From contig CAZBQD010000002.1 in the NCBI GenBank assembly GCA_964493995.1, forward strand, positions 20,901-84,900: a stretch of 64,000 nucleotides of DNA, read 5' to 3'. This document shows, piece after piece, positions 1 to 64,000 of the stretch. This DNA is from an uncultured Francisella sp. (lineage in GTDB: Bacteria; Pseudomonadota; Gammaproteobacteria; Thiomicrospirales; Thiomicrospiraceae). Positions within the stretch are counted from its first letter, which is position 1. The number at the start of each line of letters is the position of its first letter. The notes below the pieces were generated by a model. It was not told where the DNA came from. It did not search any database and worked only from the letters and a program-made list of their open reading frames with translations. Position numbers and translations under genes: made by a program.

Positions 1-1
1 A

Positions 2-1234
2 CGCATTGATAGCGCGCTACACGCCATTGAAGAAGCCAACGGCGCAAAGCTCACAGGCGTATTTCAGGGCATCAGCTTTAATACCGATAAGCTGGGCGAA
101 GAAAAACAGAAAAATGAAATCTTGCGCCACCTGCTAGAAGACTTTGCCTGCGATACCTTAGATCTGCGTCCGCACCGAATTGGCAAGCTCGACATTATTG
201 GTAACGCTTACGAGTTTCTGATTAAACACTTTGCCGCAACTTCGGGCAAGTCGGCAGGAGAATTTTATACCGCTCCAGAAGTGTCTGAGCTGCTTGCAAG
301 GGTGTTACAACCACAAGAAGGTGACCAGATTTGTGACCCGACTTGTGGCTCAGGCTCGTTATTGCTCAAATGTGCGAAACAGATTCAACAGCATTTTAAT
401 GGCTCGAAAAAATACGCGCTGTTTGGACAGGAAGCCATTGGTTCGACTTGGGCATTAGCGAAAATGAACATGTTCTTGCATGGCGAAGATAACCACCGCA
501 TTGAGTGGGGCGATACCATTCGCAACCCTAAGCTACAAGATAAAAACGGTGGACTATTGCATTTTGATGTGGTAACGGCTAATCCGCCTTTTTCGTTAGA
601 GAAGTGGGGGCATGAACATGCCGAACATGACCCTTGGGGACGTTTTGAGCGTGGCGTACCACCCAAAACCAAGGGTGATTATGCCTTTATTTTGCATATG
701 ATCGAAACGCTGAAACCACAAAGTGGGCGTATGGGCGTGGTTGTCCCGCATGGGGTGCTATTCCGTGGTTCGTCGGAAGGGGCGATTCGTACAAGGTTGA
801 TTGAAGAAAACCTGTTGGATGCGGTGATTGGACTGCCAGAAAAGTTGTTCTTCGGTACGGGTATTCCTGCCGCTATTTTGATTTTCAAAAAGCACAAAAC
901 AGACAATAGTGTTTTGTTTATCGATGCCAGCCGTGAGTACAAGTCGGAAAAGAATCAAAATAAACTCACCGACGACAACCTAAATAAAATCGTCAGCACC
1001 TACTTTGCTCGCCAAACGGTTGAAAAGTATGCTTACCTCGCCAGCTTAGACGAGATTAAAGATAATGACTACAACCTAAACATTCCGCGCTATGTCGATA
1101 CCTTTGAGGAAGAGGAAGAAATCGACCTGATGGCGGTGCGTAGCGAACGCATTGCCTTACAGGCAGAACTCAATGCGCTAGAAGCGCAAATGGAAGCTTA
1201 TTTGTTGGAATTGGGTTATGAGGCAAACGCATGA
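2..1234 (+). CDS. hsdM: Type I restriction-modification DNA methyltransferase subunit HsdM (5' end lies upstream of the window)
   Basis: The frame is open from nt 2. The translation has the SAM-binding motif DPTCGSGSLL and the N6-adenine catalytic motif NPPF (VVTANPPFS). hsdS and hsdR follow in the same operon. Confidence 0.9.
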   Translation, partial: RIDSALHAIEEANGAKLTGVFQGISFNTDKLGEEKQKNEILRHLLEDFACDTLDLRPHRIGKLDIIGNAYEFLIKHFAATSGKSAGEFYTAPEVSELLARVLQPQEGDQICDPTCGSGSLLLKCAKQIQQHFNGSKKYALFGQEAIGSTWALAKMNMFLHGEDNHRIEWGDTIRNPKLQDKNGGLLHFDVVTANPPFSLEKWGHEHAEHDPWGRFERGVPPKTKGDYAFILHMIETLKPQSGRMGVVVPHGVLFRGSSEGAIRTRLIEENLLDAVIGLPEKLFFGTGIPAAILIFKKHKTDNSVLFIDASREYKSEKNQNKLTDDNLNKIVSTYFARQTVEKYAYLASLDEIKDNDYNLNIPRYVDTFEEEEEIDLMAVRSERIALQAELNALEAQMEAYLLELGYEANA

Positions 1235-1977
1235 CATTCACGCAACTGGATCAACTTAAAGCACGGCTAGACGCTTATCGTCCGCTCGATGCCCATATTG
1301 TGCGAAACCTGCACGAGAATTTGGTTTTACAATGGACTTATCACAGTAATGCCATTGAAGGTAACACACTTACACTCAAAGAAACCAAGGTTGCGCTTGA
1401 GGGCATTACTATTGGTGGTAAAACACTGCGTGAGCATTTCGAGGTGATTAACCACAAAGAAGCGATTTTGATGGTTGAAGAGTTGGTGAGCCAACAAGCT
1501 CCGCTAACCGAGCGCGTGATTAAAGACTTGCATTATCTGGTGCTGAAAAACATTGACCAAGACAATGCAGGACGTTACCGACAGGTGAATGTGTTGATTT
1601 CGGGTGCAGAACATAAACCCGTCGATGCGCTTCATGTTCCTGAACAGATGACGACTTTTATCGACTGGTACGCCACACAAGCCGCTCACTTACATCCTGT
1701 TGAACGCGCGGCACGGGTGCATGGGGAGTTTGTGAAAATTCATCCGTTTGTTGATGGTAATGGACGCACTGCGCGATTATTGATGAATTTAGAATTGATG
1801 AAATCAGGTTTTCCTGCGGCAGTATTACCTGTCGAAAGCCGATTAGCCTATTACGAAGCCTTAGACACTGCGCATTGCAAAGGGGATTATGCGCCTTTTA
1901 TCGCCTTACTCTGCCAAGTCGTTGCCGATAGCTTTAAGCCTTACTGGTGGGCATTGGGGGTTGAAGATGTTGCCTGA
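1231..1977 (+). CDS. Fic family protein (class II, putative AMP-transferase) embedded in the type I R-M operon
   Basis: Canonical Fic motif HPFVDGNGRTARLL (nt 1741-1782). An N-terminal inhibitory-helix motif SNAIEG, of the form (S/T)xxxE(G/N), lies near nt 1345-1362. The start overlaps the hsdM stop as ATGA (1231-1234). Confidence 0.85.
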   Translation: MTFTQLDQLKARLDAYRPLDAHIVRNLHENLVLQWTYHSNAIEGNTLTLKETKVALEGITIGGKTLREHFEVINHKEAILMVEELVSQQAPLTERVIKDLHYLVLKNIDQDNAGRYRQVNVLISGAEHKPVDALHVPEQMTTFIDWYATQAAHLHPVERAARVHGEFVKIHPFVDGNGRTARLLMNLELMKSGFPAAVLPVESRLAYYEALDTAHCKGDYAPFIALLCQVVADSFKPYWWALGVEDVA

Positions 1978-3133
1978 GGGGTGGAAACGCATTCCAATTA
2001 AAGACGCTTGTGAATCAATCATTGATTGTGTAAATAAAACAGCTCCTGTTGTTGATTATGAAACTCCTTACAAAATGATTAGGACTACTAATGTTAGGCA
2101 CGGTCGTGTGGATGTAACTGATGTTCGATATGTTGCAAAGGAAACATACTTAGAGTGGACACGAAGAGGACTTCCTAAAAAAGGAGACATTATCTTCACT
2201 CGTGAAGCGCCTGTTGGCGAAGTAGGCGTTCTTGAAGATGATACTGGTGTTTTCCTTGGGCAAAGAACAATGATGTATCGTGCAGATAATAATAAAGCAA
2301 ATAATTATTATCTTTTTTACTCTTTATTAACTAAATTTTGCCAAAAACAAATTGAAGACTTTAGTAATGGTGGAACAGTTGCTCATATGAGAGTACCTGA
2401 TTGCGGTGAAATTTTAGTCAACTTACCCCCTCTCCCCGAACAAAAGAAAATCGCCCAAATCTTATCTACTTGGGATAAAGCCATCACCACCACCGAGCAA
2501 CTGATTGCCAATAGCCAACAGCAGAAAAAAGCCCTCATGAAACAACTGCTCACAGGCAAAAAACGCTTGCTTGATGATAACGGGGTTAGGTTTAGTGGGG
2601 AGTGGGAGCATTCAACTCTTAGAAATATACTGACGGTTTCTAAAGGTCAGCAACTTAATAAAGATACACTAGATTCAACAGGGCTTTATCCTGTAATTAA
2701 TGGCGGCATTACGCCATCAGGTTATACTGACCAGAAAAATAGGTCAGCAAATACAATTACCATTAGTGAAGGTGGTAATTCGTGTGGTTATGTAGCATTC
2801 CAGACAAAAGACTTTTGGTGTGGTGGGCATTGCTATTCTGCTACAAACTTAAAACTTAACCTACAGTTTACTTATCACTGTTTGAAATTTAATGAAAATA
2901 GAATCATGAAGTTAAGGGTTGGTTCTGGTTTGCCAAATATTCAGAAAAAAGACATTGATGGATTAGTAATTAAGTATCCTAACTGTCATATAGAACAACA
3001 AAAAATCGCTTCTGTTCTTTCCTCAGCAGATCGTGAAATTGAGGTGTTGCAAAGCAAGCTAACTGCACTCAAGCAAGAGAAAATATCCCTGATGCAACAG
3101 TTGTTGACAGGGAAACGGAGAGTTATTGTATGA
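1967..3133 (+). CDS. hsdS: Type I R-M specificity subunit HsdS
   Basis: Two variable target-recognition regions are separated by duplicated conserved helices (EQKKIAQILSTWDKAI...LMKQLLTGKKRL and EQQKIASVLSSADREI...LMQQLLTGKRRV). I chose the ATG at 1967 (MLPEGWKRIP) because the ORF-track start at 1889 lies inside fic. It overlaps the fic stop by 11 nt. Confidence 0.85.
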   Translation: MLPEGWKRIPIKDACESIIDCVNKTAPVVDYETPYKMIRTTNVRHGRVDVTDVRYVAKETYLEWTRRGLPKKGDIIFTREAPVGEVGVLEDDTGVFLGQRTMMYRADNNKANNYYLFYSLLTKFCQKQIEDFSNGGTVAHMRVPDCGEILVNLPPLPEQKKIAQILSTWDKAITTTEQLIANSQQQKKALMKQLLTGKKRLLDDNGVRFSGEWEHSTLRNILTVSKGQQLNKDTLDSTGLYPVINGGITPSGYTDQKNRSANTITISEGGNSCGYVAFQTKDFWCGGHCYSATNLKLNLQFTYHCLKFNENRIMKLRVGSGLPNIQKKDIDGLVIKYPNCHIEQQKIASVLSSADREIEVLQSKLTALKQEKISLMQQLLTGKRRVIV

Positions 3134-4494
3134 CTGTTAGCTTTAACTCAAGAGATGAGTTTCAACGCCAACCAATCGCTCAGAAGCTAATAAAACTATT
3201 GGCTAGTGATGTGAATGTTTCCCCTATGGTCATTGATGGGCCGTGGGGGTCAGGTAAAACTGAATTTACTCTTAAATTAATTGATCTTTTTCAGAATAAA
3301 GAGCCTTCCTTTAATTTAATTTACATTGATGCATTTAAGGCTGACCATGCCGATAATCCTTTAATGATGGTACTGGCAGAAATCATAAAACACCTTCCTG
3401 AAGAGCAGAAGGATTCAGTAATTGATAAAGCAATTCCTGCTATTCGCTCTCTTTCAAAAACCATAGCAAAAGCTGCAACAAGCTGGATTCTAAGGCAAGA
3501 CAGCGCAGATATTATTGAAGATTTTGAATCCGAGATTAAAGAGGCATCAGATAGCTTAATTGATTATTCTGTTGAACAGCTTCTGAAGTCTCACATTGAA
3601 GCCGATAAGAACTTAACAGCTTTGCAAAAATTACTAGAAGAAATTTCAAAAGACGAGCCAATAATACTATTTATTGATGAATTAGACCGATGCCGTCCAG
3701 ACTTCTCAGTTTCTACTCTAGAGACCATTAAGCATGTTTTCAATGTTCCAAATGTTCAATTCGTTTTGATTACAAATCAAAGCCAACTTTTGGCATCCGT
3801 TAAGCACATCTATGGTTCACAACTCGATGCAAAGCGTTATCTTGATAAGTTCCTCAGATTTTCATTTAAGTTATCCTCAACCGTTGGAACTAATAGCCAT
3901 AATCTACAACATGCGTCTGAGATTTATTTCAGCAATTTGATAGTTAAAAGCGATGTCTTAAAAGACAGTGTTTTTAGAGAGCAGGCTGGACGTGGAATTA
4001 TTGGATTTGGCATCGATTTAGTCAAAAATCATCACTTATCATTAAGAGAGGTTGAGACTTTTGTTCGCTACATTGAAATTTATCATACCCTTTCTGAAGG
4101 CTTTTCTAAGAACCTCATCTTGGGATATGGGTTACTTCGAGTAATAGGGGTTTTTATTTATTCTTTTGCAAGTGGATTTGCGAAAGAACTTGATAGAGAC
4201 ATTGTAAGTGGTTACAGCGTTAATGAATTCTTCGGAAAAACTGACCTTATTGACATTGAAAATACGAAACCGAAAAATTACATGCAAATAATTCATGCAA
4301 TGTTTGCGATGGAATTAAATATGCATTCTGATAGTTACGATAAATTCGAGAAGCCTTTACAGAATCTAAAACCAAATTGGAATGTTCATTTTGGTTCAAT
4401 GTTCAGCGGGAGTTTTCATTACTATGCTGACGAAGGTAATCTAATTCACGTAAAGTCAGCCATTCGTGAACTAATGATGCTTTCATGTAACTAG
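3130..4494 (+). CDS. KAP family P-loop NTPase
   Basis: Walker A GPWGSGKT (nt 3238-3261) and the KAP-type Walker B IILFIDELDRCRP (nt 3661-3699), with YLDKFLRFSF downstream. The start overlaps the hsdS stop as ATGA (3130-3133). No hydrophobic transmembrane insert is visible between Walker A and Walker B. Confidence 0.8.
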   Translation: MTVSFNSRDEFQRQPIAQKLIKLLASDVNVSPMVIDGPWGSGKTEFTLKLIDLFQNKEPSFNLIYIDAFKADHADNPLMMVLAEIIKHLPEEQKDSVIDKAIPAIRSLSKTIAKAATSWILRQDSADIIEDFESEIKEASDSLIDYSVEQLLKSHIEADKNLTALQKLLEEISKDEPIILFIDELDRCRPDFSVSTLETIKHVFNVPNVQFVLITNQSQLLASVKHIYGSQLDAKRYLDKFLRFSFKLSSTVGTNSHNLQHASEIYFSNLIVKSDVLKDSVFREQAGRGIIGFGIDLVKNHHLSLREVETFVRYIEIYHTLSEGFSKNLILGYGLLRVIGVFIYSFASGFAKELDRDIVSGYSVNEFFGKTDLIDIENTKPKNYMQIIHAMFAMELNMHSDSYDKFEKPLQNLKPNWNVHFGSMFSGSFHYYADEGNLIHVKSAIRELMMLSCN

Positions 4495-4504
4495 AAGTAG
4501 CCTT

Positions 4505-4597
4505 ATGACCCAACCCATCGCCCAATTCCACGAAGAAGTCGGTGAAAACTTGATGACAATTTGCAGCACCAACTTGGATCAATGCCATGTTAAATGA
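4505..4597 (+). pseudogene. Remnant of an hsdR 5' end (30-codon ORF, MTQPIAQFHEEV...)
   Basis: nt 4505-4544 match the true hsdR start at 6518-6557 at 38 of 40 positions. The first 12 codons are identical, then the sequences diverge and a stop occurs at 4595-4597. The remnant sits 10 nt after the KAP stop. Confidence 0.55.
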
Positions 4598-6521
4598 ATA
4601 CTCCGCCGAATCTTTGCTCGAGCAGCTCCGTGAACTGGATGAGCATCCTCGTCTTGAGGCGAAAAGCGGTTCACAAATAGGCGCATCGGTAATGCAAACC
4701 GTGTGTGCGTTCGCGAATGAGCCGAATTTAGGCGGTGGTTACTTGCTGTTGGGTGTCGAAGAACCAGATGAAGCACATGTTAAGTTTTGGATGTCTGGGT
4801 TGTCTGATACTGACAAGTTATTAAATGAATTGCAAAACAACTGCCGAGAACAGTTTGAGCAGCCGATTTCAGTTAAGGCAGAAGTAGCGACTTTAGAAGA
4901 TAAGCGCGTTATTTTAATTTATGTACCAGAGCTGGAGTCAGCTGCCAAACCTTGTACCTTTAAGGGTAAGTTTGATAGTAAAAACAAAAGAAAAACAGGG
5001 GTATGGCGTCGTGGCTTAAATGGCGATTATGAGTGTTCTCAGCAAGAGCTAACGCCGTTGTTATTAGCTAAAAATGGTGTGAGTTATGAGCAAGTTGTTC
5101 TCGATGATGCCGAAATGGACGACTTAGATGCCAGCGTGATCACCTTATACCGAAACCTTCGCGCTAAAGTATCGCCGCAGGCCGAGGAATTATTGGCCGA
5201 TGATTTAGAACTGTTACGTGCGTTGCAACTTATCAAGAAACAACATGGCGAATTCAAACCCACTATTGCGGGTCTGCTTTTATTTGGTAAGCCTTTGGCT
5301 TTACGTCGCTTATTACCAGCGGTACGCGTGGATTATATTCGAGTACATGGAACACAGTGGGTTGAAAATCCAGAACAACGGTTTGCCTATACTCAAGACT
5401 TTCGTCAACCCATTATTAGCTTGATCTCTAAACTTGAAGCCACTATTTTGGATGATATGCCGCGCTATTTTCGACTAAATGAAGGCGAAACACAGCGTTC
5501 GGATACACCTCTTCTCCCTCAAAGGGTGGTGCGTGAGGCTGTCGTCAATGCCTTGATGCACCGAGATTATTTTGTTAATCAGCCAACTTTGGTGGTTCGG
5601 TTTAGCAATCGATTAGAAATTCGTAACGCCGGTTATTCACTCAAACCAGAAAACCAGTTAGGGGAGATGGGTTCTAAGCTTCGCAATCCGATTTTGGCCT
5701 CGGTGTTGTATGATCTTAACTTTGCCGAGACCAAGGGTTCAGGAATTCGAACTATGCGACGCTTGTTGCATGAGGTTGGATTGAGTGCACCTGTGTTTGT
5801 GAATCATCAAATTGAAAATCAGTTCACATCAATCTATTTGTTGCATCAGTTGATGGGGGAAGATCAACTCACATGGCTTAAACAGTTTTCTCATTTGTGC
5901 TTGTCTGACGATGAAGCCAAGGCGTTGACCCTTGCGAAGGAAACAGGTGCAGTTGATAATGCGGCCTTAAGATCTATTACGGATCTTGATACGCTGGCGG
6001 CAAGCCGTGTTTTAACGAAGCTGACCCATCAAAAAGGGTTACTTATGCAGGGTGGTGCTGGTGCATCGACCTATTATCAGCTATCAGTGCTGTCGAATAT
6101 GCCGCTCTTTGATGTGGCAAATACGAGTGACCTAGAACCAAATACAGGTGACTTCGACTCAAATACAGGTGACTTCAACTCAAATACAGGTGAGCTAGAT
6201 GTTAATAGAGATGACCTACCAGAAGCATTGCACAATGCTATTAAAGAACTAACTCCTAAAGCAAGAAAAAACGTTTTATGGCCAATTATTATCTGGCTGT
6301 GTGCGCTAAGCCCTATGTCGGCTGACAAATTAGCACACATTATTGGCAGACAAATTAACGCATTAAAAGCAAGTCATCTAACTCAATTGAGAGAAAAAGA
6401 GGGCTACATTCAATATCTTTACCCAGAGGTCATCAATCATCCTGAACAGGCTTATATCTCAACAGAGTCTGGCAAGCAGTGGCTAAAACAGCAAACCATT
6501 TATAGTGATTCGAACTCATGA
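4587..6521 (+). CDS. AlbA_2 (Schlafen-like) domain plus HATPase_c_4 (RecG-like C-terminal) domain protein, putative nucleic-acid-binding ATPase or regulator
   Basis: The N-terminal signature EHPRLEAKSG...VCAFANEPNLGGGYLLLGVEE is typical of AlbA_2. The central REAVVNALMHRDYFVNQPTLVVRFSNRLEIRNAGY is typical of HATPase_c_4. The stop overlaps the hsdR start as ATGA (6518-6521). Confidence 0.7.
   Translation: MLNEYSAESLLEQLRELDEHPRLEAKSGSQIGASVMQTVCAFANEPNLGGGYLLLGVEEPDEAHVKFWMSGLSDTDKLLNELQNNCREQFEQPISVKAEVATLEDKRVILIYVPELESAAKPCTFKGKFDSKNKRKTGVWRRGLNGDYECSQQELTPLLLAKNGVSYEQVVLDDAEMDDLDASVITLYRNLRAKVSPQAEELLADDLELLRALQLIKKQHGEFKPTIAGLLLFGKPLALRRLLPAVRVDYIRVHGTQWVENPEQRFAYTQDFRQPIISLISKLEATILDDMPRYFRLNEGETQRSDTPLLPQRVVREAVVNALMHRDYFVNQPTLVVRFSNRLEIRNAGYSLKPENQLGEMGSKLRNPILASVLYDLNFAETKGSGIRTMRRLLHEVGLSAPVFVNHQIENQFTSIYLLHQLMGEDQLTWLKQFSHLCLSDDEAKALTLAKETGAVDNAALRSITDLDTLAASRVLTKLTHQKGLLMQGGAGASTYYQLSVLSNMPLFDVANTSDLEPNTGDFDSNTGDFNSNTGELDVNRDDLPEALHNAIKELTPKARKNVLWPIIIWLCALSPMSADKLAHIIGRQINALKASHLTQLREKEGYIQYLYPEVINHPEQAYISTESGKQWLKQQTIYSDSNS
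6120..6203 (+). repeat. In-frame 21-bp tandem repeat, 4 units, encoding NTSDLEP/NTGDFDS/NTGDFNS/NTGELDV
   Basis: Units 6141-6161 and 6162-6182 differ at one position. The flanking units are more diverged. The repeat lies in a linker of the AlbA_2 protein. Confidence 0.85.
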
Positions 6522-9500
6522 CACAACCCATCGCCCAATTCCACGAAGAAGTCAGTGCTAAACTGCCAGCCCTAACATTGCTAACCAATCTCGGTTATCA
6601 GTTTATCTCGCCACAACAAGCACTGGAAATGCGTGAGTCTTTATCATCGGTTGTGCTGGTCGATGTACTGCGCGAGGTATTGCAACAGAAGTCTATTGAT
6701 TTTCAGGGTAAGCGTTATCCCTTGTCCGATGCAGCCATTTACAACATTATTCATCAGCTCTCGCACCCTGCCATGAATGAAGGGTTACGCATTGCCAATG
6801 AAAAGCTGTATGACACCCTCACTTATGGCGTCAATATTACCGAATTTATCGAAGGTAAAAAGGTTCACGCCACCATTCAGCTCATCGACTGGGACGCACC
6901 GAGCAATAACCGCTTTCACTTCACCGAAGAGTTTGAGGTGCTCAATACGCACGGTATCGGCAAGCGTATCCCCGATATTGTCTGCTTTGTAAATGGCTTG
7001 CCTTGGGTGGTGATTGAAGCAAAGCGTCCCGATGCTTCACATACAGGCAAACCAACGGTTGAAGAAGGCATTTCGCAAAATATTCGCAACCAAAAAGTCG
7101 ATGAAATTCCGCATTTGTTTGCCTACGCCCAATTGTTATTAGCGGTGAATGGGCATGAAGGGCTATATGGAACTTGTGGCACACCTGCTAAGTTTTGGGC
7201 GAAGTGGAAAGAGGAACACATCAGCGAAGCCGACTTCTCGTCACTGAAAAACCAACGCCTAACGTCAGCACAACTAGAAACCATTTTTGCTCATCGAACG
7301 ACCAAGCAAAAACAAGATTATTTATCTTTGCTGGCGGGTGGTGAGTTATTGGTCACGGATCAGGATCGTTTGATTGTTGCCTTGCTAACCCCCGAACGAT
7401 TACTGGAAACGACACGCTTGTTTACGCTGTTCGATAAAAAGTCGGGTAAGATTGTCGCGCGTTATCAGCAGGTATTTGGCATTAAAGCCCTCGTTGAACG
7501 TATTTCAACCTTTGATGATAAAGGCGCACGTAATGGCGGAGTGATTTGGCATACCACAGGTTCGGGTAAGTCATTTACGATGGTATTTTTAGCCAAAGCG
7601 TTAATTTGGTTAGAAGCACTAGCCAAGTGCAGAGTGGTAGTGGTCACCGATAGAGTCGATTTAGAAGATCAACTGGCACGTACCTTTGCTTCAGGTGGGG
7701 CATTGTCGGATAAAGACAAAAAAGATGCCATGGCAACCACTGGCAAGCGTTTGGCAGAACAAATTGGTAAAGGTAACGAACGCATTATCTTCTCGATCAT
7801 TAATAAGTTTGGCACAGCAGTCGGTTTACCTGAGTGCTATAACGATAGCCCCGATATAATTGTACTGGTGGACGAAGGACACCGTAGCCAAAATGGTGAA
7901 AATAACATTCGGATGCAACAAGCCTTACCCAAAGCGGCTTTTGTTGCCTTTACAGGAACACCATTACTCAAAGACGACAAAACCGAGAATAAATTCGGGC
8001 AGATTCTTCATTCCTACACCATGCAACAAGCCGTTGCCGATGGTACGGTCACGCCCTTGTTGTATGAAGAGCGTATTCCCGAACTGAATACCAATGATGC
8101 AGCAATTGATGCGTGGTTTGATCGTATTTCGTCCCCCTTAAGCGATAAGCAAAAAAGTGACTTGAAGAAAAAGTTTGCGCAAAAAGGTCAGGTGTACCAA
8201 GCTGAAGGACGGATTGAACTGATCGCTTATGATATTTCTGATCACTTTCTGAACTTTAAGGCGTTAGGGTTAAAAGGGCAATTAGCCTGTGACTCTAAAG
8301 CCTCTGCTATTCGTTACAAGCAATTGCTGGATAAGATTGGTAAGGTGACATCGGTCGTCGCTATGTCGCCTCCCGATACACGCGAAGGACATGATGACAT
8401 AGACACAGAAAGCAGCGACTTGGTGCAAAACTGGTGGAAATCAAATGTCGGTTCGCAAGATGAAAAAGCTTATACCAAGAACATTATTGCCGCTTTTGCT
8501 AAAGAAGACGGTCCTGACCTTATGATTGTTGTCGATAAGTTGCTAACGGGCTTTGATGAACCTAAAAATACCGTTCTTTACATTGATAAACCGCTGAAAC
8601 AGCATAACCTGATTCAAGCCATTGCGCGTGTTAATCGCTTACACGCGCAAAAGCAATTTGGTTATTTGATTGATTACCGCGGCATTCTCAAGGAATTGGA
8701 TACCACCATTGCCGACTATCAAGATTTAGCCAAACGTACCCAAGGTGGTTTCGATATAGACGACTTAAAAGGTTTGTATCAGCAAATGGAAACGGAATAT
8801 AAGAAGCTTCCACGGTTATACAGCGAACTCTGGGCTGTATTTGCCGATGTGCGTAACAAGCAAGATGGTGCGGCATTGCGGGCGCATCTTGCACCCAAGA
8901 TGGACAATATTGATGGTCAGGTGGTCGATACAAATCTTAAAAAGCGTGATGATTTTTATGAAGCACTCACCAGCTTTACCAATGTGTTAAAAGTGGCATT
9001 GCAATCGGCGAGTTATTTTGACGATAAGAGCTTTGACAGTAAGCGGCAGGTGTATAAAGACACCTTAAAAATGATGGTGCAACTGCGTCAACAAGTACGC
9101 CAAGACGCCGAAGAAACAGTCGATTACGACCAATATGCTAACGACATTAAAGCATTACTTGATAAGCATATCGGTGGACTTAGGGTGTTAGAAGCGGAAG
9201 GGGTTTATCTGGTGGGTGATATGGGCATAAAAGTGCAACCCGACACCATGACAGATGAAGAGGCACGCAATAAGAAAGATGTCATTACAGGTCGTGTCAC
9301 GCGCATGATTGAACAGGACTTAGCTGATGATCCCTACGCTCAGGCTCATTTTTCTAAAATGTTGAAAGATGCCATTGAGCAAGCTAAAGCCATGTTCGAC
9401 GCACCTGTGAAGCAATATATGTTGTTTGCGGATTTTGAACAAAAAGTAAAAGACAGAAACGTCGAGGGCGTACCACAAGACAAGTTAGCAAAAATTGACC

Positions 9501-9787
9501 CATCAACCAAACGTCATGTACAGGCTTACTATGGCTTGTTTTTGAAGCATTACGAAGCGGGTTTACCGATTAGTGAAGAGAGCTGTTTTGACTATGCCAT
9601 TAAAATTGATGAAGTGGTACGAAAGTCGGTCGCTGAGTATTCCATCAATCCACAGGAAATTGAAAACCAAATTACCATTGGTCTGTTACCCCTATTGTTC
9701 CAAGACTTGGGTATCGAAAAGGCACAGGCGATCATTCACGATGTGATCAAAATTACCCGTTTAGGATTGGCGGGATACAGGGCATAA
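6518..9787 (+). CDS. hsdR: Type I restriction enzyme endonuclease/translocase subunit HsdR
   Basis: 1089 aa. Contains a PD-(D/E)xK-like nuclease motif PDIVCFVNGLPWVVIEAKRP, helicase motif I HTTGSGKSFT, and motif II VLVDEGHRSQ. Confidence 0.92.
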   Translation: MTQPIAQFHEEVSAKLPALTLLTNLGYQFISPQQALEMRESLSSVVLVDVLREVLQQKSIDFQGKRYPLSDAAIYNIIHQLSHPAMNEGLRIANEKLYDTLTYGVNITEFIEGKKVHATIQLIDWDAPSNNRFHFTEEFEVLNTHGIGKRIPDIVCFVNGLPWVVIEAKRPDASHTGKPTVEEGISQNIRNQKVDEIPHLFAYAQLLLAVNGHEGLYGTCGTPAKFWAKWKEEHISEADFSSLKNQRLTSAQLETIFAHRTTKQKQDYLSLLAGGELLVTDQDRLIVALLTPERLLETTRLFTLFDKKSGKIVARYQQVFGIKALVERISTFDDKGARNGGVIWHTTGSGKSFTMVFLAKALIWLEALAKCRVVVVTDRVDLEDQLARTFASGGALSDKDKKDAMATTGKRLAEQIGKGNERIIFSIINKFGTAVGLPECYNDSPDIIVLVDEGHRSQNGENNIRMQQALPKAAFVAFTGTPLLKDDKTENKFGQILHSYTMQQAVADGTVTPLLYEERIPELNTNDAAIDAWFDRISSPLSDKQKSDLKKKFAQKGQVYQAEGRIELIAYDISDHFLNFKALGLKGQLACDSKASAIRYKQLLDKIGKVTSVVAMSPPDTREGHDDIDTESSDLVQNWWKSNVGSQDEKAYTKNIIAAFAKEDGPDLMIVVDKLLTGFDEPKNTVLYIDKPLKQHNLIQAIARVNRLHAQKQFGYLIDYRGILKELDTTIADYQDLAKRTQGGFDIDDLKGLYQQMETEYKKLPRLYSELWAVFADVRNKQDGAALRAHLAPKMDNIDGQVVDTNLKKRDDFYEALTSFTNVLKVALQSASYFDDKSFDSKRQVYKDTLKMMVQLRQQVRQDAEETVDYDQYANDIKALLDKHIGGLRVLEAEGVYLVGDMGIKVQPDTMTDEEARNKKDVITGRVTRMIEQDLADDPYAQAHFSKMLKDAIEQAKAMFDAPVKQYMLFADFEQKVKDRNVEGVPQDKLAKIDPSTKRHVQAYYGLFLKHYEAGLPISEESCFDYAIKIDEVVRKSVAEYSINPQEIENQITIGLLPLLFQDLGIEKAQAIIHDVIKITRLGLAGYRA

Positions 9788-10533
9788 TGCAACAGCAATG
9801 TGAGTTATTCAGCTTCGTCTATGGTGAAGAAGCGATTCCGTATCGGGTGCTATGGTTGCCCGATCAGGCGGCTGAAAAGGTGAAGATTAAAGTCTACCCT
9901 AATGCAGAGGTGCTGGTTAATGCACCAGCACAAACCTCACCAGAACAGATTCATCAAGCTGTGATGAAACGTGCTCGGTGGATATGGCAGTCTGTCAGCA
10001 ACTTTCAGCAAAGCCGTGCTGATGTCACAGAAAAACATTATCAAAGTGGCGACATGATGTTTTACCTTGGTCGCCGCTATGTGCTCAAAGTGATGCAAAC
10101 TGATGACAAACCTAGGGTAAAATTGAACCAAGGACAGTTGCAAGTATACTTACCAGATAGCGAGCAACAGCGTCAACAGCAAGTAGAGCGTTTGGTCAAC
10201 CGATGGTATCGCCAGCAAGCCGAGCGTGTTTTTCGTGAACGTATTGAAGCGTTACTGTCACAAACTGATTGGGTAACAGAAGTGCCACCATTCAAGATCA
10301 TTTCTATGCAGAAACAATGGGGCAGTTGTTCTATTAAAGGTTGTTTAATGCTCAATCCGCATTTAATTAAAGCCGCTAAACCCTGTATCGATTATGTGAT
10401 TTTGCACGAACTATGTCACCTAGCCGAACACAATCATTCTGAGCGTTTCTGGAAGCTCCTAACCTTGGTTATGCCCAATTGGAAAGCACACAAGGCTAGG
10501 CTCGATGGGATGGCAGAGTTGTATCTTAAATAA
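9787..10533 (+). CDS. YgjP/DUF45-like (M48/WLM-type) zinc metallopeptidase
   Basis: HExxH motif in ILHELCHLAEHNHSERFW. The start overlaps the hsdR stop as TAATG (9785-9789). Confidence 0.8.
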   Translation: MQQQCELFSFVYGEEAIPYRVLWLPDQAAEKVKIKVYPNAEVLVNAPAQTSPEQIHQAVMKRARWIWQSVSNFQQSRADVTEKHYQSGDMMFYLGRRYVLKVMQTDDKPRVKLNQGQLQVYLPDSEQQRQQQVERLVNRWYRQQAERVFRERIEALLSQTDWVTEVPPFKIISMQKQWGSCSIKGCLMLNPHLIKAAKPCIDYVILHELCHLAEHNHSERFWKLLTLVMPNWKAHKARLDGMAELYLK

Positions 10534-10553
10534 TAACGCTGCAAAAATTTCAA

Positions 10554-11828
10554 TTAACGCGGATAGCGTTCTCCCTCTTGTGGCAATCGGTATTGATAAG
10601 GTTTGTTCGCTGATTCCGTAACGCTTTGCTTCACTTGACTCATTTGTTCTTTCAAACTCTGTTGCAATAGGCGTAATTCAGCCATTTCCTGACGCAAGCG
10701 CGTTAATTGATCCATAATCGGTTTGGTATCGACAACAGCCGTTACATTGGGGGTTGTTTTGCCTGTTTCAGCAGCGGGAGTAGGGAGTTTGGCCAAACGT
10801 GCTGCCAGTTTTTCATCCATTTGAGAAGCGACTTGTTGCCATTGCTGGTTTTGTGCTTGCGCTTGCGCAATGGCGTTTTGTTCCATTTGCTGCAACTGCT
10901 GACTCAACTGATCGACTTGCGTGAGCAATTGTTGCCAGGCTTCTGCAGAAGGGGCGGTCACTTTTGCCACAGTGGCATTATTGTTTTGCTGTACCGGCTC
11001 TGCTGGTGTAACGGCCGTCGTTGGTGCCAGAATTGGGCTGGGTGCGGGTGCCGCGTTAGGCGTCATAACCGGTGCTGAGGCGACGGTGTGATTGGCATCC
11101 GCCATCAGCGTAGGTTCAGTTGCGTTGTTTGCTTGAGTTGGCGTATCTTCTACCACTGACGCAACCACACCATCTTGTGGCGATTCGCTAGATGCAGTGG
11201 AAGGCGTCATGTCGATTTTGTTGAGCTTCATCTGCTCAATACTGGCTTGCATCTGCTCAATGGTACTGGCCAATTCATCCAGTTTGAGGGTCAGGGTTTT
11301 GCTGACAATCGTTTGATGTTCATCGACATTTTCTAAAATGGCGTTCGACATACTGACGAAGCTGGCACGACTTTGTAGCATCACGCCAATGGTCGTACCA
11401 AAGCCCGCAACCGCAATTAAGCCACTAATAAGCGTGAGAATAATGATGTTCTTCTTCGTCGCACTGACTTCTTGTACCGCTTGACGGGTGGCATGGCGCC
11501 AACCACTGGCGGCATCACTCAACTCTTTGATGCTTTCTTGTTGTTCTTTAGCCAGTTCAATATTTTTTCGCGTCGCTTCTTGTGACAGTTGCGTACCTTC
11601 GTGTAAGGCACGACTGGCTGCTTCAATGACATCTGCCCAGGTTTGCGAAGCTCGATGCGCCTCATCATGAGAAGGCTCAGGCTGCACCGCAGCGTGAACC
11701 ACCTTGGCTGAAGACAGCTCTTCCTGCGATGGCGCTTGCGACCCTTTCGCTAGGGGGGCAGATGCGAGATTCGTTTTAGGATTATCTAACAGATTATCTA
11801 AATCGTCTAAATAATTATGTGTGGACAA
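10554..11828 (-). CDS. Hypothetical membrane-anchored coiled-coil protein with an A/P/T/Q-rich low-complexity region
   Basis: 424-aa ORF with a single hydrophobic segment IIILTLISGLIAVAGFGTTIGVML. Heptad-like, Q-rich stretches flank it. I recognise no family motif. Confidence 0.5.
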   Translation of the reverse strand: MSTHNYLDDLDNLLDNPKTNLASAPLAKGSQAPSQEELSSAKVVHAAVQPEPSHDEAHRASQTWADVIEAASRALHEGTQLSQEATRKNIELAKEQQESIKELSDAASGWRHATRQAVQEVSATKKNIIILTLISGLIAVAGFGTTIGVMLQSRASFVSMSNAILENVDEHQTIVSKTLTLKLDELASTIEQMQASIEQMKLNKIDMTPSTASSESPQDGVVASVVEDTPTQANNATEPTLMADANHTVASAPVMTPNAAPAPSPILAPTTAVTPAEPVQQNNNATVAKVTAPSAEAWQQLLTQVDQLSQQLQQMEQNAIAQAQAQNQQWQQVASQMDEKLAARLAKLPTPAAETGKTTPNVTAVVDTKPIMDQLTRLRQEMAELRLLQQSLKEQMSQVKQSVTESANKPYQYRLPQEGERYPR

Positions 11829-11857
11829 GGGCGTACCCTCCTGTTTGGCGCGAGGCG

Positions 11858-12754
11858 TTAGAGACGAGACAATTCTTGACGAATTTTAGCGTTGCGCTGA
11901 CTGATGTCATCCGTTTTTTCGGCGACTTGTTGCGCTTTAATACGCCAATCGTCTTCTGTCCAGCCAAGCGTTTGCGGGGTTGCCAAGCTGGTACCCAAGG
12001 CGGCAGAAAGTTGCGCTAACTGTTTTTGTGGGCTGTTGGCTAGCTGTTCGGCCAGTTGTTGCTGTTGATTGGTTACTGTGTCTAGCAGCACATCTAATTG
12101 TGCCAGACTTTGTTGTGGACCCTTGTGTTCGCCTTCTTGGCGTAATTGCATCCAGTCTTGCAAGGCTTGAATGGCGTTCGCCACCACCGCTTGCAAATGT
12201 TCGGCAATCGGAGCTGTATCGCCAAGTGATGGTGTAATGGCATGATTCGCTGGAGTCTCACTCATCACTGGCTCTTCAACAATTTCTTCAGCCACTTCAT
12301 CAGTGATGGCTAGACCATCACATTCTTGACTATCGGCATCGCTCATATCATGGGTATCGGCTAAGTCTGCTGGTGGGAATTCTTCATCACTGGCTTGAGT
12401 GAATGTCGTTTCTAGGTCTTCATCAAAGCTCAGACCTGCCAGTTCATCCTGTTCTTCTAAGCTGTCTAAGCCTTCAAGCAGTTGCGTGGTCTCATCGTTA
12501 TCGGCCATTTCGAGCACTTCTGTGTCTGTTGTTTCGGCAAGCTCCATCGTCGATAAGGCTTCCAGTTCTTCATCGAATGTGGCCGAAGTTGGCGGTGTGT
12601 CACTGCTGCTTTCATCGAGCGTTAGGGTGTCGATCAGTTCCGTTTCATCGTGCGTTTCATCGGCAATGAGGACATCATCGACTTCGACGCCTTCAAACAT
12701 TTTTAACATTTCTTCTGTCGCTAAAGCGTCTTGATCTAGGTTTTCGTTCGACAT
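11858..12754 (-). CDS. Hypothetical highly acidic (D/E/T-rich) protein with a C-terminal coiled coil
   Basis: 298-aa ORF. The first ~160 aa are dominated by D/E/T/L. The C-terminus (QQQLAEQLANSPQKQLAQL...) looks helical. It lies directly upstream of 10554-11828 on the same strand. Confidence 0.5.
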   Translation of the reverse strand: MSNENLDQDALATEEMLKMFEGVEVDDVLIADETHDETELIDTLTLDESSSDTPPTSATFDEELEALSTMELAETTDTEVLEMADNDETTQLLEGLDSLEEQDELAGLSFDEDLETTFTQASDEEFPPADLADTHDMSDADSQECDGLAITDEVAEEIVEEPVMSETPANHAITPSLGDTAPIAEHLQAVVANAIQALQDWMQLRQEGEHKGPQQSLAQLDVLLDTVTNQQQQLAEQLANSPQKQLAQLSAALGTSLATPQTLGWTEDDWRIKAQQVAEKTDDISQRNAKIRQELSRL

Positions 12755-12769
12755 GGTATCACTCCTAAG

Positions 12770-13666
12770 CTACTCCGATTTATCGGCAGGCTTGACAATA
12801 AATAGTGCTAATCCCAGTAAAATTAAGCTCGCACCCAATAATAGGGCTGGCGTAATCGGTTCTTCATTAAGCAAGGCTCCCCACACTAGCGCCAAACTGG
12901 GCGCTAATAGGGTGATGAAGCTGCTCATGGTGGCCGAAAATACGGCTAACACCTGGTAGTAAAGCAAAAACCCTGCCAAAGATCCGATAATGGCCAAATA
13001 AACAATCGATGCCTGTACACTAACGCTAAGATCATCGGGCCAGGTTGCGCCATTGATGAGCCAAAAAAGCAAGCTAATGGGAATGGCGACCAGTAACCCC
13101 CCCATAACGGTATCCACTGGGGCAAGTTTGTGACTGATGCGTTTAACCCAGCTGGCACTTAAGGCATGGAAAAAAGTCGAAGCCAACATGGCGATGAGAC
13201 CCCATGTCATGTGCTCGGAGAGATGATGATCGGGATCGTGAAAGATAAACCACAAGCCAAGGGTGGCCAGTAAAATGCCCAACCAGTGAATGGCTGTCAG
13301 TCGTAAACTTCGAAAAAACAAGCCTTCTAACAGCGCTGTAAACAAAGGCGTTAAACCAAAAATGAGTGCAATCCAACTTGAAGGTAGGGTTTGAGCGGCA
13401 TAGTAAACCAAAGACATATACAAGCCGATGCCAACCGCCCCAACGGCTAGGTGGGTCGGTAATGCCGCCCGATAAAAAGGAAGTGGACGACCTTGATAAG
13501 CAAACCAGAGACCCAATAATAAGGCTGATAGGCTCATGCGTAAGGCGAGATTGAGATAGGGGTCGATGCCCGTACTGCTAAAAACAATGGCCAGTGGTGT
13601 GGTAGACCAAATAAACACAACTCCGGCATAAACAGCCCAGTTACCCAGGCTGATGGCGGCTAGCAT
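12770..13666 (-). CDS. EamA/DMT family transporter
   Basis: 298 aa with about 10 hydrophobic helices arranged as two similar halves, as expected for the drug/metabolite transporter fold. Confidence 0.8.
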   Translation of the reverse strand: MLAAISLGNWAVYAGVVFIWSTTPLAIVFSSTGIDPYLNLALRMSLSALLLGLWFAYQGRPLPFYRAALPTHLAVGAVGIGLYMSLVYYAAQTLPSSWIALIFGLTPLFTALLEGLFFRSLRLTAIHWLGILLATLGLWFIFHDPDHHLSEHMTWGLIAMLASTFFHALSASWVKRISHKLAPVDTVMGGLLVAIPISLLFWLINGATWPDDLSVSVQASIVYLAIIGSLAGFLLYYQVLAVFSATMSSFITLLAPSLALVWGALLNEEPITPALLLGASLILLGLALFIVKPADKSE

Positions 13667-14149
13667 TTAGTCGGCTCGAACAAACAGGGCGCGTTGCTTG
13701 TCTTTCACAACCTGTCCCGCTGGAAAGCACTCAGCTTGCATGGCAATAAAGACGCCTGGTGATAAGTGTTGCGCACAGGCAATGGCGTAGGCTAAATTAA
13801 AGCTGGCATCGCTGTGGCCAAAAGCATAGGGACGCATAGCGCCTGTTAGCACAATGGTTTTATTCAACTCGGCTTGTTGTAAGAAGTGCGCCGTTTCCGT
13901 CATGGTGTCGGTGCCATGTACAATGACAATTTCGGTTTCAACCGCTGCACGACAGGCTTCGAGCAGTTGCATGCGGTCGGCGAGGGTAAGCTCTAAACTG
14001 TCTTTTTTTAACAGCGACACAAAGCGATGTGGCAGGGTCATTCTCGCTTCCTGCAACAGCTTAGGAATACAAGATTGCGCAAAGATGAGTGAACCGTCAC
14101 TCAGCTCATAATCTTTATCGAAAGTGCCACCTGTACCAATAATTAACAT
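13667..14149 (-). CDS. Asparaginase N-terminal-domain-only protein
   Basis: Contains the motifs IIGTGGTFDK and VIVHGTDTMTETA, which carry the asparaginase catalytic threonines. I chose the ATG at 14149 (MLIIGTGG) because the longer ORF would overlap yciI. The protein is only ~160 aa. Confidence 0.6.
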   Translation of the reverse strand: MLIIGTGGTFDKDYELSDGSLIFAQSCIPKLLQEARMTLPHRFVSLLKKDSLELTLADRMQLLEACRAAVETEIVIVHGTDTMTETAHFLQQAELNKTIVLTGAMRPYAFGHSDASFNLAYAIACAQHLSPGVFIAMQAECFPAGQVVKDKQRALFVRAD

Positions 14150-14162
14150 AAGTGTGTTAGCC

Positions 14163-14459
14163 TCAGAACACTTGTTTGAACGGCTTAATATCCACCGACG
14201 CGTAAACACCCGCCGCAACATAAGGGTCGGCAGCAGCCCAGCTTTGTGCGCTTTGTATATCGGCAAATTCGGCGACGATTAAGCTGCCGGTAAAGCCAGC
14301 TACCGAGGGGTCGTCATTGTCAACGGCAGGAAAAGGGCCAGCTAGGATCAAGCGTCCTTCGTCACGCAGTTGTTGTAAACGCGCCAAGTGGGCTGGTCTG
14401 GCTTGTTGGCGTAAGCTCAGCGAGTTTTCAATATCGGTTGCCATAATTGCGTATAACAT
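14163..14459 (-). CDS. yciI: YciI family protein
   Basis: 98 aa. The N-terminus [28 protein letters not shown]...GRLILAGPF is typical of YciI. It is adjacent to yciB, as in other gammaproteobacteria. Confidence 0.75.
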
Positions 14460-15035
14460 TTAGTGTTTCTCCTCATGAGTGTCTGATTCAAGGGTTTCTG
14501 GCACATATTGCTGATGAATCTTCATTAAATATAAAGACTGAGCAATAATAAAAACAAAAGTCAGCGCCAGTAAACCAAATAGTTTGAAATTGACCCAAGT
14601 GTCCGTGTCGAAGGTGTAGGCTACCCATAAATTAATGATGCCGACACTGATGAAAAACAACGCCCATACCCAGCTCATGCGTTGCCAAACGCTGAGAGGA
14701 AGATGTTCGAATGCGCCTTCCATCATGCGTTGCAATAAAGGCTTGCTGCCCACATATAAGCTACCAATAAAGACAGCGGCAAAGAGCCAGTTAACCACGG
14801 TGGGTTTCCATTTAATGAAGTTGTCATCTTGCAATATTAAGGTCGCTGCGCCGAGCAAGACAATCAAGCCGGTGCTCGCCAGTAGCATGCCGGGAATGCG
14901 TTTTTCCGTTAGGTACACATAGCCTGCTTGCACGACCGAAGCCACAATCACCACCGCCGTCGCCACGTAGATGTCGTAAAATTTGTAGGCAATAAAAAAG
15001 AGTAGAATGGGAATAAAGTCGATAAAAGCTTTCAC
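14460..15035 (-). CDS. yciB: Intracellular septation protein A / inner-membrane protein YciB
   Basis: The N-terminus MKAFIDFIPILLFFIAYKFYDIYVATAV and five hydrophobic helices match YciB. The start codon is GTG. Confidence 0.85.
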   Translation of the reverse strand: MKAFIDFIPILLFFIAYKFYDIYVATAVVIVASVVQAGYVYLTEKRIPGMLLASTGLIVLLGAATLILQDDNFIKWKPTVVNWLFAAVFIGSLYVGSKPLLQRMMEGAFEHLPLSVWQRMSWVWALFFISVGIINLWVAYTFDTDTWVNFKLFGLLALTFVFIIAQSLYLMKIHQQYVPETLESDTHEEKH

Positions 15036-15163
15036 AGTTTGGTCCGATGTGATGAATCATTCAAAGGGGTCATTGTACGTCAGCAACGACCATGCATAAA
15101 GGCGTTTAATGCAAAATAGCACCACCAACCGACATTAAAGGCGCATTCACACCACAGCTGACA

Positions 15164-15775
15164 TCATTTGGCATTGGCTTTAAGTGTTTGCTCTGTCCAC
15201 GCCATCAATTCCTGAGCCATGGCTTGTTGTGCTTGGGAAAAGCTGGCTACAACCTGGGCTAAATCTGCTGAGCTGGCGCGCTGTTTGTGCGTAAACACCC
15301 GACTGGCTAGGATGCGTTTTTGGTTGGCATCAACTAAGCGTGCCACTAGCTGCAAATGTACCACCGGCACACCTTGTTCATATTCTGCTTGAAAAGCGCG
15401 CAAATCGCTGTCTAACTCCACCGATGCCATCAGTCGTTTGTCGTCACTACTCACATAATCGACCACATTGGCTTGGCGGAAGCTGTCTAACAGATGATTT
15501 CTCACCAACAAGGGCAGTGTTTCATTCCACTGAGCACCTTTGTAAAGACTGATTTGTTGCGCTTGCGTCATGACCAAGATACGCTGGCTGGCCAAGTAGC
15601 CCGAAGCATTGGGTTTGTTAATACGTAATGAAACGGGCAAGGGAGAGGGGTTTGCCGTGCCGCTGTTTGCCACACTCAGCGTGTAGGTGGTAATGGGTTC
15701 AGCTGTCGGCGTTAAACTACATGCCGACACAAACCCCAAACTGACGATCAGCATCGCTAGAAAAGATGATTTCAT
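15164..15775 (-). CDS. ABC-transport auxiliary lipoprotein (PqiC/YmbA-like)
   Basis: Lipoprotein signal MKSSFLAMLIVSLGFVSAC. It is the last gene of an MlaE-MlaF-MCE operon and overlaps the upstream gene by 4 nt. Confidence 0.65.
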   Translation of the reverse strand: MKSSFLAMLIVSLGFVSACSLTPTAEPITTYTLSVANSGTANPSPLPVSLRINKPNASGYLASQRILVMTQAQQISLYKGAQWNETLPLLVRNHLLDSFRQANVVDYVSSDDKRLMASVELDSDLRAFQAEYEQGVPVVHLQLVARLVDANQKRILASRVFTHKQRASSADLAQVVASFSQAQQAMAQELMAWTEQTLKANAK

Positions 15776-16731
15776 GGTTGAAACTCCTGTGCTGTGCCGC
15801 TATTGAATAGGTAAGTCGAAGGGGTTTGTTCAAGTTGCTGACTAATTTGGCGAACGGAAGCCAGCGTGTTTTTTAATTCGATGAGTGCTGGACCCAGCTC
15901 GGTCATGCCACTTAAGCTGGCATTGATATTATCTTGATTCTGATTAACAGTCTGATTGAGCTGAGTTAATGACGCTTCCGCCACGGCTAGACTTTGTTGT
16001 GCTTGCAACAGGGTGGCATGAGTTTGTGTCATCACCTGTTTACCTTCTTTAGCTAACAATTTATGGGATTGTTGCATTAATTGCGTTGCGGCGAGCAAGG
16101 TATTATTAGCTTGTTGACTGGCATGAGTCATATTTTTAACCAACTCGGTGAGCTGTGTTTCCTGTTTGCTAATCATGGCGGTTGATTGTTCAACATTGGC
16201 TAGGGTTTTTTGAATACTGCTGAGGTTTTCGGGTGACAACAGCTGACGCGTTTGCATGAGAATGGCGTTAACGGTGGTGAGCATATCTTCGCCATTGGCC
16301 AAAAGTTTGCTGATGGGGGAAGGTGAGGCGATGATGACGGGTACTTCGTCATCATCGTTTAATAAAATGCTATTCGCTTTGTGACCACTACTTAAGCGAA
16401 TCACGGATAACCCCGTAATGCCCGACGACATCAATTTGGCTTCGGTGTCACTGCGAATGGGGGCGGCATGGTCAACACGCACACGGGCAATGACTTTTTG
16501 CGCATCAGCTTCATCAAAGCGTAACGACACCACTTCACCAATACGAATACCATTAAATTCGACAATGCCGCCTTTGTTTAAGCCAGAAACGGCTTCGGCA
16601 AAGACGATGTCGTAAAGATCGTATTGTTTGTCGTGGCTGTTTTTGCTCAGCCACAGAGTAAAAGCAATCACCATCGCTAACACAATGAGGGTGAAAGCAC
16701 CGATTAACATATGATGGGCGCGCGTTTCCAT
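15772..16731 (-). CDS. MlaD/MCE family protein
   Basis: An N-terminal transmembrane anchor is followed by an MCE-like beta domain (GLNKGGIVEFNGIRIGEVVSLRFD) and a long helical C-terminus. Confidence 0.75.
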   Translation of the reverse strand: METRAHHMLIGAFTLIVLAMVIAFTLWLSKNSHDKQYDLYDIVFAEAVSGLNKGGIVEFNGIRIGEVVSLRFDEADAQKVIARVRVDHAAPIRSDTEAKLMSSGITGLSVIRLSSGHKANSILLNDDDEVPVIIASPSPISKLLANGEDMLTTVNAILMQTRQLLSPENLSSIQKTLANVEQSTAMISKQETQLTELVKNMTHASQQANNTLLAATQLMQQSHKLLAKEGKQVMTQTHATLLQAQQSLAVAEASLTQLNQTVNQNQDNINASLSGMTELGPALIELKNTLASVRQISQQLEQTPSTYLFNSGTAQEFQP

Positions 16732-17529
16732 TTAGGGGGTTACTCCAAATAAAGGATGCGATAGATTTTGGGCAGCCTGTGCCGCTCTGCCACGGGGGCC
16801 GTGAAAATAAGCTTGCACCCAGGGATCATCAAAGGCGGCGACCGTGGCTATGTCACTGTTAATGAGTACATGCTGCTGTGAAATGACGGCAACGCGATCG
16901 GAAATGGTGTAGATGGTGTCTAAGTCGTGCGTGACCATAAACACGGTTAGTCCTAACGCATTGCGAAGTGTCAAGATAAGCTGGTCAAAGTCGGCGGCAC
17001 TAATGGGATCTAATCCGGCTGTCGGTTCATCTAAAAATAAAATACTCGGATCTAACGCCAGTGCACGCGCTAAGGCGGCACGTTTAATCATGCCCCCCGA
17101 TAAATTGGCTGGAAATTTATGCGCCGCCTGTTGCGCTAATCCAACCAGCCCTAGCTTCATTAAGGCCACTTGATGTGCTTGTGGTCGTGTTAATCCTCTG
17201 TGTTCAATGAGGGGGAGCGCAATGTTTTCAGCCACAGTGAGTGAAGAAAATAGGGCGCCTTGTTGAAACAGTACACCGAATTGTTGTTCTAAAGCGCTAC
17301 GTTTGTGAGCGGGCAAGTGTTGAATATCTTGTCCTAAAATACGAATGTGACCATTTTTAGGTTTATTCAGACCAACAATGCTTCTGAGTAATACCGATTT
17401 GCCCGTGCCTGAGCCACCAACGACACTGAGAATTTCCCCTTTTTCTACATCAAGATCCAATCGGTGATGCACGACTTGAGTGCCGAATTGATTGTGTAGC
17501 TGACGCACTTCAATAATCGGTTTCACCAA
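16732..17529 (-). CDS. ABC transporter ATP-binding protein (MlaF-like)
   Basis: Walker A GGSGTGKS, ABC signature LSGGMIKR, and Walker B ILFLDEP. Confidence 0.9.
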   Translation of the reverse strand: MVKPIIEVRQLHNQFGTQVVHHRLDLDVEKGEILSVVGGSGTGKSVLLRSIVGLNKPKNGHIRILGQDIQHLPAHKRSALEQQFGVLFQQGALFSSLTVAENIALPLIEHRGLTRPQAHQVALMKLGLVGLAQQAAHKFPANLSGGMIKRAALARALALDPSILFLDEPTAGLDPISAADFDQLILTLRNALGLTVFMVTHDLDTIYTISDRVAVISQQHVLINSDIATVAAFDDPWVQAYFHGPRGRAAQAAQNLSHPLFGVTP

Positions 17530-18656
17530 CCCATCTCCATACAGACGATGGCAAAAATGGCATCAATAACAATCACCATAAAAATGGACTGCACCACCGA
17601 AGCGGTGGTGTGTTCACCCACCGATTGCGCACTGCCAGATACTTTGAATCCTTCCAAACAGCTAATCATGACAATGACAAACGCAAAAAAAGGCGCTTTC
17701 GCCAAACCAACCCAGAAGTGATGCAGCCCCACATTTTGTTGTAACACCGATAAAAACATGGTGCTGGAAATATCCAAGGTGGCTTGCGCAACCAACATAC
17801 CCCCCAGAATACCGGACATCATCGAGACAAAGGTTAAAATGGGTAAGGCCAACATTAGCGCTAATAGACGTGGAATCACCAGCAGTTCAATCGGGTTTAG
17901 GCCGAGCACACGAATGGCATCAATCTCTTCACGAGCACGCATCGATCCAATTTGAGCGGTAAAGGCGCTGGCGGTTCGACCAGCAATAATGATGGCTGCC
18001 AATAGCGGGCCAAATTCGCGCAAAAACGAAAAGGAAACCAAATGCACCGTATAAATGTTGGCTCCGAATTTAGTGAGCAAGGTGGCGCCTAAATAAGCGA
18101 CTACCGCGCCAATCAGAAAAGTCAGCAATATGACAATCGGTAGCGCGTTAAACCCTGTTTGCTCTAAGTGCGCAAAAAAGGGCGTCATGCGCCAACGTTT
18201 GGGGTGCAGCACTAGGGTAAACAAGACACTGAGCGTTAGCCCCATAAAACCGATTAAGGCAATCGCTTGTTGCCCCAAACCCTGGCTAAACCGACCTAGG
18301 TTAGCCAGATAATCACCTAACTGCCTTAACCATGAGTCGGCTGTGACAGTATCCGATTCCACTGCCGATGCCATGGCCTGTATCACTGTGCGCAGTAAGG
18401 CTTCACGCTCTGGCGTTAGGCGTAATTTGCCTTGATCGAGACACTGAGTAATGAAATCGGCACCCAACAGATTGACCAGTAACTGGCTCGCCACGGTATC
18501 TAATTGGGTTAAACCTTCGGCATCAATATGCGTTACCCGCCAATCGGCTCGCCACTGAGCGCACTGCTCAGTGAGTAGGGCATAGTGATCTAACGACCAT
18601 TCACCAGTTAACAGCAAAAGTTGTTGACTGGCATCGTAGCGCAAACTGGGCGGCAT
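17523..18656 (-). CDS. MlaE family ABC permease with an N-terminal STAS/MlaB-like extension
   Basis: 377 aa. The first ~110 aa are soluble and STAS-like. The C-terminal multi-helix permease has the conserved EIDAIRVLG motif. Confidence 0.85.
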   Translation of the reverse strand: MPPSLRYDASQQLLLLTGEWSLDHYALLTEQCAQWRADWRVTHIDAEGLTQLDTVASQLLVNLLGADFITQCLDQGKLRLTPEREALLRTVIQAMASAVESDTVTADSWLRQLGDYLANLGRFSQGLGQQAIALIGFMGLTLSVLFTLVLHPKRWRMTPFFAHLEQTGFNALPIVILLTFLIGAVVAYLGATLLTKFGANIYTVHLVSFSFLREFGPLLAAIIIAGRTASAFTAQIGSMRAREEIDAIRVLGLNPIELLVIPRLLALMLALPILTFVSMMSGILGGMLVAQATLDISSTMFLSVLQQNVGLHHFWVGLAKAPFFAFVIVMISCLEGFKVSGSAQSVGEHTTASVVQSIFMVIVIDAIFAIVCMEMGW

Positions 18657-18688
18657 GAATGAATTGTCGCTTAGCTGCTGAAGCGGAA

Positions 18689-19174
18689 TTAGTAAGCCTG
18701 CATGTATTCGTTATTAATAAAGCGATTGAGCTCGATAAATTGCTCATTCATGCGTTTAACTGTGGTGTGAATGGAACGGGTAATGGCGCGCATAACATGG
18801 TAAACCACATGCGGATTGGTGAGCAGAAGCTGTTCAAAAGCATCGCGTTGAATGGTCATGAGTTCGCAATCGCCCTGCGCACGCAAGGTGAGACTGTGCG
18901 TATTACCATCGACAAATCCCATTTCACCCGCCATATCACCCGGTTGCAGCGTGTGTAACACCATGTAATCGGGCAGAATTTTATCTTTCGTGACATTGAT
19001 TTTGCCGCTGACAATAACGTACAAGGTATCAGTTTTCTCGCCCGCTTTGAATAAGATATCTTCGTCAGCCAGTTGTTTGAATTCGACAATAGCAGATAAA
19101 ACACCGCAGTCATCCAGCGTCAGATCGCGTCCGAGTGAAGAGTTGAGAATTTTTTGGCAGTCGATATTACTCAT
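18689..19174 (-). CDS. Stand-alone cyclic-nucleotide-binding (CAP effector) domain protein
   Basis: The cNMP-binding beta-roll signature is present (FKAGEKTDTLYVIVSGKI...GDMAGEMGF...TLRAQ). At 161 aa there is no output domain. Confidence 0.7.
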   Translation of the reverse strand: MSNIDCQKILNSSLGRDLTLDDCGVLSAIVEFKQLADEDILFKAGEKTDTLYVIVSGKINVTKDKILPDYMVLHTLQPGDMAGEMGFVDGNTHSLTLRAQGDCELMTIQRDAFEQLLLTNPHVVYHVMRAITRSIHTTVKRMNEQFIELNRFINNEYMQAY

Positions 19175-19190
19175 GTTGTGTCTCTGTTTT

Positions 19191-20357
19191 TTATGATGGG
19201 TTGGTTAGCAAGCTAATCATGATGTGTCGGTAAATTTCTGTCAACTGAATTAAGTCGTTGACACCCACATGCTCATCGATTTTATGAATGCTTTCGTTTA
19301 GTGGTCCCAGTTCGATCACTTCCGCACCGGTGGGGGCAATAAAACGTCCGTCCGAAATACCGCCACCGGTTGAATGCACCGGCGTTAAACCCGTAACGGC
19401 TAAAATGGCTTGATCGGCTGCGGCAACCAGTGCCGCTTGCTCGGTTAGCCACGGCGTTCCCGATAAATTCCAGCGTAACTCGTAGTTAAGCGAGCGTGCA
19501 TCGAGCAAAGTATGAACGCGTTGCTTGAGCGTATCGGCGGTTTGTTCGGTCGAAAAGCGGAAGTTAAAATCGATGGTGATGTCGGGTGGAATGACATTGC
19601 TTACGCCTAAACCACTGCGAATATTAGAAATTTGGAAGCTGGTAGCGGGAAAAGCTTCATTGCCTTTGTCCCATTCAATTTGAGTGAGTTCTGTTAACAC
19701 AGGCATGGCTTTGTGAATGGGATTGTCGGCCAAATGAGGGTAGGCAATGTGACCTTGTTTACCATGAATAACCAAATGACCGGATAAAGAACCGCGACGA
19801 CCAATTTTGATCATATCACCTAGTCGCGCTTCGGCGGTCGGCTCACCGAGCACACAATAATCGATCTGTTCACCGCGTGCCACCAGTGTTTCCACCACTT
19901 TAACGGTGCCATTAATGGCTGCGCCTTCTTCATCGGAGGTAATCAGCACGCCAATACTGCCCTTATGATCTGGATGCAGAGCTAAAAACTCGGTTAAAGC
20001 CGCCATAAATGCCGCCACGCCCCCTTTCATGTCAGCACTGCCACGACCGTAGAGTTGCCCATCGACAATGGCGGGAAGGAAAGGGTCAAAGGTCCATTTG
20101 TCGGGATTGCCAGGGGGAACAACATCTGTGTGACCAGCAAAAATAAACAGCGGGGCTTGCGTGCCTTTACGCGCCCACAAGTTGGTCACATCATCAAAGA
20201 TCATTGTCTCGCAGCTAAAACCCAAGGCTTCAAGCTGAGTCTTTAACAGCTCTTGGCAACCCTTGTCGTCGGGTGTGACGGAATCTTTAGCAACCAGTTC
20301 ACCGGTTAGGGAAACAGCCGCATGGCTATGCTGGCGCGCGTCAAAATAAGTGGTCAT
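19191..20357 (-). CDS. dapE: Succinyl-diaminopimelate desuccinylase
   Basis: The M20 peptidase motifs AGHTDVVP and GRGSADMKG are present, and the N-terminus SVTPDDKGCQELL resembles E. coli DapE. An ATG lies at 20357. An in-frame TTG at 20366 is an alternative start. Confidence 0.85.
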   Translation of the reverse strand: MTTYFDARQHSHAAVSLTGELVAKDSVTPDDKGCQELLKTQLEALGFSCETMIFDDVTNLWARKGTQAPLFIFAGHTDVVPPGNPDKWTFDPFLPAIVDGQLYGRGSADMKGGVAAFMAALTEFLALHPDHKGSIGVLITSDEEGAAINGTVKVVETLVARGEQIDYCVLGEPTAEARLGDMIKIGRRGSLSGHLVIHGKQGHIAYPHLADNPIHKAMPVLTELTQIEWDKGNEAFPATSFQISNIRSGLGVSNVIPPDITIDFNFRFSTEQTADTLKQRVHTLLDARSLNYELRWNLSGTPWLTEQAALVAAADQAILAVTGLTPVHSTGGGISDGRFIAPTGAEVIELGPLNESIHKIDEHVGVNDLIQLTEIYRHIMISLLTNPS

Positions 20358-20417
20358 GGTCAACAATCATTCCTTGAGTAGCTTTATTCGTTGGTCATAA
20401 TGGGTGGATAAGGCGCA

Positions 20418-21623
20418 TTACCAACGGGTTTCTCGATCGGGGGTAGCGGTAATATGATGAATGGTCATGTCTGCACCATCATATTCTTCTTCATCGCTTA
20501 AGCGAATACCAACCGCTAACTTTAGCAAACCATAGACCAAGTATCCACCGAAAAACGCTATGGCAATGCCTAAAAGCGTGCCGATGATTTGCGATACAAA
20601 GGAAACACCGCCCATACCACCGAGCAACTCCTGTCCGAAAATACCCGCTGCCAGCGCACCAAAAGCACCACACAGCCCATGAAGGGGCCATACCCCCAGC
20701 ACATCATCAATTTTCCATTTATTTTGTGTTAGGGTAAAGAGTTTGACAAAGCCAGCGCCAGCGATCATGCCAATCAGCAAAGCGCCAATCGGGTGCACAA
20801 TATCCGAACCAGCACAAATCGCGACTAAACCGGCAAGGGGGCCGTTATAAGCAAAACCGGGATCGTTTTTACCCACAACCAAGGCGGCGAGTGTGCCACC
20901 GACCATCGCCATTAATGAGTTTAAGGCGACCAAACCTGTAATGGCTTCCAGTTTTTGTGCCGACATGACATTGAAACCAAACCAGCCCACAATCAAAATC
21001 CATGAACCCAATGCTAAAAAAGGAATGTTTGATGGCGGATGCGCTGAAATTAACCCTTCTTTGGTGTAGCGTCCACGACGCGCACCAAGATGCAGTACCG
21101 CGGCGAGTGCAATCCATCCCCCCACAGCATGAACCACGACTGAGCCGGCAAAGTCATGAAATTGAGCACCAAAGGTAGTGGCTAACCAGGCTTGAATGCC
21201 AAAATTACCATTCCAGGCGATGCCCTCGAATAAGGGGTAAACAAAGCCAACAATGGCAAAAGTCGCGGCCAGTTGTGGATTAAACTTGGCGCGTTCAGCA
21301 ATGCCACCCGACACAATAGCCGGAATAGCAGCGGCAAAGGTCATGAGAAAGAAAAACTTAATGAGCGCGTAGCCAGCATCAACCGATAAGGCTTGATCGT
21401 TCATTAAGAAGTGCGAACCATAAGCAAGCGTGTAGCCGATAAAGAAATAGGCTAGGGTTGAAACGGCTAAGTCGGCTAAAATTTTAACCAAGGCATTAAC
21501 TTGGTTTTTTTGTCTAACCGTGCCCACTTCTAAAAAGGCAAAGCCTGCGTGCATCGCCAGCACCATAACGGCGCCAATGAGAAGGAAGAGAACGTCTTGT
21601 ACGGGGAGGGTGGTGTTTTCCAT
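20418..21623 (-). CDS. amt: Ammonium transporter (Amt family)
   Basis: 401 aa with 11 transmembrane helices and conserved motifs AGFAFLEVG and DFAGSVVVH. No glnK is adjacent. Confidence 0.9.
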   Translation of the reverse strand: MENTTLPVQDVLFLLIGAVMVLAMHAGFAFLEVGTVRQKNQVNALVKILADLAVSTLAYFFIGYTLAYGSHFLMNDQALSVDAGYALIKFFFLMTFAAAIPAIVSGGIAERAKFNPQLAATFAIVGFVYPLFEGIAWNGNFGIQAWLATTFGAQFHDFAGSVVVHAVGGWIALAAVLHLGARRGRYTKEGLISAHPPSNIPFLALGSWILIVGWFGFNVMSAQKLEAITGLVALNSLMAMVGGTLAALVVGKNDPGFAYNGPLAGLVAICAGSDIVHPIGALLIGMIAGAGFVKLFTLTQNKWKIDDVLGVWPLHGLCGAFGALAAGIFGQELLGGMGGVSFVSQIIGTLLGIAIAFFGGYLVYGLLKLAVGIRLSDEEEYDGADMTIHHITATPDRETRW

Positions 21624-21702
21624 ATTGACTAGAAACTTCTGTTATAGTGGATAAAATTGGTTAATAGAATCATGCAATCGCGCATTGATAAGGAGGTGGG
21701 CG

Positions 21703-21909
21703 TTGGTTAAAGCGGTAATAGGGGCGTTTTTGTGCCTGCAAATCGTGGGTTGCAGTTGGGTAGAGCGACAGGTCACTCAGGTCGAACAGCGCATAAATAA
21801 AACGAAAAGTTGCGAACAGGTCTCCCAACGCGAAGCGCCCGACTATGTTTCGACCAAACGTTACCGTTGTATGGGTGAGGACTGTCATGAATACGGCTGC
21901 CGTCAGTGA
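21703..21909 (+). CDS. Possible small Cys-rich lipoprotein (68 aa)
   Basis: AAGGAGG (21690-21696) lies 6 nt upstream of an in-frame TTG at 21703. The signal MVKAVIGAFLCLQIVGC ends in a lipobox-like IVGC. The mature part has 4 more Cys. It is divergent from amt. I recognise no homology. Confidence 0.35.
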   Translation: MVKAVIGAFLCLQIVGCSWVERQVTQVEQRINKTKSCEQVSQREAPDYVSTKRYRCMGEDCHEYGCRQ

Positions 21910-24365
21910 GCAGTTAGGCTCTGCGTCATGACATCGATAGACAACACCAGTATGACATCATCATCGGACATGGTGACTAACCCCTGAATTAACCCTTGAC
22001 CAATATTGCTGGGCGAGGGCATGATCTGAGCTGGGCTTAAGTGTTGAATCTGCCCTAACTGATCTACCATAAGGGCAAAACGTATAAAGTTATGTTCGAT
22101 AATGAGCAACTGAGCCTGGGCTAATTCAACGGTTTGTCCCAACCAACGCACCGGCGATATAACCGGAATAACTCGATCTTGGTGAGAAACAAAGCCAACA
22201 AAGGAAGCATCTTCACTGGGAATGCCTTGACGCATTAAGGACAAGTCAACGGCTTCAATAATAGCATGTACCGGCAAGGCATAATGTTGATTGCCAATGC
22301 AGAAGGTTGCCAGGCTAACACTCTGGTCTGTTAGGGTGTTTTGCTTAGGAAGCAGACGCTCTTTCGCAGTAGGTTGTAGAGTTAACTTCTCAGCAGTCAA
22401 ATGATCGCCAATTCGGCTGAATAAAGCCGCATAAGTGGCTTTGCCATTGGTTTTAGCAGGGTACTCCCGATAACTCGAGGCTTGAGCAATACCGACGGCA
22501 TAACGCCCGTCCTGGCATTCGATGATGCCATATCCTCGCTCCAGCACGTCTGTTAATTTAATGGGTAAAGGCTTAGCCGGTTGAAAGCTGGCGTGGGTGC
22601 TAGCAATGACATTGGCTTGCTCGTCAAAGAATACAGCAAAGCTATTGAATTGTTCAGAGCTGGGTTGAGACTCTTCCAACATGGCCGTAAACTGGGGCAG
22701 GCTGTCAAAAATAAGTGCAATGCCACCGACTACTTGTTGAGTCTGTTGGGGGTGCATGATCGCAGCTGCATAAATATAAGTGGGGCGGTTGTCATAAAGT
22801 GGTGTGGCGCCAAAGTCCGAAATGACATACTCGCGGCTAGATTTAAGCCCTAAACTCTGACTTACCCAAGGCTCAGTCATCGCTTGCCCCAGCCATTCTG
22901 TTAAATGCGGCTGAGATACGGCGATGACTTTACCTGCTTTGTCATAGAGCATAATACCCGTATAAACCGTGTAAAGTTGGTTGATATAAGCCAAAATCCC
23001 ATTCAGCTCTTCGCCCATTTCAGTAGTGATGGCGCTTTGAGCTAAGACTTCTCTAAACCGGGCGGTGAGTGACCACCAGCGACAATCGTTTGCCCGTTCG
23101 TAGAGGTTTCTGTCTTTAATATTGACCGCCAAAGACGCCAAAAAACGATTATTGGCCAGTGTCGCCCCAATTACCGTTTGATAAAGGTTTTCGATCGCGT
23201 CGGCTAGTAGTGCCTTGGTTTTAAGTCCTGTCTGACTGATTTCCCACAACAGAGCACGAGAAAACAAGGTTTCACTCTGTCCGGCATGCTGATGCAGGCT
23301 ACCATTCCAAACCGAACGATTCAAGTTGACCTGAATACGATCAGCTTGCGTGGGAATGCTCATCAGTTCCGGTGAAAAAATCGCTAAGCCCTGCAAGTTA
23401 TGTATGTCAATGCTGGGTTGCTCATGACGTTCAAAGGCAAAATCGAGCGGAATCATTACATGCCCTAGCCAATTTTGCCCTGTGTAACCTTGATAACCCT
23501 TTCCCGCACGACTACTGACCAAATACTTACGCCCTGCCAGTCGTTGAATGCTCATGCCACCCAGGTGATGCTGAACCTGAGTGCCAATCGGTAATTGTTG
23601 CAAATCACTACTGGCAATGACCTTGCCGGAGCAGTCTGTTAAACTTATCACCGACCAATCGCCGTCGGAGAGTTCGGAAAAAATATGTTGGCATTCGTCT
23701 TGAAAATTAAAACATAAACACAGCACGCCTAGATTTTGCTGACGGGCATTTTGAACACGATAGGCATAAATGTGCGCTGTTGCCTGATCAGGTAATAAAT
23801 CACTTTTGCGAAATACTTCTACATAGGCTTCAGAACTCGTCAAAGCGGTCTCAATGAGTGGATCGTGACTTTGTACAACGCCATTAGGGCAGAGTCTGAA
23901 CACCACCTTGCCCTGGGTGTCGAGTAAAATGATGTCGTGGTAAACCGTGTAATTGGCTCGGTAAGCAGCCAAGTGTTGTGCTAGGGACTCGGTGCTAATC
24001 GCATCGGACTGACTGAGAAAGTCAATGATGGTTTGATCGGTGGCTAAAAAACCAATGTCCGCAGTGCGTTCAAACAGGTTGCGTTGCATCATATCGGTAG
24101 CGACACTGGCTTTCATCGCCAAGCGTTGATAGAGTTCTTGCCAGTATTCATTCCCCAGATGATTAACCAAAGACTCGCTCAGTTTGAAAAAGGACTCCCG
24201 CGTGGTTCCCATTTCATTACCCACGCCGGAAAGCTGACCGAGTAAAGCCAGATTGTCCCAAACGGCTTGATAACGACCGATAGTTTCTCTCAGATCATCA
24301 ACTTCGGGCATGTAGCGTATTAAAGGTAATAGGCGATCATCTAATTTAAGCCCTTTGTATTCCAT
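21903..24365 (-). CDS. Orphan CheW-domain protein with two N-terminal repeated sensor-like modules
   Basis: The C-terminal ~140 aa are CheW-like (SVSLATFCIGNQHYALPVHAIIEAVD...FVGFVSHQDRVIPVISP). There are two internal modules: RNLFERTADIGFLATD...YTVYHDIILLDTQGKVVF and RNLYERANDCRWWSL...YTVYTGIMLYDKAGKVIAV. I preferred the ATG at 24365, which has AAGGA 5 nt upstream, over the TTG at 24407. Confidence 0.7.
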   Translation of the reverse strand: MEYKGLKLDDRLLPLIRYMPEVDDLRETIGRYQAVWDNLALLGQLSGVGNEMGTTRESFFKLSESLVNHLGNEYWQELYQRLAMKASVATDMMQRNLFERTADIGFLATDQTIIDFLSQSDAISTESLAQHLAAYRANYTVYHDIILLDTQGKVVFRLCPNGVVQSHDPLIETALTSSEAYVEVFRKSDLLPDQATAHIYAYRVQNARQQNLGVLCLCFNFQDECQHIFSELSDGDWSVISLTDCSGKVIASSDLQQLPIGTQVQHHLGGMSIQRLAGRKYLVSSRAGKGYQGYTGQNWLGHVMIPLDFAFERHEQPSIDIHNLQGLAIFSPELMSIPTQADRIQVNLNRSVWNGSLHQHAGQSETLFSRALLWEISQTGLKTKALLADAIENLYQTVIGATLANNRFLASLAVNIKDRNLYERANDCRWWSLTARFREVLAQSAITTEMGEELNGILAYINQLYTVYTGIMLYDKAGKVIAVSQPHLTEWLGQAMTEPWVSQSLGLKSSREYVISDFGATPLYDNRPTYIYAAAIMHPQQTQQVVGGIALIFDSLPQFTAMLEESQPSSEQFNSFAVFFDEQANVIASTHASFQPAKPLPIKLTDVLERGYGIIECQDGRYAVGIAQASSYREYPAKTNGKATYAALFSRIGDHLTAEKLTLQPTAKERLLPKQNTLTDQSVSLATFCIGNQHYALPVHAIIEAVDLSLMRQGIPSEDASFVGFVSHQDRVIPVISPVRWLGQTVELAQAQLLIIEHNFIRFALMVDQLGQIQHLSPAQIMPSPSNIGQGLIQGLVTMSDDDVILVLSIDVMTQSLTAH

Positions 24366-24502
24366 GAGATTCCTTTTTGGTGCTATTTTTGTTTTATTTT
24401 GGTTCAAACAAGCATTTTTATGGTTATGAATCTCGCATTTGACGCTAATTGAGCAGCTAATGTGCCAAAGTTGAACAATTTGGCTCGAAGTTGCTTAGGT
24501 TA

Positions 24503-26203
24503 TCAAGGCGTAGGGGCTGTTCCCGCTTGCTGAATAAAGCGCACCGCTTGCTGCAAGGCGGCTTCTCGATCAAATCCCGTTCTGCCATCCAGTTTACCTA
24601 AAACGCCTTGGCGCGTCAGCTGATCTTGCGCATCGCCCAAGGCTAATAACAGCCACACTTGTGCGCCTCGGCTTTGAAGTCGATAAATTAAATCATCTAA
24701 TACCATAGCAGAGCTAAAATCGATGTAGGGAACAGAACGAAAGTCAAGTAGATAAGCTTTTCCCGGCATTGCCAATACGCGTCGTGAGAGTCCTCGTGCC
24801 GCACCAAAACTCATGGGTACATCTAAGTAGGCAAAAACCAGTTGATGGTCAGCCTGTGCCAGTAATTGCTTTTCGGAATCACTAAACCAAATACCAGGTA
24901 GTTCTTCGTAATGGCGACCCAATGTTAGGGCGTTTAATTGCAGTTGTGTCATGCGTCCAAATAACACAAAGCTAGCCATGGCTAAGCCCACCACCACAGC
25001 ACTGACCAGGTCTAATAAAATAGCCGTTGCCAACACAGCCAGCATCATGCTTTTACCTACTTTAGGAATGGCGCGCCAACGTTTCAAATACGACCAGTCA
25101 ATCTGATCTAAACCTACTTTAACAAGCAAACCCCCTAACACCGCGAGCGGAATATGAGCGAAAAAATCTTGTACGCTCAGTGCCAACACACCCACTAATA
25201 GCGCGTGAACCGCAGCCGCCCAACTAGAGCGAGAGCCATAAGACATAGCAACGGTGGTACGCATAGGAGCGCCGGTACTGGCCATACCACCAAGCAATCC
25301 ACTGGCGATATTGCTCATGCCTTGTCCCATCAGTTCTTTATCAGGATTATGGCTTTGACGCGTCATTTTTTCCGTAACGACAGAGCCCAACAGGGAAACC
25401 AAGCTGGCCACCACCGCTAGGGTAAAAGCGGTTTGAACCAAATAAGGCAGTTGCCAAACTTCAACCGACGGCAAATGCAAGCTCGGCAGGTGAAAACTGA
25501 GTTCACCAATAACACGAAAATCCCCCATCCACCACACCCCATTCACCGCGAGTAGGTGATGGTGAGAGAGCAGGCTCACCGCAATAACTCCCAGCAACAG
25601 CACCATAATGGGAGCCGGTAAATAGCGATTGAGTCGGGGAAAACGTTTTGGCCAAATCATCATGAATGAAATGGTGGCCATGCCGAGCATCAATTCTGGC
25701 CAGGAAGGGGTAGCGAGCATACTAGGTAAGGCCATAATCACTTCCAACGGATAGACCCAGTTTTCACCTCCTAAAATGGCGGGAAGCTGTTCTAGTATCA
25801 ACATAATACCAATGGCACTGAGCAATCCCGAAATGACCGAATGCGGTAGATATTCAATGAATCGTCCCCATTTAAGCCAACCGAATAGCATTTGCATGGC
25901 GCCAGCCAATACCACCACGGCAAAAGTCAGCATCATTGCCGCATCGGGATTGTTGGGAATGGCTTGAGTAAAGTGCGCGACTGATAAAGCCAATAACACC
26001 GAAACAGCACCGGTAGGGCCAGAGTGTTGTCCGGGTGTGCCACCCCAAAGCGCCGAGACAAAGCCGGCGATCACGGCACTGAGTACCCCTGCTTCTGCCC
26101 CCAGCCCCGAAGCAACACCAAAAGCCAAACCCAAGGGAAGGGCGATCAGGGCGGATACCAGAGCACCAATTAACTGTTGCGAGTAGGATAGAGAGGAGTT
26201 CAA
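24503..26203 (-). CDS. SulP family anion permease with a C-terminal STAS domain
   Basis: 566 aa. A polytopic N-terminal region (GALVSALIALPLGLAFGVASG) is followed by a soluble STAS-like C-terminus. The start codon is TTG. Confidence 0.85.
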   Translation of the reverse strand: MNSSLSYSQQLIGALVSALIALPLGLAFGVASGLGAEAGVLSAVIAGFVSALWGGTPGQHSGPTGAVSVLLALSVAHFTQAIPNNPDAAMMLTFAVVVLAGAMQMLFGWLKWGRFIEYLPHSVISGLLSAIGIMLILEQLPAILGGENWVYPLEVIMALPSMLATPSWPELMLGMATISFMMIWPKRFPRLNRYLPAPIMVLLLGVIAVSLLSHHHLLAVNGVWWMGDFRVIGELSFHLPSLHLPSVEVWQLPYLVQTAFTLAVVASLVSLLGSVVTEKMTRQSHNPDKELMGQGMSNIASGLLGGMASTGAPMRTTVAMSYGSRSSWAAAVHALLVGVLALSVQDFFAHIPLAVLGGLLVKVGLDQIDWSYLKRWRAIPKVGKSMMLAVLATAILLDLVSAVVVGLAMASFVLFGRMTQLQLNALTLGRHYEELPGIWFSDSEKQLLAQADHQLVFAYLDVPMSFGAARGLSRRVLAMPGKAYLLDFRSVPYIDFSSAMVLDDLIYRLQSRGAQVWLLLALGDAQDQLTRQGVLGKLDGRTGFDREAALQQAVRFIQQAGTAPTP

Positions 26204-26311
26204 GCGCGTTCTCGCTCAAGATAACAAGTGGGTTAATCGAGCCATTAGCTTAACCCCTCTAGCGCGATTAAAACAACCCTGCTACACTGAAATAAAATAA
26301 AAGTGGTTAGT

Positions 26312-26427
26312 GCTCAACGCTGTTCACTTAAAGAATACTTCCGTTCGCCCTGAGCTGGTCGAAGGGGTGGAGGGAAGCAACCAGTGGTTCGACAGGCTCA
26401 CCACGAACGGTTGAATGAACAGTATTG
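26312..26427. repeat. 116-nt nested-palindrome MITE/REP-like element, copy A
   Basis: By eye I count about 8 mismatches over 116 nt against 37921-38036. The outer inverted repeat is ctgttcacttaa / ttgaatgaacag. The inner inverted repeat is ccgttcgccctgagctggtcgaa / ttcgacaggctcaccacgaacgg. Confidence 0.8.
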
Positions 26428-26494
26428 GGTTAGTGCCGCACAAAAAACGACACCGGGTTAACAGAGATTGATTTTATAATCTTTACGGTGGACT

Positions 26495-27856
26495 ATGCTC
26501 GAAAATAATGAGAGTTACGAGCGCTTTTTTGCGCTATTTCAACAACAAAATCACACACGCTTGTCGGGGTTTGATGACTTCATGCAACGTCAGGGTGTGA
26601 CCTTTAATCTATACAAAAATAATCAGTTTGTCGAACAAACCTTTCCGTTCGATGCCATTCCTCGCATCATTCCGGCCGATGAGTTTGCGCGTCTTTCTAA
26701 AGGGTTAGCGCAGCGTGTTGCTGCCTTAAATGCGTTTTTGAATGACATTTATGGTGAGCAAAAAATCATTAAAGACGGCATCATTCCGCCCGATTTTGTC
26801 TTCAGTAGCAAAGCTTATCTGCCCAGTTTTCAAGGTTGTGCGGTGGCCAAAAATATTCGTACCCACATTAGTGGTTTGGATTTGGTGAAAGATTCGGCGA
26901 CGAACGAGTGGTTAATTTTAGAAGACAACCTGCGTGTACCCTCCGGGGCGAGTTATCCCTTGAGTATTCGTCGAGCTTACCGCCAGTTGTTTCCGCAATT
27001 ATTTGAGCAAATGTCGATTATGCCCAGCGATCACTACGGAGACAGCTTGGCGTCGATGTACGATTTCGTCAATCCAGGTGGCATCAGTGTGGTGTTGAGT
27101 CCGGGGCGCTTCAATTCTGCTTTTTATGAGCATAGCTATTTAGCGCGTATCAGCGGTGCACGTTTGGTCACGAATGAAGACCTGTTTGTTGAAAACAAGG
27201 TGTTGTATCTTAAAAGTTTTAATGGCAAGCGTATTCGTGTGGGGGTGGTTTATCGCCGCTTAGATGATGACTTTTTAGATCCATTATGTTTCCGTGACGA
27301 TAGTATGATTGGCGTTCCCAATTTAATGAGTGTTTACCGAGCGGGTAATGTCGCTTTGCTTAATGCGGTGGGTAACGGTATCGCCGATGATAAAGGCATT
27401 TACTATTTCGTACCTAAAATGATTGAGTACTATTTGGGCGAAACACCACTTATGTCGAATGCGCCGACCTTCTTGCCGTGGTTCGAAGATGACCGTCGTT
27501 TCGTATTGGAAAATCTGCATCGATTAGTCATTAAAGATGTGGCCGAAGCAGGTGGCTATGGTGTGCTCTTTGGCGATAAGCTAAGCCAACAGCAGCTAGC
27601 CGATTTAGCGGAACATATCAAGGCCGAGCCGCGTCGCTTCATCGCGCAAGAACGCATTGAATTTTATGATATTCCCACCTTTATCAATGGTCAGGTCGAA
27701 CCGCGTAAATCTGATTTGCGCATGTACATTGTGCACGGCGAAGTGATTAAAGTATGGGCGGGCGGCTTGACCCGTTTTGCACGAGAAGAGGGGAATTATT
27801 TGGTCAACTCTTCGCAAGGTGGCGGTTTCAAAGATACTTGGGTATTGGGGGCGTAA
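26495..27856 (+). CDS. Circularly permuted type 2 ATP-grasp protein
   Basis: 453 aa. It is followed by the typical alpha-E and transglutaminase partners. Family-typical conserved stretches are present (VPSGASYPL, VVYRRLDDDFLDP, GNGIADDKGIY). Confidence 0.8.
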   Translation: MLENNESYERFFALFQQQNHTRLSGFDDFMQRQGVTFNLYKNNQFVEQTFPFDAIPRIIPADEFARLSKGLAQRVAALNAFLNDIYGEQKIIKDGIIPPDFVFSSKAYLPSFQGCAVAKNIRTHISGLDLVKDSATNEWLILEDNLRVPSGASYPLSIRRAYRQLFPQLFEQMSIMPSDHYGDSLASMYDFVNPGGISVVLSPGRFNSAFYEHSYLARISGARLVTNEDLFVENKVLYLKSFNGKRIRVGVVYRRLDDDFLDPLCFRDDSMIGVPNLMSVYRAGNVALLNAVGNGIADDKGIYYFVPKMIEYYLGETPLMSNAPTFLPWFEDDRRFVLENLHRLVIKDVAEAGGYGVLFGDKLSQQQLADLAEHIKAEPRRFIAQERIEFYDIPTFINGQVEPRKSDLRMYIVHGEVIKVWAGGLTRFAREEGNYLVNSSQGGGFKDTWVLGA

Positions 27857-27858
27857 TT

Positions 27859-28527
27859 ATGGCAACTTCATTATATTTAAGCCCACGCATGGCCGACGCT
27901 TTATTGTGGTTAGGACGTTATCAACAGCGACTGGAAACCTTGGGTAAAGAAGTCTTGGTTCAGTTTGATGCCGTTATCGATAAGGATAAGGCTGCGGGTA
28001 GTCGTTTGTTTCACAAGCTAGGTGTTGAGTTGAACTATGCCTGTGCAACCGATTTTTTGAAGCAAGCCTGCTATGGCAATCATGCCACTCAGTTGTTTAG
28101 GATCAGTGCTCAGGCACGTGAAAATGCCATAACCGTGCGAGATTTGTTGTCCGATAGCCTGTTTGGCAGTGTTAATGGCGTTTACGATGCGCTCAAACGT
28201 CATCAAGCCGACGATAACCTAGACGCTTATGAGCTTGAACAGTTGTTTGGTGAAATTGAATACTTCTGGGGACGACTCAGCACGCGTTTGGTAAAAAGTC
28301 GAGCGGCTCAGTTCATCTTACTGGGGCAGGCGATTGAAATCATTGATCTCAAAATGCGTCTCTATGGCGAAATTGACAGCTTGGTTGAGGATGCAAAACG
28401 CTTAAACTTACTGGGCACTCAGTTGTCGGATCACTGGAAACCTTTTCAGCCTTTGAATCAAAGCTTGGTGCAGAATATGAATAGTTTAGCTGGCGCGGGT
28501 GCGCAGGTCATTCGCTATGCGAGTTAA
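27859..28527 (+). CDS. Alpha-E domain protein (short, 222 aa)
   Basis: The N-terminus LSPRMADALLWLGRYQQRLE is typical of the alpha-E (DUF403) family. The ATG at 27859 lies 2 nt after the ATP-grasp stop. Confidence 0.7.
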   Translation: MATSLYLSPRMADALLWLGRYQQRLETLGKEVLVQFDAVIDKDKAAGSRLFHKLGVELNYACATDFLKQACYGNHATQLFRISAQARENAITVRDLLSDSLFGSVNGVYDALKRHQADDNLDAYELEQLFGEIEYFWGRLSTRLVKSRAAQFILLGQAIEIIDLKMRLYGEIDSLVEDAKRLNLLGTQLSDHWKPFQPLNQSLVQNMNSLAGAGAQVIRYAS

Positions 28528-28539
28528 GGGAAGCGTGGC

Positions 28540-29313
28540 GTGATGGTGTTTCAGTTAACTTATCAGCTGTCTATCCAGTTTTCGCAGTCGGTGCGTCAGC
28601 ATCAGTATGCGTTGCGACTGCTACCGCGTTTGGCGAGTGGCGTTCGTGTGCATCAGCAACAACTCAGCATTGCGGGCAGTCATGACCAAGGCGAGTTGCT
28701 CGACGGTTTTGCTAATCAACTGATTTATGGCAACTATGCAGCATGTCACGGACATTTTGAGGTCGCTTATCAAGCGCTTGTGAGTCGAGAGATGGTTTTT
28801 GGCACAGACTTGCCGGTTGACTGGTTTCGTGCGCCAACGTTACTCACTCTTGCCGAGCCGTCATTATTAGCTCAGTGGATGGTACATCAGCCTAATTTAC
28901 CGCTATTTGAGCAGGCGATGCGCATTATGGATTCCGTTTATCAGCGCATGACTTATGTTAAAGGGGCGACTCAAGTCGGTCATGGCGTGGATAGCGTGCT
29001 CCAACATGCGACGGGGGTGTGCCAAGACTATGCTCATATCATGATCGCATTGTTGCGATTTGTTGGCATACCGGCGCGTTATGTGGCAGGGGTGGCACAG
29101 GGTGAAGGAGAGAGTCATGCTTGGGTTGAAGCCTGGATTGACGGTTGGTGGCAAGGCTTTGATCCGACCCATAATTGTATGGTCAGTTATCAAGATGCCT
29201 ACATTCCCATTGCGGTGGGGCGAGATGCGGCCGATTGCCCGCTGAATCGGGGGCAATTTGTCGGTCAAGCCGAACAAATGCTGTCGGTACAAACGCAGTT
29301 ATTAGCTGCCTAG
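28540..29313 (+). CDS. Transglutaminase-like cysteine protease-fold protein
   Basis: A Cys-His-Asp triad context is intact: GVCQDYAH (Cys codon 29020-29022), SHAWVEAW, and GFDPTH. Confidence 0.8.
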   Translation: MMVFQLTYQLSIQFSQSVRQHQYALRLLPRLASGVRVHQQQLSIAGSHDQGELLDGFANQLIYGNYAACHGHFEVAYQALVSREMVFGTDLPVDWFRAPTLLTLAEPSLLAQWMVHQPNLPLFEQAMRIMDSVYQRMTYVKGATQVGHGVDSVLQHATGVCQDYAHIMIALLRFVGIPARYVAGVAQGEGESHAWVEAWIDGWWQGFDPTHNCMVSYQDAYIPIAVGRDAADCPLNRGQFVGQAEQMLSVQTQLLAA

Positions 29314-29334
29314 TCAAGATTGAGAGAATCAACC

Positions 29335-30285
29335 ATGTTAGAAACTTTGTTAAGTATTGAGTTGCCGGTTGGCGAGCATTATTACCTTAAACGCCATCGT
29401 TTTACCCCAGCTGAAGGGAGTAACGATAGCGGTAAACGCATCAGTATTGTTTCGGGCACGCACGGGGATGAGTTAGAGGGTATTTATGTCATTACCTTGC
29501 TGGCCGAATGGCTGAAAGCGAATCCCAGCTTGATTACCGGCACCATTGATTTGTATCCTTCGCTTAATTCTTTAGGTATCGACTCCATCACCCGCACCGT
29601 GCCCTTTTATCAAACCGATTTGAATCGAATTTTTCCCGGTACGGCAAAAGATACCTTTCCTAATCAAATGGCTGCGGGTATTGTTGAAGCCATTCAGGGT
29701 AGTGATATTGCGATTGATATTCATGCCAGTAACATTTTTCTGCGTGAACTGCCGCAGGTACGCATTGCGAGTCCTTATCGAGAGTCGCTTGTGCCTTTAG
29801 CAAAACAACTGAATATGGATTTCATTTGGGTTCATGATGCCATTACCGTGCTGGAAGCAACACTGGCGCATAGCTTAAACCAATTGGGTACGCATACCTT
29901 GGTGGTGGAGTATGGTGTAGGTATGCGATTAACTCCCAGTTATGGCGAGCAGTTATTGGAAGGATTGTTTAACCTCATGGCGCAGCAAGGCATTCTGGCT
30001 ATTCCAACCAGACCAGTGCGCGTGCCTTGCTATTCCGATCAGGGTGAGGTTTACTATGTGAATTCACCGGCCGCTGGTTTGTTTGTGCCAGCGATGGATC
30101 ATTGTCAGATGGTGGTGAAAGGTCAGCTCATCGGTCATATTCATGATCCCTATGGCGTAGAGTCTCCTGTTCCCTGTTATACACCGGGCGCGGGGGTGCT
30201 GTTTACACTGCGTGAGTATCCGATTGTTTATGAAGGTTCATTGCTGGCGCGCATTTTCGACGATCAAAAAGGGGTATGTGTATGA
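29335..30285 (+). CDS. AstE/AspA (succinylglutamate desuccinylase/aspartoacylase, M14-like) family zinc deacylase
   Basis: Metal-ligand motifs SGTHGDELEG (HxxE) and IDIHAS are present. GAGAG lies 8 nt upstream of the ATG at 29335. Confidence 0.75.
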   Translation: MLETLLSIELPVGEHYYLKRHRFTPAEGSNDSGKRISIVSGTHGDELEGIYVITLLAEWLKANPSLITGTIDLYPSLNSLGIDSITRTVPFYQTDLNRIFPGTAKDTFPNQMAAGIVEAIQGSDIAIDIHASNIFLRELPQVRIASPYRESLVPLAKQLNMDFIWVHDAITVLEATLAHSLNQLGTHTLVVEYGVGMRLTPSYGEQLLEGLFNLMAQQGILAIPTRPVRVPCYSDQGEVYYVNSPAAGLFVPAMDHCQMVVKGQLIGHIHDPYGVESPVPCYTPGAGVLFTLREYPIVYEGSLLARIFDDQKGVCV

Positions 30286-31226
30286 TGCGACAGCCATTGG
30301 TTCGTTTGGCTTCGCCTAGCCGAGACGCTTATCAGGTAGATGGATTTCGTTTTCAGCCGCAAGACAAACAAGACTCGCAAACCTCGGTTGCCATTGTGTC
30401 GGGTTTGAATGGACATGAGTTAGCACAAATGCACGTCGCGGCTCAATTAGTGAATTTTTTGAAAGTGCGTCAAGAAGCTGATCCCAGTTTTATTACCGGT
30501 GACATTTTGGTGGTTCCAGCGGTGAATACCTTTGGCTTTAACATGGGTGAACGTCATTGGCCATTAGATAAAACCGATATTAATGCCATGTTTCCGGGGT
30601 TTGATGCGGGTGAAACGACGCAACGTATCGCCCATCAGTTATTCGAGCAGGTGAAAGGCTTTGAGTGGGGCGTCGAATTAGAAGACAGACGCGACCAATA
30701 TGATTGTATGCCTTATGTGCGCATGATTAAATCGGGTTTTGAAGACGCGCAAGCGGCGAAGTATTTTGGCCTGCAATTTGCCCATTATCGTGACTTTGTG
30801 CCTAGTGATGCAGGTAGTTTGCAGTATAACTGGTCGGTTTGGGAAACGAAAAGCTATGGGCTGGTGTTTGGTAATAAACAGCAAATTCATCGAGATAGCA
30901 CCCATCAGTTGCTGGATGCGTTGATTCGCTTTTTAGCCAAAGTCGGGGCGATTCGCACTCAAATTTTTGCCGGTTATGATACCAATATCATTACGCAAGA
31001 AGCCATTACACTCATACCCGCACAACGAGCCGGCGTGTTCGAACCCAGACAAGCTGTCGGTAGTTTTGTGCAAAAGGGCGATTTATTAGCTAAGGTCTTC
31101 GATGCGTTAGATGGTTCATTAAAAGAAAAGTTGTATGCGCCTGTCGATGGCTTGGTAACGTGTCATTACCATTATCCGCTCATTTATCAGAATACCATCG
31201 CTTATCGTATGATTTCGATTGGATAG
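30282..31226 (+). CDS. AstE/AspA-like paralog with degenerate metal ligands (probable pseudoenzyme)
   Basis: It has the same length and architecture as the upstream gene. However, the HxxE position reads SGLNGHELA, and the second His site reads GVELEDRRD instead of IDIHAS. The start is ambiguous among ATGs at 30276, 30282 and 30285. Confidence 0.6.
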   Translation: MMRQPLVRLASPSRDAYQVDGFRFQPQDKQDSQTSVAIVSGLNGHELAQMHVAAQLVNFLKVRQEADPSFITGDILVVPAVNTFGFNMGERHWPLDKTDINAMFPGFDAGETTQRIAHQLFEQVKGFEWGVELEDRRDQYDCMPYVRMIKSGFEDAQAAKYFGLQFAHYRDFVPSDAGSLQYNWSVWETKSYGLVFGNKQQIHRDSTHQLLDALIRFLAKVGAIRTQIFAGYDTNIITQEAITLIPAQRAGVFEPRQAVGSFVQKGDLLAKVFDALDGSLKEKLYAPVDGLVTCHYHYPLIYQNTIAYRMISIG

Positions 31227-31262
31227 CAATTAAAAAGGCTTTTCTAAAACCAATAGTTCATC

Positions 31263-31333
31263 CTTCGACAAGCTCAGGACGAACGGCAACTTATCATTTT
31301 TACTTTACTCCGTTCGCGCTGAGCTTGTCGAAG
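31263..31333. repeat. REP-related hairpin between convergent genes (possible bidirectional terminator)
   Basis: The arms cttcgacaagctcaggacgaacgg (31263-31286) and ccgttcgcgctgagcttgtcgaag (31310-31333) are near-complementary. They are the same arm sequences as in the 116-nt element, but in swapped order. Confidence 0.7.
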
Positions 31334-31373
31334 TGCTGTTTTTAGCGACTCTCAAATGAACAAGAAAGAGACC

Positions 31374-31655
31374 CTAACCATTTATATTCAGTAAGCACAC
31401 TTCAATGGGATGGGCTTGTTGACTCACCATTTGCTTGAGTTCGGTTGCTGCTTCACTAGGGAGCGTTAGGCTGAATCGGTAATAATCGGCAAAGCCTTTC
31501 ACTTGCTCGCTACGGCTTAATTGAGTGTGATTAAGACCGTAGCGCCGCACGGCTATCACGTCAAGGCTACCCTGGTGCTGTTCAAGCAACCAGGTTAACC
31601 AAAAGTCGTAATCGACTGCTGAACAGGTCAGCTCAACACGTTGCCATGATTGCAT
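31374..31655 (-). CDS. DUF3240-like small protein downstream of czcA
   Basis: 93 aa, starting 2 nt after the czcA stop. Its size and position match the small conserved protein often found after heavy-metal RND pumps. The family assignment is from memory. Confidence 0.5.
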   Translation of the reverse strand: MQSWQRVELTCSAVDYDFWLTWLLEQHQGSLDVIAVRRYGLNHTQLSRSEQVKGFADYYRFSLTLPSEAATELKQMVSQQAHPIEVCLLNING

Positions 31656-31657
31656 GT

Positions 31658-34600
31658 TTATTTTCTCACAAAACGGTTATAAAGTAGCGGCAGTAACACC
31701 AAGGTCAACAAGGTCGAGGTAAAGAGTCCGCCAATGATAACAATGGCCAAGGGACGCTGAATCTCTGAGCCAGGACCGGTAGCAAAGAGCAACGGAACTA
31801 AGCCTAAAGCAGCAATACTGGCGGTCATTAATACGGGTCGTAAACGACGCTTAGCGCCATGGATGTAAATTTGGCTGGGGTTAATGCCTTGTTGTTCCAG
31901 TCGATTAAAGGTATCGAGCATCACCACGCCATTAAGAATGGCAATGCCCAATAGCGCAATAAAGCCTATCGAAGCGGGTAAAGACAGGTATTCACCACTG
32001 AGGTAAAGCGAAACGACACCGCCAATCAAGGCAAAAGGAATGGTTGACAGTGCCAGCAAGGTCATTGACCAACGTTTTAAGGTGACGACCAACAACAGGG
32101 CTATAAACAGAATGCCTAAAGGAATGAGCCAGCTCAGTCGTTGATTGACCCTTTGTTGATTTTCAAATTGACCGCCAAATACCAAATGGTAGCCAGCTGG
32201 CAGCGGTAAATCGGCCAGACGCTGTTGTGCTTCAACCACAACACTGGTTAAATCGCGCTCAGCCACATTAACCAACACCACGGAAAAGCGTTGCCCTTGC
32301 TCACGACTGATGGAAACGGCCGATTCACTGCGTTCGCTCGTTGCTAGGTCACCGAGCAGTAAACCGGGTGCATGTGTATTAGGAATGGCTAGCTGGCTTA
32401 AATCAGTTAAGGACTCATCGAGAACGCCCGACCCACGGAGCATAATGGGTGTGCGTCGATTGGCTTCATAAACAATGCCCGCCGGAATACCTTCGAGTTG
32501 ACTGCGCAAGTAGGCTTGCAACTCATCGACGGTGAGAGAAAAATGACGAATCTTTTCATGATCGAGCGTAAACGTCAGATACTGTAAGCCATCGTTAGTG
32601 GGGGTGAAAATTTCGCTTACGCCCGCCATACCCTGCAATCTGCCATAAATATCAGTTGCAAGCTGGGTCAGTTGATGACTATCACTTCCATAAACCTTGA
32701 TAGCAATATCTCCCCGCGTGCCAGTGAGCATTTCAGAAACGCGCATTTCAATGGGTTGCGTAAGCGTGGTGTTAATGCCCGGAAATTGCTCCAATACCGT
32801 TTGAATGGCTTGTTTCACCGCTTCTTTATCGTAAGGGGTGCGCCAGGTATGGGCAGGATGTAAGCTGACAAAGGTATCGGTATCGTTCAGTCCCATGGGG
32901 TCAAGACCAATTTCATCTGAACCAGCGCGAGCGATAATCGCTTTAATTTCGGGAACTTGGCTTAACAGGGCTTGTTGTACTCGACCATCTATGGCAAGTG
33001 AGTCGATGAGGTTAATAGAAGGCGTTTTCTCCAGTTGCACAATCAAATCGCCTTCATCCATGGTCGGTAGAAAAATTTTACCAATTTGTCCAAATAACAA
33101 CACGGCAGCAACCAGCGAAACAGCTGCGATAGCGAGTAGGGGTAGGGTCAAGTTACGCCAACGCATAAGAGCCTGTTCATAAGCCTGTTCTAGGCGTTCT
33201 AACCAGAGCTGCTGATACGGACGATGATGTTTGATAAGCTGAGCGGCAATGGTTGGTATCACCAATAAAGCCAACAGCAATGCGGAAATGAGAGTAAAGA
33301 TGATGCTTAACGCTACGGGTCTGAAGAGTTTGCCTTCGATATCCTCTAAACTGAGTAGTGGCAAGAAAATAAGCACAATAATGGTCATACCCACGCCTAC
33401 AGGTAAGGCCATTTCTTTAACCGCCATAGCCATTAGGTTTAACCTAGGCAGTCGATGTTGGGGAGACTGTTCCAAACGATGGACGATGTTTTCGACCACC
33501 ACCACGCCATTATCGACGATTAAGCCCAAAGCAATGACCAGTCCGCCCAAGCTCATTAAATTAGCAGAGACTCCCAAAGCGTAAAGCCAAATAAAGCTGA
33601 TGAGCAAGGCCATAGGAAGCAGTGTAGCCACGGTTAGCGCAGCGCGCCAATTACCCAAAAAGACGATCAGTAACACCAAAACAAGCGCAATGGCTTCTAG
33701 CAAGGCTTGGCTAATGGTTTCAATCGCACGATCAATTAACTGCCCACGATGATAAAAAACGTTGAGACTGAGATTGGTGGGTAGGGCAGGAGCTAAGCTG
33801 TCTAGCTTTTTTTCGACTTCATTCAGAACGGCTTTGGTGTCTACACCTGTCATCGCCAACACAATGCCTTGCACGGTTTCACCTTCGCCATTGCGGGTAA
33901 CACCGCCGTAACGTGTGAGACTGCCCATGCGTACTCGTGCCACATCACCCACGGTAATGGCTTGATGATTGACTTCGGCTACACGCAATGCGGCAATCGC
34001 CTGAGTACTGCTGAGCGTGCCGATACTGCGCACAATCAGCACCTCTTCGCCTTCAACCAGACGCCCGGCACCATCATTTTGATTGTTATCTGCCAAGGCT
34101 GCTTGTAATTGTGCGAAGGTAATGCCATGTGCCACCATGCGCTGAGGGTCGGGTTCGACTTCGTAGCTACGCACTTCGCCTCCCAGCGCGTTGACGTCTG
34201 CCACACCGGCAACGGTGCGTAGGGCTGGGCGAATGACCCAATCGAGTAACTGACGACGTTCGGCTAGTGACAGTGTTGGGCTATCGAGGGTAAACATTAA
34301 AATATCACTTAACGGCGTGGTCGGTGGCGCAATGCCGCCGTCGAGTCCCGAGGGGAGTTTGTCGCGCAAGCCGTTTAAGCGTTCAGCCACTTGCTGACGC
34401 GCCCAATAAATATCGGTTCCATCTTCAAAGGTAACGGTAATATCGGTTAGAGCATATTTCGTCACGGATCTGAGTGTCTTCTGCTTGGCAATGCCCAGCA
34501 TTTCCGTTTCAACCAAAGCGGTAATACGACTTTCGATTTCTTCCGGCGTCATGCCCGGTGCTTTCAAAATAATTTTGACCTGCGGGCTAGTCACATTCGG

Positions 34601-34717
34601 GAAGGCGTCGATGGGCGTTTTGAACCAAGCCATTAGGCCTAGCGCCAATAAAGCCAATAAGAGCATCCATACCATCAGGCGCTGCGTTAGCGCCGCATCA
34701 ATCCAGCGGTTTATCAT
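31658..34717 (-). CDS. czcA: CusA/CzcA family heavy-metal efflux RND transporter
   Basis: 1019 aa with 12 transmembrane helices and two large periplasmic loops. The conserved VDNGVVVVENI and N-terminal IDAFPNVTSPQV are typical of the HME-RND family. Confidence 0.9.
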   Translation of the reverse strand: MINRWIDAALTQRLMVWMLLLALLALGLMAWFKTPIDAFPNVTSPQVKIILKAPGMTPEEIESRITALVETEMLGIAKQKTLRSVTKYALTDITVTFEDGTDIYWARQQVAERLNGLRDKLPSGLDGGIAPPTTPLSDILMFTLDSPTLSLAERRQLLDWVIRPALRTVAGVADVNALGGEVRSYEVEPDPQRMVAHGITFAQLQAALADNNQNDGAGRLVEGEEVLIVRSIGTLSSTQAIAALRVAEVNHQAITVGDVARVRMGSLTRYGGVTRNGEGETVQGIVLAMTGVDTKAVLNEVEKKLDSLAPALPTNLSLNVFYHRGQLIDRAIETISQALLEAIALVLVLLIVFLGNWRAALTVATLLPMALLISFIWLYALGVSANLMSLGGLVIALGLIVDNGVVVVENIVHRLEQSPQHRLPRLNLMAMAVKEMALPVGVGMTIIVLIFLPLLSLEDIEGKLFRPVALSIIFTLISALLLALLVIPTIAAQLIKHHRPYQQLWLERLEQAYEQALMRWRNLTLPLLAIAAVSLVAAVLLFGQIGKIFLPTMDEGDLIVQLEKTPSINLIDSLAIDGRVQQALLSQVPEIKAIIARAGSDEIGLDPMGLNDTDTFVSLHPAHTWRTPYDKEAVKQAIQTVLEQFPGINTTLTQPIEMRVSEMLTGTRGDIAIKVYGSDSHQLTQLATDIYGRLQGMAGVSEIFTPTNDGLQYLTFTLDHEKIRHFSLTVDELQAYLRSQLEGIPAGIVYEANRRTPIMLRGSGVLDESLTDLSQLAIPNTHAPGLLLGDLATSERSESAVSISREQGQRFSVVLVNVAERDLTSVVVEAQQRLADLPLPAGYHLVFGGQFENQQRVNQRLSWLIPLGILFIALLLVVTLKRWSMTLLALSTIPFALIGGVVSLYLSGEYLSLPASIGFIALLGIAILNGVVMLDTFNRLEQQGINPSQIYIHGAKRRLRPVLMTASIAALGLVPLLFATGPGSEIQRPLAIVIIGGLFTSTLLTLVLLPLLYNRFVRK

Positions 34718-35805
34718 GGGGCGATGCTTTCTGTATAAATGGATTTAGCTGCTGCAGTGCCGCTGATAATCACCGCCGATTGCTCGTTTAAGGCGGGTGC
34801 ACGTACCACCCAGCCTTCTCGCGTCGCCCGCACCAGCTCCACCTTAATGGCGCTGAGCGCTTGTGCATTGACCACAAACACATGCGGCAGATTGTTGATG
34901 TAAACAATCGCCTGACGCGGCAAACGCCAGCTTGGTAGTGCGTTAGCACTGGTTTCGCTTAACTGCACCGACACGCGCTGTCCAGCCCTCAGACTGGCAT
35001 GCTGAAAACTGGCCGTCACCATTACTTTTTGTGCATCAGAAAGGGTGTTTTGGATATTGATAATGCGAGCCTGAGTGCCATCGCTTAAGCTTAAAAAGTC
35101 GCCTAGTTGTAAATTGCCAAGTTGAGCTTGCGTCAAGCCAACTTCTAAGGTTAGCGCGTCACTTGTTAGAAGTGTCATCAGAGTTTTGTTGGCATCGACG
35201 CTCTCGCCCATTGTCAGTGAAATCTGCTGAACTTTCCCTTCGGCTGGCGCATTGAGCGTAATATGACCCTCTAAATGCCGATTTTTCGGGTCTTTAAGCA
35301 ACCTCAACTCTGATTGCGTTAAGCCCATGCGTTGCATTTGCGTGAAAATACCCAGCGCATCTTCCTCGGCCTGCTGGTATTCCGTTTGGGTAACTTCATA
35401 CTGTTTGGGAGCGATAATCCCTTCTTTTAATAACTGTGCTTCGCGTTGTTTTTTTTGCTGAGCTAACTGAGCGCTGCTCAAGGCATTATGGTATTGATGT
35501 TCTAACTTTTGTAATTCGGGCACAAAAATATCGGCTACAACCTGTCCTGGTTTAACCGAGTCACCCACTTTTACGTATAACTGTTTGACCTGAAGGGCAT
35601 AGGGTTTAGACAGCGTCCAACGAGCACTAGGAGCTTGTTGAACCACGCCAATCACCATAGCTCGAACGGCCACATCGTCAGCGATGGGCGGCGTGGTATG
35701 AATACCCAATGCCTGTTGTTGCTCCAGAGAAAGTGTAGCGGTTGCAGCCGCCTGCACCATGCCCGTCGAAAATAAAGCAAGCCATCCGATGACAACCCAG
35801 TTCAT
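34714..35805 (-). CDS. Efflux RND periplasmic adaptor (CzcB-like)
   Basis: 363 aa with a signal peptide and a lipoyl/beta-barrel pattern (VKVGDSVKPGQVVADI). It overlaps the czcA start by 4 nt. Confidence 0.8.
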   Translation of the reverse strand: MNWVVIGWLALFSTGMVQAAATATLSLEQQQALGIHTTPPIADDVAVRAMVIGVVQQAPSARWTLSKPYALQVKQLYVKVGDSVKPGQVVADIFVPELQKLEHQYHNALSSAQLAQQKKQREAQLLKEGIIAPKQYEVTQTEYQQAEEDALGIFTQMQRMGLTQSELRLLKDPKNRHLEGHITLNAPAEGKVQQISLTMGESVDANKTLMTLLTSDALTLEVGLTQAQLGNLQLGDFLSLSDGTQARIINIQNTLSDAQKVMVTASFQHASLRAGQRVSVQLSETSANALPSWRLPRQAIVYINNLPHVFVVNAQALSAIKVELVRATREGWVVRAPALNEQSAVIISGTAAAKSIYTESIAP

Positions 35806-35838
35806 GTTAAAGGCCTTTTAGGAATAATGTGTGTCATT

Positions 35839-35874
35839 ATTATAAAACAAAAAAGCATTATAAAACAAAAAAGC
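35839..35874 (-). promoter_or_regulatory. Perfect 18-bp tandem duplication, each copy ending in TATAAT on the minus strand (candidate czcBA -10 boxes)
   Basis: attataaaacaaaaaagc occurs at 35839-35856 and again at 35857-35874. The minus strand reads gcttttttgttttataat twice. The proximal TATAAT lies 34 nt upstream of the czcB ATG. Confidence 0.4.
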
Positions 35875-35900
35875 CTTCATCCTTTTGAGATGAAGGCTTT
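35858..35900 (-). terminator. Rho-independent terminator of the hydrolase gene
   Basis: A 12-bp stem forms from aaagccttcatc and gatgaaggcttt with a 7-nt loop. On the minus strand it is followed by a T-rich run. Confidence 0.7.
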
Positions 35901-35954
35901 GAAACCAACATTCAGAGCTTTTATGACATCTGTTCTATGTTGAACTGCGTCCGA

Positions 35955-36842
35955 TCATTTTAGAAATTTAGCCACAGCGGCTGCCACGTCTTCGTTAGCT
36001 AGATCGACGAAGAAATGATCGCCGCCGTCAATGGTGGTGATGGTGACGTTTTTCTGGTTTTTAATCGCTTCTAAACGTTTGGGCAGCTCAGGCACCACCG
36101 TATCTTCTGACCCGACAATAACCAACGTGGGTTTTTTGATGGATTTCAGCACTGTGGGTGTGTCAAATTTGGGTTTAACGTCATAGTAATCAACAAAGGC
36201 TTCAGCCGTAACCTGAGATTTTTCGCAGTAGATAAAGTCGGTGTCCTTCATCATCTGCTTGCCTTTACCGGCTTTGACCATCTCTTTCGCATTTTTCAGT
36301 ACAGAATCGAGGGATTTGCCGTATTTTTCTTGGTATTCTTTACCAGACTGTTGCTCGCCGGTAGCGGGCGCCAGCAAAATAACCTTGTTAATGGCGTCGC
36401 TGTCTTTCTCACTCACATACCAGGCAATTTGATTACCACCGCGAGAATGTCCCATCACTGACACTTTCTTCACGCCTTGTTGTTTGAGCCAATCCATCCA
36501 AACACCGACTTCGGCAATGGCATCGCTATGTTTGTGGGTGTGTGGTGTGGCGCAATCATACTCGCCTCGACGATCACTGAGTCCCAATGAAAGGTTCATT
36601 GATAAGCTTGTAATGCCTTCTTTCGCTAAATTGTTTTGTAAGTCGGCGTAGGTCGAACGACCATTGTGTGTTAGCGTGCCATGCAATAATAACACCACCT
36701 TGTCGCCATAGCTTTTGCCATCGGCATAGACCAAATTGGCGTTAAGGGTTTTGCCTTGGTAGGTTTGTTTGACATCTTCAGCAGATGCTAAGCCAGAAAC
36801 ACTGAGTAGACTGGCAAAAAGTAGGGCTGATAGTTTTTTCAT
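35955..36842 (-). CDS. Secreted alpha/beta hydrolase
   Basis: Signal peptide MKKLSALLFASLLSVSGLASA and nucleophile elbow GHSRGG. Confidence 0.7.
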   Translation of the reverse strand: MKKLSALLFASLLSVSGLASAEDVKQTYQGKTLNANLVYADGKSYGDKVVLLLHGTLTHNGRSTYADLQNNLAKEGITSLSMNLSLGLSDRRGEYDCATPHTHKHSDAIAEVGVWMDWLKQQGVKKVSVMGHSRGGNQIAWYVSEKDSDAINKVILLAPATGEQQSGKEYQEKYGKSLDSVLKNAKEMVKAGKGKQMMKDTDFIYCEKSQVTAEAFVDYYDVKPKFDTPTVLKSIKKPTLVIVGSEDTVVPELPKRLEAIKNQKNVTITTIDGGDHFFVDLANEDVAAAVAKFLK

Positions 36843-36970
36843 GGTCTTCTCTCTTTTCTGTTGTGAGCGTGGGTAATGTTTACTACTTAAATTTAACGGG
36901 AATTAGGCGGCGTGTCAATCAAGGTAATTTGAATTTGAAAGCCAGTCTATTTGATGTGTTAAATGACACA

Positions 36971-37005
36971 AAATAAAAACCCCAGCATGAACTGGGGCTT
37001 TTTTG
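36971..37005 (-). terminator. Rho-independent (bidirectional-looking) terminator after fabI
   Basis: A GC stem ccccag/ctgggg with a 6-nt loop is flanked by an A-run and a T-run. Confidence 0.65.
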
Positions 37006-37027
37006 AGAGGGTCTGCTGAGGCTGGTA

Positions 37028-37807
37028 TTAAGCGGCGGCGACGATATTAAAGCCGCCATCGACATAAATAACGTGCCCCGTGATACCGCTCGATAAGTCA
37101 GAAGCTAAGAAAGCCGCTGTATTACCCACTTCTTCAATGGTAACGTTTTTACCCGTAGGGGTCATGTCGGCGACATTATCAAGCATGGTGCGGAAATCTT
37201 TAATGCCACTGGCCGCCAGGGTGCGAATCGGACCAGCGGAAATGCTGTTCACACGAATACCGTCTTTACCTAAATCGACTGCTAAATAACGCGTGGTGGC
37301 TTCTAATGCCGCTTTGGCAATACCCATGGTGTTGTAGTTAGGGACGGCTCTTACCGCACCCAAATAAGATAGGTTAATGATGCTCGCTTGGCGACCTTGC
37401 ATTAAGGGATAAGCCGCTTTAGTCAAGGCGGTTAAGCTATAAACACTCACTTCCATGGCGGTGTGGAAGCCTTCGCGCGTGCCGTTTTCGATCATTTTGC
37501 CATCAAGTTCATTTTTAGGGGCATAGGCGATGCTATGGACTAAAATATCGAAACCATCTGCCCAAACGCCTTTGACGCCTTCCATGCAGGCCGCGATTTG
37601 TTCATCACTGGTAGCGTCAAGTGGGAAAATGGCAGGACTATTCAATTCTGCAGCAGCGGCTTCAACACGACTTTTCAGCTTTTCGTTTTGGTAAGTCAGA
37701 ATGACTTCAGCGCCTTGAGCGTGTAATTGTTTGGCAATACCCCAAGCAATAGAACGATCATTGGCAACACCGATAACGAGGGCGCGTTTGTTGGCTAGAA
37801 AACTCAT
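37028..37807 (-). CDS. fabI: Enoyl-ACP reductase (NADH) FabI
   Basis: 259 aa. The N-terminus KRALVIGVANDRSIAWGIAK and the Y-x6-K region (YNTMGIAKAALE) are typical of FabI. Confidence 0.92.
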   Translation of the reverse strand: MSFLANKRALVIGVANDRSIAWGIAKQLHAQGAEVILTYQNEKLKSRVEAAAAELNSPAIFPLDATSDEQIAACMEGVKGVWADGFDILVHSIAYAPKNELDGKMIENGTREGFHTAMEVSVYSLTALTKAAYPLMQGRQASIINLSYLGAVRAVPNYNTMGIAKAALEATTRYLAVDLGKDGIRVNSISAGPIRTLAASGIKDFRTMLDNVADMTPTGKNVTIEEVGNTAAFLASDLSSGITGHVIYVDGGFNIVAAA

Positions 37808-37920
37808 GAGAAACTCCTGTATTGGTAACGTATGACGGCTATTATAGCCTGATGTCAGGTTTTAGGCGACTTTGCACACAGCGCAATCGTTTCGACAAAT
37901 GAGCGAAAAGACCTTGCTAG

Positions 37921-38036
37921 GCTCAATGCTGTTCACTTAAAGAATCTTTCCGTTCGCCCTGAGCTTGTCGAAGGGGTGTAGGTAAGCAACCCGTGGTTCG
38001 ACAGGCTCACCACGAACGGTTAAATGAACAGTATTG
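37921..38036. repeat. 116-nt nested-palindrome MITE/REP-like element, copy C
   Basis: Near-identical to 26312-26427. It sits between the stop of the GGDEF-EAL gene (38041) and the fabI promoter region. Confidence 0.8.
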
Positions 38037-38040
38037 CATG

Positions 38041-40071
38041 CTAGGCTTGGTGATTGAGAATGAAGGCTTCGGCTTGCTCAACAATCAGCGGTTGACTGTA
38101 GAAATAGCCTTGTATGTCGTGGCATCCGGCGGCAACCAGGAAGTTCTTTTGTGCTTCCGTTTCCACCCCTTCGGCAATGGTATTGATCGAAAAACTTTGC
38201 GCCAAACCAATAATGGCGGTGACAATCGCCGCATCTTCATAATCATCGGGTAAGTCTTTCACGAAGGATTGATCGATTTTCAAGGTGGTGATCGGCAGTC
38301 GTTTTAAGTAGGCCAGCGAGGAATAACCCGTACCAAAGTCATCAATCGATAAGGCAATGCCCAATGCTCGAATGGCTTCTAAAATGGGAATAATTACGTC
38401 GGGGTTGGTCATCACTTCCGATTCGGTAACTTCTAATTCAATCCAATCGGCTTGAGCGCCTGTTTCTTGTAATAGCGATTGTAAAAAGGGAATGAAATCG
38501 GGTTGTTGAAGTTGTTTCAACGCCAAGTTCATCGATAACACCCCTGTGTTTAAGGCCTTGTTACGCCAGGTCACCAGCTGTGAAATGGCTTGGCGCATCA
38601 CTTGGCGATCGAGCTGAACAATTAAGCCTGTTTCGATGGCTAGGGGGATAAAACGACCGGGCGGAACGATTTTTCCCTGTTGGTCTCTCATGCGCACTAG
38701 GGCTTCGAGACCAATCAAATGATGGCTAAAACCATTCATTTTCGGCTGATAAACAACGATGAAGGACTGATTGGCCAAAGCAAAGCGAATTTCGGATTCG
38801 AGCTGAACCCGCTCTAGCGCACGATGCGTCATTTCACAGGTGTAAAATTGGTAGCCATTACGACCCAGCTCTTTAGCACGATACATGGCTGAGTCGGCAT
38901 TACGCAACAGCGTTTCTGGCGTTTGTGCGTCGTCGGGATAAAGGCTGATACCAATACTACAGGAAATGAACACCGTTTTACCATTGACGACCAGCGGTTG
39001 TTTGAGCTGTTCATTTAAGGTGTTAGCGATATCACTAATCAACCCCAAGTGATCAATTTCTTCAACCAATACACAAAACTCATCACCCCCCATACGAACA
39101 ATGGTATCAATAGGGCGTAGGTTCTGTTTGAATATGGCGGCGACTTCAATGAGTAGGGCGTCACCGGTTTCATGACCATAGGAATCGTTGACTTCCTTAA
39201 AATGATCTAAATCGATGAACATGACCGCAACATAATGTTGCGATTTTTGAGAATGTTCAATCGCCCGCTGAAGTCGATCGACTAAGATCACTCTATTGGG
39301 TAACTTAGTCAGACTGTCGTGACTGGCTTGATAAGACAATTCTTTAATTTGCGATTTGAGCGATTGAATCATGAGTTCAAAGGCTTTACCCAAAGTGGCG
39401 ATTTCATCATTGCCATCAAATTTGGGTAGTTTGACCTGAAGTGTGCCTTGCGTAATGGCTTGTGCTGCTACAGCCAGTTGGCTAAGTTGAGCCACCATAC
39501 TTCTGAGCAGCAACCAAGTAATTAAGGCGCCCACCAACACGGCAATCAAGGCATATAAAACCGTATTGTGTAGTAACCGAGATGATTCCTGCTGAATAAA
39601 GCTGGTGTTAGACAGAATACGCGCATAGCCAATAATCGATTGGTCTATCATAATGGGAACGATGCTATCTAACTGAGCTTCGTTATGCCAATATTGGCTC
39701 GGCTGAGCCGTGGTAGTGGACAATAATGACTGTTGCCAACGTTGACTGAAATCGTCATTAAGCTGTTGACCTAAATAAGTATCCGGTACAGCCGCTTTGA
39801 CTTGACCGTGATGATCGACAACAAACACCATATCGACATCACCCAATGCGGACGTATTGTTCACCAGTTCTCTCAGACTGTTTAAGTCATTGTTCAACAG
39901 AGGAATGAGGGCGTTATTCGCAACCACTTTCGTTAAGTCTAATGCCTGTTGTTGCGCCTGTTGCGTCAAAATGGTGTGCTGTTTTTTCAGCACATCAATG
40001 ACCATCAGTCCCATCAGCAAGCTGAGGGTAACGATAACGCCAATAATCAATCGGGTATTAATGCTATTCAT
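38041..40071 (-). CDS. Membrane sensor diguanylate cyclase/phosphodiesterase (periplasmic domain-HAMP-GGDEF-EAL)
   Basis: Two transmembrane segments, GGDEF (RMGGDEFCVL) with an RxxD I-site (RPID) upstream, and EAL motifs (LEALVRM, ELTE, DDFGTGYSS). Confidence 0.88.
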   Translation of the reverse strand: MNSINTRLIIGVIVTLSLLMGLMVIDVLKKQHTILTQQAQQQALDLTKVVANNALIPLLNNDLNSLRELVNNTSALGDVDMVFVVDHHGQVKAAVPDTYLGQQLNDDFSQRWQQSLLSTTTAQPSQYWHNEAQLDSIVPIMIDQSIIGYARILSNTSFIQQESSRLLHNTVLYALIAVLVGALITWLLLRSMVAQLSQLAVAAQAITQGTLQVKLPKFDGNDEIATLGKAFELMIQSLKSQIKELSYQASHDSLTKLPNRVILVDRLQRAIEHSQKSQHYVAVMFIDLDHFKEVNDSYGHETGDALLIEVAAIFKQNLRPIDTIVRMGGDEFCVLVEEIDHLGLISDIANTLNEQLKQPLVVNGKTVFISCSIGISLYPDDAQTPETLLRNADSAMYRAKELGRNGYQFYTCEMTHRALERVQLESEIRFALANQSFIVVYQPKMNGFSHHLIGLEALVRMRDQQGKIVPPGRFIPLAIETGLIVQLDRQVMRQAISQLVTWRNKALNTGVLSMNLALKQLQQPDFIPFLQSLLQETGAQADWIELEVTESEVMTNPDVIIPILEAIRALGIALSIDDFGTGYSSLAYLKRLPITTLKIDQSFVKDLPDDYEDAAIVTAIIGLAQSFSINTIAEGVETEAQKNFLVAAGCHDIQGYFYSQPLIVEQAEAFILNHQA

Positions 40072-40077
40072 AAGCCG

Positions 40078-40977
40078 TTACTCGAGTCCTGATGCTTGAT
40101 AAGCTTTCAAAAAGTCGCGCACAGGTTCGTAGTCGGCGTTAGTGGCGGGTAAAAATCCTTCGCAAGAGGTGGGTGCAAGTAGTGACTTGCCGCGTTCCGT
40201 CTCGGCTAGGTGTACCAGTAAGGCGCTGACTGAGTCTCTTAAAGAAGCGGGCACATCATCACGTACCACCCAAGCATTGTTCACCAGCGAGGGCGTTTCC
40301 CAAAGGGTTTCTAGTTCCGTTGCCGCTTGGGGAAATTCGCGTTGCCAGGCATGGTAAGCCACCGGCCAGGTGGCAGCGACATCAGTGTCTTTGTTATAAA
40401 CATTCATAATGGCCGAAAATTGAGAGGTAACGTAGCGCGGGTGCATTTCTTTATCGACATGAACACCTTGTTGATACAAATAGTATTTTGGCATCATGGT
40501 CGCTGCTAAGGCAGTTTTGGCGGTAAAGGCGATAGAGCGCTGTTTTAGTTGCGCATGTTGCGTGATGTGGCTGTCCTTACGGGCGATAATCACCCCTTTG
40601 AAAACACTATCGGGTGCCATGCGGGCGGTGACGCGATAGCCGGCATCGAGACTAGCCAAGGTTTGGTAAGGATTGGGTAAGGCAAAATGATAATAACCCG
40701 AATTGAGCTTTTGTTCGTAGGTTGTGTAGTCGGGCGATGTTTCTAAACTAAAGTCAACGTTGGGTATTTGCTGCTCTAAATAATTGAGAATAGGGGCATA
40801 AGCGGAAAAAAGTTTCTGGCTGTTAAGGTAGGGATGAATGCCGACAATGTAATGCTCTTTGTGATGCGGGGCGGCAGTGGGTTGATAACTAGGCTGAGCG
40901 GAAGAGGAGTCGCAACCCAGTAAACTGAGCGTACAACCCACGATAAAGCCCCATGTTAACCACTGACCTTTCATCAT
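40078..40977 (-). CDS. PhnD-like periplasmic substrate-binding lipoprotein
   Basis: Lipobox LSLLGC, with the length and pattern of a type 2 periplasmic binding protein. It lies immediately upstream of the GGDEF-EAL sensor, so it is a likely ligand-binding partner. Confidence 0.65.
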   Translation of the reverse strand: MMKGQWLTWGFIVGCTLSLLGCDSSSAQPSYQPTAAPHHKEHYIVGIHPYLNSQKLFSAYAPILNYLEQQIPNVDFSLETSPDYTTYEQKLNSGYYHFALPNPYQTLASLDAGYRVTARMAPDSVFKGVIIARKDSHITQHAQLKQRSIAFTAKTALAATMMPKYYLYQQGVHVDKEMHPRYVTSQFSAIMNVYNKDTDVAATWPVAYHAWQREFPQAATELETLWETPSLVNNAWVVRDDVPASLRDSVSALLVHLAETERGKSLLAPTSCEGFLPATNADYEPVRDFLKAYQASGLE

Positions 40978-40988
40978 CGCCCCCTAAA

Positions 40989-43058
40989 TCAGAGACACCA
41001 TTCTTGCGAAGGGTTACAGCTTTTGCCGGCATTCGCGAGTTGTGTATTGAGCGGTTGTAAATAATCCGCCAGTCGGGTGGGTTGATCGCTCAGTCCTTTG
41101 CGTTCGAACACCATCATATATTCCATCACAGCTTTGACGTAATCGCGCGTTTCTTTGAACGGAATCAGCTCAATCCACTGATCCGTCGGCAAAGTCGGTT
41201 GTTGTTTTAGCCACTGCTTGACTCTGAATCCGCCTGCATTGTAAGAAGCGGTTGCCAGCACCAAATTACCATTAAACTCTTTTTTCAACTGCCCTAGTAG
41301 CTTAGTACCAAGATGAACATTCAGTTCGGGTTGGTAAACATCCCTTAATTGTTGAATGGGCGCGAGCGCTTGCGCTGTTTTGGGCATGAGTTGCATTAAT
41401 CCCATGGCGCCGGCACTCGATTTAACATCCTGTGCATAGGCACTTTCGCGTCGCATGATGCCATAAGCCCAAGCCAGTGAAATGTCGTGTTGTTCGGCTT
41501 TAGGTCTCACAATATCTTGGTAAGGCGTGGCAAAACGCAGGGTGGTGTAGTTCCAGTGTTCTGGTTTGCCCAAGGATAGGACGGCAAAAGAATGCCAACC
41601 CATCGATTGAGCCAACTGTGCGTAACCAGGCACCGCATCGGGACTAACTTTTTGAAGATTGCGAGCATAAACCCACTCGCGCCAAGCGACCTCTTTCAAT
41701 CCCGCTTCGTACAAGGCTTGCAATCTTTGACCTAGAGCTGATTGATGCGCTTGTTTCAGTTGTTCGGCACTGACGGCTTGCGTATTCAGTTTGTACTCTT
41801 TACCCAATACATCGGCGGCCATGAAACCGTAGTAACTGCGTTGTGCCGCCAGTTTTTCTAACAAGGGTTGCGCCTGTGCCGCTTGGTTGGTTTGTATTAG
41901 GGCTTTAGCGCGCCAGAATGTCCAGGCCTCTTGCGGCATGTCTTCTGGCATTTTCTGGGTCAGTTTAATCATCTCATCCCAGTTAGAATCGCGCAATGCT
42001 TGCTGCAATAGTGGCAACAAACTGGCCTCATCGTGCGCACTGGCATCAATTTTAGCCAGCCAGGTCAATTTTTGTTCGGGTTGCAGTTTGGCCAGTTGTA
42101 CAAACAGTTGTTTTTCGACTTTGCTCTGATCGGAGGGACTAAAGGGCAAAGCAGACTTAGCCTCTTGCCATAATGCCAGCGCTTGCTCGGCATTATTTTT
42201 AAGTTGCTGCTGAATCAGCCAGATAAAGGCTTCCGCATCTTGTTCGCGCTGAGCAAAGACAGCTTGATCTGTCAAACGCTGCGCATTGGCCGCTAGGTCA
42301 CCGTTAAACAAAGTCTGTAAGGTTTGATTGTAGGATTTGAGTGAATCGGGCAAAAGCGCTTGTTTACGGGCGGCTTCATCGACACGGCCATTTGCGTAAA
42401 GCTGTTTTAACTTGGCCATCCACTGAGCATCGGACAGCATTTGGCTACTTTCTAATTTTTGATAAAGCGCCGTGCAACTGGCGCTCGATTTTTGCTCGCC
42501 CAACCAGCGAGTAGCGCTTTCTGCTAACCAAGCATTGTTGTCTAAAAAACCGGTCGCAAATTGCGCCGACAACACTGAGCAACGGGCATTACCTTGGCTA
42601 AGTTGATCTTGATAGCTGATTAATTGCAGCCAGTCTTGGCGCATTTCTAACTGTTCCGCCCAACGTTGCGCTAACTGATTAGCCCAGCCGGTATCGCTAA
42701 ACTGCTGAATATAAGCAGCAATGGCGGCAGAGTAGGCTGGCTCATTCACCACCGACTTGAGCCATTGATAACGAGCAAAGGCTTCTAACGGGGTCTGTTG
42801 AAATTCGGCTGCCATGCTTTCGGCTTGTTTGGGGTTATTAATGGCTGTTTTTTCAATTTGCATCAAGCGTTCGCCCTGAGCGCTGAGTAAGGGTGCATTT
42901 GGCGCAACGTGCACACGATGCTTGTTGGCCTGTCCTGACTTGGCCGTCGTTTTGGCTTTCTCTGGGTTACTGGGACTAGATGAGGCCAAGGGCGACACAC
43001 AGAAACAAGCCACTGTGGTTATTAAGGCCGTAATGTGAGAGGCTTTATTGCTGGTCAT
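40989..43058 (-). CDS. slt: Soluble lytic murein transglycosylase (Slt70-like)
   Basis: 689 aa with a signal peptide, a superhelical repeat region, and a C-terminal SLT catalytic motif (RRESAY...GLMQLMP...YNAG). Confidence 0.85.
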   Translation of the reverse strand: MTSNKASHITALITTVACFCVSPLASSSPSNPEKAKTTAKSGQANKHRVHVAPNAPLLSAQGERLMQIEKTAINNPKQAESMAAEFQQTPLEAFARYQWLKSVVNEPAYSAAIAAYIQQFSDTGWANQLAQRWAEQLEMRQDWLQLISYQDQLSQGNARCSVLSAQFATGFLDNNAWLAESATRWLGEQKSSASCTALYQKLESSQMLSDAQWMAKLKQLYANGRVDEAARKQALLPDSLKSYNQTLQTLFNGDLAANAQRLTDQAVFAQREQDAEAFIWLIQQQLKNNAEQALALWQEAKSALPFSPSDQSKVEKQLFVQLAKLQPEQKLTWLAKIDASAHDEASLLPLLQQALRDSNWDEMIKLTQKMPEDMPQEAWTFWRAKALIQTNQAAQAQPLLEKLAAQRSYYGFMAADVLGKEYKLNTQAVSAEQLKQAHQSALGQRLQALYEAGLKEVAWREWVYARNLQKVSPDAVPGYAQLAQSMGWHSFAVLSLGKPEHWNYTTLRFATPYQDIVRPKAEQHDISLAWAYGIMRRESAYAQDVKSSAGAMGLMQLMPKTAQALAPIQQLRDVYQPELNVHLGTKLLGQLKKEFNGNLVLATASYNAGGFRVKQWLKQQPTLPTDQWIELIPFKETRDYVKAVMEYMMVFERKGLSDQPTRLADYLQPLNTQLANAGKSCNPSQEWCL

Positions 43059-43515
43059 ATCTTTTACCCTTGTTGCTCACGCTTGTGAATGTTATTGCTA
43101 TTACAGTTGGGCAGCTCTAAAATCCCCACTTCGTGGCATTTTTAGAGTCCCAAAGTTTATTTTACCTCTGGTGGAAGGGATTAAATCAAAGGGTTGCATG
43201 TTCTTTTTTAGACCCCTTCCCCCAGACCCCCTTCACGCTAGGATTTTTAGAGGTCATTAGCTATATATACTTCGATTATATCTTAAATCAACCTAAATAG
43301 CGTTAATTAAGTGCTTTGCGCTGCATTTTATAAGATTTATAAATTGCGTATATAAAATAGTTTTATTACGTAATTAACATAAGTAGCTTTGTTGAAATAA
43401 ATCAGCAATGATAGAATGCTAAAGTTTAGCTCAATTCGACTAAGCCCACTGAGCGCAGCTCCTGCACTGAGTAACGATCATAAATTAATTGATTAACATG
43501 AGAGGTATCCTTTCC

Positions 43516-44853
43516 ATGATGAAAGATGAAGCACCTGTAATGCAAGGTCGTCGTCGGTTATTAGCCGGCAGTATTGCCACAGCCTTTGCTTATTTCACCG
43601 GTTTAGAGTCGGCTATTGCGGCACAAGAAAGCAGCAAGCCAGTCAACATTGCCATTGTCGGTAGTGGTTCTGCGGGTATCAGCATTGCTAACCGTTTAGC
43701 AAAAGCCTTACCTAATGCGAAACTGACCATCATTGATAAAAAAGTAGATCATTACTACTGGCCAGGTTTGACCCTTGTGGCAACCGGTTTGTGGTCGAAA
43801 GCAGACGTCTTACCAGGTAAAAATACCGACTTCTTACCGTCGGGTGCTAACGTCAATCTCGTTAAAGAAATGGTAACCAGCTACAACCCCGAACAAAACG
43901 AACTGACCACCGATGCCGGTCAAACCATTAAATATGATTACCTTGTCGTCACCAGTGGTATTGAATACAACTACGAAGGCATTGAAGGCATGGATGTGAA
44001 CGCGATTGGCAGCAACGGCTTGACCAGCGTTTACCACAGTCCCGATATGGCAGAAAAATCTTGGCAAGCGATTAGTGAATACAGCAAGAAGGGTGGTAAG
44101 GGTATTTTCACTTTGCCATCGACCCCGATTCGTTGTGCTGGTGCGCCACTAAAAATGACCTTCTTAACGCTCGATCAGTTAAAGCGTAACGGTGGTTTCG
44201 ATAAAGCGCAAATGAACTTCTACTCATCAACCGGTGGAGTGTTTGGTTTGCCTTGGTTTAACGATTTTGTCATTAATCGTTTCAAAGAAAACAACATGGA
44301 CGTGAAGCTGAAAACACAACTGAAAGCTGTTGATGTTGCGAAGCGTGAAGCCACCTTCAGCACTGAGGATGGCACGGCACTGACCACCAGCTATGACCTG
44401 TTACACGTGGTTCCACCCATGCGCGCGCCTAAGTCGGTTCGTGAATCTGACTTGTCTTGGAAAGAAGGCGGTTTTGCCGGTGGTGGCTGGCTAGCTGTCG
44501 ATAAAAACACCTTACAACACGTTAAATACGACAATGTTTTCGGTTGTGGTGATGTGAATGGTACGCCGCTGGGTAAAACCGCAGCTACGGTCAAAATGAG
44601 TGTGCCGATTGTGGTTGCTAACTTGTTAGACACCATTGCTGGCAAAGAGCCCAGTGCTAAGTTTAATGGCTACACTTCGTGTCCGTTGATCACTCAAATT
44701 GGTTCGGCCATGCTAATCGAATTTGATTACGACAAAAATCTCATTCCTACCTTTAGCTTCATTAATCCACAACAAGAATCTTGGTTCGCGTGGATTATGA
44801 AAGAGCAAATGCTCAAGCCTGCTTATTTAGGCATGCTCAAAGGCAAAGTGTAA
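43516..44853 (+). CDS. sqr: Type II (SQOR-like) sulfide:quinone oxidoreductase with a twin-arginine signal
   Basis: FAD motif IAIVGSGSAGIS. Catalytic Cys contexts PIRCAGAP and GYTSCPLIT resemble mitochondrial-type SQOR. A Tat-like sequence, QGRRRLLAGSIATAFA...AIAAQE, is present. The start is ambiguous among 43489, 43498, 43516 and 43540. Confidence 0.8.
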   Translation: MMKDEAPVMQGRRRLLAGSIATAFAYFTGLESAIAAQESSKPVNIAIVGSGSAGISIANRLAKALPNAKLTIIDKKVDHYYWPGLTLVATGLWSKADVLPGKNTDFLPSGANVNLVKEMVTSYNPEQNELTTDAGQTIKYDYLVVTSGIEYNYEGIEGMDVNAIGSNGLTSVYHSPDMAEKSWQAISEYSKKGGKGIFTLPSTPIRCAGAPLKMTFLTLDQLKRNGGFDKAQMNFYSSTGGVFGLPWFNDFVINRFKENNMDVKLKTQLKAVDVAKREATFSTEDGTALTTSYDLLHVVPPMRAPKSVRESDLSWKEGGFAGGGWLAVDKNTLQHVKYDNVFGCGDVNGTPLGKTAATVKMSVPIVVANLLDTIAGKEPSAKFNGYTSCPLITQIGSAMLIEFDYDKNLIPTFSFINPQQESWFAWIMKEQMLKPAYLGMLKGKV

Positions 44854-44875
44854 TTAAAGGTAGGAGAAGAAAATC

Positions 44876-45226
44876 ATGTCTGCTTATGAAATCAGTTTAG
44901 CAGTGGTCACTCTGTTGGGTTTCCTGGAACTGCACTTAACCACAGTCGTGGTGGTGATTGCCGCCTTGGTGCTGTTGTACGGTATGTTGTTGGCGAAAGG
45001 CAAGGGCTTGGTGCATGGCAAAGCGTTCATCAATAGCATTGTTATTGGTATTGCCGCTTGGGTATTGTTGATTCTGGTGTTGCCGAGCGCCACTATGTCG
45101 TCATTGGCTCAAGTTACTTACTGGGTCGATTGGTTATTCTTAACCATGATCGCTGCTGGTTTTGCTTTTGTGCTGACATTATTGGTTTATCCAGTGTTGG
45201 CCATTCAGCAAGCGAAAAAAGCTTAA
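44876..45226 (+). CDS. Small integral membrane protein (3-4 TM) co-transcribed with sqr
   Basis: AGGAG lies 9 nt upstream of the ATG. The 116-aa product is almost entirely hydrophobic helices. A terminator follows. Confidence 0.55.
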   Translation: MSAYEISLAVVTLLGFLELHLTTVVVVIAALVLLYGMLLAKGKGLVHGKAFINSIVIGIAAWVLLILVLPSATMSSLAQVTYWVDWLFLTMIAAGFAFVLTLLVYPVLAIQQAKKA

Positions 45227-45264
45227 GCAAAAGCTTCTCTCAATCCGTTAGGGTTGAGTCAGTC

Positions 45265-45297
45265 AAAACAGACAAGGGCAGCCTTGTCTGTTTTTTT
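45265..45297. terminator. Bidirectional Rho-independent terminator between convergent genes
   Basis: A 13-bp stem forms from aaaacagacaagg and ccttgtctgtttt with loop gcag. It is flanked by an A-run and a T-run. Confidence 0.75.
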
Positions 45298-46039
45298 ATG
45301 TCGCCAGGTGTGACGGCTTACCGTACAAAAAACCTTGAAATTTTTGGTAGCCGAAATTCATTAAAATCTCTTGTTGTTGCTGCGTTTCAACTCCTTCGAC
45401 CAAAGCAGAAACACCGATGTCCTTGCTCAGTTTCACCACATAGTCTAAAATCGATAAACAACGCTTATCTTTGAAATTTAAGAAAGATTTATCGACTTTG
45501 ATTTTTTGCACATTGAGTTTCTGTAGTTTTTGGATGCCGGAATAGCCAATACCAAAATCGTCCAAAGCCACATCGATGCCAATATCGTTGAGGTGATCCA
45601 CCAGCCAACGCAATGAAGCAATATCGACAACCGAAATCGTCTCGGTCAATTCTACGCCGATCAGTTTGGGGTCAATTTTTTCGCGATAAATGGCTTTTTC
45701 TAGCGCTAATGAAAAGCGACCATTTTTTTGCACTTGTTTGCCGGAAATATTGAAGTAAAACTTATGTTGCTGACGCTTGGCATTGTAGCGACGTGCATCA
45801 ATGATTACCTTGTTGAGCACCCAATCACCCAACTCGTTAATAATGCCGTAATCCTCTGCAACCGAAATGAATAAGTCAGCTCGAACACTCGACCAACGGG
45901 TTAGGGCTTCGTAACCAATGGTGTGAATTTTACCCGAGTCAGTGATTTCCACTTGAGGTTGATAGAGTAAAGAAAAGTCCTGAAATGCGTTATTCATGCA
46001 GGCTTTCATATCACGCAGCATTTTGATTCTTTCGGACAT
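45296..46039 (-). CDS. Stand-alone EAL domain c-di-GMP phosphodiesterase
   Basis: All catalytic-type motifs are present: YEALTRW, VELTE, DDFGIGYSG, KVDKSF and EGVET. Confidence 0.85.
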   Translation of the reverse strand: MSERIKMLRDMKACMNNAFQDFSLLYQPQVEITDSGKIHTIGYEALTRWSSVRADLFISVAEDYGIINELGDWVLNKVIIDARRYNAKRQQHKFYFNISGKQVQKNGRFSLALEKAIYREKIDPKLIGVELTETISVVDIASLRWLVDHLNDIGIDVALDDFGIGYSGIQKLQKLNVQKIKVDKSFLNFKDKRCLSILDYVVKLSKDIGVSALVEGVETQQQQEILMNFGYQKFQGFLYGKPSHLAT

Positions 46040-46053
46040 AGAGTGTGACGCTT

Positions 46054-47067
46054 CTAAAGTTGGGTGATTCGGTTCCTTCCTTGAAGTTTCGAGAGAAGCC
46101 GTGCTTCTTCAGCTCGGCTGTGCAAGGAAGCCTCTGTGTCATCTTTACAAGCATGGGCTATGCCAAAAGAGGCGGTAATCGAACCTATTTCTTGTTTTGT
46201 GCTGCGTAATAAAATTTTAGAGTAAAAAATAGCCCGACGTGCTTTTTCTGCCCACTCTAATACCTCATCTGGGTTGGTATTGACAAAAATAAACACAAAC
46301 GACTTGCCACTGTATCTGGCTAGAAAGGCCACGTTGCCCAGTAGTTGTTTCATTTTTTGCGCCAAATAACGCAATACCGCATCGCCAACATGGAAGCCGA
46401 AGTTTTCATTTAACAGCGAAAATTGATCGATATCGGCAATGACGCAGCTCAGTTGTTGGGTCGATTCGGCATGGAGTGTTTTCTTGATGAAGTCATCATA
46501 AGCCAATCGGGAGTGTAAGCCCGTTAAGGGGTCGTAATTAATACTTTGTTGTAGATCGGATACTTTTTGTTTTAAGTCGGTGAGATGGGATTGTGTGCCT
46601 GTTAGGGTTTCCATAAACACATATTGAGAAACCGATAGGGTCATCGCTTCTTTTTTGAGCTTGCCAGCAATCGAGGAGAGATCAAGCGCCGATACCTCGT
46701 CGGCATCCAGGCGGTCAATTTGTTGATCGAGCACAGCGCTAGAACGCTCTGTAATGGTTTTGATTTTCAGTGAGCTTTCTTGTAATTGTTCTGTAATATC
46801 ATCTAATTGTGCAATATTATTAACACAGGATTCGCCAATATATTTGTGATAAAGGGTATTTAAGCCAAATTCGAGCGTTTTGCCTTTTTCTAGTGCCAAT
46901 AATTCATCGGACAGACTACAGGTAAAACCATTCATAGCCGCCTGATAAAAAACCGCATAGGCTAGGGGAGTAAACTTGATTTTGGCATCTCGAATGGCGG
47001 CACACACAATGCCGTGCAGATTAGCGCATTGCTCTTCACTGTAAGGATAGCGAGTTGCTGAAATCAT
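46054..47067 (-). CDS. GGDEF-domain protein with a degenerate active site (SGKSF)
   Basis: The GGDEF fold pattern is present (ADIDQFSLLNENFGFHVGD...ARYSGKSFVFIF...KLQGRNR), but the GG(D/E)EF motif reads SGKSF. The N-terminal ~170 aa are an unknown helical domain. Confidence 0.75.
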   Translation of the reverse strand: MISATRYPYSEEQCANLHGIVCAAIRDAKIKFTPLAYAVFYQAAMNGFTCSLSDELLALEKGKTLEFGLNTLYHKYIGESCVNNIAQLDDITEQLQESSLKIKTITERSSAVLDQQIDRLDADEVSALDLSSIAGKLKKEAMTLSVSQYVFMETLTGTQSHLTDLKQKVSDLQQSINYDPLTGLHSRLAYDDFIKKTLHAESTQQLSCVIADIDQFSLLNENFGFHVGDAVLRYLAQKMKQLLGNVAFLARYSGKSFVFIFVNTNPDEVLEWAEKARRAIFYSKILLRSTKQEIGSITASFGIAHACKDDTEASLHSRAEEARLLSKLQGRNRITQL

Positions 47068-47256
47068 AACAAAGGACAGCTCCTAAGTGTTAAGCGGTAA
47101 TAGGATTGAACGTTTCAACGACGCCTATTAACCTAGCAATCACTTAGCTCAATCTTATAATGATTATTGATGAGATTCAAGTCTTGACAAAGCCACAAAG
47201 CCAATAAACAGGCAATAAAACGCTAAAATAGGATAAACGTCCTATGCCATTTAACC

Positions 47257-48192
47257 TTATTCTTGCTGCATCAGACGGCGCAGATTCTCTTCGCGATCGG
47301 AACGGTCGTATTTAGCGGTGGTATTGGCATTGGCATGACGAGCTAGGGCTTGAACATCGCGTAGTTTGTGACCTTCATCTAACAGGTGGGTAATGCGCGA
47401 ACGGCGCATATCGTGAGGGGCTAAACTACTAGGGTCAATTCCCGCCAATAATGCAGTTCGTTTGAGTATGTCTCGTATGGCGACGTCACTCAGGGCTTGA
47501 CTGGCATCCAGTTGTCCACCTTTGCGAATGCGACAAAGGAGTGGACCTGGCTTCTGTCCGCGTATGGCTAACCAGGCTTGTAGATTTTGTTCAATTTCAT
47601 CACCATAAGGTAATTCAGCTTCTTTATTGCCTTTGCCAACAAAACGAATAATGCGACGTTGCTGATGAATGCTGGCAAGTGTTAATTTGGCGACTTCAAA
47701 ACGTCGTAATCCCAGTAAATACAATAAATTAAATATCAGTTTATCGCGAATTAGGGTGGCATTATGTGGCAGTTGCGCTTGTGTTGCGCGCATGGCGGTT
47801 AATTCCTCGTAGGTAATTTCTCGACCCGCAGGCAAGCGTTGAATTTTCTTAAATGGAATGGCTTTAATGCGAGCATAAACATCGCCATCCATATTGCCCA
47901 ATAACCATGCATTTTTGGCAACACCACGCACTAAGCTAATGACTTGATTGAGATAACGCTCTGATTTATTGGCATCTTGCAGACGCAACAAAGCTGTGAG
48001 CACATCATCAACCGTGAGCTGGTTCCAATCGATGGCATCTAATGAGCGGCTTTGACCGCCAGTTAAAGCTTCGACAAATGCCGGCGCGGCGGCACGTAAA
48101 TAGCCTTGACGAGAGCTGGTCGAAACGCTACTTAAGTAAGCGGTTAAGGGATTGGCTTGTGCGGTCGCCGGTAAAACAGTTGCTGAACTCAT
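47257..48192 (-). CDS. Tyrosine site-specific recombinase (phage integrase family)
   Basis: The catalytic pattern is present: R (GLRRFE), K (GKGNKE), HxxR (HDMRRS), H (ARHAN) and Y (TAKYDR). Confidence 0.85.
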   Translation of the reverse strand: MSSATVLPATAQANPLTAYLSSVSTSSRQGYLRAAAPAFVEALTGGQSRSLDAIDWNQLTVDDVLTALLRLQDANKSERYLNQVISLVRGVAKNAWLLGNMDGDVYARIKAIPFKKIQRLPAGREITYEELTAMRATQAQLPHNATLIRDKLIFNLLYLLGLRRFEVAKLTLASIHQQRRIIRFVGKGNKEAELPYGDEIEQNLQAWLAIRGQKPGPLLCRIRKGGQLDASQALSDVAIRDILKRTALLAGIDPSSLAPHDMRRSRITHLLDEGHKLRDVQALARHANANTTAKYDRSDREENLRRLMQQE

Positions 48193-48254
48193 GGGTTAAG
48201 ACTCACATTTCAGGGTTCATATCATAGGGTGGGTTGAGATAGGATAATACAAAG

Positions 48255-48292
48255 TTATTACTTTCGACAAGATCTATTGTCGGAAGTAATAA
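48255..48292. other. 16-bp-stem inverted repeat between the recombinase start and the rlmC stop (terminator or recombinase/regulator site)
   Basis: ttattactttcgacaa (48255-48270) pairs with ttgtcggaagtaataa (48277-92), with a 6-nt loop gatcta. 15 of 16 positions are complementary. Confidence 0.45.
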
Positions 48293-48307
48293 TAATCCCT
48301 TTGCAAT

Positions 48308-49477
48308 TTATCTTCGCACTAATAATACCAACACTTCAGCATGTTGTGTATGGGGAAACATATCAAACACCCGCGCATGAATCGGCTTGAACTGATGCAG
48401 CCGTTCCAAGTCTTGCGCTAAGCTATTCGGATTACAACTGGAATAAATGAGCTGAGTTGCCGTTGTTTCATTTAGGAATGCACATAAGGCTGCACCAATA
48501 CCGCGTCTGGGCGGATTGACGATAATACAATCTGGCGTGGCGTCGATGGCTGTGTGGGCAAAATCATCAGCTGTTAAGGCTCGAAACCGCATTCGATTTG
48601 ATAAGCCAAGTTGCTCCGCACTGCGTTGAGCACTGTTTATGGCATCGGCGTTGATTTCAATACCGGTTACATTTCCCTGCATTACTTGCGCCGCATGTAA
48701 AGCAAAGCCACCGACACCACAAAACAAGTCCCAGAGTTGATTCGGCTGACTTTCGGCAATCCAAGTTTGTGCTTGTGCGTAAAGTTGAGCGGCAACGGCT
48801 GAATTGGTTTGAAAAAAACTGCGCGGATGACAATACAAAGGTAATCCATTCAACCAATGCGTCAGAACCTTTTGTTCCGTCAACACGATTTCTTGCTCAC
48901 CTTCGACAATTGCCGCTGGCAAGGGTTGAATATTGACCGACACCACCGCTAGCTTTGGCATGGCTTTCATCAGTGCGGGCAAATGCTGTTGAATGGCGGC
49001 TATGGCTTGAGTCGATCGTAACACAAACCGACACATCAGCGCATGGGTCTGTTCATCTATGCTGACAATGACGTACTTTAACTCGCCTTGACGTTGAATC
49101 ACGTCATAAGGCATGAGCTTCACCTGTTGAATCCAGGCTCGGATTGGTTCAAAAGTGGATTGTAATTCAGCAGGATATAAAGGACAGTTAACTAAGTCAT
49201 GAGCCTGAAATTGCCGATCCAGCAGTCCCAGTATTGGTGCTTGCCAATGACCACTGACCACCATTTTGGCTTTGTTACGAAACCCCTTAATGGCACTTGG
49301 CACCAGCGGCAACCAGTTGATGTCACAAGAAAACTGAGACAAAATCGCTTCAACATCAGCCTGTTTTTGCTCACATTGTTGCAGGTAACTCAAGTCTAAT
49401 TGCGTACAGGAACGACAAATGCCTTGCTCGTAATAACCACAATTCAGTTGATTAGCCAAAAGAAAGACCACCTGCAC
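48308..49477 (-). CDS. rlmC: 23S rRNA (uracil747-C5)-methyltransferase RlmC (RumB)
   Basis: Close resemblance to E. coli RlmC throughout (GFRNKAKMVVSG, CPLYP, GELKY, FFQTN, WDLFCGVGGF, NPPRRG, FDMFPHT). The GTG at 49477 overlaps recD by 26 nt, and a TTG at 49459 is an alternative start. Confidence 0.85.
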   Translation of the reverse strand: MQVVFLLANQLNCGYYEQGICRSCTQLDLSYLQQCEQKQADVEAILSQFSCDINWLPLVPSAIKGFRNKAKMVVSGHWQAPILGLLDRQFQAHDLVNCPLYPAELQSTFEPIRAWIQQVKLMPYDVIQRQGELKYVIVSIDEQTHALMCRFVLRSTQAIAAIQQHLPALMKAMPKLAVVSVNIQPLPAAIVEGEQEIVLTEQKVLTHWLNGLPLYCHPRSFFQTNSAVAAQLYAQAQTWIAESQPNQLWDLFCGVGGFALHAAQVMQGNVTGIEINADAINSAQRSAEQLGLSNRMRFRALTADDFAHTAIDATPDCIIVNPPRRGIGAALCAFLNETTATQLIYSSCNPNSLAQDLERLHQFKPIHARVFDMFPHTQHAEVLVLLVRR

Positions 49478-51254
49478 GTTGTACGGAGCGCCCTACCGCT
49501 GTAAATAATGGCTGAGGATCGGCGCACGCCAAAATAAATTGATGCTTGGCGCGTGTGATGGCAGTGTAAATGAGTTCCTTGGTCAAAATGGGGCTATCCT
49601 GATATGGTAACAATAAACAAACTCGATTAAATTCAGAGCCTTGCGACTTATGTACGCTCATCGCATAAGCATCTTCTAGGTGAGACAAACGGGCGGGCAG
49701 AATCCAACGAATCCCCTTCTCGGTGGCAAAAGCGACACGCAAGCCTAACCTGGGATGAGACAAACATAAGCCAATATCCCCATTCATCAAATTTAGAGTG
49801 TAATCGTTGCGGGTGACCATCACCACTCGACCGGCTAGCCATGGCGCCGAATCTAGCCCCAACCACTTTGCCATACGCTGATTCATGGAGAGCAGACCCC
49901 AGCGCCCTTCTCTCACCGCGCATAATAATTGAAACTCACTTAATTGACCAAGACATTTTTTTGCCCAATCATCAGCATCCTGCTCTTTAACTGCTTCATT
50001 TACCATGACTTTTAGGCTGTGCCACTGAGTTAAAATCAGCTGTTTGAGCGCTTGCGTGTCATAGTCATGAATGGCTAACGCAACCACCGCCTCATTTGAG
50101 TTTTTCTGCCACGCAGCGAGTGATTTATAAGCGGTTCTCACCGACTTAACGGCTTGCTGATTCACCCAACCAGCCCACTGACCAATGGCGCTACTGGCAT
50201 CGAAACGGTGCGAATGACGCAGCATAATCGTTTGTTGCGCTAACCCGCTTCCCCTGAGCGAACAATAAGCCGCCGGCAAGTGTTGACCCGCATAGGCTAA
50301 CAACCACTGCTGAGTTTCTGACGAATAATGTCCCTGCTCAGCTCCATGGCACAACTGACCTAACACAGCGCCCGCATCAACCGAGGCGAGTTGATCTTTA
50401 TCGCCTAATAAAATGAGCCGTGTTGTCATGGGTAATTGTGTTAATAATTGCGCCATCAGATGCAAATCAATCATAGAAGCTTCATCGACAATAAAGCAAT
50501 CGCATTGTGTTAGCTCATCACTAGCCAGCCATTTATGCAAGGTTTGTGCCAGCGTGGGTAAATTGAGCTGAAACTCTGCGGGTAATTGACCGATTGCCTG
50601 CTGAATCGAAGAAGCCAATCGGGCGGCGGCTTTACCCGTTGGGGCAGATAAGCCAATACGTAAGGATTGCGTTGTTGTCGAGGTTTGCGCCAAACGTTGC
50701 AAGGTGGCTAACAGGCGCACGACGGTTGTGGTTTTACCCGTGCCCGGTCCACCGGTGATAATCGAAAAGGAAGCGCGTGTTGCCAAAGCGCAGGCGATAA
50801 CTTGCCAATTAGGCTCATTCGCATCAGTGCTATTATTCGGAAACAAGGCTGCTAACCAAGCGATTAATACGGTTTGATTGTCATCACGCAATGCCAAGCG
50901 CTGTTGAACATTCAGTTGAATCCTTTGTTCATCCAGCCAAGCACGTCGCATATAAAGTCGATTATCTTGCCACACTAGCGGACTCGATTCGTCATCGGCT
51001 TGCCACCAGGAACACTGATGCTGTTGTTCTGACCAAGTAGGACTTAACCGACTTTCAGACACGCCATGAGTATGATGGATGATCAGGCTGGTGATGTATT
51101 CGTCTAACAGTAAGCAAGCATGACCGGCACGGTAGGCATGACTGGTGAGTGCCGCCAGTAACCAAGCATCGGGGTGTGCGGCGGCTTGTCGCTGTAATAG
51201 ATGCGAGAAGGCCTCATCGACGGCATTTAGATGAATGTGCTTTAGCTGGGTCAT
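49452..51254 (-). CDS. recD: Exodeoxyribonuclease V alpha subunit RecD
   Basis: Walker A GGPGTGKTTTV, Walker B FIVDEASM, and the C-terminal motif VHKSQGSEF. The start overlaps the recB stop as ATGA. Confidence 0.9.
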   Translation of the reverse strand: MTQLKHIHLNAVDEAFSHLLQRQAAAHPDAWLLAALTSHAYRAGHACLLLDEYITSLIIHHTHGVSESRLSPTWSEQQHQCSWWQADDESSPLVWQDNRLYMRRAWLDEQRIQLNVQQRLALRDDNQTVLIAWLAALFPNNSTDANEPNWQVIACALATRASFSIITGGPGTGKTTTVVRLLATLQRLAQTSTTTQSLRIGLSAPTGKAAARLASSIQQAIGQLPAEFQLNLPTLAQTLHKWLASDELTQCDCFIVDEASMIDLHLMAQLLTQLPMTTRLILLGDKDQLASVDAGAVLGQLCHGAEQGHYSSETQQWLLAYAGQHLPAAYCSLRGSGLAQQTIMLRHSHRFDASSAIGQWAGWVNQQAVKSVRTAYKSLAAWQKNSNEAVVALAIHDYDTQALKQLILTQWHSLKVMVNEAVKEQDADDWAKKCLGQLSEFQLLCAVREGRWGLLSMNQRMAKWLGLDSAPWLAGRVVMVTRNDYTLNLMNGDIGLCLSHPRLGLRVAFATEKGIRWILPARLSHLEDAYAMSVHKSQGSEFNRVCLLLPYQDSPILTKELIYTAITRAKHQFILACADPQPLFTAVGRSVQRAGGLSFG

Positions 51255-54200
51255 GGTAATTCACTCGAAAAAATCTGTGATAGCCTTTCTAACTCAGCTA
51301 AGCTGGGCTTAGAGCGCCAAATACCCTGTTGCGGCTGTTGCGCATCGGCACCCCTTATGAACCAGTAAATGGCTCCCCCCATGTGCTGCTCATAATCATA
51401 ATTCGCTAAACGAGTTGATAATAAGCGGTGTAATGCCAACACATACAGCATGGCTTGCACATCGTAACGGTGGGACAGAATGGCTTGTTGACACGCCTTA
51501 TCATCGTAGCCATGGGCTAGTTTATTGGTTTTATAATCGAGCACATAATAGCGTCCCTCATGTTCAAAAACCAAATCCATAAAACCGGTCAATAAACCAC
51601 CCAAACGTTGATACGAGAGCTTGGGTCGATCCACGCCAGCCAACACCATAGTGCTGACGGCGTCATCAATCGCTTGACTATGCGATTGCGCCAGAGGTAA
51701 GGTGAAACTCATTTCACACCAAAAAGCCCCTTGAATTAGCTGATTCAGACTCAAGGGTGCTGTGTTCGATTCCGCCGCTAGCAGGCAAATGGGATGCTGT
51801 GCCAAAGTTATTAACCATTGGTGAAAATCTGGTTCAAAGGTTAAAGCTAATTGATGATAAGTCAGTTGTTGTGACCAGAAACGCGACCAAAAGTCGGTAT
51901 CGGCATGGGTTCCCTCTAGCAGCATGGTTTCTAACGCTTGGTGCATTAAATCACCGACTCCCGCTCCTGCTGGCAAGTCTTGCCAAGGGGTTTCGATGGC
52001 GGCGAATTGAAACAGCGGTAGGTCACGATGACCCACATCATCCTCATCACTTTGAGTCTCTTCTAACTGATCTTCCAGTAAGCGAAACTCACTAGCGTTG
52101 ATGCGCTGGGCATCGAGTCGTTGTGTTAAGCGTGAATAGCTGCTCACTTGCCAATAGGGCCAGTTGCGTGATTTAGGAAGCAAAACCATTGAGTGACGAG
52201 CGAGTGGTGGGTCATGAGTGATGAACTCAGACGTTTTTTCAGACGTTTTTTCAACCGCTTCGACTAAGGGTTCGCACTGAATGCCCGCGGTGGCTGACCA
52301 AGGCTTAAAAGCTTCTGCCCAAAGTGTTTCGTCATCGCCACGACGATCTCCTGCCAATAAATAACCCAAGGCGCTTTCATAAAAACCGGCACTTTGTGCG
52401 CTCGATTTCAGTCCTGCCACCCCTAACCACAAAGCATGACTGGCACGCGTTAAGGCCACATAAAGCAAGCGAATCGACTCTTGCCAATCGAGTTCACGCT
52501 CTTGATCATCGGTTACTTGTCTTTTATTCATACCCAAAGTCATGGCAAAGGGTAAGAACACCAAGGGATATTCAAGGCCTTTCGATTTATGAATGGTAAT
52601 GATGGTTATGCAAGAAGCATCACTTTCCAATCGCACCAAATGTTCTTGTGCTGTCGAGGCCTGCGGCTGACTGATATGCGAGGCTAACCAGCGAATCAGC
52701 GCCACACGCCCTTCTCGCTCTAATGAGGCTTGTTGAAGCACTTCCGCCAAATGCAATAAGTTAGTGAGTTTGCGCTCACCTTCCACCTGTTGTTGCCAAT
52801 AGTGTGCAATGCCTTGTTCGTGCATGAGCCGATACAGCATCGCCAGAACACCCTGATGTTGCCAGGTATCGCGCCACGATCGAAAACGCGTCACCCATTC
52901 ATCCCATGCGGCTTCATCATCTTTTAAGCTATCCAGCTCGGTTAACGAAAAAGCAAAGCTGCGACTGGCTAAAGCCGCTTTAATGGCACGGGTCGATTCC
53001 GGTTCATGCACTGCCCGTAACCAACGCCAAACATCCAAGGCTTCTTCGCTAGTCAGCACACTTTCCTTGTCCGATAAATAAACACTGGGAATACGTTTTG
53101 CTCTTAACGCCTGTTGAATGTTGATCGCTTCAGTGCGGTTTCGTACCAACACCGCGATATCTTTCGCTTCGAGGGATTGAAGTGCTTGCTCTGTGGCGAA
53201 ACCGGTGTCTGCACTGCTCAGTAAGCAAGCAATTTCATCTGCACACTGGACCGACATCTCCGTTAAGTAGCGCTCTTTAGTGACACATTGACCCGCTGCT
53301 AGCTTCCACAAGGTGATGGCGGCTTGATCTTGCCCCGCCACTTTCAAACTCGGGAGTGGCTTGCCCGCACTGACTTCGACAAAGGCAATCGGGTTTTCAT
53401 CCCCTTGCCGAAATTGAAAAGCGCCTTGTGGATGGCTTTCTGCCAGCTTAAATAAGGCATTAACAGCCGAAATGACTGACTCACTGGAGCGGAAGTTTTG
53501 CGTGAGTGTGTGGTGATGCTGTGCATCTTTTCTCGCCCGTAAATAGGTGTCCATATCGGCACCGCGAAAACGGTAAATCGCCTGTTTGGGATCACCAATC
53601 ATCAGCAACAGGCAATCATCGCGCTGCTGATATAGGGGCATTAAACAGCCATATTGCCAAGGGTCGGTGTCTTGGAACTCATCGACCAGTGCAACGGGAA
53701 ACTGCTTGCGAATGGCATTGGCTAGGGCTTCGCCCGCCTCTCCTTGCAATGCTTGATAGAGCTGTTGCAACAAATCATCGAAATCGAATAGTCCGTCACG
53801 CTGTTTGGCTTGCTGATACAAACGAGCGACCTCAAAACGGGCATGCTCAAGCAAGGCTGATTGATACTCAGGCTCTTGTTGCAACAGGCGCACATAGTTT
53901 GCCATGGCATCAAAAGCAGGATGTTCAGGCGCTTTACCTTTTACACTGGTAATAAAACCACCGCTACTCACCGCTGTCAGTTGTTTTATAGTCGGCGCAT
54001 TATGGCCTGTTTGCAACCAATTCAGTAATTGATTAAACCAACCTTCTTGATAATTTCTACCGTTGAGTGCTTTACTGGCTTTAGCTGCGTTAATTAAAGC
54101 CGTAACCTCATCTGTCCACAGCGTTTGAAGTTGCTTAAAACACGCGGTCAGTTCAGCTTGCCAGGCTAACCAAGGTTCAAGCGCTTGGCTGGGTTCGATC

Positions 54201-54850
54201 ATTGCGACCGAGTGATGAAGAGAAGCATCGGGTTTAGCCTGCTGAGCGTTAATCTGAGCCAACAAATCCTCTGGATTGCTTGCCCATGCTTGCACAGCTC
54301 GAATGGCATCAGGCTTGAGCGCATAATAAACTTGGCGCCAATAGCGCTTGCAAGCGGCTAATTTGAGTTGATGCGTGTCTTCAACCAAGGTTTGCTCAAA
54401 CAGCGATAAGCTATCGAAAGCGTGCTGTCGCAACATGCGACTCGCCCAGCCGTGAATGGTAAAAATAGCCGCTTCATCCATCCATTCAATGGCTAAACTC
54501 AGTTTTTGCACACAGAGTTCGTAAGTTTCAGGCGCAAACTCGTTCAACAGAGCGGATAACAAAGAGTCGTTGCTGTTCCCTTGCTCAAAAGCCCACTTGG
54601 CTTCCTGTAAACGCAAGCGAATACGCTCACGCAATTCCGCCGTTGCCGCTTCGGTAAAGGTCATGACCAAAATGTCGGGCGGCAACAAGAGGCGTTCGCC
54701 TTGGTCGAATAGCTGTTGATGCCCTAATACCAAACGCAGGTACAAGGCAGACAAGGTGTAGGTTTTACCCGTACCCGCACTGGCTTCGATCAGTTGTTGA
54801 CCTTGCAGCGGCAAGGTTAAGGGGTTGAGGTTGGTTGCAGTGAGTGTCAC
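51251..54850 (-). CDS. recB: Exodeoxyribonuclease V beta subunit RecB
   Basis: 1199 aa with UvrD-like motifs ASAGTGKTYTL and VDEFQDTD, and a C-terminal nuclease domain (GFMDLVFEHEGRYYVLDYKTN). The start codon is GTG. Confidence 0.92.
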   Translation of the reverse strand: MTLTATNLNPLTLPLQGQQLIEASAGTGKTYTLSALYLRLVLGHQQLFDQGERLLLPPDILVMTFTEAATAELRERIRLRLQEAKWAFEQGNSNDSLLSALLNEFAPETYELCVQKLSLAIEWMDEAAIFTIHGWASRMLRQHAFDSLSLFEQTLVEDTHQLKLAACKRYWRQVYYALKPDAIRAVQAWASNPEDLLAQINAQQAKPDASLHHSVAMIEPSQALEPWLAWQAELTACFKQLQTLWTDEVTALINAAKASKALNGRNYQEGWFNQLLNWLQTGHNAPTIKQLTAVSSGGFITSVKGKAPEHPAFDAMANYVRLLQQEPEYQSALLEHARFEVARLYQQAKQRDGLFDFDDLLQQLYQALQGEAGEALANAIRKQFPVALVDEFQDTDPWQYGCLMPLYQQRDDCLLLMIGDPKQAIYRFRGADMDTYLRARKDAQHHHTLTQNFRSSESVISAVNALFKLAESHPQGAFQFRQGDENPIAFVEVSAGKPLPSLKVAGQDQAAITLWKLAAGQCVTKERYLTEMSVQCADEIACLLSSADTGFATEQALQSLEAKDIAVLVRNRTEAINIQQALRAKRIPSVYLSDKESVLTSEEALDVWRWLRAVHEPESTRAIKAALASRSFAFSLTELDSLKDDEAAWDEWVTRFRSWRDTWQHQGVLAMLYRLMHEQGIAHYWQQQVEGERKLTNLLHLAEVLQQASLEREGRVALIRWLASHISQPQASTAQEHLVRLESDASCITIITIHKSKGLEYPLVFLPFAMTLGMNKRQVTDDQERELDWQESIRLLYVALTRASHALWLGVAGLKSSAQSAGFYESALGYLLAGDRRGDDETLWAEAFKPWSATAGIQCEPLVEAVEKTSEKTSEFITHDPPLARHSMVLLPKSRNWPYWQVSSYSRLTQRLDAQRINASEFRLLEDQLEETQSDEDDVGHRDLPLFQFAAIETPWQDLPAGAGVGDLMHQALETMLLEGTHADTDFWSRFWSQQLTYHQLALTFEPDFHQWLITLAQHPICLLAAESNTAPLSLNQLIQGAFWCEMSFTLPLAQSHSQAIDDAVSTMVLAGVDRPKLSYQRLGGLLTGFMDLVFEHEGRYYVLDYKTNKLAHGYDDKACQQAILSHRYDVQAMLYVLALHRLLSTRLANYDYEQHMGGAIYWFIRGADAQQPQQGIWRSKPSLAELERLSQIFSSELP

Positions 54851-54852
54851 AG

Positions 54853-55095
54853 TTATTCATTAACAAATTTAAAGTAATTTCTTTCTTTGCCTTCTTGCAA
54901 TAAAGAAAGAATATCACTTTCGGAAAGGCCTAAGTCCACCCCTTCAACACTTAGCGGCGATTGTTTTGGCGGCACTGGTGTGATGTAGAATGAATCCCCA
55001 TCTCGACGGCTAATGCAAATAACCCCTTCCTGTTTAGCCGTATCTAACACGAATGCTAGGTTTTGTCGTGCTTCTGTAAAGTTGTATTGTTTCAT
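54853..55095 (-). CDS. Phd/YefM-like antitoxin
   Basis: The N-terminus MKQYNFTEARQNLAFVLDTAKQEGVICISRRDGDSFYITPV fits the Phd/YefM pattern. GGAG lies 8 nt upstream of the ATG at 55095. The gene starts 1 nt after the PIN stop and ends 2 nt before the recB start. Confidence 0.65.
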   Translation of the reverse strand: MKQYNFTEARQNLAFVLDTAKQEGVICISRRDGDSFYITPVPPKQSPLSVEGVDLGLSESDILSLLQEGKERNYFKFVNE

Positions 55096-55096
55096 T

Positions 55097-55489
55097 TTAA
55101 TACTCCAATAAGGGAATGCCCATGTCACCAGCCACTTGTTTTAATGCGTTATCCAAGGTTAACAATCGGCTATTGGTTTGTTCAGCACATTGTAATAAAT
55201 AAGCGTCATATGCATAAATTCCATGACGTTGGCATATTAGTAAAGTTCGTTCCAGTTGAACATCAATAAAACGAATTGAAATGGATTTGTAAGATTCCAA
55301 TGCCATTTCTGCCTGATTTAGTGAAATGGCGCGACGCTTAAACATCGCTGAAAAAGCGTTACCAATTTCCCAATGAACCGAAAGTGGTGCGACCAAATGA
55401 GCGCCCTGAGTTGCTGTAACGAGCCTGATTTTACTGGTTTCGTTTCCAATCACGGCAATGAGAGCTGATGTATCGATAGTGACCAACAT
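55097..55489 (-). CDS. vapC: PIN domain (VapC-like) toxin
   Basis: 130 aa with PIN acidic residues in the expected contexts: IDTSALIA, HWEIGNA, AYDAYLL and TLDNAL. Confidence 0.75.
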   Translation of the reverse strand: MLVTIDTSALIAVIGNETSKIRLVTATQGAHLVAPLSVHWEIGNAFSAMFKRRAISLNQAEMALESYKSISIRFIDVQLERTLLICQRHGIYAYDAYLLQCAEQTNSRLLTLDNALKQVAGDMGIPLLEY

Positions 55490-55512
55490 GGGGCTGTTCC
55501 TTTTAAGCGCTT

Positions 55513-55545
55513 TAGCTTAAGTACATATGTACAATTATAGCTTAA
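55513..55545 (-). promoter_or_regulatory. Candidate TA promoter/operator: perfect palindrome GTACATATGTAC flanked by direct tagcttaa repeats, with TATAAT adjacent
   Basis: The palindrome is at 55521-55532. tagcttaa occurs at 55513-55520 and 55538-55545. A minus-strand TATAAT (plus-strand attata, 55534-55539) sits 1 nt upstream of the palindrome. A TTGACT lies 22 nt further upstream, which is non-optimal spacing. Confidence 0.45.
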
Positions 55546-55568
55546 TGACTTAATGAGCGCGAGTCAAT

Positions 55569-58500
55569 TTACTCACTGATCATTCTCTCCAACATCACCC
55601 CATAAAGCCGTTGAGCTAACTCAGCAAACTCTGGCTGTAATTCATCAAAAGTGGCAAAACAGCGTTGTAATTCCAAGGATTCTGCCCGCTCTCCTGCATG
55701 GTTGAACCCGCCTTCAAAGGTCTTTCTTGCTTCAGCAAGGGCTTTGCTTTGCAAGGCGGCTAAATCGGCTGTTTCATCTTTCTGTTTGGCTTGCTGCTGT
55801 TGTAAGCTCTGCACATAAGCGATGCCGCTTTTGCAAGCGACCTTAAGCGGTTGTTGCCAGGCTTGTTGATAGCATTCAACATAGCCTTGTAAATACAAAC
55901 GTGCTTCTGTTGGCGCAAGGGGTTGAAAACGAATCATCGCATCCGTTGCCAGAATAACACTGGTCACCGGCTGTGCTAAGGCATTGGCTAAACAATGTGC
56001 TAACCAGGCATCGATGAGTTTGTAGGCTTTAATCACCTTGTCTTTTTGCAGCTCACCGGGCACTAACTGCACCACACACTGCTCATTTTGTTCATTGGCA
56101 TAAAGCAAATCGAGCTGACCCGTTAGGGTCGTATTGGCTAGGGTTAACGACAGGGGTAAAGGTGCTAATCGCTGCGTGTAAGGGGCGATGACTGTCTGCC
56201 AAGTCTGCCACAACTGCTCGCTGGTTTGTTCTAATTGCTGTTGGTGCAGTTGAGCGAAGCCTGCTAAGGGTAAGGTGCCGCTCAGTTGCCATGGCAGCGC
56301 ATCGGCTCGACCGGTTGCTAACCAGTGTTCGATTTGTTGTTGATAGTGTTGATGTTGTTGCAGTGGATTGATAGAAAATAGCTCATCATCCCGCTCATCT
56401 TCTTGTGGTTGTGTCAGTTTAATGCCTAATCGGTGGCGCAATAGCACCCGCTGCGGATGACGCAACACCGCACTCAGCCGAGACAAGGCGAGCGTGGTGG
56501 GTAGGGGTTCGTCGGCAAGGCGCACCTTCGCCCAATCCGGGTCGGTTATGATGTCGTTTTTCTCGCCTAACCAGTCCGTGGCGTAACTTTGCACTCCTGA
56601 ATCCGTTTGCACATAGCGCTGTGAAAAAGGTTGTAACGGATGTTGTACCACCGTTAAAGGTGGTGTCCAAAGTTGATGGCAATAATCGATAAACTGCGAA
56701 ACCAATATGCTGGGGGCGCGGTGTTGATCGTCACGAATGCTGCGTCCAGTCCAGCTCAGATAGAGTTGTTGCCGCGCCGATAAAATCGCTTCTAAAAATA
56801 AATAGCGGTCATCATAGCGGCGAGACCTGTCCCCCGCTCGCCACTGCCCTGCTAAGGCCATTAAATCAAAGTCTTGTTTCACTTGTTGACGGGGGTAATC
56901 GCGCTCGTTTAACCCAATCAAGCAAATCACTTTGAAGGGAATGGCACGCATTGGCATGAGGGTGGCAAATTGCACCCCACCCGATAAAAACGGGCGCTGT
57001 AAACTCTGCGCATCATCAATGTTGTCTAGCCATGCTTTAGCAACCACCGACAAAGGCAATTTCTGTTGAAACTGCCCCAACTCACAAGCCGATAACCAAC
57101 GATTCAAGCCGCTACGAAATCGCGTCAACCATCGCTGACTAGCAAGATCATGAGACTCATCAAAAAAGAGCTGTAACACTTCTTCTAAATAACAGCCCCA
57201 GATCGCCGGCGGTAATTCATGACTCAATAAGGCTTGCGCAATCCGAATCGCTTTCAACCATTCAGCTAAAGCACCTAATAAATCCGCTGATGATCCGGTT
57301 GCAGCGGAGGTTGGTAAAATCGACTGCCATGCCAAGCCTGTCTCTCCACAAGCGTAACCCAGTAGCAATCGATCTAAGCCAAATAACCAGCTATTAGCAT
57401 TGATTCCTTGCGGTAACTGGTGGCGTTCGCTTCTGTCGTTGGCATCTAATCCCCAGCGGACGCCGGCTTTTAATAACCACTGATGCAGGCTTTCCACATC
57501 GGTTTCACTCAGCTGAAATTTGGCTTTAACGGCGTCTAATTCGAACATAGCGTGCCAATCACTCAGGCCAATATCGGCCGTTGGCAAGGTTAATAACCAT
57601 TGCAATAATTGCATCATCGGTTCGATGCGTAGGCTGCTGTCGGCAATGGAATAGGGAATGTAGCGCTTGTCTTTAGCGGAAAGTCGTCCAAATACCGAAC
57701 TCACTGCAGCGGCAAATTGATCCACATCGGGCATCATCACCATCACATCAGCAGGGGTTAAACTCTCATCGGCATCAAACAGCGCCAAGAGATGATCGTG
57801 TAACATTTCCACTTCGCGCTGCGATGAATAGCCAGAGCGTAAACAAATGGAATCATCCTGTGCTCTTGCTTCTGGCTCATTGGGTGGCGGCGTTAACTGT
57901 AAGATATGCCGTTGTAATTCGGCTAGCCGCGTGTTGTCAATCGGTTCGACAAACACATCGACACGCTGAAACCAATGCTGATGGCTGGGTGTTTCATCAA
58001 ACTCATTGAGTAACTGCACATAATCCTTGCCCTGTTTGCCCCATGCGGCCAATAAGGGATGAAAACTCGCGTAGTCTTCCTGCAAAGCCTTAAGCGGCAG
58101 GCCTTGTTTAATGGCGTGTCGTTGCGCTTTCATCAGTTGATTTCGACGCCAATAGCGCGCGTCTTGCACATCGCCCCAATAATATTGACAAGGATTATTG
58201 ACAAACAATAATACCTGAGCCACTTTCGCCATCGTCGATAAGGCTTCGAGGGTTTGTTGCGGCAAGCTACTGACACCAAAAACGACAATGCGCTGCGGCA
58301 GCTTCACCGATGACAGCCTTTGCTCTTGCCTCATCTGTTGCACAAATTGATCGTGCACACTGGCACGAGAGCTCAGAGAAGGTCTTAGACCTTCTATTTC
58401 TGTTTCTTGGTTGGTGGAAGGGATCAAATCTATGGATTGCATATCATTATGGTGCAGCCCTTCCCCCAAGCCCCTATCCCTTTGTATTTTGGAGAGTTGC

Positions 58501-59120
58501 CCTAAGTTTTTTTGCCCATTCGTTTCAATATCGCGCTGCAAATCGCGCCATAGAGCCGCTTGCCAGGTATTTTCATGCAAGGGGCTACTCTCAGCTTGTT
58601 GGTTGGTGATCTGATTGAGCCCCTGTGACCAATCAGCAATCCAGTCGGCTCGATAGGTTTGATATTGATCGTATAAATCGGCAATTTGCGACGCTAACTG
58701 AAAACGTCTTTCCGCGGCTTGTTCATTTTGTGCTAAATAATGTCTTAACGGCTGATAAACTTCGTCATCACTGGCTAAAATCGGATCTAACAAGCGGTGA
58801 ATGCGCCAGGTCAGCGGAGCTTTATCAAAAGCCATCTGCTTAGGAACTTGCTGACCGCCTAATACCTGTCGATAAGCGCGCCACAAAAACTCGCTCGGTA
58901 GGTAAAGTTCGACCCCCGCGCTCACGCCCAGTTGCTGTGCCATCGACTGCACCAACCATTGTTTCATGCCATTGCTTTGTACCAGTAGCACTTCGGGCGT
59001 TAAGGGCGGAAGCGGATGCGCTTGCAACCAAGACAACATGACATCGCGCAGGTCTTCCATGCGATTACCATGCACGATCACCAAACCCGGTGTTAAACGT
59101 GAAGCTGCAGAGGGGTTCAT
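55569..59120 (-). CDS. recC: Exodeoxyribonuclease V gamma subunit RecC
   Basis: 1183 aa. The N-terminus LVIVHGNRMEDL...LLVQSNGMKQWL is typical of RecC. It lies in a cluster with recB and recD. Confidence 0.9.
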   Translation of the reverse strand: MNPSAASRLTPGLVIVHGNRMEDLRDVMLSWLQAHPLPPLTPEVLLVQSNGMKQWLVQSMAQQLGVSAGVELYLPSEFLWRAYRQVLGGQQVPKQMAFDKAPLTWRIHRLLDPILASDDEVYQPLRHYLAQNEQAAERRFQLASQIADLYDQYQTYRADWIADWSQGLNQITNQQAESSPLHENTWQAALWRDLQRDIETNGQKNLGQLSKIQRDRGLGEGLHHNDMQSIDLIPSTNQETEIEGLRPSLSSRASVHDQFVQQMRQEQRLSSVKLPQRIVVFGVSSLPQQTLEALSTMAKVAQVLLFVNNPCQYYWGDVQDARYWRRNQLMKAQRHAIKQGLPLKALQEDYASFHPLLAAWGKQGKDYVQLLNEFDETPSHQHWFQRVDVFVEPIDNTRLAELQRHILQLTPPPNEPEARAQDDSICLRSGYSSQREVEMLHDHLLALFDADESLTPADVMVMMPDVDQFAAAVSSVFGRLSAKDKRYIPYSIADSSLRIEPMMQLLQWLLTLPTADIGLSDWHAMFELDAVKAKFQLSETDVESLHQWLLKAGVRWGLDANDRSERHQLPQGINANSWLFGLDRLLLGYACGETGLAWQSILPTSAATGSSADLLGALAEWLKAIRIAQALLSHELPPAIWGCYLEEVLQLFFDESHDLASQRWLTRFRSGLNRWLSACELGQFQQKLPLSVVAKAWLDNIDDAQSLQRPFLSGGVQFATLMPMRAIPFKVICLIGLNERDYPRQQVKQDFDLMALAGQWRAGDRSRRYDDRYLFLEAILSARQQLYLSWTGRSIRDDQHRAPSILVSQFIDYCHQLWTPPLTVVQHPLQPFSQRYVQTDSGVQSYATDWLGEKNDIITDPDWAKVRLADEPLPTTLALSRLSAVLRHPQRVLLRHRLGIKLTQPQEDERDDELFSINPLQQHQHYQQQIEHWLATGRADALPWQLSGTLPLAGFAQLHQQQLEQTSEQLWQTWQTVIAPYTQRLAPLPLSLTLANTTLTGQLDLLYANEQNEQCVVQLVPGELQKDKVIKAYKLIDAWLAHCLANALAQPVTSVILATDAMIRFQPLAPTEARLYLQGYVECYQQAWQQPLKVACKSGIAYVQSLQQQQAKQKDETADLAALQSKALAEARKTFEGGFNHAGERAESLELQRCFATFDELQPEFAELAQRLYGVMLERMISE

Positions 59121-61828
59121 TGAAACTCTGCAATAACGATTTGATTGCGTCCCGACGCTTTCGCTTGATAGAGCAAATCATCCACCTGACGATAGAGCGC
59201 ATCCCAGTTAACGGCATCATCATGCGGCCAACAACAGGCCCCCATGGAAATCGACAAATAACCCAAAGGAGCCAGTCGATTTTCAATTTTAGCGTCGAGA
59301 ATCTGTTTTCTCAGGTTTTCTAGGTGTTGATAAAAGGATTCAACATCTTTTGTGAAGGCAATGAGCATAAACTCCTCACCCCCCAAACGGAAAGCTAGCG
59401 TGCTTTCTAAATCAGTCGCTTGGCTACAACAATTTTTTAGGCAATCGGCTATTTGTTGCAATACTCGATCACCCACCACATGACCATAGGTATCGTTAAT
59501 CAGCTTAAAGAAATCGATATCGATCGAGGCCATACACAAATGCTTACCCGAACCCTGATAGTGCTGATAAAGACTCGGCAAGGCTTGATTGAAGTAATGA
59601 CGGTTGTAAAGCTTGGTTAACTCATCGGTGTTTGACAGCTCTTCAATGCGTTTTTTATCGGTAATATCGACGCGTGTTGCCCAAACGTGGGTCATGTTGC
59701 CAAATAAATTAGCTTGAGGTGTTAGGGTTAATTTGACCCAGTAGGCTTCACCATCACAGCGCCTGCCTTGCACCTCACCCACCCAGGTTTGTCCTGCCAG
59801 TAATTGCTGTTTAATGGCAGCGATCTCTTGTTGGGAGACTTGGTTACCCGCGAACTCACTAAAACGGCGACCGATTAAATCGTCGGCATCACAGCCGCGC
59901 AATCGCGCATAAGACTGACTAACCCAAACCACTCGCTCTGTTGCTAGGTCGATTTTCGAAGCCAAATTCAGCTCATTGACCTGAGTAATATATTGCTGAA
60001 AGCGATTACGCTGATAACGATAGACCAGCAAAATACTGAATAAAATGACCAATACGGCCAATACATAACCACTCAGTTGCCATAATTGTTGTTGATCCAA
60101 TCTTTTAACCAGCTCAATATGAATCCAACGATCATAAATGGCTCGTTTTTCTTCTTCAGACACACTGGCCAGCGCTTTTTGCATAATCGAAAACAAAATG
60201 GGGTCTGACTGATGCACACCAAAAGCCAACTCAAAACGCTGGTTAGACTCACCAACAAACGACAATCCCGTCAAACCATACTGCCGCATCGCATAATTAG
60301 CGGCTCCTAAATTTTCGGCATAAGCCAATGCCTTTCCTGACATGACGGCTGTCAAACCTTCTTTCACCGAATCGACAATCACTAACTGCACATTTGGAAA
60401 GTTATTCTTAAAATGCTCATGGGCAAAATAACCTCGAATGACTGCGACTTTCTTGCCGTTAAGTTGTTGAAAATCATCAATGTAATTAACGTCGTTTTTC
60501 GCCACCAACATCATCGGAAAAGACAAGTAAGGATCGGTAAAGTGCATATATTTTTGGCGTTCAGGGGTGCGCGTTGCTCCTGAAAACAGGGTTAATTTGC
60601 CTTCGCTGGCTAATTTGAGAACCTCATTCCAAGGAAGTTGCTTTTCGGGGATGAACTTAACACCGAGTTTTTGTTCGAAAATCTCAAAATATTCGGCGGT
60701 CAAACCTCGATAATTACCCTCCTCATCAATAAATTCAAAGGGCGCCCAGTCGATATCATTCGCTAATTTTATCGTTGGATGTTTTGCCAGATAGTCCAAC
60801 TCAGAGGCGCTTAAACTAACCTTTCCTTTCGTTATTCCCATGAAACTTTCCGGATCGAAAGCATCGAATTGAGCTTGATTGATTAAACCGATTTCTTTGA
60901 GCTCCACCGCGGTATCTTTAAGACGCGCTGATTCGACCACGCCAATGGGGCGAGACCCGACACTGACATAGGGTTTCAAGGCTTTTGCTTCATACATCAA
61001 GGCACGATGTGATTTAGGCACACTGTAATGAGTGAGCATGAAATCAATCACCGTTTCAGGGTTTTCTATGGCAAATTGCCACCCCTTTATGGTTGCTTCA
61101 CGAAACGCTGCCACAACCGCTGGGTGTGCATTAGCATAGGCTTTAGTGGTGTATACCAAGTCTTCGGCACTATTCACCCCGTAAAGTTTGGGATCAACAA
61201 TGTGATAAGGCACACCTAATTCTTGTAACTGAAAAGGCTCATTGCTAACGTAAGCACCATAAAAATCGACATGATGATTGATAAACTCGGCTAAATGAGT
61301 ATTGGCATAGCGTCGCTGCACCGCCTGTTTGTTTTGTTTGCTGGCCTTATTCAATAACGAGAGTACCTGCATACTATCGCTATACATGCCCGTTTTGCCA
61401 GCCAATTCTGACAAATCAGCAATGGGTTCGTGCGTTAACAGCACCATTGGAGAATGCTGAAATGAAGCCAACACCAATTGAATGGGCGCGCCTTTAATGT
61501 AATCGGCGATAACGCTGGAGTAGCCAATACCAAATTGTGCCCTACCTTCCAGCACTTCGGACAGCACATTTTTTTCCACTTGAAAAGGATGCAAGTGTAC
61601 GTCAAGCCCAGCTTGCTGGTAATAGCCTTGCTGTAAGGCGGCATAAAACCCACCAAATTGATATTGATGATGCCAATTCAGCTGCACATGAATAGGCGTT
61701 AACCCTTTGTCAGTCGGCAAGTTTTGCGCATAAACGAGTGTTGAAGACAGCACAGCCAACCCCACCAGTAACATGAGACTTCTGAGAGCAAGGAGAAAGG
61801 TATTGATTTGGGGAACTAAAACAAACAT
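59117..61828 (-). CDS. Sensor diguanylate cyclase (two periplasmic solute-binding domains-TM-PAS-GGDEF)
   Basis: A signal/TM segment, an NMT1/ThiY-like domain plus a type 3 SBP-like domain, a transmembrane segment (LSGYVLAVLVILFSILLVY), a PAS-like region, and an active-looking RLGGEEFMLI. The stop overlaps the recC start as ATGA. Confidence 0.85.
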   Translation of the reverse strand: MFVLVPQINTFLLALRSLMLLVGLAVLSSTLVYAQNLPTDKGLTPIHVQLNWHHQYQFGGFYAALQQGYYQQAGLDVHLHPFQVEKNVLSEVLEGRAQFGIGYSSVIADYIKGAPIQLVLASFQHSPMVLLTHEPIADLSELAGKTGMYSDSMQVLSLLNKASKQNKQAVQRRYANTHLAEFINHHVDFYGAYVSNEPFQLQELGVPYHIVDPKLYGVNSAEDLVYTTKAYANAHPAVVAAFREATIKGWQFAIENPETVIDFMLTHYSVPKSHRALMYEAKALKPYVSVGSRPIGVVESARLKDTAVELKEIGLINQAQFDAFDPESFMGITKGKVSLSASELDYLAKHPTIKLANDIDWAPFEFIDEEGNYRGLTAEYFEIFEQKLGVKFIPEKQLPWNEVLKLASEGKLTLFSGATRTPERQKYMHFTDPYLSFPMMLVAKNDVNYIDDFQQLNGKKVAVIRGYFAHEHFKNNFPNVQLVIVDSVKEGLTAVMSGKALAYAENLGAANYAMRQYGLTGLSFVGESNQRFELAFGVHQSDPILFSIMQKALASVSEEEKRAIYDRWIHIELVKRLDQQQLWQLSGYVLAVLVILFSILLVYRYQRNRFQQYITQVNELNLASKIDLATERVVWVSQSYARLRGCDADDLIGRRFSEFAGNQVSQQEIAAIKQQLLAGQTWVGEVQGRRCDGEAYWVKLTLTPQANLFGNMTHVWATRVDITDKKRIEELSNTDELTKLYNRHYFNQALPSLYQHYQGSGKHLCMASIDIDFFKLINDTYGHVVGDRVLQQIADCLKNCCSQATDLESTLAFRLGGEEFMLIAFTKDVESFYQHLENLRKQILDAKIENRLAPLGYLSISMGACCWPHDDAVNWDALYRQVDDLLYQAKASGRNQIVIAEFQ

Positions 61829-61894
61829 GAAGCTACTTTACGGACTGTTTTAACTGCCTTCGATTATAACAATATTTGTCCATCTTAGTGGGAG

Positions 61895-64000
61895 TTAATC
61901 CCCTTCAAAACGGTAAAAGATATCACCGCCTGAATATTGACCTGTTTGCACTTCCACAGAAAATAATCGATTAATGCGATATTCGGTAATGAAACGCGCG
62001 CCATATTCAAATGCGCCTACCACATAGCGGACATACAAATCGGGGGTTAGGCGTTTACCCAAAGAAAGACCGGTATTTTTCTCGCCTTTGATATTGGTTA
62101 ACCCCAAGTCTAACCCTGCTTCCTGTCCCAGTCGCTGCAATAAGGGATCATCATCACTTTCGGTAGCCAGTTTAGTCGCTAGCACAGCGGCATCGGTAGC
62201 GGTCATATCACGCGTTTTTTTGCCCAGAACCAACAGACTTAAGGCATCGGTGTCGGGCATCGTGGGTCGAGAAAACACTTTCAAACGTGGCTTAGCTAGG
62301 CTACCGGTTACGGTGACCCCCACCGTTTCATCGAGCACCTTACGCGAGGCGACCACATTCAAACCGGGATTGTCGCTGACACCATTAAATAAAATGCGAC
62401 CCTGTTCAATGGTTAAGTCTTGTTGGTAAGCCTTAAACTGGCCATTTTTCGTATTCACTTCGCCTTGAAACAACAAATTCCCCAAGCGTGAACGGGTAAT
62501 TTCTAATTGTCCTGTCAAGCCGGCACTTAAACCCGAACCGGATAGGCTAATATCATCCCCTAACAGCACGCGCATATGTGGCACCAGTTTCATTTTAGCG
62601 CTGTTATTTTCTTCACCCACGATAACCACATCGTCAGATAGGCCAACGCCCTTGCTACCGACGCTTTGCGCCCTGAGTCGGGCTTTGGGTACAATCAACT
62701 GACCTAAAATATCTACCTGTTCTGGCACCGCACTGAGTTGAATATTGGGCGACAACCAAATATCCGCTTGGGGTGTTTTGGCAATGAGTAGATTCTGCCC
62801 CTGAAGGGTTAAATCCATATTCCATTTCGACCAGTTTGCGACGCTTCCCCAGCCTTTCAAACTAGCCTGTCCTTCACCCGCTAAGAGTTGCCCATCGATA
62901 CTGACCGAGCCGGTAGGTTTAATATCCAAAAACAGTTGAGGTAAGCGAAACTCGACACCGGTCACTATGGGCGTCAGCTTAACCGAAGCCAAAGCCAGTT
63001 GTGCCGAAAGCTGGGGTTGGTTAAGCCTACCTGCAAGGGCAAAATGGCTGGTGAGGCGTCCCGCTAATCCTGTGATGTCGGGCAAAAGCCCTTGCGCAAT
63101 CGATAAGGATTCAACCCTTAACTGACCTTGCACGTCCAGATTATCCCACGCCCCCCAAGTATGGCGTGAACGGGCTTCTAAACTCACCCCTTGCCGAAAG
63201 CGAGCATTCAATTCAGTGCTCATCTGCTCATTATTCAATTCGGCTGTTAGGTTAATCCCATCGTAAGCAAAAGACTGAACCCCACTGAGGGTGGCATAAT
63301 TAAGCTGACTCGCCGGCAAGGATAGTGTCAACCTACCTTGTCGCGTCGAACCCAGTTGACGGAACTGGGCGTGGGCTTGTGCTTTTCCCGGCAACTTAAG
63401 CGTTTTGGGTAACCAAGGCTGAAAACGCGATAACCAAAGCTCATCCAGCTTTGCGCTGACTTGGGTGCCCTGCTTTTGCGACCAACTGGCTTGCGTAACA
63501 CAGGCTTGCGTACTCAGCTGTTGTAAGCAAAGCGGAGACTGCAATGACACCGATGTCGCTGATGCCGATAGTCGTGCAGCCGCTGTTTGTTGCCATAACC
63601 CTGCATCGGCTTGAATGAGTTGTAACTGCTCTAATCGTCCCGTCCACTGCTGTTGCTCATCGAGTCCACCCACCAGTCGGCTCGATAAAGACGCACCGCC
63701 AGCCACAGCCGACAGGCTCAGTTGATGTTTTGCCAGTGCGCCTTGCCAGCGCATGGTGACTCGACTGTCTTTGCCCACATCGGATAAGCCCTTTGCTTCT
63801 AATTGTGCCGAAAGTTGCTGAGTTTCTCCCTTGGCTTGTAACGACAACTGCGACAGTTGATGCGTTTTCCAGGCTAAGCCCTGCGCTTGCAGATTCACCT
63901 CTCCTTGCGGAGCTTGCCAGTCGCCCCGCAACTTGCCTTGTGCTTGAATTTTTCCCGCTAAGGGCAATAGGCTCTTGAAATGACTCAAATTGACTGCATC
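61895..64000 (-). CDS. tamB: Translocation and assembly module subunit TamB (C-terminal ~700 aa; the N-terminus lies beyond the window)
   Basis: The frame is open to nt 64000. It is repetitive and beta-rich, with a DUF490-type C-terminus (GKRLTPDLYVRYVVG...FSVEVQTGQYSGGDIFYRFE). Confidence 0.8.
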   Translation of the reverse strand, partial: DAVNLSHFKSLLPLAGKIQAQGKLRGDWQAPQGEVNLQAQGLAWKTHQLSQLSLQAKGETQQLSAQLEAKGLSDVGKDSRVTMRWQGALAKHQLSLSAVAGGASLSSRLVGGLDEQQQWTGRLEQLQLIQADAGLWQQTAAARLSASATSVSLQSPLCLQQLSTQACVTQASWSQKQGTQVSAKLDELWLSRFQPWLPKTLKLPGKAQAHAQFRQLGSTRQGRLTLSLPASQLNYATLSGVQSFAYDGINLTAELNNEQMSTELNARFRQGVSLEARSRHTWGAWDNLDVQGQLRVESLSIAQGLLPDITGLAGRLTSHFALAGRLNQPQLSAQLALASVKLTPIVTGVEFRLPQLFLDIKPTGSVSIDGQLLAGEGQASLKGWGSVANWSKWNMDLTLQGQNLLIAKTPQADIWLSPNIQLSAVPEQVDILGQLIVPKARLRAQSVGSKGVGLSDDVVIVGEENNSAKMKLVPHMRVLLGDDISLSGSGLSAGLTGQLEITRSRLGNLLFQGEVNTKNGQFKAYQQDLTIEQGRILFNGVSDNPGLNVVASRKVLDETVGVTVTGSLAKPRLKVFSRPTMPDTDALSLLVLGKKTRDMTATDAAVLATKLATESDDDPLLQRLGQEAGLDLGLTNIKGEKNTGLSLGKRLTPDLYVRYVVGAFEYGARFITEYRINRLFSVEVQTGQYSGGDIFYRFEGD

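Follow-up and report, generated by a model that had tools for sequence, protein, structure and literature searches.

Results

The first 10,533 nt of the window (a 64,000-nt stretch of a contig from an uncultured Francisella sp.) hold a Type I restriction-modification (R-M) operon on the forward strand, with the order hsdM, fic, hsdS, a KAP NTPase gene, an hsdR 5′ remnant, an AlbA_2/HATPase_c_4 gene (Schlatpase in the following), hsdR and ygjP. The window starts inside hsdM, with the 5′ end and promoter of the operon outside it; the methyltransferase subunit gene hsdM (2..1234; Pfam N6_Mtase 1e-107; NCBIfam TIGR00497 hsdM 1.6e-83) is therefore cut by the window's left edge and represented by 410 of about 505 aa. 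In the sequence itself, adjacent genes overlap at hsdM/fic (ATGA, 1231-1234), fic/hsdS (11 nt, 1967-1977), hsdS/KAP (ATGA, 3130-3133), Schlatpase/hsdR (ATGA, 6518-6521) and hsdR/ygjP (1 nt, TAATG, 9785-9789). All of these overlaps had been listed in the original prediction, whose domain assignments were likewise confirmed by Pfam, PADLOC and NCBIfam profile searches. Since the overlaps are found again at the matching junctions of relatives, they represent a conserved property of the operon family. Promoter-like and terminator-like sites are not enriched within the locus. The single coding strand, the overlapping stops and starts and the lack of predicted internal terminators make the proposed co-expression of the embedded genes with the restriction complex plausible.

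The specificity subunit gene hsdS (1967..3133; Pfam Methylase_S 1e-45) encodes 388 aa whose alignment to the PADLOC Specificity_I profile (4.7e-97) starts at profile residue 1. Its two target-recognition domains (1985-2425 and 2608-2990) have a low GC content of 0.35, and alignment to relatives is confined to the central and C-terminal conserved regions. The 1089-aa restriction/translocase subunit encoded by hsdR (6518..9787; Pfam HSDR_N 1e-42, SWI2_SNF2 8e-74, T1R_D3-like and ResIII) matches PADLOC REase_I over its full length, and is only distantly related to EcoR124I HsdR, with E. coli relatives reaching only about 63-65% nucleotide identity. The operon ends with ygjP (9787..10533; Pfam YgjP-like 4e-57), encoding a 248-aa M48/SprT-like zinc metallopeptidase with an intact HExxH motif (HELCH). 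A set of 80 related loci has an hsdM-hsdS-(cargo)-hsdR-ygjP backbone, with ygjP following hsdR in 77 of them; the two genes overlap or lie at most 14 nt apart. Among 5,426 complete E. coli genomes, 551 have related backbones. In the E. coli relatives the backbone matches, the cargo is different and the gene after hsdR is again ygjP, annotated as an M48 family metallopeptidase. This recurrence identifies ygjP as a core partner of hsdR rather than an additional gene; it is the conserved terminal gene of a Type I hsdM-hsdS-hsdR-ygjP(M48) family. The four embedded non-R-M genes originally proposed are thus reduced to three, fic, the KAP gene and Schlatpase.

The fic gene (1231..1977), located between hsdM and hsdS, encodes a 248-aa class II Fic protein (Pfam Fic 2e-24; PADLOC PDC-S04 2.8e-40) with the Fic motif HPFVDGNGRTAR at residue 171 and the inhibitory motif SNAIEG at residue 39. 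It resembles SoFic in its canonical HxFx(D/E)GNGRxxR motif, its N-terminal inhibitory (S/T)xxxE(G/N) helix and its match to the PADLOC SoFic model (1e-33), but is shorter than the 361-position profile and, at 34 bits, falls below the NCBIfam equivalog cutoff of 550. Orthology to SoFic was rejected because the SoFic C-terminal region is missing. The gene occupies the equivalent position in the related loci L005, L103, L104 and L105, and is cargo retained in place within this sub-lineage. Such stable retention beside hsdM sits uneasily with fully independent cargo.

The 454-aa KAP-family P-loop NTPase (3130..4494; Pfam KAP_NTPase 1e-49) matches PADLOC PDC-S20 over its full length (3.6e-159) and has the Walker A motif GPWGSGKT. 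Its gene has a GC content of 0.357 compared to about 0.44-0.47 for the backbone genes, which suggests a foreign origin. Defence by a single KAP gene has been demonstrated experimentally, and the validated EF_KAP requires its 322-aa C-terminal region (PMC13552941). No obvious effector domain was found in the window's KAP protein, and homologs with ~45% identity are encoded directly 5′ of hsdR in all six other KAP loci. Based on these two features, the protein may need a partner, and the same features speak against its independence from the R-M genes.

Between the KAP and Schlatpase genes lies an hsdR 5′ scar with a leader ORF (4502..4597). The reported remnant proved real, since positions 4502-4544 form a direct repeat of 6515-6557 with 93% identity over 43 nt. 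The scar opens a 30-codon leader ORF (4505-4597), which overlaps the start of the Schlatpase gene by 11 nt, and is also present in L104, L105 and L005. In the Hydrogenovibrio locus L085, an 85-nt leader of equal length and frame precedes the Schlatpase gene, and the local hsdR 5′ end differs.

The Schlatpase gene (4587..6521), directly upstream of hsdR, encodes 644 aa comprising a Schlafen/AlbA_2 nuclease-like domain (Pfam AlbA_2 7e-14), a GHKL ATPase domain (HATPase_c_4, 4e-14) and two C-terminal winged-helix domains. Across 37 homologs, the catalytic-type residues of both the Schlafen and the GHKL domain do not vary. PDB entries 2kyy and 3lmm match the protein by sequence, and its structure model resembles the SLFN13 N-domain, the SAMD9 tRNase domain and MarR-type wHTH folds. 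Four tandem 21-nt repeats (6118..6222) encode NTGDF-type heptads in the linker between the winged-helix domains, where residues 503-542 have low pLDDT and are predicted to be disordered. The architecture agrees with that of the described 'Schlatpase' proteins, which have an AlbA_2 plus GHKL PF13749 core (10.64898/2026.05.29.728809; PMC13462974), including the conserved acidic residues, the GHKL ATP-binding motifs and, as in most small Schlatpases, a C-terminal HTH. Its linkage to R-M is shared with R-M-associated Schlafen-ATPase clusters (PMC13462974). PADLOC v2 contains no PDC model for Schlatpase; residues 30-404 match its SLFN-pAgo model (N-terminal module, 2e-24). Unlike SLFN-pAgo, the window protein lacks an Argonaute sensor, and the pair of winged-helix domains presumably serves as the sensor. 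The Schlafen domains of SLFN-pAgo and Cash act as abortive-infection effectors by cleaving tRNA (10.64898/2026.05.29.728809; PMC13462974). In 15 of 18 loci with a Schlatpase homolog, its gene lies immediately 5′ of hsdR, in most cases overlapping it by 4 nt; homologs stand alone outside R-M in L092, L100 and L102, and occur in only one of the 80 loci of the closest HsdR clade. This positional bias and the hsdR-derived leader would fit a specific partnership, contrary to independent cargo.

Embedded genes are found in 66 of 72 related loci, with 156 of 161 embedded ORFs on the hsd strand. These ORFs form 54 protein clusters, many are short or fragmentary, and 116 of the 161 fall into clusters matching defence models. 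Cluster representatives match Septu PtuA/PtuB, Gabija GajA, a CBASS cyclase plus 2TM effector, SIR2-HerA, Olokun, dGTPase, AbiD, AbiZ and PDC-S02/05/13/14/26/63. Where the window has KAP, close relatives carry CBASS or SIR2-HerA, on backbone DNA that is 91-95% identical. L103 is 94% identical over window positions 1-1984, including hsdM, and 93% identical over 6518-10524, with homology stopping at the first hsdS target-recognition domain (TRD1) and exactly at the hsdR ATG; its cargo is DUF2188 plus CBASS, and Schlatpase is absent. L104 and L105 encode SIR2-HerA together with a Schlatpase gene that has lost 1,280 bp internally; in L005 the Schlatpase gene is decayed and the slot upstream of the scar is empty. 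The combination of Fic, KAP and Schlatpase was detected only in contigs identical to the window and is absent from the 80 related loci, which gives no support to the proposal of one composite system; the replacement of KAP and the loss of Schlatpase on near-identical backbones likewise argue against a stable partnership.

Discussion

Guilt-by-embedding predictions have drawn on defence genes lodged within Type I R-M, BREX, DISARM and Hma systems, and the PADLOC PDC candidates were expressly defined by such a position inside Type I R-M (Payne et al. 2024, 10.1101/2024.01.29.577857). The window Fic and KAP match two of these, PDC-S04 and PDC-S20, which are candidate defence families only. As in that study, the cargo is oriented with its host system (96.7% of cases there) and the slot of this family also houses known systems; junction scars and stacking are not described there (10.1101/2024.01.29.577857). 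The RRDM island of EPEC E2348/69 (rptR-hsdM-hsdS-darT-darG-hsdR-M48) shares the backbone and the same-strand cargo between hsdS and hsdR, and its authors regard the hsdS-hsdR site as a potential recombination hotspot for defence systems (PMC12255303). It differs in its cargo, DarTG2, where the window has KAP plus Schlatpase, with Fic in the hsdM-hsdS slot. An independent defence module that is nested between Type I subunit genes and adds to restriction is also known from the Campylobacter jejuni Rlo genes and from TgvAB, a GmrSD-like Type IV restriction system, unlike the window cargo, embedded in the VPI-2 Type I R-M locus of Vibrio cholerae (PMC11411939). With the slots already described as a hotspot, the locus adds a further case of a known arrangement rather than representing a new system, contrary to the initial view that this combination had not been described as one. 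The accompanying view of the embedded genes as extra defence layers is reasonable, since all three belong to known or candidate anti-phage families. Phage defence has been demonstrated for members of the Fic, KAP and Schlafen families.

We consider it probable that the hsdM-hsdS and hsdS-hsdR slots of this Type I operon receive independent, co-expressed defence cassettes. The junction scars show that the cargo was assembled piecemeal by recombination. As the comparison of relatives shows, cassettes are exchanged between Type I loci through conserved flanks, namely the 3′ end of hsdM with the beginning of hsdS, the conserved hsdS regions and the initial ~40 nt of hsdR. Stacking leaves scars at the junctions, with the hsdR′ scar 5′ of the Schlatpase gene marking one such event and now providing another homology arm on the right-hand side. 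Upstream of this scar, the slot has been refilled with KAP in the window and SIR2-HerA in L104 and L105.

In the EcoprrI Type I R-M locus, the gene for the anticodon nuclease PrrC lies between hsdS and hsdR. An analogous role is unlikely for the window cargo; in it, the Hsd complex would keep at least one embedded protein latent, or such a protein would sense inhibition of the complex or its DNA-cleavage products, and would act as a backup when phage anti-restriction proteins disable R-M. The best candidate would be Schlatpase, a putative tRNA-targeting enzyme whose gene has the same position, travels with an hsdR-derived leader ORF and encodes a domain known to cleave tRNA in both Cash and SLFN-pAgo; according to a speculation by Weickert et al., Schlafens linked to R-M sense structures arising from DNA cleavage. 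The KAP protein, without an effector region of its own and always adjoining hsdR, could be viewed similarly. TgvAB works without HsdR nuclease activity, as shown experimentally, yet protects 10-100-fold less without its surrounding cluster (PMC11411939), so that synergy exists in at least one case, an observation in tension with independent cargo. However, Schlatpase is a Schlafen plus GHKL plus wHTH protein with no sequence relationship to PrrC (ABC-ATPase-like plus HEPN), and a PADLOC search found no homologs of PrrC or PARIS (AriA/AriB) among the embedded proteins. Its gene is also dispensable in close relatives, being deleted, decayed or absent in L104, L105, L005 and L103 with hsdMSR intact, is rare in the closest HsdR clade and can stand alone outside R-M, while fully autonomous systems (CBASS, Septu, Gabija) occupy the same slot.

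It is still less likely that the embedded proteins and YgjP are accessory or regulatory subunits of the R-M enzyme, with Schlatpase regulating transcription of the operon, KAP acting as an assembly or loading NTPase and YgjP as a protease that degrades HsdR and so alleviates restriction during establishment or after DNA damage. The two winged-helix domains of Schlatpase, the near-constant proximity of ygjP to hsdR and its intact HExxH motif fit this role, and HsdR proteolysis by ClpXP is cited as an established control for EcoKI (via PMC12255303). However, the sporadic occurrence of Fic, KAP and Schlatpase among near-identical backbones indicates that the R-M enzyme does not need them, and the invariant Schlafen and GHKL catalytic residues argue for an enzyme rather than a mere repressor; the YgjP component is compatible with independent cassettes. 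It is very improbable that the genes are selfish toxin-like or decaying passengers of an addictive R-M operon with no anti-phage benefit to the host: Fic proteins can be toxins, Schlatpase was repeatedly inactivated in relatives and fragmentary embedded ORFs are numerous there, but the three window ORFs are full-length with intact catalytic motifs, their families are conserved at 55-80% identity across wide taxonomic ranges and include phage-defence proteins, and most embedded ORFs of relatives cluster with defence models.

The embedded genes are thus most likely stacked, co-expressed defence cargo, with the defence activity of the window alleles, their co-transcription and their autonomy being what we infer from sequence. 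The hsd promoter would drive all genes, with translation coupled, and YgjP would be the backbone partner of HsdR, possibly a protease acting on it. Restriction would form the first line by cutting unmodified DNA, and the cargo proteins would be independent second-line effectors, mostly of the abortive-infection type: Fic, as a self-inhibited class II AMPylase, may AMPylate a translation factor, and Schlatpase may cleave tRNA after ATP-driven oligomerisation.

Operon organisation and backbone family

Seven uninterrupted ORFs, all in one orientation, occupy window 1-10533. On the + strand, hsdM, cut by the left window edge (to 1234; 410 aa; N6_Mtase, 1e-107), is followed by fic (1231-1977; Pfam Fic, 2e-24), hsdS (1967-3133; Methylase_S, 1e-45), a KAP NTPase gene (3130-4494; KAP_NTPase, 1e-49), a gene encoding AlbA_2 and HATPase_c_4 domains (Schlatpase; 4587-6521; 7e-14 and 4e-14), hsdR (6518-9787; HSDR_N, 1e-42; SWI2_SNF2, 8e-74) and ygjP (9787-10533; YgjP-like, 4e-57); the 5′ end of the operon lies outside the window. 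ATGA junctions join hsdM to fic (1231-1234), hsdS to the KAP gene (3130-3133) and the Schlatpase gene to hsdR (6518-6521), while fic overlaps hsdS by 11 nt (1967-1977) and ygjP shares 1 nt with the hsdR stop in a TAATG (9785-9789). Pfam profiles confirmed every domain, and the sequence every junction, named in the original prediction. The HsdM N6-adenine methyltransferase, an HsdS with two target-recognition domains and an HsdR with N-terminal nuclease and SF2 translocase are all intact in one operon (Pfam, PADLOC, NCBIfam), and the locus is, as judged from its encoded proteins, a Type I restriction-modification (R-M) system of the hsdM-hsdS-hsdR-M48 backbone family. Internal promoter-like and terminator-like sites were not enriched in the locus, and because their counts were at or below shuffled expectation the scan is uninformative on a single transcript; no Rfam family reached its gathering score in the whole window. 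Directly after ygjP, two convergent ORFs on the - strand (10554-12754; encoding 424 and 298 aa) match no Pfam family at 1e-5, and beyond them lie EamA, an asparaginase-like gene, IspA and genes for Mla transport; the EamA, IspA and Mla genes of this right flank are convergent housekeeping genes.

A search with HsdR as query, using one genome per species, returned 80 loci at 66-82% identity, mostly from marine Gammaproteobacteria, whose ORFs were mapped and labelled by BLASTP against the window proteins. Their usual order is hsdM, hsdS, a variable segment, hsdR and ygjP, with ygjP directly after hsdR in 77 of the 80. The hsdR-M48 pair also occurs in 551 of 5,426 complete Escherichia coli genomes (~10%), where hsdR has 63-65% nucleotide identity to that of the window, and is shared with the experimentally studied EPEC RRDM island (rptR-hsdM-hsdS-darTG-hsdR-M48; PMC12255303). 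This recurrent adjacency marks YgjP as a core companion of HsdR in this family and not an inserted gene, so that its original listing among the extra genes was not borne out. Its HELCH motif is intact, and its similarity to SprT/WLM and its proabylysin match are weak. Cargo in the E. coli loci differs (for example L106 and L107), consisting of a YecA-family protein, or of DUF2188 with NTase and SLATT. Many loci of the family carry a half-size ORF of ~200 aa directly 5′ of hsdM (L085 3551-4141; L087 4605-5204; L089 3446-4048; L103 2776-3384; L104 185-823; L106 3059-3646), which is HsdS-like in several loci and is annotated as 'restriction endonuclease subunit S' in E. coli PM22; the matching region lies beyond the left edge of the window.

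Probable defence genes embedded in the operon

Embedded ORFs were found in 66 of the 72 loci having both hsdM and hsdR, and 156 of 161 such ORFs share the hsd-strand orientation. Across the 80 loci they form 54 protein clusters, and 116 of the 161 belong to clusters whose representative matches a defence model. Among known systems identified by PADLOC on the cluster representatives, Septu PtuA/PtuB is the commonest, accompanied by a CBASS cyclase with 2TM effector, Olokun OloA/OloB, SIR2-HerA, dGTPase, AbiD, AbiZ and Gabija GajA, together with the candidates PDC-S02, S05, S13, S14, S26 and S63. The PADLOC PDC models go back to genes nested within BREX, DISARM and Type I R-M systems, an approach termed guilt-by-embedding (Payne et al. 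2024; 10.1101/2024.01.29.577857), and TgvAB of Vibrio cholerae VPI-2 is a further characterised embedded case (PMC11411939). In the window, the slots between the + strand genes hsdM, hsdS and hsdR hold Fic, KAP and the Schlatpase, likewise on the + strand and missing from many loci of the same backbone. Under guilt-by-embedding these three are candidate defence genes, in slots whose content varies and includes known systems. Among the PADLOC defence models, Fic matches PDC-S04, KAP matches PDC-S20 and the Schlatpase matches the N-terminal module of the SLFN-pAgo model. The particular combination of genes had originally been regarded as not described as a system; at the level of kind this is incorrect, such embedding already carrying a name (10.1101/2024.01.29.577857). 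We consider that the locus is probably a Type I R-M hotspot of a known sort, in which exchangeable defence cargo has been stacked.

The best PADLOC match of Fic is PDC-S04 (2.8e-40), with residues 28-216 aligned to profile positions 8-201 of 227, followed by SoFic (1e-33). A SoFic equivalog was rejected on score and length (NF046030, 34.3 bits against a cutoff of 550; 248 aa against 361 profile positions). The Fic motif is canonical (HPFVDGNGRTAR) and the class II inhibitory motif SNAIEG is present. Fic alone among the cargo is stable in the sub-lineage comprising the window, L005 and the close relatives L103-L105.

KAP aligns with PDC-S20 from end to end (3.6e-159), its residues 3-450 covering profile positions 6-448 of 450, and resembles PifA and QatA weakly in PADLOC. 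Its KAP_NTPase domain (Pfam 1.1e-49, residues 13-320) has an intact Walker A (GPWGSGKT at residue 37) and Walker B (ILFIDELD near residue 179), and the protein contains a single moderately hydrophobic stretch at ~329-347 (Kyte-Doolittle 1.86). KAP defence proteins validated in 2026 require a fused C-terminal region (PMC13552941); unlike validated EF_KAP, which has 322 aa beyond the NTPase domain, the 454-aa window protein has little there (~130 aa). The gene has a GC content of 0.357 compared with ~0.44-0.47 in the backbone genes.

The remaining embedded gene encodes PF04326 and then PF13749 in one polypeptide (Pfam residues 22-127 and 337-409), and its product is a Schlatpase, a protein combining a Schlafen domain with a GHKL ATPase (10.64898/2026.05.29.728809). 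The N-domain strongly matches PDB 2kyy (121 residues, E = 1.2e-20). A structure model of moderate confidence (pLDDT 71, pTM 0.40), usable for domain-level fold matches and not for the domain arrangement, resembles 3lmm, the SLFN13 N-domain, the SAMD9 tRNase domain and MarR-type winged helices. Across 37 homologs (56-80% identity), residues E19, E24, K26, E45, E317, N321, H325-Y328, N347, G349 and K383-G386 show no variation, with E19, E24 and K26 corresponding to the Schlafen acidic residues, and E317, N321 and the G-boxes to the GHKL ATP-binding residues. Within the gene, four tandem 21-nt repeats (window 6118-6222) encode NTGDF(D/N)S-type heptads within a low-confidence linker between the two winged-helix domains; the family consensus also has N-T-x-D-L repeats, and linker length may vary between homologs. 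Weickert et al. found Schlafen-ATPase-DNA-binding proteins to be tightly associated with R-M and described how they are activated as an open question (PMC13462974), and ATP-dependent oligomerisation and tRNA cleavage are known only for SLFN-pAgo and Cash (10.64898/2026.05.29.728809; PMC13462974).

Cargo turnover in close relatives

Close relatives, defined as the other contigs in the 90%-identity HsdR cluster, carry different cargo in the same backbone. Over window 1-1984 (hsdM-fic) the identity of L103 is 94%, and over 6518-10524 (hsdR-ygjP) it is 93%, with homology ending at the first target-recognition domain of hsdS and precisely at the hsdR ATG; between these blocks it encodes DUF2188, a DncV-like cyclase, a 204-aa ORF and a SAVED protein, and has neither the Schlatpase nor the hsdR 5′ scar found upstream of it in the window. 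Two tyrosine-recombinase/integrase genes (Integrase_2, Phage_integrase) lie directly 5′ of the Type I locus in L103 (1-2597) and its downstream flank differs from that of the window, which suggests that the whole operon resides on a mobile island. A small DUF2188 ORF right after hsdS, followed by a nucleotidyltransferase and effector in a CBASS-like arrangement, is present in L103 (6857-9990) and L106 (6474-8631), and this occurrence in both the Thiotrichales-like relative and E. coli PM22 gives the arrangement the look of a recurring cassette that begins with DUF2188.

In L104 and L105, SIR2-HerA stands at the place of the window's KAP and is followed by the same hsdR 5′ scar and a Schlatpase gene that lacks 1,280 bp of its interior, so that window 4504-4711 is joined to 5992-6517 and a 219-aa ORF remains. 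L005, from a Francisella MAG (HsdR 82%), has the order hsdS, scar, ~1.25 kb of decayed Schlatpase, hsdR. The deletion and the decay indicate that the scar-Schlatpase-hsdR module is older than these lineages and was disabled on at least two occasions with hsdMSR intact; the slot 5′ of the scar was refilled independently with KAP or SIR2-HerA, or left empty. The combination of Fic, KAP and Schlatpase was absent from the 80 HsdR-related loci and from four other contigs with HsdR at least 90% identical, and occurred only in contigs identical to the window. The different cargo of close relatives speaks against one co-evolved system.

Junction scars and the leader ORF

The predicted hsdR 5′ remnant proved to be real, being a 43-nt direct repeat at 93% identity (4502-4544 against 6515-6557). 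Of 81 loci, three have such scars (the window, L005 and L066, the last with the order CBASS, scar, AbiD), each between stacked cargo units. The window KAP gene stops 10 nt before the scar ATG, as KAP stops 3-17 nt before the hsdR ATG in six other loci. At the other slot, the last 11 nt of whichever gene stands before hsdS (hsdM, Fic, PDC-S02, PDC-S13 and others) overlap the hsdS start in loci L004-L083, in the strictly conserved pattern of ATG, 5 nt and stop. The Fic tail (ALGVEDVA, then stop) resembles the usual hsdM tail (ELGYGA, then stop); as evidence that it duplicates an hsdM tail this likeness is suggestive only, strict conservation being confined to the 11-nt overlap. Neither the Schlatpase nor the hsdR start has a good Shine-Dalgarno sequence, which fits translational coupling. 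We infer that cassettes are exchanged by recombination within conserved backbone junctions, which would preserve translational coupling, with unequal events leaving junction duplicates.

The scar opens a conserved 30-codon leader ORF (4505-4597; product MTQPIAQFHEEVGENLMTICSTNLDQCHVK, then stop) that overlaps the Schlatpase start by 11 nt, ending 8 nt after its ATG. Elsewhere, an hsdR-type scar 5′ of the Schlatpase occurs only in L104, L105 and L005, with a diverged leader in Hydrogenovibrio L085; Microbulbifer, Legionella, Edwardsiella and the L093 group had none. In L085, whose Schlatpase is 79% identical, the gene is preceded by an 85-nt ORF (7917-8003) that agrees with the window leader in length and frame, and 14 of 28 codons specify the same residue, several with synonymous changes. 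The 5′ end of the local hsdR is different in L085, so the leader travels with the Schlatpase gene and is not just a dead scar. The L093 group has another short upstream ORF, whose end likewise overlaps the Schlatpase start, as TGATG.

A possible link to the restriction complex

The original prediction was right in part: additional layers of defence, expressed together with R-M, are likely, whereas there is no support for a composite system that monitors the Hsd complex. A PrrC-like guard role nonetheless stays in consideration, chiefly for the Schlatpase. According to this model, the 640-aa Schlatpase family with its hsdR-derived 30-codon leader would be a dedicated HsdR partner, a latent ATP-gated tRNase and Schlafen-based analogue of PrrC, and KAP would perhaps act likewise via HsdR; we consider this unlikely. 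A survey of Schlatpase neighbourhoods placed homologs at 58-79% identity in the hsdS-hsdR slot of the same backbone in 15 of 18 loci and six of nine lineages, a small sample to which a metagenome scan for relatives contributed 10 loci, several redundant. The embedded lineages include Hydrogenovibrio, Microbulbifer, Edwardsiella, Legionella and metagenomic representatives, and the homologs are usually immediately 5′ of hsdR with a 4-nt overlap. KAP always adjoins hsdR and has no obvious effector region, and protection by the embedded TgvAB of V. cholerae is weaker outside its cluster (PMC11411939). However, three Schlatpase homologs stand alone, and its repeated loss indicates that R-M does not depend on it. 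Homology to the two precedents is also lacking throughout the window proteins, as PADLOC yielded no PrrC model match at E <= 1e-3 and no match to the PARIS components AriA (ABC ATPase) or AriB (Toprim nuclease), and the Pfam domains of the embedded genes differ from those of PrrC (ABC-ATPase-like N-domain and HEPN anticodon nuclease). If the guard model were true, the twin winged-helix domains of the Schlatpase would sense DNA ends or a stalled or inhibited HsdR, and function, not just insertion history, would account for the bias of both Schlatpase and KAP towards sites directly 5′ of hsdR.

Taken as exchangeable cargo, the locus reveals no new kind of system and adds one more well-resolved Type I R-M operon carrying exchangeable defence genes. 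Its junction scars provide evidence for how cassettes may be swapped and stacked with translational coupling kept. The window, L103 and L104/L105 constitute a natural allelic series in which a near-identical backbone (91-95% DNA identity) carries KAP and Schlatpase, CBASS, or SIR2-HerA with a deleted Schlatpase. Since the trigger of R-M-linked Schlafens was left open in the 2026 papers, the intact, R-M-embedded Schlatpase makes this locus a sensible construct with which to ask whether Schlafens of this class need restriction activity.

Follow-up and report, generated by a model that had tools for sequence, protein, structure and literature searches.

Introduction

In the prr (EcoprrI) locus, the slot between hsdS and hsdR is occupied by prrC, which encodes an ABC-type ATPase joined to a HEPN-type nuclease domain. 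PrrC is almost exclusively embedded in R-M loci, according to a study that also describes PDC-S20, a single-gene phage defense candidate lying within type I R-M, BREX or DISARM systems (Payne et al. 2024, 10.1101/2024.01.29.577857). Given that PDC-S20 is defined by such embedding, the idea of an embedded candidate defense NTPase has already been published, while PDCs were excluded elsewhere as unvalidated (10.1101/2025.01.08.631726).

The known KAP-type defense proteins are either mechanistically obscure, as are PifA and QatA, or membrane-bound. Two or four transmembrane (TM) helices in the NTPase domain do not define the bacterial members of the family, and the founding KAP paper reportedly placed TM inserts in all eukaryotic and only in certain bacterial KAP proteins. 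PifA, one of the two KAP namesake proteins, has no TM helices and is reported to cause membrane depolarization and nucleotide leakage (PMC13001434), and purified QatA is soluble, binds DNA and forms heptamers or octamers (PMC13279940). As these two proteins illustrate, TM-less KAP NTPases are not unusual. Phage protection by EF_KAP requires the Walker B motif and the C-terminal region, and Walker B-dependent protection is also given by further KAP NTPases whose C-terminal regions have no assigned function (PMC13552941). “Reve,” a single-gene KAP NTPase from P4 hotspots, is also phage-protective (PMC13586616). Tmn, another single-gene P-loop NTPase defense that was formerly described as KAP, is now assigned to a separate family, YobI; its P-loop domain is interrupted by two TM helices, and it forms a membrane decamer and exports Mg2+ (PMC13001434).

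Here we analyzed a KAP gene located between hsdS and hsdR in a 64,000-nt window, i.e., the whole stretch of DNA under study, from an uncultured Francisella sp. (GCA_964493995.1, CAZBQD010000002.1:20901-84900). It is a plausible defense gene that belongs to an already catalogued candidate family and represents no new kind. We see about an even chance that its product is a cytoplasmic PDC-S20 NTPase acting as a self-contained, single-gene anti-phage module in an hsdS-hsdR cargo slot.

An Intact KAP NTPase Gene Occupies the hsdS-hsdR Slot

The operon has the order hsdM-Fic-hsdS-KAP-Slfn-hsdR-ygjP, with all genes on the + strand (Table 1). As originally predicted, the KAP gene lies in the same slot as prrC, here between a Methylase_S gene and an HSDR_N/SWI2_SNF2 gene, and its start codon shares the sequence ATGA with the stop codon of hsdS. 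Judged by its sequence, it is a real gene rather than a chance ORF, and its product is clearly a KAP-family P-loop NTPase. The Pfam model KAP_NTPase (PF07693) matches it at E 1.1e-49 with 169.7 bits (cut-off 20), residues 13-320 aligning with profile positions 1-291 of 293. Both a Walker A motif of the form GxxGxGK[ST] and a Walker B motif with the conserved Arg (hhhDExDR) are present. This match over nearly the whole profile bears out the family assignment of the original prediction, which had also read the Walker B motif IDELDRCRP correctly and named K43 as the Walker lysine, in agreement with the location of GPWGSGKT at residues 37-44.

The catalytic motifs are all invariant across 60 homologs. 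In addition, N216 may fulfill the role of sensor 1, and R306 of the SLRE-E motif could be an arginine finger or act as sensor 2. The family is large, with 1870 homologs at E<=1e-5 and 357 clusters (50% identity) in an exhaustive search around the KAP protein at E<=1e-30. Searches for solved relatives by sequence, using either the single protein or a 60-sequence profile, returned just marginal AAA+ matches to the Walker region.

Table 1. Features of the KAP gene and of the operon that contains it (positions counted from the first nucleotide of the window)
Feature	Position	Strand	Evidence or remark
hsdM, type I methyltransferase, truncated by the window start	1..1234	+	N6_Mtase 9.3e-108
Fic-domain gene between hsdM and hsdS	1231..1977	+	Pfam Fic 2e-24
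hsdS, specificity subunit	1967..3133	+	Methylase_S 1e-45, two stretches
KAP-family P-loop NTPase gene, PDC-S20 member	3130..4494	+	intact ORF of 454 aa, Pfam, PADLOC
Walker A GPWGSGKT, residues 37-44 (K43)	3238..3261	+	G37, W39, G40, G42 and K43 invariant in 60 homologs
Insert separating Walker A from Walker B, a hydrophilic helical hairpin, residues 91-173	3400..3648	+	AF2, KD19
Walker B and KAP signature IDELDRCRP, residues 182-190	3673..3699	+	D183-P190 invariant in 60 homologs
N216, invariant Asn ending strand 209-215, sensor-1-like position	3775..3777	+	60 homologs, AF2
C-terminal all-helical domain, residues 251-454, family-specific	3880..4491	+	AF2, Pfam, fold search
SLRE-E motif (S304, L305, R306, E307, E309), invariant, start of helix 305-322	4039..4056	+	
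Hydrophobic stretch LILGYGLLRVIGVFIYSFASGFA, residues 329-351	4114..4182	+	modeled as a buried 16-residue helix
Schlafen/AlbA_2 and HATPase_c_4 gene between KAP and hsdR	4587..6521	+	Pfam
hsdR, type I restriction subunit	6518..9787	+	HSDR_N, SWI2_SNF2, T1R_D3-like
YgjP-like metallopeptidase gene, conserved at the end of such operons	9787..10533	+	YgjP-like 4.2e-57

The Walker A-B Insert Is Hydrophilic Throughout the Family

Some KAP proteins have TM helices at the position that corresponds to the 91-173 insert. We assessed the KAP protein for TM helices from its hydropathy, from its AlphaFold model and from a simple sum of apparent free energies. Walker A and Walker B are separated by 137 hydrophilic residues, in which the best Kyte-Doolittle 19-residue window (KD19) reaches 0.63, compared with ~1.6 expected for a TM helix. 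In place of a TM insert, AF2 predicts a soluble helical hairpin made of helices 91-125 and 136-173, with pLDDT <50 at residues 112-152. The insert is acidic (pI 4.5) and conserved to a similar degree as the core (0.63-0.64), and its residues P103 and K114 are invariant in the 60 homologs. Among the homologs having both motifs, 253 of 255 remain below 1.6 in this region, with a median insert of 137 aa, and by this comparison the TM-less insert is a trait of the family. The original prediction was therefore right that a TM insert is missing between the Walker motifs. Its contrast with classical KAP NTPases did not hold as a departure from the family, since PifA has no TM helices and QatA is soluble.

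The C-Terminal Domain Is Helical, Family-Specific and Variable

AF2 modeled the whole protein with pLDDT 82 and pTM 0.76, and residues 251-454 alone with pLDDT 89.3 and pTM 0.88. The modeled C-terminal domain had no fold match in the PDB (best E 0.44, TM-score <=0.26), and Pfam gave no match, and no recognizable effector, in residues 300-454. Searching a viral structure library with the KAP model was uninformative, a giant-virus KAP protein being the best match, followed by clamp loaders. A HEPN-like arrangement, R313-x5-H319, was considered as a nuclease motif and rejected, as it is not conserved and the family consensus has Q at position 319. That the KAP protein has no recognizable effector domain is an observation that speaks against a self-contained module.

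The variable parts of this domain are residues 251-300 and 357-454. Among embedded orthologs, median identity is 57% over residues 1-330 vs. 23% from residue 331 to the end. Such a hypervariable C terminus would fit a recognition surface engaged in an arms race; the variability could also reflect weak constraint rather than diversifying selection.

The domain also contains the only hydrophobic stretch of the protein, as the original prediction had stated. KD19 windows above 1.6 occur only at residues 329-348, with a peak of 1.86 at 329-347 (LILGYGLLRVIGVFIYSFA), and the next best window elsewhere reaches 0.90. Since most homologs have their hydrophobic maximum at the same position, and PifA is reported to depolarize the membrane even though it is TM-free (PMC13001434), we considered a membrane-tethered protein, in which helix 329-351 would anchor the NTPase at, or recruit it to, the inner membrane and produce a PifA- or Tmn-like permeability or ion lesion. 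We judge this to be very improbable. AF2 places a 16-residue helix at 331-346 (block pLDDT about 93-96), broken at 347, within the confidently predicted bundle, and the consensus has a conserved Arg in mid-helix (LLR). Across the family, the KD maximum of the stretch has a median of 1.44, with 1.6 reached by just 89 of 255 members. Moreover, the apparent-free-energy sum is positive, +1.85, which indicates that membrane insertion is not favored. According to the model, residues 329-351 most likely form a helix buried in the core and do not anchor the protein in a membrane, and a TM anchor as the main reading was dropped on the basis of the AF2 bundle, the family hydropathy and the free-energy sum.

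The KAP Protein Belongs to PDC-S20 and Is Partially Similar to Other Defense NTPases

The closest described system is PDC-S20. The KAP protein matches the PDC-S20 model PDLC04956 over its full length (3.6e-159, 528.9 bits; residues 3-450 against profile positions 6-448 of 450), and three further models of the system match it at 1.4e-60 to 1.8e-31. Its gene is embedded on the same strand in a type I R-M operon, as in the definition of PDC-S20. No feature sets the protein apart from the family, of which it is a divergent member, with 42-45% identity to most embedded orthologs and 68% to a solo one. The NTPase had been presented as uncharacterized. This stands insofar as the searchable literature reports no functional test or phage-protection phenotype for the family, and no searchable paper contains the term “PDC-S20”; it does not stand insofar as the family was already catalogued under that name.

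PifA, which defends as a single gene on a mobile element (the F plasmid, excluding T7), shares the TM-free KAP NTPase module. Its PADLOC model matches at 2.2e-16, KAP residues 5-249 aligning with positions 13-254 of 720. The similarity does not extend over the full length: the large C-terminal part of PifA is missing, and the KAP protein has instead its 204-aa helical C-terminal domain without a PDB fold match. QatA, also a soluble KAP-type NTPase, shows local similarity at KAP residues 102-248 (PADLOC 6.6e-13, NCBIfam 1.5e-13). The NCBIfam score of 50.3 bits lies far below the equivalog cut-off of 600, the QatA profiles span 593-646 positions vs. 454 aa for the KAP protein, and the neighboring genes are hsd genes, with no qatB, qatC or qatD beside the KAP gene.

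At the level of structure, the best solved relatives found by Foldseek for the whole model were RdrA heptamers of RADAR (8hr8, 8hra and 8fnu; E 2.6e-6 to 5e-5), with TM-scores of about 0.43-0.50 on the query and 10-14% sequence identity. RdrA is a defense ATPase that forms a heptameric ring from chains of about 800-850 residues. The KAP operon contains no RdrB adenosine deaminase gene, and no RADAR model matched in PADLOC.

Tmn shares with the KAP protein the trait of being a single-gene P-loop NTPase. The KAP protein lacks the TM insert of Tmn, and no Tmn model appeared among its PADLOC matches (E<=0.01); PADLOC-DB 2.0.0 presumably includes such a model. With Tmn now assigned to the YobI family, its original listing among KAP NTPases does not hold. 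PrrC occupies the same slot and has the same layout, an NTPase domain followed by a C-terminal domain. In the KAP protein, however, the NTPase is KAP/AAA+-like, no R-x(4-6)-H motif is conserved, and neither Pfam, PADLOC nor the fold search gave a match to PrrC or HEPN; unlike PrrC, the PDC-S20 family often lies outside R-M. Finally, EF_KAP and, by its description, Reve resemble the KAP protein as single-gene KAP NTPases with uncharacterized C-terminal regions. The model of EF_KAP contains two TM helices, and its C-terminal region spans 322 aa.

Close Relatives Are Found Both Inside and Outside R-M Operons

The order hsdM-hsdS-KAP-hsdR-ygjP is kept in at least 12 further operons from different species or assemblies. 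Together with the one in the Francisella window, these 13 operons form a single R-M lineage, with HsdR 57-88% identical, and ATGA overlaps of 4 nt between the KAP gene and hsdS or hsdR also occur in other operons. In the closest clade, 9 of the 14 assessable species loci are embedded in R-M and one more is adjacent to it. Over the embedded operons, KAP distances correlate with HsdR distances (Spearman 0.79) about as HsdM distances do (0.77). These results, as well as the slot shared with prrC, would fit a PrrC-like guard, i.e., an NTPase kept silent on HsdM/S/R that would fire when an Ocr, ArdA or Stp-type protein disables or remodels the complex, the variable C terminus reading the R-M complex or its inhibitors. 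We nevertheless consider a guard to be rather unlikely. Relatives at 42-68% identity that match the same PADLOC model have no R-M nearby, being found in prophages, a satellite-like island, plasmids or solo sites, and embedded and non-embedded members are interleaved in the tree. The protein has no nuclease or HEPN domain, R313-x5-H319 not being conserved, and PADLOC gave no PrrC model match; moreover, co-inheritance within one operon would equally give co-divergence. Still less probable, in our view, is that KAP in this R-M lineage is no exchangeable cargo and instead a long-standing fifth component of the hsdM-hsdS-KAP-hsdR-ygjP machine, co-diverging with HsdR and coupled in translation to hsd. 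It would then be a guard whose fast-evolving helical C terminus senses anti-restriction proteins of phages or the condition of the restriction complex, and which turns failed restriction into an NTPase-driven abortive response; if so, the logic of PrrC would be carried out by a wholly different, nuclease-free protein. As a separate observation, KAP-HsdR co-divergence and translational coupling fit a function tied to R-M equally well, which counts against a self-contained module.

The PDLC04956 family has further contexts. Of 5426 complete E. coli genomes, 107 carry a member in a 186/P2-like prophage, where it lies between cI and int. Members were also found in a Comamonas P22-like prophage, in a Salmonella houtenae satellite-like island with an integrase and a primase-helicase, as cargo of a Tn7-like transposon, on plasmids, in a defense island with PDC-S63, AAA_15/21 and a DUF4011 helicase, and at solo sites with no conserved partner gene. 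An all-against-all BLASTP of the neighbors in R-M-free loci revealed no conserved partner, the only exceptions being the synteny of two Psychrobacter genomes and an AbiZ-like DUF6161 protein found twice. Since close relatives are found in other genomic settings, the KAP protein would not strictly need R-M. Close relatives preferentially accompany type I R-M or lie in mobile or defense contexts, a linkage that the original prediction had proposed to check.

These contexts also bear on the idea that the protein is an accessory or regulator of R-M, an NTP-driven assembly or disassembly factor that would tune restriction without being an effector itself, for example in HsdR loading, in restriction alleviation after DNA damage or in safe establishment after transfer. 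Operon coupling, co-divergence with the hsd genes, and the failure of Pfam (residues 300-454) and of the PDB fold search (residues 251-454) to find an effector domain would suit such a factor. We think it improbable, as close relatives occur in R-M-free contexts, the majority of type I R-M systems function with no factor of this kind, and a hypervariable C terminus is unexpected in a partner of the conserved HsdM and HsdR. In addition, the prophage copies between cI and int lie on the same strand, so that expression in the lysogen would be expected, suggesting lysogen protection.

The hsdS-hsdR slot also holds other genes in other species, namely RhuM, SIR2+HerA, AbiZ-like DUF6161, Mrr_cat, Abi_2 and DUF4357, and with such varied occupants it behaves as a defense-cargo slot. 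A mobile, often transferred NTPase could also hitch-hike in variable slots with no role in defense. Distribution of the family is sporadic, with many solo copies beside housekeeping genes; in each of the nine operons compared, the KAP gene has a lower GC3 than hsdM, hsdR and ygjP around it; and PDC-S20 has no tested phenotype. A passenger gene seems improbable to us, however, given the intact frames and invariant catalytic residues over hundreds of clusters, the retention of KAP through long co-divergence with the operon, its recurrence where prophages, satellites and R-M operons carry defense cargo, and its relatedness to defense proteins, by homology to PifA and QatA and by fold to RdrA. Around more distant family members, many neighbors are ordinary housekeeping genes, and this is in itself a point against the self-contained module.

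A Phage-Sensing NTPase Switch Is the Likeliest Mechanism

Under the preferred reading of a self-contained module, the likeliest mechanism is that of a phage-sensing NTPase switch. The KAP gene would share a transcript with the R-M genes, and its translation would be coupled to that of hsdS. Its AAA+-like NTPase core, predicted to be catalytically competent, would act as a nucleotide-dependent switch whose elements would include K43, D183/E184, the arginines of DRCRP, N216 and R306. The acidic hairpin (91-173) and the fast-evolving C-terminal regions (251-300 and 357-454) may bind a phage-derived cue, and this binding may promote a ring oligomer, as in RdrA and QatA; ring assembly is suggested by the fold match at a TM-score of about 0.5 and by analogy. 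The infection would then be halted, either by the turnover of NTP or by action on a target in the host or phage, providing a second line of defense behind restriction.

Soluble KAP NTPases constitute a large family that recurs at defense-linked sites. Within it, PDC-S20 proteins are small (about 450 aa), are candidate single-gene systems, and have a C-terminal domain that is confidently modeled without a structural relative. Their small size, their single gene and the existence of E. coli prophage orthologs such as WP_000102108.1 make them a tractable system, which could reveal how a phage is stopped by an NTPase that lacks an effector domain, and whether R-M-embedded genes act alone or guard the restriction enzyme.

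Other Genes of the Operon

For annotation of the window, its type I R-M operon contains three embedded genes that are candidates for defense (Fic, KAP and Schlafen-like). The Fic gene overlaps hsdM as ATGA and matches PDC-S04 (2.8e-40) and SoFic (1.1e-33) in PADLOC. The Schlafen-like gene matches SLFN_AlbA_2 (7e-14) and HATPase_c_4 (3.6e-14), as well as part of a PADLOC pAgo model (2.2e-24). Orthologs of the truncated hsdM encode 505-528 aa, and the longest hsdS ORF begins at 1889, the start in Table 1 being that of the public gene call (388 aa). Counts of internal promoters and terminators in the operon were at or below shuffle expectation, and tRNA and Rfam scans of the window found nothing. 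In every related operon whose contig reaches past hsdR, ygjP follows hsdR, and the nearest relatives of the operon are in Alteromonadales, Vibrionales and Psychrobacter genomes.

The KAP gene belongs to a catalogued candidate defence family

The KAP gene is an intact ORF encoding a 454-aa protein. As the original prediction described, its translation carries KAP Walker A (GPWGSGKT, residues 37–44, with lysine K43) and Walker B (IDELDRCRP, residues 182–190) motifs, a hydrophilic gap of 137 residues between them and a sole hydrophobic stretch toward the C terminus. Residues 13–320 match a nearly complete Pfam KAP_NTPase profile (E 1.1e-49). In the PADLOC library, the model PDLC04956 of the single-gene phage defence candidate PDC-S20 matches the protein over its full length (3.6e-159), whereas PifA and QatA match only parts of it (residues 5–249, 2.2e-16, and residues 102–247, 6.6e-13), and the score with the NCBIfam QatA model is 50 bits, where the cut-off is 600. 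A word-indexed search at E≤1e-5 returned 1870 homologues, with lengths of about 445–465 aa in nearly every case; an exhaustive search of representatives gave 357 clusters at E≤1e-30, rising to 10,547 at E≤1e-3.

PDC-S20 is among the 145 “phage defence candidates” proposed by Payne et al. through “guilt-by-embedding,” that is, genes nested in type I restriction-modification (R-M), BREX or DISARM operons, which, after filtering for mobility and housekeeping functions, entered PADLOC without testing (bioRxiv 10.1101/2024.01.29.577857); a later study left these candidates out as “unvalidated” (10.1101/2025.01.08.631726). The KAP gene is a genuine member of this already catalogued family, in the very setting that defined the candidate.

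A predicted soluble hairpin replaces the transmembrane insert

The premise that KAP NTPases normally carry transmembrane (TM) inserts holds for some KAP proteins and fails for others, since PifA has no TM helices (PMC13001434) and QatA is a soluble, DNA-binding protein that forms heptamers or octamers (PMC13279940). Tmn, which had been taken as a KAP comparator, is now assigned to the YobI family (PMC13001434). Unlike the characterised EF_KAP, whose function requires Walker B and which was modelled with TM helices (PMC13552941), the KAP protein itself has no TM insert: between Walker A and Walker B, no Kyte-Doolittle 19-residue window scores above 0.63, and the insert is hydrophilic in 253 of 255 homologues (median length 137 aa). 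In an AlphaFold2 model built from a 60-sequence alignment (pLDDT 82, pTM 0.76), this stretch forms a long helical hairpin (helices 91–125 and 136–173), with low confidence at 112–152. The hairpin is acidic (pI 4.5), and its conservation is about equal to that of the NTPase core (0.63–0.64 versus 0.69–0.78). Thus, where certain other KAP proteins have their TM helices inserted, this one has a conserved soluble hairpin. This family-wide replacement of the TM insert is new with respect to the catalogue entry.

TM-like hydropathy is confined to residues 329–351 (peak 1.86; next-best window 0.90). The model places a 16-residue helix there (331–346, in a block of pLDDT about 93–96), which is broken at residue 347 and sits within an all-helical C-terminal domain that, modelled alone, reaches pLDDT 89 and pTM 0.88. 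Given this short broken helix in a confident bundle, a conserved Arg within the stretch (consensus LLR), a hydropathy maximum of 1.6 or more in only 89 of 255 homologues, and a simple apparent-free-energy sum whose positive value (+1.85) gives insertion no support, we provisionally read the stretch as a buried core helix, and consider a membrane-tethered variant of the protein very unlikely.

Catalytic residues are conserved in an AAA+-like fold

Residues G37, W39, G40, G42, K43, D183–P190, N216 (at the end of strand 209–215), S304-L305-R306-E307 and E309 are invariant in 60 homologues, suggesting that the protein keeps the positions expected of an active AAA+-like NTPase. PDB sequence searches gave no useful match. 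Using Foldseek against the PDB, we found the RADAR ATPase RdrA at the top of the ranking (8hr8, 8hra and 8fnu; E 2.6e-6 to 5e-5; TM about 0.43–0.50 on the query), followed by DnaA, ORC/Cdc6 and clamp-loader AAA+ proteins, which places the model in this fold class. The C-terminal domain (251–454) had no PDB fold match (best E 0.44) and residues 300–454 had no Pfam match. As modelled, this domain is without known structural relative and contains variable regions, both additions to the catalogue entry. A PrrC-type HEPN nuclease is unsupported, because the R-x5-H pattern at 313–319 is not conserved.

KAP is coupled to, and diverged with, the R-M operon

All genes of the operon lie on the same strand (see table), with ATGA overlaps at the hsdM/Fic, hsdS/KAP and Schlafen/hsdR junctions and TAATG at hsdR/ygjP. 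Since the ATG of KAP overlaps the stop codon of hsdS, and promoter-like and terminator-like matches within the operon show no excess over shuffle expectation, co-transcription of the KAP gene with hsdS and translational coupling between the two are very probable.

We compared pairwise 12 operons with KAP embedded in the order hsdM-hsdS-KAP-hsdR-ygjP. Median identity was 79% for HsdM, 72.5% for HsdR, 55% for YgjP, which thus diverges faster than HsdR, and 49% for KAP, whose C terminus changes very fast (57% for residues 1–330, 23% from residue 331 to the end). KAP distances track those of HsdR as well as HsdM distances do (Spearman 0.79 and 0.77, respectively), suggesting that KAP is an old resident that diverged along with this one type I R-M lineage rather than being repeatedly swapped in, a relationship not contained in the catalogue entry. 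In nine of nine operons examined (the window and the relatives' loci L002, L004, L006, L007, L013, L026, L090 and L091), GC and GC3 of hsdS and KAP are below those of hsdM, hsdR and ygjP; in the window, GC3 is 0.31 for hsdS and KAP (1967–4494) versus 0.44–0.49 for the other three.

Such coupling and co-divergence would fit, for the embedded clade, a PrrC-like guard role, which we hold to be unlikely, or an R-M accessory role, which appears less probable still.

The family extends to prophages, a satellite-like island and plasmids

A scan of one genome per species yielded 80 loci, annotated by comparison with the Hsd proteins of the window. Of the 16 closest relatives, nine show the embedded order and one adjoins another type I M/S pair; four have adequate flanking sequence with no R-M genes in it, and for two the contig was too short for a decision. 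A neighbour-joining tree puts the embedded copies in the window's clade, interleaved with non-embedded ones; R-M linkage is rare in the distant half of the family. Two further complete embedded operons occur in Vibrio alginolyticus, where an integrase lies alongside, and in Aeromonas caviae, within a Tn7-like element; one decayed operon adjoins AbiE and a resolvase.

Other relatives lie in a Comamonas P22-like prophage and a Geothermobacter defence island. Single-homologue look-ups also found solo sites. In annotated collections, one copy is carried by an Enterobacter plasmid and another by a satellite-like island of Salmonella houtenae that also encodes an integrase and a primase-helicase. 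Among 5426 complete E. coli genomes, 107 have 186/P2-like prophages in which a 443-aa orthologue (42% identity to the window protein; WP_000102108.1 in strains NGF1 and NC101) is flanked by cI and int and shares their strand. All individually found and annotated-collection copies match PDLC04956 (1e-155 to 1e-171). These E. coli orthologues, also new with respect to the catalogue entry, make the family easy to test. No conserved partner gene was found among the neighbours of solo copies. The prophage of E. coli NGF1 (L097) has, at its other variable end, a further “P-loop NTPase fold protein” that differs from the first.

Because so many copies lie away from R-M genes, notably those in prophages, the satellite-like island and plasmids, we favor, with moderate confidence, an autonomous single-gene anti-phage module over the guard and accessory roles; that the gene is a non-defence passenger seems improbable. 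No effector domain is visible in the protein. As such a module, KAP would act as a nucleotide-dependent switch in which the variable helical regions, possibly together with the hairpin, sense a phage cue; it might oligomerise in the manner of RdrA or QatA and, once activated, would arrest infection. Among other KAP proteins, EF_KAP protects against phage (PMC13552941), as does “Reve,” a single-gene system from P4 hotspots (PMC13586616).

The hsdS-hsdR slot and neighbouring genes

In other species, the hsdS-hsdR slot also carries RhuM, SIR2+HerA, AbiZ-like DUF6161, Mrr_cat, Abi_2 and DUF4357, and in this R-M lineage behaves as a defence-cargo hotspot. DUF6161 proteins (PADLOC AbiZ, 1.2e-24) occur near KAP in two unrelated loci, one in the slot and one directly upstream of a solo KAP; they are 32% identical, and this could reflect chance or a recurrent neighbour.

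The Fic gene, which matches PADLOC PDC-S04 (2.8e-40) and SoFic (1.1e-33), is a second candidate defence gene of the operon. The Schlafen-like protein matches the Schlafen-containing part of a PADLOC pAgo model (2.2e-24), and its gene is missing from most orthologous operons; prokaryotic Schlafen proteins are a recently reported defence class (PMC13552941). The ygjP gene directly follows hsdR in every operon of the lineage whose contig reaches past hsdR (besides the window, L002, L004–L007, L012, L013, L016, L026, L090 and L091).

Coordinates of features in the window and, where an L handle is given, in loci of KAP-family relatives (own coordinates)
Feature	Position	Strand	Remark
hsdM		+	cut by window edge
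Fic-domain gene	1231–1977	+	between hsdM and hsdS
hsdS		+	
KAP gene	3130–4494	+	
Schlafen/AlbA_2 + HATPase_c_4 gene	4587–6521	+	644 aa; between KAP and hsdR
hsdR		+	
YgjP-like metallopeptidase gene	9787–10533	+	
Low-complexity ORFs	10554–11828; 11858–12754	-	immediately downstream of operon; one Q/A-rich, one D/E-rich
recD	49452–51254	-	
recB	51251–54850	-	
recC	55569–59120	-	gap to recB about 0.7 kb
SIR2+HerA, RhuM, Abi_2, Mrr_cat and DUF4357 slot genes	L007:3291–6817; L005:9366–10421; L013:10687–11634; L016:9510–10448; L012:6846–7838; L090:6101–6976		beside KAP
DUF6161 genes	L012:3613–4884; L094:5712–6968		
Methylase_S half-domain ORF	L002:4587–5174; L004:4707–5306; L006:1208–1897; L026:4666–5238; L013:4568–5197; L091:3526–4113		about 195 aa
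PDC-S20 orthologue site, E. coli NGF1 prophage (NZ_CP016007.1)	L097:8215–11459		between cI repressor gene and int
Second P-loop NTPase, same prophage	L097:1–1025		other variable end

Related operons carry, just upstream of hsdM, a conserved ORF that encodes one Methylase_S half-domain; the window does not reach the equivalent region. For the two low-complexity ORFs, the public gene calls (L081) record no Pfam family. Outside the operon, the window has ordinary chromosomal content, with RecBCD, AcrB and GGDEF/EAL proteins, and the recBCD genes show it to be chromosomal.

Follow-up and report, generated by a model that had tools for sequence, protein, structure and literature searches.

A Schlafen-GHKL ATPase-winged-helix gene is exchangeable cargo next to hsdR in a type I restriction-modification operon

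The window, i.e. the whole stretch of 64,000 nucleotides that was analysed, begins with a type I restriction-modification (RM) operon of the gene order hsdM-Fic-hsdS-KAP-Slfn-hsdR-YgjP, where Slfn is the Schlafen-type gene under study. The genes and the repeated sequence around Slfn were located as follows.

2..1234, plus strand: hsdM, type I methylase (Pfam N6_Mtase, 9e-108)
1231..1977, plus strand: Fic-domain cargo gene between hsdM and hsdS (Pfam Fic, 2e-24)
1967..3133, plus strand: hsdS, specificity subunit (Pfam Methylase_S, 1e-45)
3130..4494, plus strand: cargo gene for a KAP-family P-loop NTPase, PADLOC candidate PDC-S20 (Pfam KAP_NTPase, 1e-49)
4502..4544, plus strand: upstream copy of the hsdR 5' end, copy 1 of a direct repeat
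4505..4597, plus strand: 30-codon leader ORF, hsdR codons 1-12 plus spacer
4587..6521, plus strand: Slfn-GHKL-2xwHTH gene
6515..6557, plus strand: downstream copy of the repeat, the true hsdR start
6518..9787, plus strand: hsdR, restriction/translocase subunit of 1089 aa (TIGR00348 hsdR, 7e-135)
9787..10533, plus strand: YgjP/SprT-like zinc metallopeptidase (Pfam YgjP-like, 4e-57)

HsdR carries the Pfam domains HSDR_N, SWI2_SNF2 and T1R_D3-like and matched the PADLOC model REase_I with an E-value of 0 (1305.9 bits). Its relationship to EcoR124I, an enzyme of type IC, is distant. YgjP followed hsdR in every locus with readable DNA 3' of hsdR. We conclude with high confidence that the backbone of the operon is hsdM-hsdS-[slot]-hsdR-YgjP. 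The Fic gene matched PDC-S04 (3e-40) and SoFic (1e-33) of PADLOC, and the KAP gene matched PDC-S20 with 3.6e-159. A truncation of hsdM was considered and rejected; the reading frame has no in-frame stop from base 2 and is open to the window edge, i.e. the gene is merely cut by the window. A scan of positions 1-11000 for promoters and terminators yielded sites no more numerous than in shuffled sequence, so no claim is made on separate transcription units. The promoter region of the operon lies outside the window. Rfam gave no match anywhere in the whole window. The composition of hsdS is a low outlier with a GC of 0.38 and a GC3 of 0.31, and the KAP gene has a GC of 0.36.

Slfn is an intact gene of 644 codons with an ATG start. 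From the N-terminus on, its product comprises a nuclease domain of the Schlafen/AlbA_2 type, a GHKL ATPase (HATPase_c_4) and a pair of winged-helix domains at the C-terminus. The stop codon TGA (6519-6521) and the ATG of hsdR (6518-6520) form the ATGA overlap at 6518-6521 that the original prediction had described. The same prediction had assigned AlbA_2 and HATPase_c_4 domains to the protein, and both Pfam matches were above the curated cutoffs, with the quoted signature present. NCBIfam contained no model matching the protein. A model of full-length Slfn matched DIP2311 (3lmm) in Foldseek with an E-value of 2e-19.

The nuclease domain was defined by Pfam, conservation and Foldseek.

4587..4976, plus strand: Schlafen/AlbA_2 nuclease domain, aa 1-130
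4641-4643, 4656-4658, 4662-4664 and 4761-4763, plus strand: catalytic codons E19, E24, K26 and E59

SLFN_AlbA_2 (PF04326) aligned over aa 22-127 with an E-value of 7e-14 and 52.8 bits against a cutoff of 25.3. The signature of the domain reads E19-HPRL-E24-A-K26 ... C40-AFAN-E45-PNLGGGYLLLGVEE59. Thus the catalytic motif E-x4-(E/D)-x-K is present as E19-x4-E24-x-K26, and the SAFAN box as CAFAN at aa 40-44 (C40-A-F-A-N44) with GGGYLLLGV behind it. Whether the acidic catalytic residues are conserved had been put forward as a check of the Schlafen assignment. E19 and E24, as well as K26 and N44, were found in 81/81 orthologs each and E59 was kept in 80/81; C40, A41, N44, G50, G51 and G56 were invariant. 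GVE-E59 aligned with GVD-D of SLFN13 (chain residue 261); this profile alignment was weak and was used only to place E59 as the third metal-binding acidic residue, which in SLFN13 is D248 (Yang et al. 2018).

The model of the N-domain had a pLDDT of 86 and a pTM of 0.84. The comparison with the N-domains of SLFN11 and SLFN13, suggested along with the residue check, bore out the assignment with Foldseek E-values of 9e-6 for SLFN13 (5yd0) and 5e-4 for SLFN11 (9erd); the SAMD9 tRNase (9o0d) followed with 1e-3. The significant PDB matches of the N-domain model were confined to 2kyy, SLFN13, 3lmm, SLFN11 and the SAMD9 tRNase, and SLFN5 was also among the fold-search matches of Slfn. The N-domain of the 'RecG-related' protein 2kyy matched with 38% identity and a TM of 0.73. 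Like 3lmm it is a structural-genomics entry without assigned function. Sequence profiles of the full-length protein and of the N-domain gave no significant Schlafen match in the PDB (E 0.4-0.5), so the evidence for the Schlafen link comes from Pfam, the motifs and the fold search. The N-domains of mammalian SLFN11/13/5 and the SAMD9 tRNase share the catalytic-lobe fold, the acidic residues and the SAFAN box with Slfn. Yet, Slfn has the catalytic lobe only, and a GHKL ATPase where the mammalian SLFNs have an SF1 helicase domain. Judged from sequence and model, the N-domain truly belongs to the Schlafen-type nuclease domains, its catalytic residues are intact, and nuclease activity is predicted.

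The ATPase region was delimited by Pfam, PADLOC and Foldseek.

5094..5846, plus strand: GHKL (Bergerat-fold) ATPase region, aa ~170-420
5535-5537 and 5547-5549, plus strand: codons of the GHKL key residues E317 and N321; further key residues are N347-x-G349 and G384-x-G386

HATPase_c_4 (PF13749) matched aa 337-409 with an E-value of 3.6e-14 and 53 bits against a cutoff of 26, and in Foldseek the region matched catalytic domains of histidine kinases. E317, N321, N347, G349, G384 and G386 were all present in 81/81 orthologs. E317-x3-N321 corresponds to the Mg-ATP residues E314/N318 of RzAgo, a SLFN-pAgo protein. The PADLOC model SLFN-pAgo aligned along aa 30-404 of Slfn (2e-24), i.e. with the whole Slfn plus GHKL module, across which RzAgo and Slfn are homologous. 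In RzAgo the ATP-driven tetramerisation of the protein through the GHKL domain builds the active tRNase (bioRxiv 10.64898/2026.05.29.728809). The sensor of RzAgo is an Argonaute core with guide RNA, in place of which Slfn has two winged helices; therefore the triggers of the two proteins must differ.

The C-terminal half, which the original prediction had called wHTH-like, contains two such units separated by a repetitive linker.

5859..6086, plus strand: first winged-helix unit, aa 425-500 (AF2 secondary structure; MarR-type matches in Foldseek)
6093..6222, plus strand: low-confidence linker with heptad repeats NTGD(F/L)xS, encoded by 21-nt tandem repeats
6222..6491, plus strand: second winged-helix unit, aa 546-635 (AF2 model; profile matches)

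Both units matched wHTH domains of the MarR/TrmBL2 type in Foldseek. In profile searches the second unit matched a PadR-family protein (5h20) with an E-value of 0.006 and the C-terminus of a Fic protein (4rgl) with 0.003. The tandem repeats of the linker make up the repeat family D1 at 6118-6222. In the AF2 model the pLDDT was below 50 for aa 503-540, and the number of heptads varied from 0 to 6 across the 81 orthologs.

We conclude with high confidence that Slfn is intact and belongs to the prokaryotic Schlafen-GHKL ATPase-HTH class. This is the pSlfn-HisKinase-HTH class of a Nat Microbiol 2026 paper (PMC13056530); it equals the 'Schlatpase'+HTH proteins, named after their supradomain, of bioRxiv 10.64898/2026.05.29.728809, and corresponds to Cluster 7 of the Cash paper (PMC13462974). 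Published work describes the class as the most frequent Schlafen architecture in prokaryotes, with about half of those catalogued, and in 2026 reported a link of the class with RM and BREX loci. Thus class and RM link were known, and the locus in the window is a good example of them, not a new one. Like Slfn, the members have a Schlafen domain, a PF13749 GHKL ATPase and a C-terminal HTH in this order, with the same Ex4(E/D)xK, SAFAN and E-x3-N ATPase motifs; defence, RNA cleavage or a trigger has been demonstrated for no member. The papers searched contained no case of such a gene placed immediately before hsdR and overlapping it in ATGA, no hsdR-derived leader ORF, and no second wHTH with a heptad linker.

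The substrate of a Schlafen domain next to hsdR might also be DNA. As a DNA-directed accessory enzyme, Slfn would act on ends or stalled complexes made by HsdR and add DNA destruction to restriction. The authors of the Cash paper speculate that RM-linked Schlafens sense structures from DNA cleavage, SLFN11 binds ssDNA, and Slfn has its winged helices. On the other hand, all Schlafen-domain nucleases characterised so far cut tRNA or rRNA, RorSlfn5 induces no SOS response, and the closest fold matches of Slfn are tRNases. The Ex4(E/D)xK motif together with tRNase activity was shown for RorSlfn5 (PMC13056530), Cash (PMC13462974) and RzAgo. We regard a DNA-directed enzyme as quite improbable.

The duplication of the hsdR 5' end claimed in the original prediction was borne out. 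The copies at 4502-4544 and 6515-6557 are identical in 40/43 nt, and no other pair of direct repeats in the 2.5-kb region is longer. The claim that a discrete cassette was inserted at the hsdR start stood as far as the cassette is concerned (see below). Yet, the upstream copy is more than a scar, as it opens the 30-codon leader ORF (MTQPIAQFHEEVGENLMTICSTNLDQCHVK, followed by the stop codon), which begins with the ATG at 4505 and ends with the stop at 4595-4597, 8-10 nt past the Slfn ATG, giving an 11-nt overlap with the Slfn ATG region. Leader homologs of 30 or 40 codons with the same TGA end were found in four ortholog loci, and the leader is conserved in five Slfn lineages with 77-88% identity. 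The view of the insertion as a recent or unique event had to be corrected accordingly, as the hsdR-derived leader is common to these five lineages. The chance of about 15 free codons staying open in four lineages is ~0.06 by a crude estimate, which is weak support for selection on the ORF. The leader ends just inside Slfn, and the Slfn stop shares bases with the start codon of hsdR, so translation would be chained from the leader via Slfn to HsdR.

The cassette was followed in related loci. An operon termed L039 shares hsdM, KAP and the hsdR start with the window, but has Abi_2 in place of Slfn. The hsdM and KAP proteins of the two operons are 85% identical, with KAP in the same position. In blastn, window positions 3068-4544 corresponded to L039 1996-3475 with 84.6% DNA identity, from the hsdS 3' end through KAP, and the homology ended at 4544, which is the end of the repeat. 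The Abi_2 cassette of L039 sits at the same site and has its own hsdR duplication of 174 nt with 90% identity. Slfn and Abi_2 represent two independent cassettes at one hsdR 5' site, each with a duplicated hsdR start retained as a coupled leader ORF. Three plasmid operons with 76-77% identical HsdR had no Slfn. A search of plasmids with Slfn itself found only relatives below 30% identity, in agreement with the absence of this ortholog from the plasmid operons. Sister operons that were found independently of Slfn lacked it; the hsdS-hsdR interval was empty in some, while others held GTPases and a PD-(D/E)XK protein, an ATP-binding protein, or KAP and Abi_2. These Slfn-less sisters, with intervals empty or filled otherwise, lead us to conclude with high confidence that Slfn is exchangeable cargo in the hsdS-hsdR slot of the operon. 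An early reading from GC and synteny, with Slfn-hsdR as the constant core and KAP as the newcomer, was dropped as a general claim because L039 and the plasmid operons are Slfn-less sisters.

A survey of Slfn genes adjacent to hsdR had been among the proposals of the original prediction. hsdR-YgjP was located 3' of Slfn in 22 of the 27 ortholog loci with readable downstream DNA, adjoining Slfn or coming after one or two cargo genes; since almost all loci were sampled via Slfn, this linkage of 81% is not the frequency of Slfn in the RM family. ATGA or GTGA coupling to hsdR recurred in seven loci including distant relatives, and at another locus the called Slfn and hsdR genes overlap by 4 nt. Slfn is nearly always the last gene before hsdR and translationally coupled to it, even beside other cargo. 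Three intact orphan orthologs lie among metabolic and housekeeping genes with no hsd genes nearby, and two decayed orphans also exist. The phylogenies of Slfn and HsdR are discordant, and one Slfn clade pairs with HsdRs that are only ~60% identical to each other. A metagenome scan yielded only 10 loci, all 65-69% identical and many of nearly one lineage.

With these data the alternative of the original prediction, a DNA-binding regulator of the operon, could be judged. Here Slfn would exert a C-protein-like control of hsdR, with AlbA_2 used for nucleic-acid binding instead of catalysis. Two wHTH domains are present, chained translation with hsdR could delay restriction, and the older COG description is 'transcriptional regulator with HTH and Schlafen-like domain'. 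But 81 orthologs show no or hardly any variation in the catalytic triad, in K26 and in the Mg-ATP residues, all of which would be superfluous for a repressor; this makes a pure repressor role unlikely. C proteins are small HTH proteins of ~80-100 aa, whereas Slfn has 644 aa with conserved enzymatic sites. Furthermore, the sister operons run without Slfn, and the orphans have no operon to regulate. An operon regulator is thus highly improbable.

We favor the following mechanism. A cassette of spacer, Slfn and the first hsdR codons would have been joined to a resident hsdR at a point within its 5' end. The joining would have left a truncated hsdR start upstream, which survives as the short leader ORF and may serve as an hsdR-like left homology arm that lets the cassette move between related operons. 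By analogy with characterised relatives, binding of ATP to the GHKL domain would cause oligomerisation, by which the single-lobe Schlafen domains assemble into an active metal-dependent tRNA endonuclease. Cleavage of tRNA would then shut down translation and provide a layer of abortive infection behind restriction. The wHTH pair with the heptad linker is probably the sensor or an oligomerisation part. The trigger would be tied to the type I enzyme, with Slfn responding when restriction fails or is inhibited, or else to the DNA that restriction produces; a free-standing sensor is disfavored. Taken as a whole, i.e. class identity, cassette origin, ATP-driven tRNase and RM-tied trigger, this explanation has in our judgement an even chance of being correct.

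The model for backup firing upon blocked restriction is PrrC of the EcoprrI locus (hsdM-hsdS-prrC-hsdR), an NTPase-bearing tRNA nuclease between hsdS and hsdR, as Slfn is predicted to be. However, PrrC consists of an ABC ATPase and a nuclease domain of its own, folds unrelated to Schlafen and GHKL, and PADLOC gave no match of Slfn to a PrrC or RloC model. PrrC is almost exclusively embedded in type I RM loci, while for Slfn, in loci sampled via Slfn itself, a linkage of 81% stands beside intact orphans. A PrrC-like guard, with Slfn held in check by HsdR as the original prediction had proposed, is a plausible hypothesis from gene position. The intact orphans and the ~60% identity of the HsdRs beside one Slfn clade argue against HsdR as an obligate antitoxin. 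This low identity also means that any contact with HsdR must be loose or absent, and the discordant trees argue against a tight, co-evolving contact.

The opposite view is that Slfn is an autonomous abortive-infection sensor, which recognizes a phage component via the wHTH/linker part and cuts tRNA without input from the type I enzyme, so that the embedding serves co-transfer and co-expression only. The orphans without hsd genes and an exchangeable cassette discordant with HsdR are in line with it. So is the unrelated cargo that the same slot holds across loci (KAP, Abi_2, SIR2-HerA, RhuM and GTPases). Other pSlfns like RorSlfn5 are self-contained sensor-effectors. A selfish embedding was proposed by Payne et al. 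2024 (bioRxiv 10.1101/2024.01.29.577857), who describe same-strand cargo nested in type I RM, BREX and DISARM loci and from whose study PDC-S20 and PDC-S04, the neighbouring KAP and Fic genes of the window, derive. The passages of the paper that were searched contain neither an insertion mechanism nor an hsdR 5' duplication, and PADLOC v2 has no PDC model for the Slfn class. On the other hand, of seven pSlfn constructs assayed alone in E. coli, HisKinase fusions included, only the DUF262 and Ig-like fusions protected (PMC13056530), i.e. no HisKinase-type construct did. In addition, the near-constant last place before hsdR and the coupling are more specific than random embedding. We consider an autonomous sensor possible, but rather unlikely.

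The favored, RM-tied reading can be extended to the hsdR 5' end as a dedicated landing pad for defence cassettes. A cassette would bring the first hsdR codons at its 3' flank and join within the start of the resident hsdR, whose truncated remainder would be reused as a translated leader. The newcomer would share a fixed expression chain with HsdR and would gain homology arms for further exchange, and firing of the Slfn tRNase would depend on the state of HsdR. Such a dependence would explain the lack of protection by constructs of the class tested alone. As a combined proposal this is speculative and in our view unlikely to hold in full.

The locus and its relatives point to HsdR of the YgjP-linked type I family as a concrete candidate partner for the commonest prokaryotic Schlafens. 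The Slfn and Abi_2 cassettes may offer a first hint, at the level of sequence, of the way in which restriction operons come to harbour defence genes. Cultured carriers of the gene are Legionella pneumophila, Vibrio cholerae and Edwardsiella tarda.

The Schlafen protein under study, hereafter Slfn, is encoded within a type I restriction operon of the order hsdM, Fic, hsdS, KAP NTPase, Slfn, hsdR and YgjP-like metallopeptidase. All genes lie on one strand with ends that overlap or almost abut, and hsdM is cut by the window edge.

Genes of the operon in the window
1231-1977: Fic-domain gene (PDC-S04 / SoFic-like), nested between hsdM and hsdS, ATGA overlap with hsdM
1967-3133: hsdS
3130-4494: KAP NTPase (PADLOC candidate defence model PDC-S20, 3.6e-159)
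4587..6521, plus strand: Slfn, intact ORF, 644 aa
9787-10533: YgjP/SprT-like zinc metallopeptidase, 3' of hsdR

The identity of hsdR was unambiguous (TIGR00348, 7e-135; HSDR_N, SWI2_SNF2 and T1R_D3 domains). The stop codon of Slfn (TGA 6519-6521) overlaps the hsdR start (ATG 6518-6520), as the original prediction of an ATGA fusion had it. GC content was 0.36-0.38 (GC3 0.31) in KAP and hsdS versus 0.44-0.47 in hsdM, Fic, Slfn, hsdR and YgjP, a difference in composition which suggests that the low-GC block may have a separate history. Two long ORFs of 424 and 298 aa, low-complexity and acidic or Gln/Ala-rich, directly follow the operon on the minus strand (window 10554-12754); neither has a Pfam match on record in L001, the contig carrying them.

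The original reading of Slfn as an AlbA_2 plus HATPase_c_4 protein was borne out by Pfam matches well above the curated cutoffs, with SLFN_AlbA_2 (E 7e-14) covering aa 22-127 and HATPase_c_4 (E 3.6e-14) covering aa 337-409. The N-domain carries the complete Schlafen signature with E19-x4-E24-x-K26, a CAFAN box (aa 40-44) and GGGYLLLGVEE59. Among 81 aligned Slfn orthologs, 55-79% identical, E19, E24, K26, C40, A41, N44, G50, G51 and G56 were invariant and E59 was kept in 80; the acidic catalytic residues are conserved. Modelling of aa 1-165 with AlphaFold2 (pLDDT 86, pTM 0.84) bore out a likeness to SLFN11 and the SLFN13 N-domain. Its only significant PDB neighbours were 2kyy, which is the orthologous N-domain, rat SLFN13 N' (9e-6), DIP2311 (3lmm), human SLFN11 (5e-4) and the SAMD9 tRNase domain (1e-3, TM 0.56). 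A weak profile alignment placed Slfn GVE-E59 on SLFN13 GVD-D. Because of the 38-residue spacing from the EFK glutamate, the SLFN13 residue opposite E59 is the third catalytic acid, D248.

The middle part of Slfn is a GHKL ATPase, in which E317-x3-N321, N347-x-G349 and G384-x-G386 were invariant in the 81 orthologs. The first motif corresponds to E314/N318, the Mg-ATP-coordinating pair of the Schlafen-Argonaute RzAgo. The PADLOC Schlafen-Argonaute model aligned over aa 30-404 (2e-24), and therefore the entire Schlafen-plus-GHKL module is homologous to that of RzAgo. The C-terminal third, within the half thought earlier to be wHTH-like, was resolved by the AF2 model into one winged-helix unit at aa 425-500 and another at aa 546-635. 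Between them runs a linker of NTGD(F/L)xS heptads, modelled with low confidence. The heptads number 0 to 6 across the 81 orthologs. Their profile matched trimeric autotransporter adhesin fragments weakly (PDB 2wpr/2wpq, E 0.09-0.13), which are coiled-coil constructs of SadA that have Asn in the d position, and the linker might be an oligomerisation element. In the window the linker (6093-6222, aa 503-545) is built of NT(G/S)D(L/F)xx heptads, each encoded by a 21-nt tandem repeat. The last winged-helix unit (window 6320-6494, aa 578-636) resembles a Fic protein C-terminal domain (PDB 4rgl, E 0.003), and a Fic gene is present in the same operon.

Such a C-terminal half had raised the idea of a pure regulator, a role that we consider very unlikely in view of the invariant enzymatic residues and the tRNase fold neighbours. 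The same observations speak against a DNA-directed helper of restriction, which is improbable, too. Slfn is a genuine and well-preserved representative of a known class, catalogued as 'pSlfn-HisKinase-HTH' among prokaryotic Schlafens (pSlfn), 53% of which are HisKinase fusions with or without HTH (PMC13056530), or as 'Schlatpase' plus HTH (60,692 proteins; bioRxiv 10.64898/2026.05.29.728809). The class is associated with RM, BREX and type I CRISPR loci (PMC13462974, Cluster 7; PMC12839542), and the RzAgo preprint (bioRxiv 10.64898/2026.05.29.728809) describes a stand-alone Schlatpase inside a Poribacteria type I RM operon. In our literature search no paper was found that ties Schlafens specifically to hsdR.

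RorSlfn5 (PMC13056530), Cash (PMC13462974) and RzAgo (bioRxiv 10.64898/2026.05.29.728809) are proven phage-triggered tRNases; in RzAgo, ATP binding at the GHKL domain leads to a tetramer and sets the active site geometry. By analogy with these relatives, ATP-gated oligomerisation of Slfn may switch on a metal-dependent tRNase and thereby abort infection. Of seven pSlfn constructs expressed by themselves in E. coli, HisKinase fusions among them, protection came only from the fusions of the DUF262 and Ig-like types (PMC13056530). The position of the gene suggests that Slfn could be functionally tied to the type I enzyme. The precedent is the anticodon nuclease PrrC, which occupies the same slot in hsdM-hsdS-prrC-hsdR according to Payne et al. 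(2024, bioRxiv 10.1101/2024.01.29.577857). Yet PrrC and Slfn are unrelated proteins, and the type I enzyme of the window is only a distant relative of type IC EcoR124I.

The proposed association with hsdR was followed across 31 further loci, a sample biased by being drawn through Slfn homology: hsdR and YgjP followed Slfn, directly or after 1-2 genes, in 22 of the 27 loci with readable downstream DNA. In two more, hsdM and hsdS lie upstream and the DNA ends before hsdR. An ATGA or GTGA overlap between Slfn stop and hsdR start recurs in L008-L012, L018 and L032 (L-numbers denote relatives' loci); in L035 the two gene calls share 4 nt. Besides this conserved coupling, the comparison yields cultured carriers in which it can be tested; Legionella pneumophila, Vibrio cholerae and Edwardsiella tarda carry Slfn, on integrative elements. 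Neighbouring cargo includes Fic, KAP, SIR2 plus HerA, RhuM, DUF4917, DUF6933 plus PDDEXK_4, and SLATT. A YgjP/SprT-like gene followed hsdR wherever the downstream DNA was readable, with or without Slfn, and seems to be a fifth gene that this type I family always has. A half-hsdS-like gene of ~200 aa lies just 5' of hsdM in several operons of the family (L018:5551-6141, L035:4446-5048, L037:5605-6204, L045:5574-6170).

Five orphan Slfn loci lie among housekeeping genes, two decayed and three intact (L006 and L007, both Pseudomonas, and L029). The intact orphans (L006:9989-15277, L029:1216-6613 and L007) encode Slfn of 652-680 aa, have neighbours of the LodA-type lysine oxidase and the flavin halogenase-like kind, and are without hsd genes nearby. 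Furthermore, Slfn and HsdR relationships are discordant. Identity matrices gave 78-80% between window Slfn and that of L018 and L019 with matching HsdRs only ~60% identical, and 79-80% for HsdR of L032 and L028 with Slfn only 67-72%. The intact orphans, and the freedom with which Slfn has been shuffled among HsdRs that share 60% identity with one another, speak against HsdR as an obligate antitoxin; autoinhibition of Slfn is more likely intrinsic. That Slfn is an autonomous sensor hitch-hiking in the operon is a serious rival to a functional tie, possible if somewhat doubtful.

Operons sampled independently of Slfn showed what else the hsdS-hsdR interval holds. L039, which has the nearest relative of the window's KAP (85% identity for KAP and for hsdM), reads hsdM-hsdS-KAP-[hsdR remnant]-Abi_2-hsdR. 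In three plasmid operons with HsdR 76-77% identical to that of the window, the interval was empty in Proteus, contained a PD-(D/E)XK protein beside two GTPases in V. alginolyticus, and a small ORF beside an ATP-binding protein in pAQU1; no close Slfn was found on any plasmid. This makes hsdM-hsdS-[slot]-hsdR-YgjP the backbone, in whose slot Slfn recurs as one kind of cargo. In a Methyloprofundus MAG (L004:7049-9875) SIR2-like and HerA-type ATPase genes, which resemble a defence pair of the SIR2-HerA type nested in the slot, lie between hsdS and the leader-Slfn cassette. The hsdM-hsdS interval, which contains Fic in the window, has a Fic remnant in L016 and a Bro-N gene in L004.

The hsdR start is duplicated upstream of Slfn as a 43-nt direct repeat (4502-4544 versus 6515-6557, 40/43 identical). 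The upstream copy opens a leader ORF of 30 codons (4505-4597), which stops 8-10 nt past the Slfn ATG. Leaders homologous to it stand before Slfn in L004, L018 and L019 (30 codons each) and L033 (40 codons, hsdR codons 1-20 retained); all end at the same TGA and are confined to the subclade at least 77% identical to window Slfn. Their sequence type, MTQPIAQFHEEV, is the window-type HsdR N-terminus, present too in HsdR of L032 and L039, and accompanies Slfn even where the resident HsdR starts differently (MNVVPKFQEEY in L018). The window and L039 are homologous at the nucleotide level from the 3' end of hsdS onward, across KAP and up to exactly 4544, where the repeat ends. This break and the duplication uphold the view of Slfn as a discrete cassette, though not as one specific to this genome, the event being old and shared. 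The L039 Abi_2 cassette has its own hsdR 5' duplication (174 nt, 90% identical), the remnant stop overlapping the Abi_2 start (ATGA) and the Abi_2 stop the hsdR start; it shows this insertion signature a second time, independently. At L039:3436-4990 (ENA ERZ27252164 k141_307670) KAP is followed by a 138-codon remnant ORF, its first ~60 codons hsdR, then by Abi_2 and hsdR.

We infer that a cassette lying directly before hsdR in a donor would have been copied with the start of that hsdR attached, then joined within the 5' end of the hsdR already resident, in a manner resembling homology-facilitated illegitimate recombination. The resulting duplication would persist as translated leader and left homology arm. 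Duplication and leader, in two independent cassettes, hint at how defence genes embed in restriction operons. The two repeat copies in the window are 93% identical, versus ~72% by our count between leaders of different genomes, which suggests that the resident hsdR has taken part in recombination or gene conversion with the leader copy.
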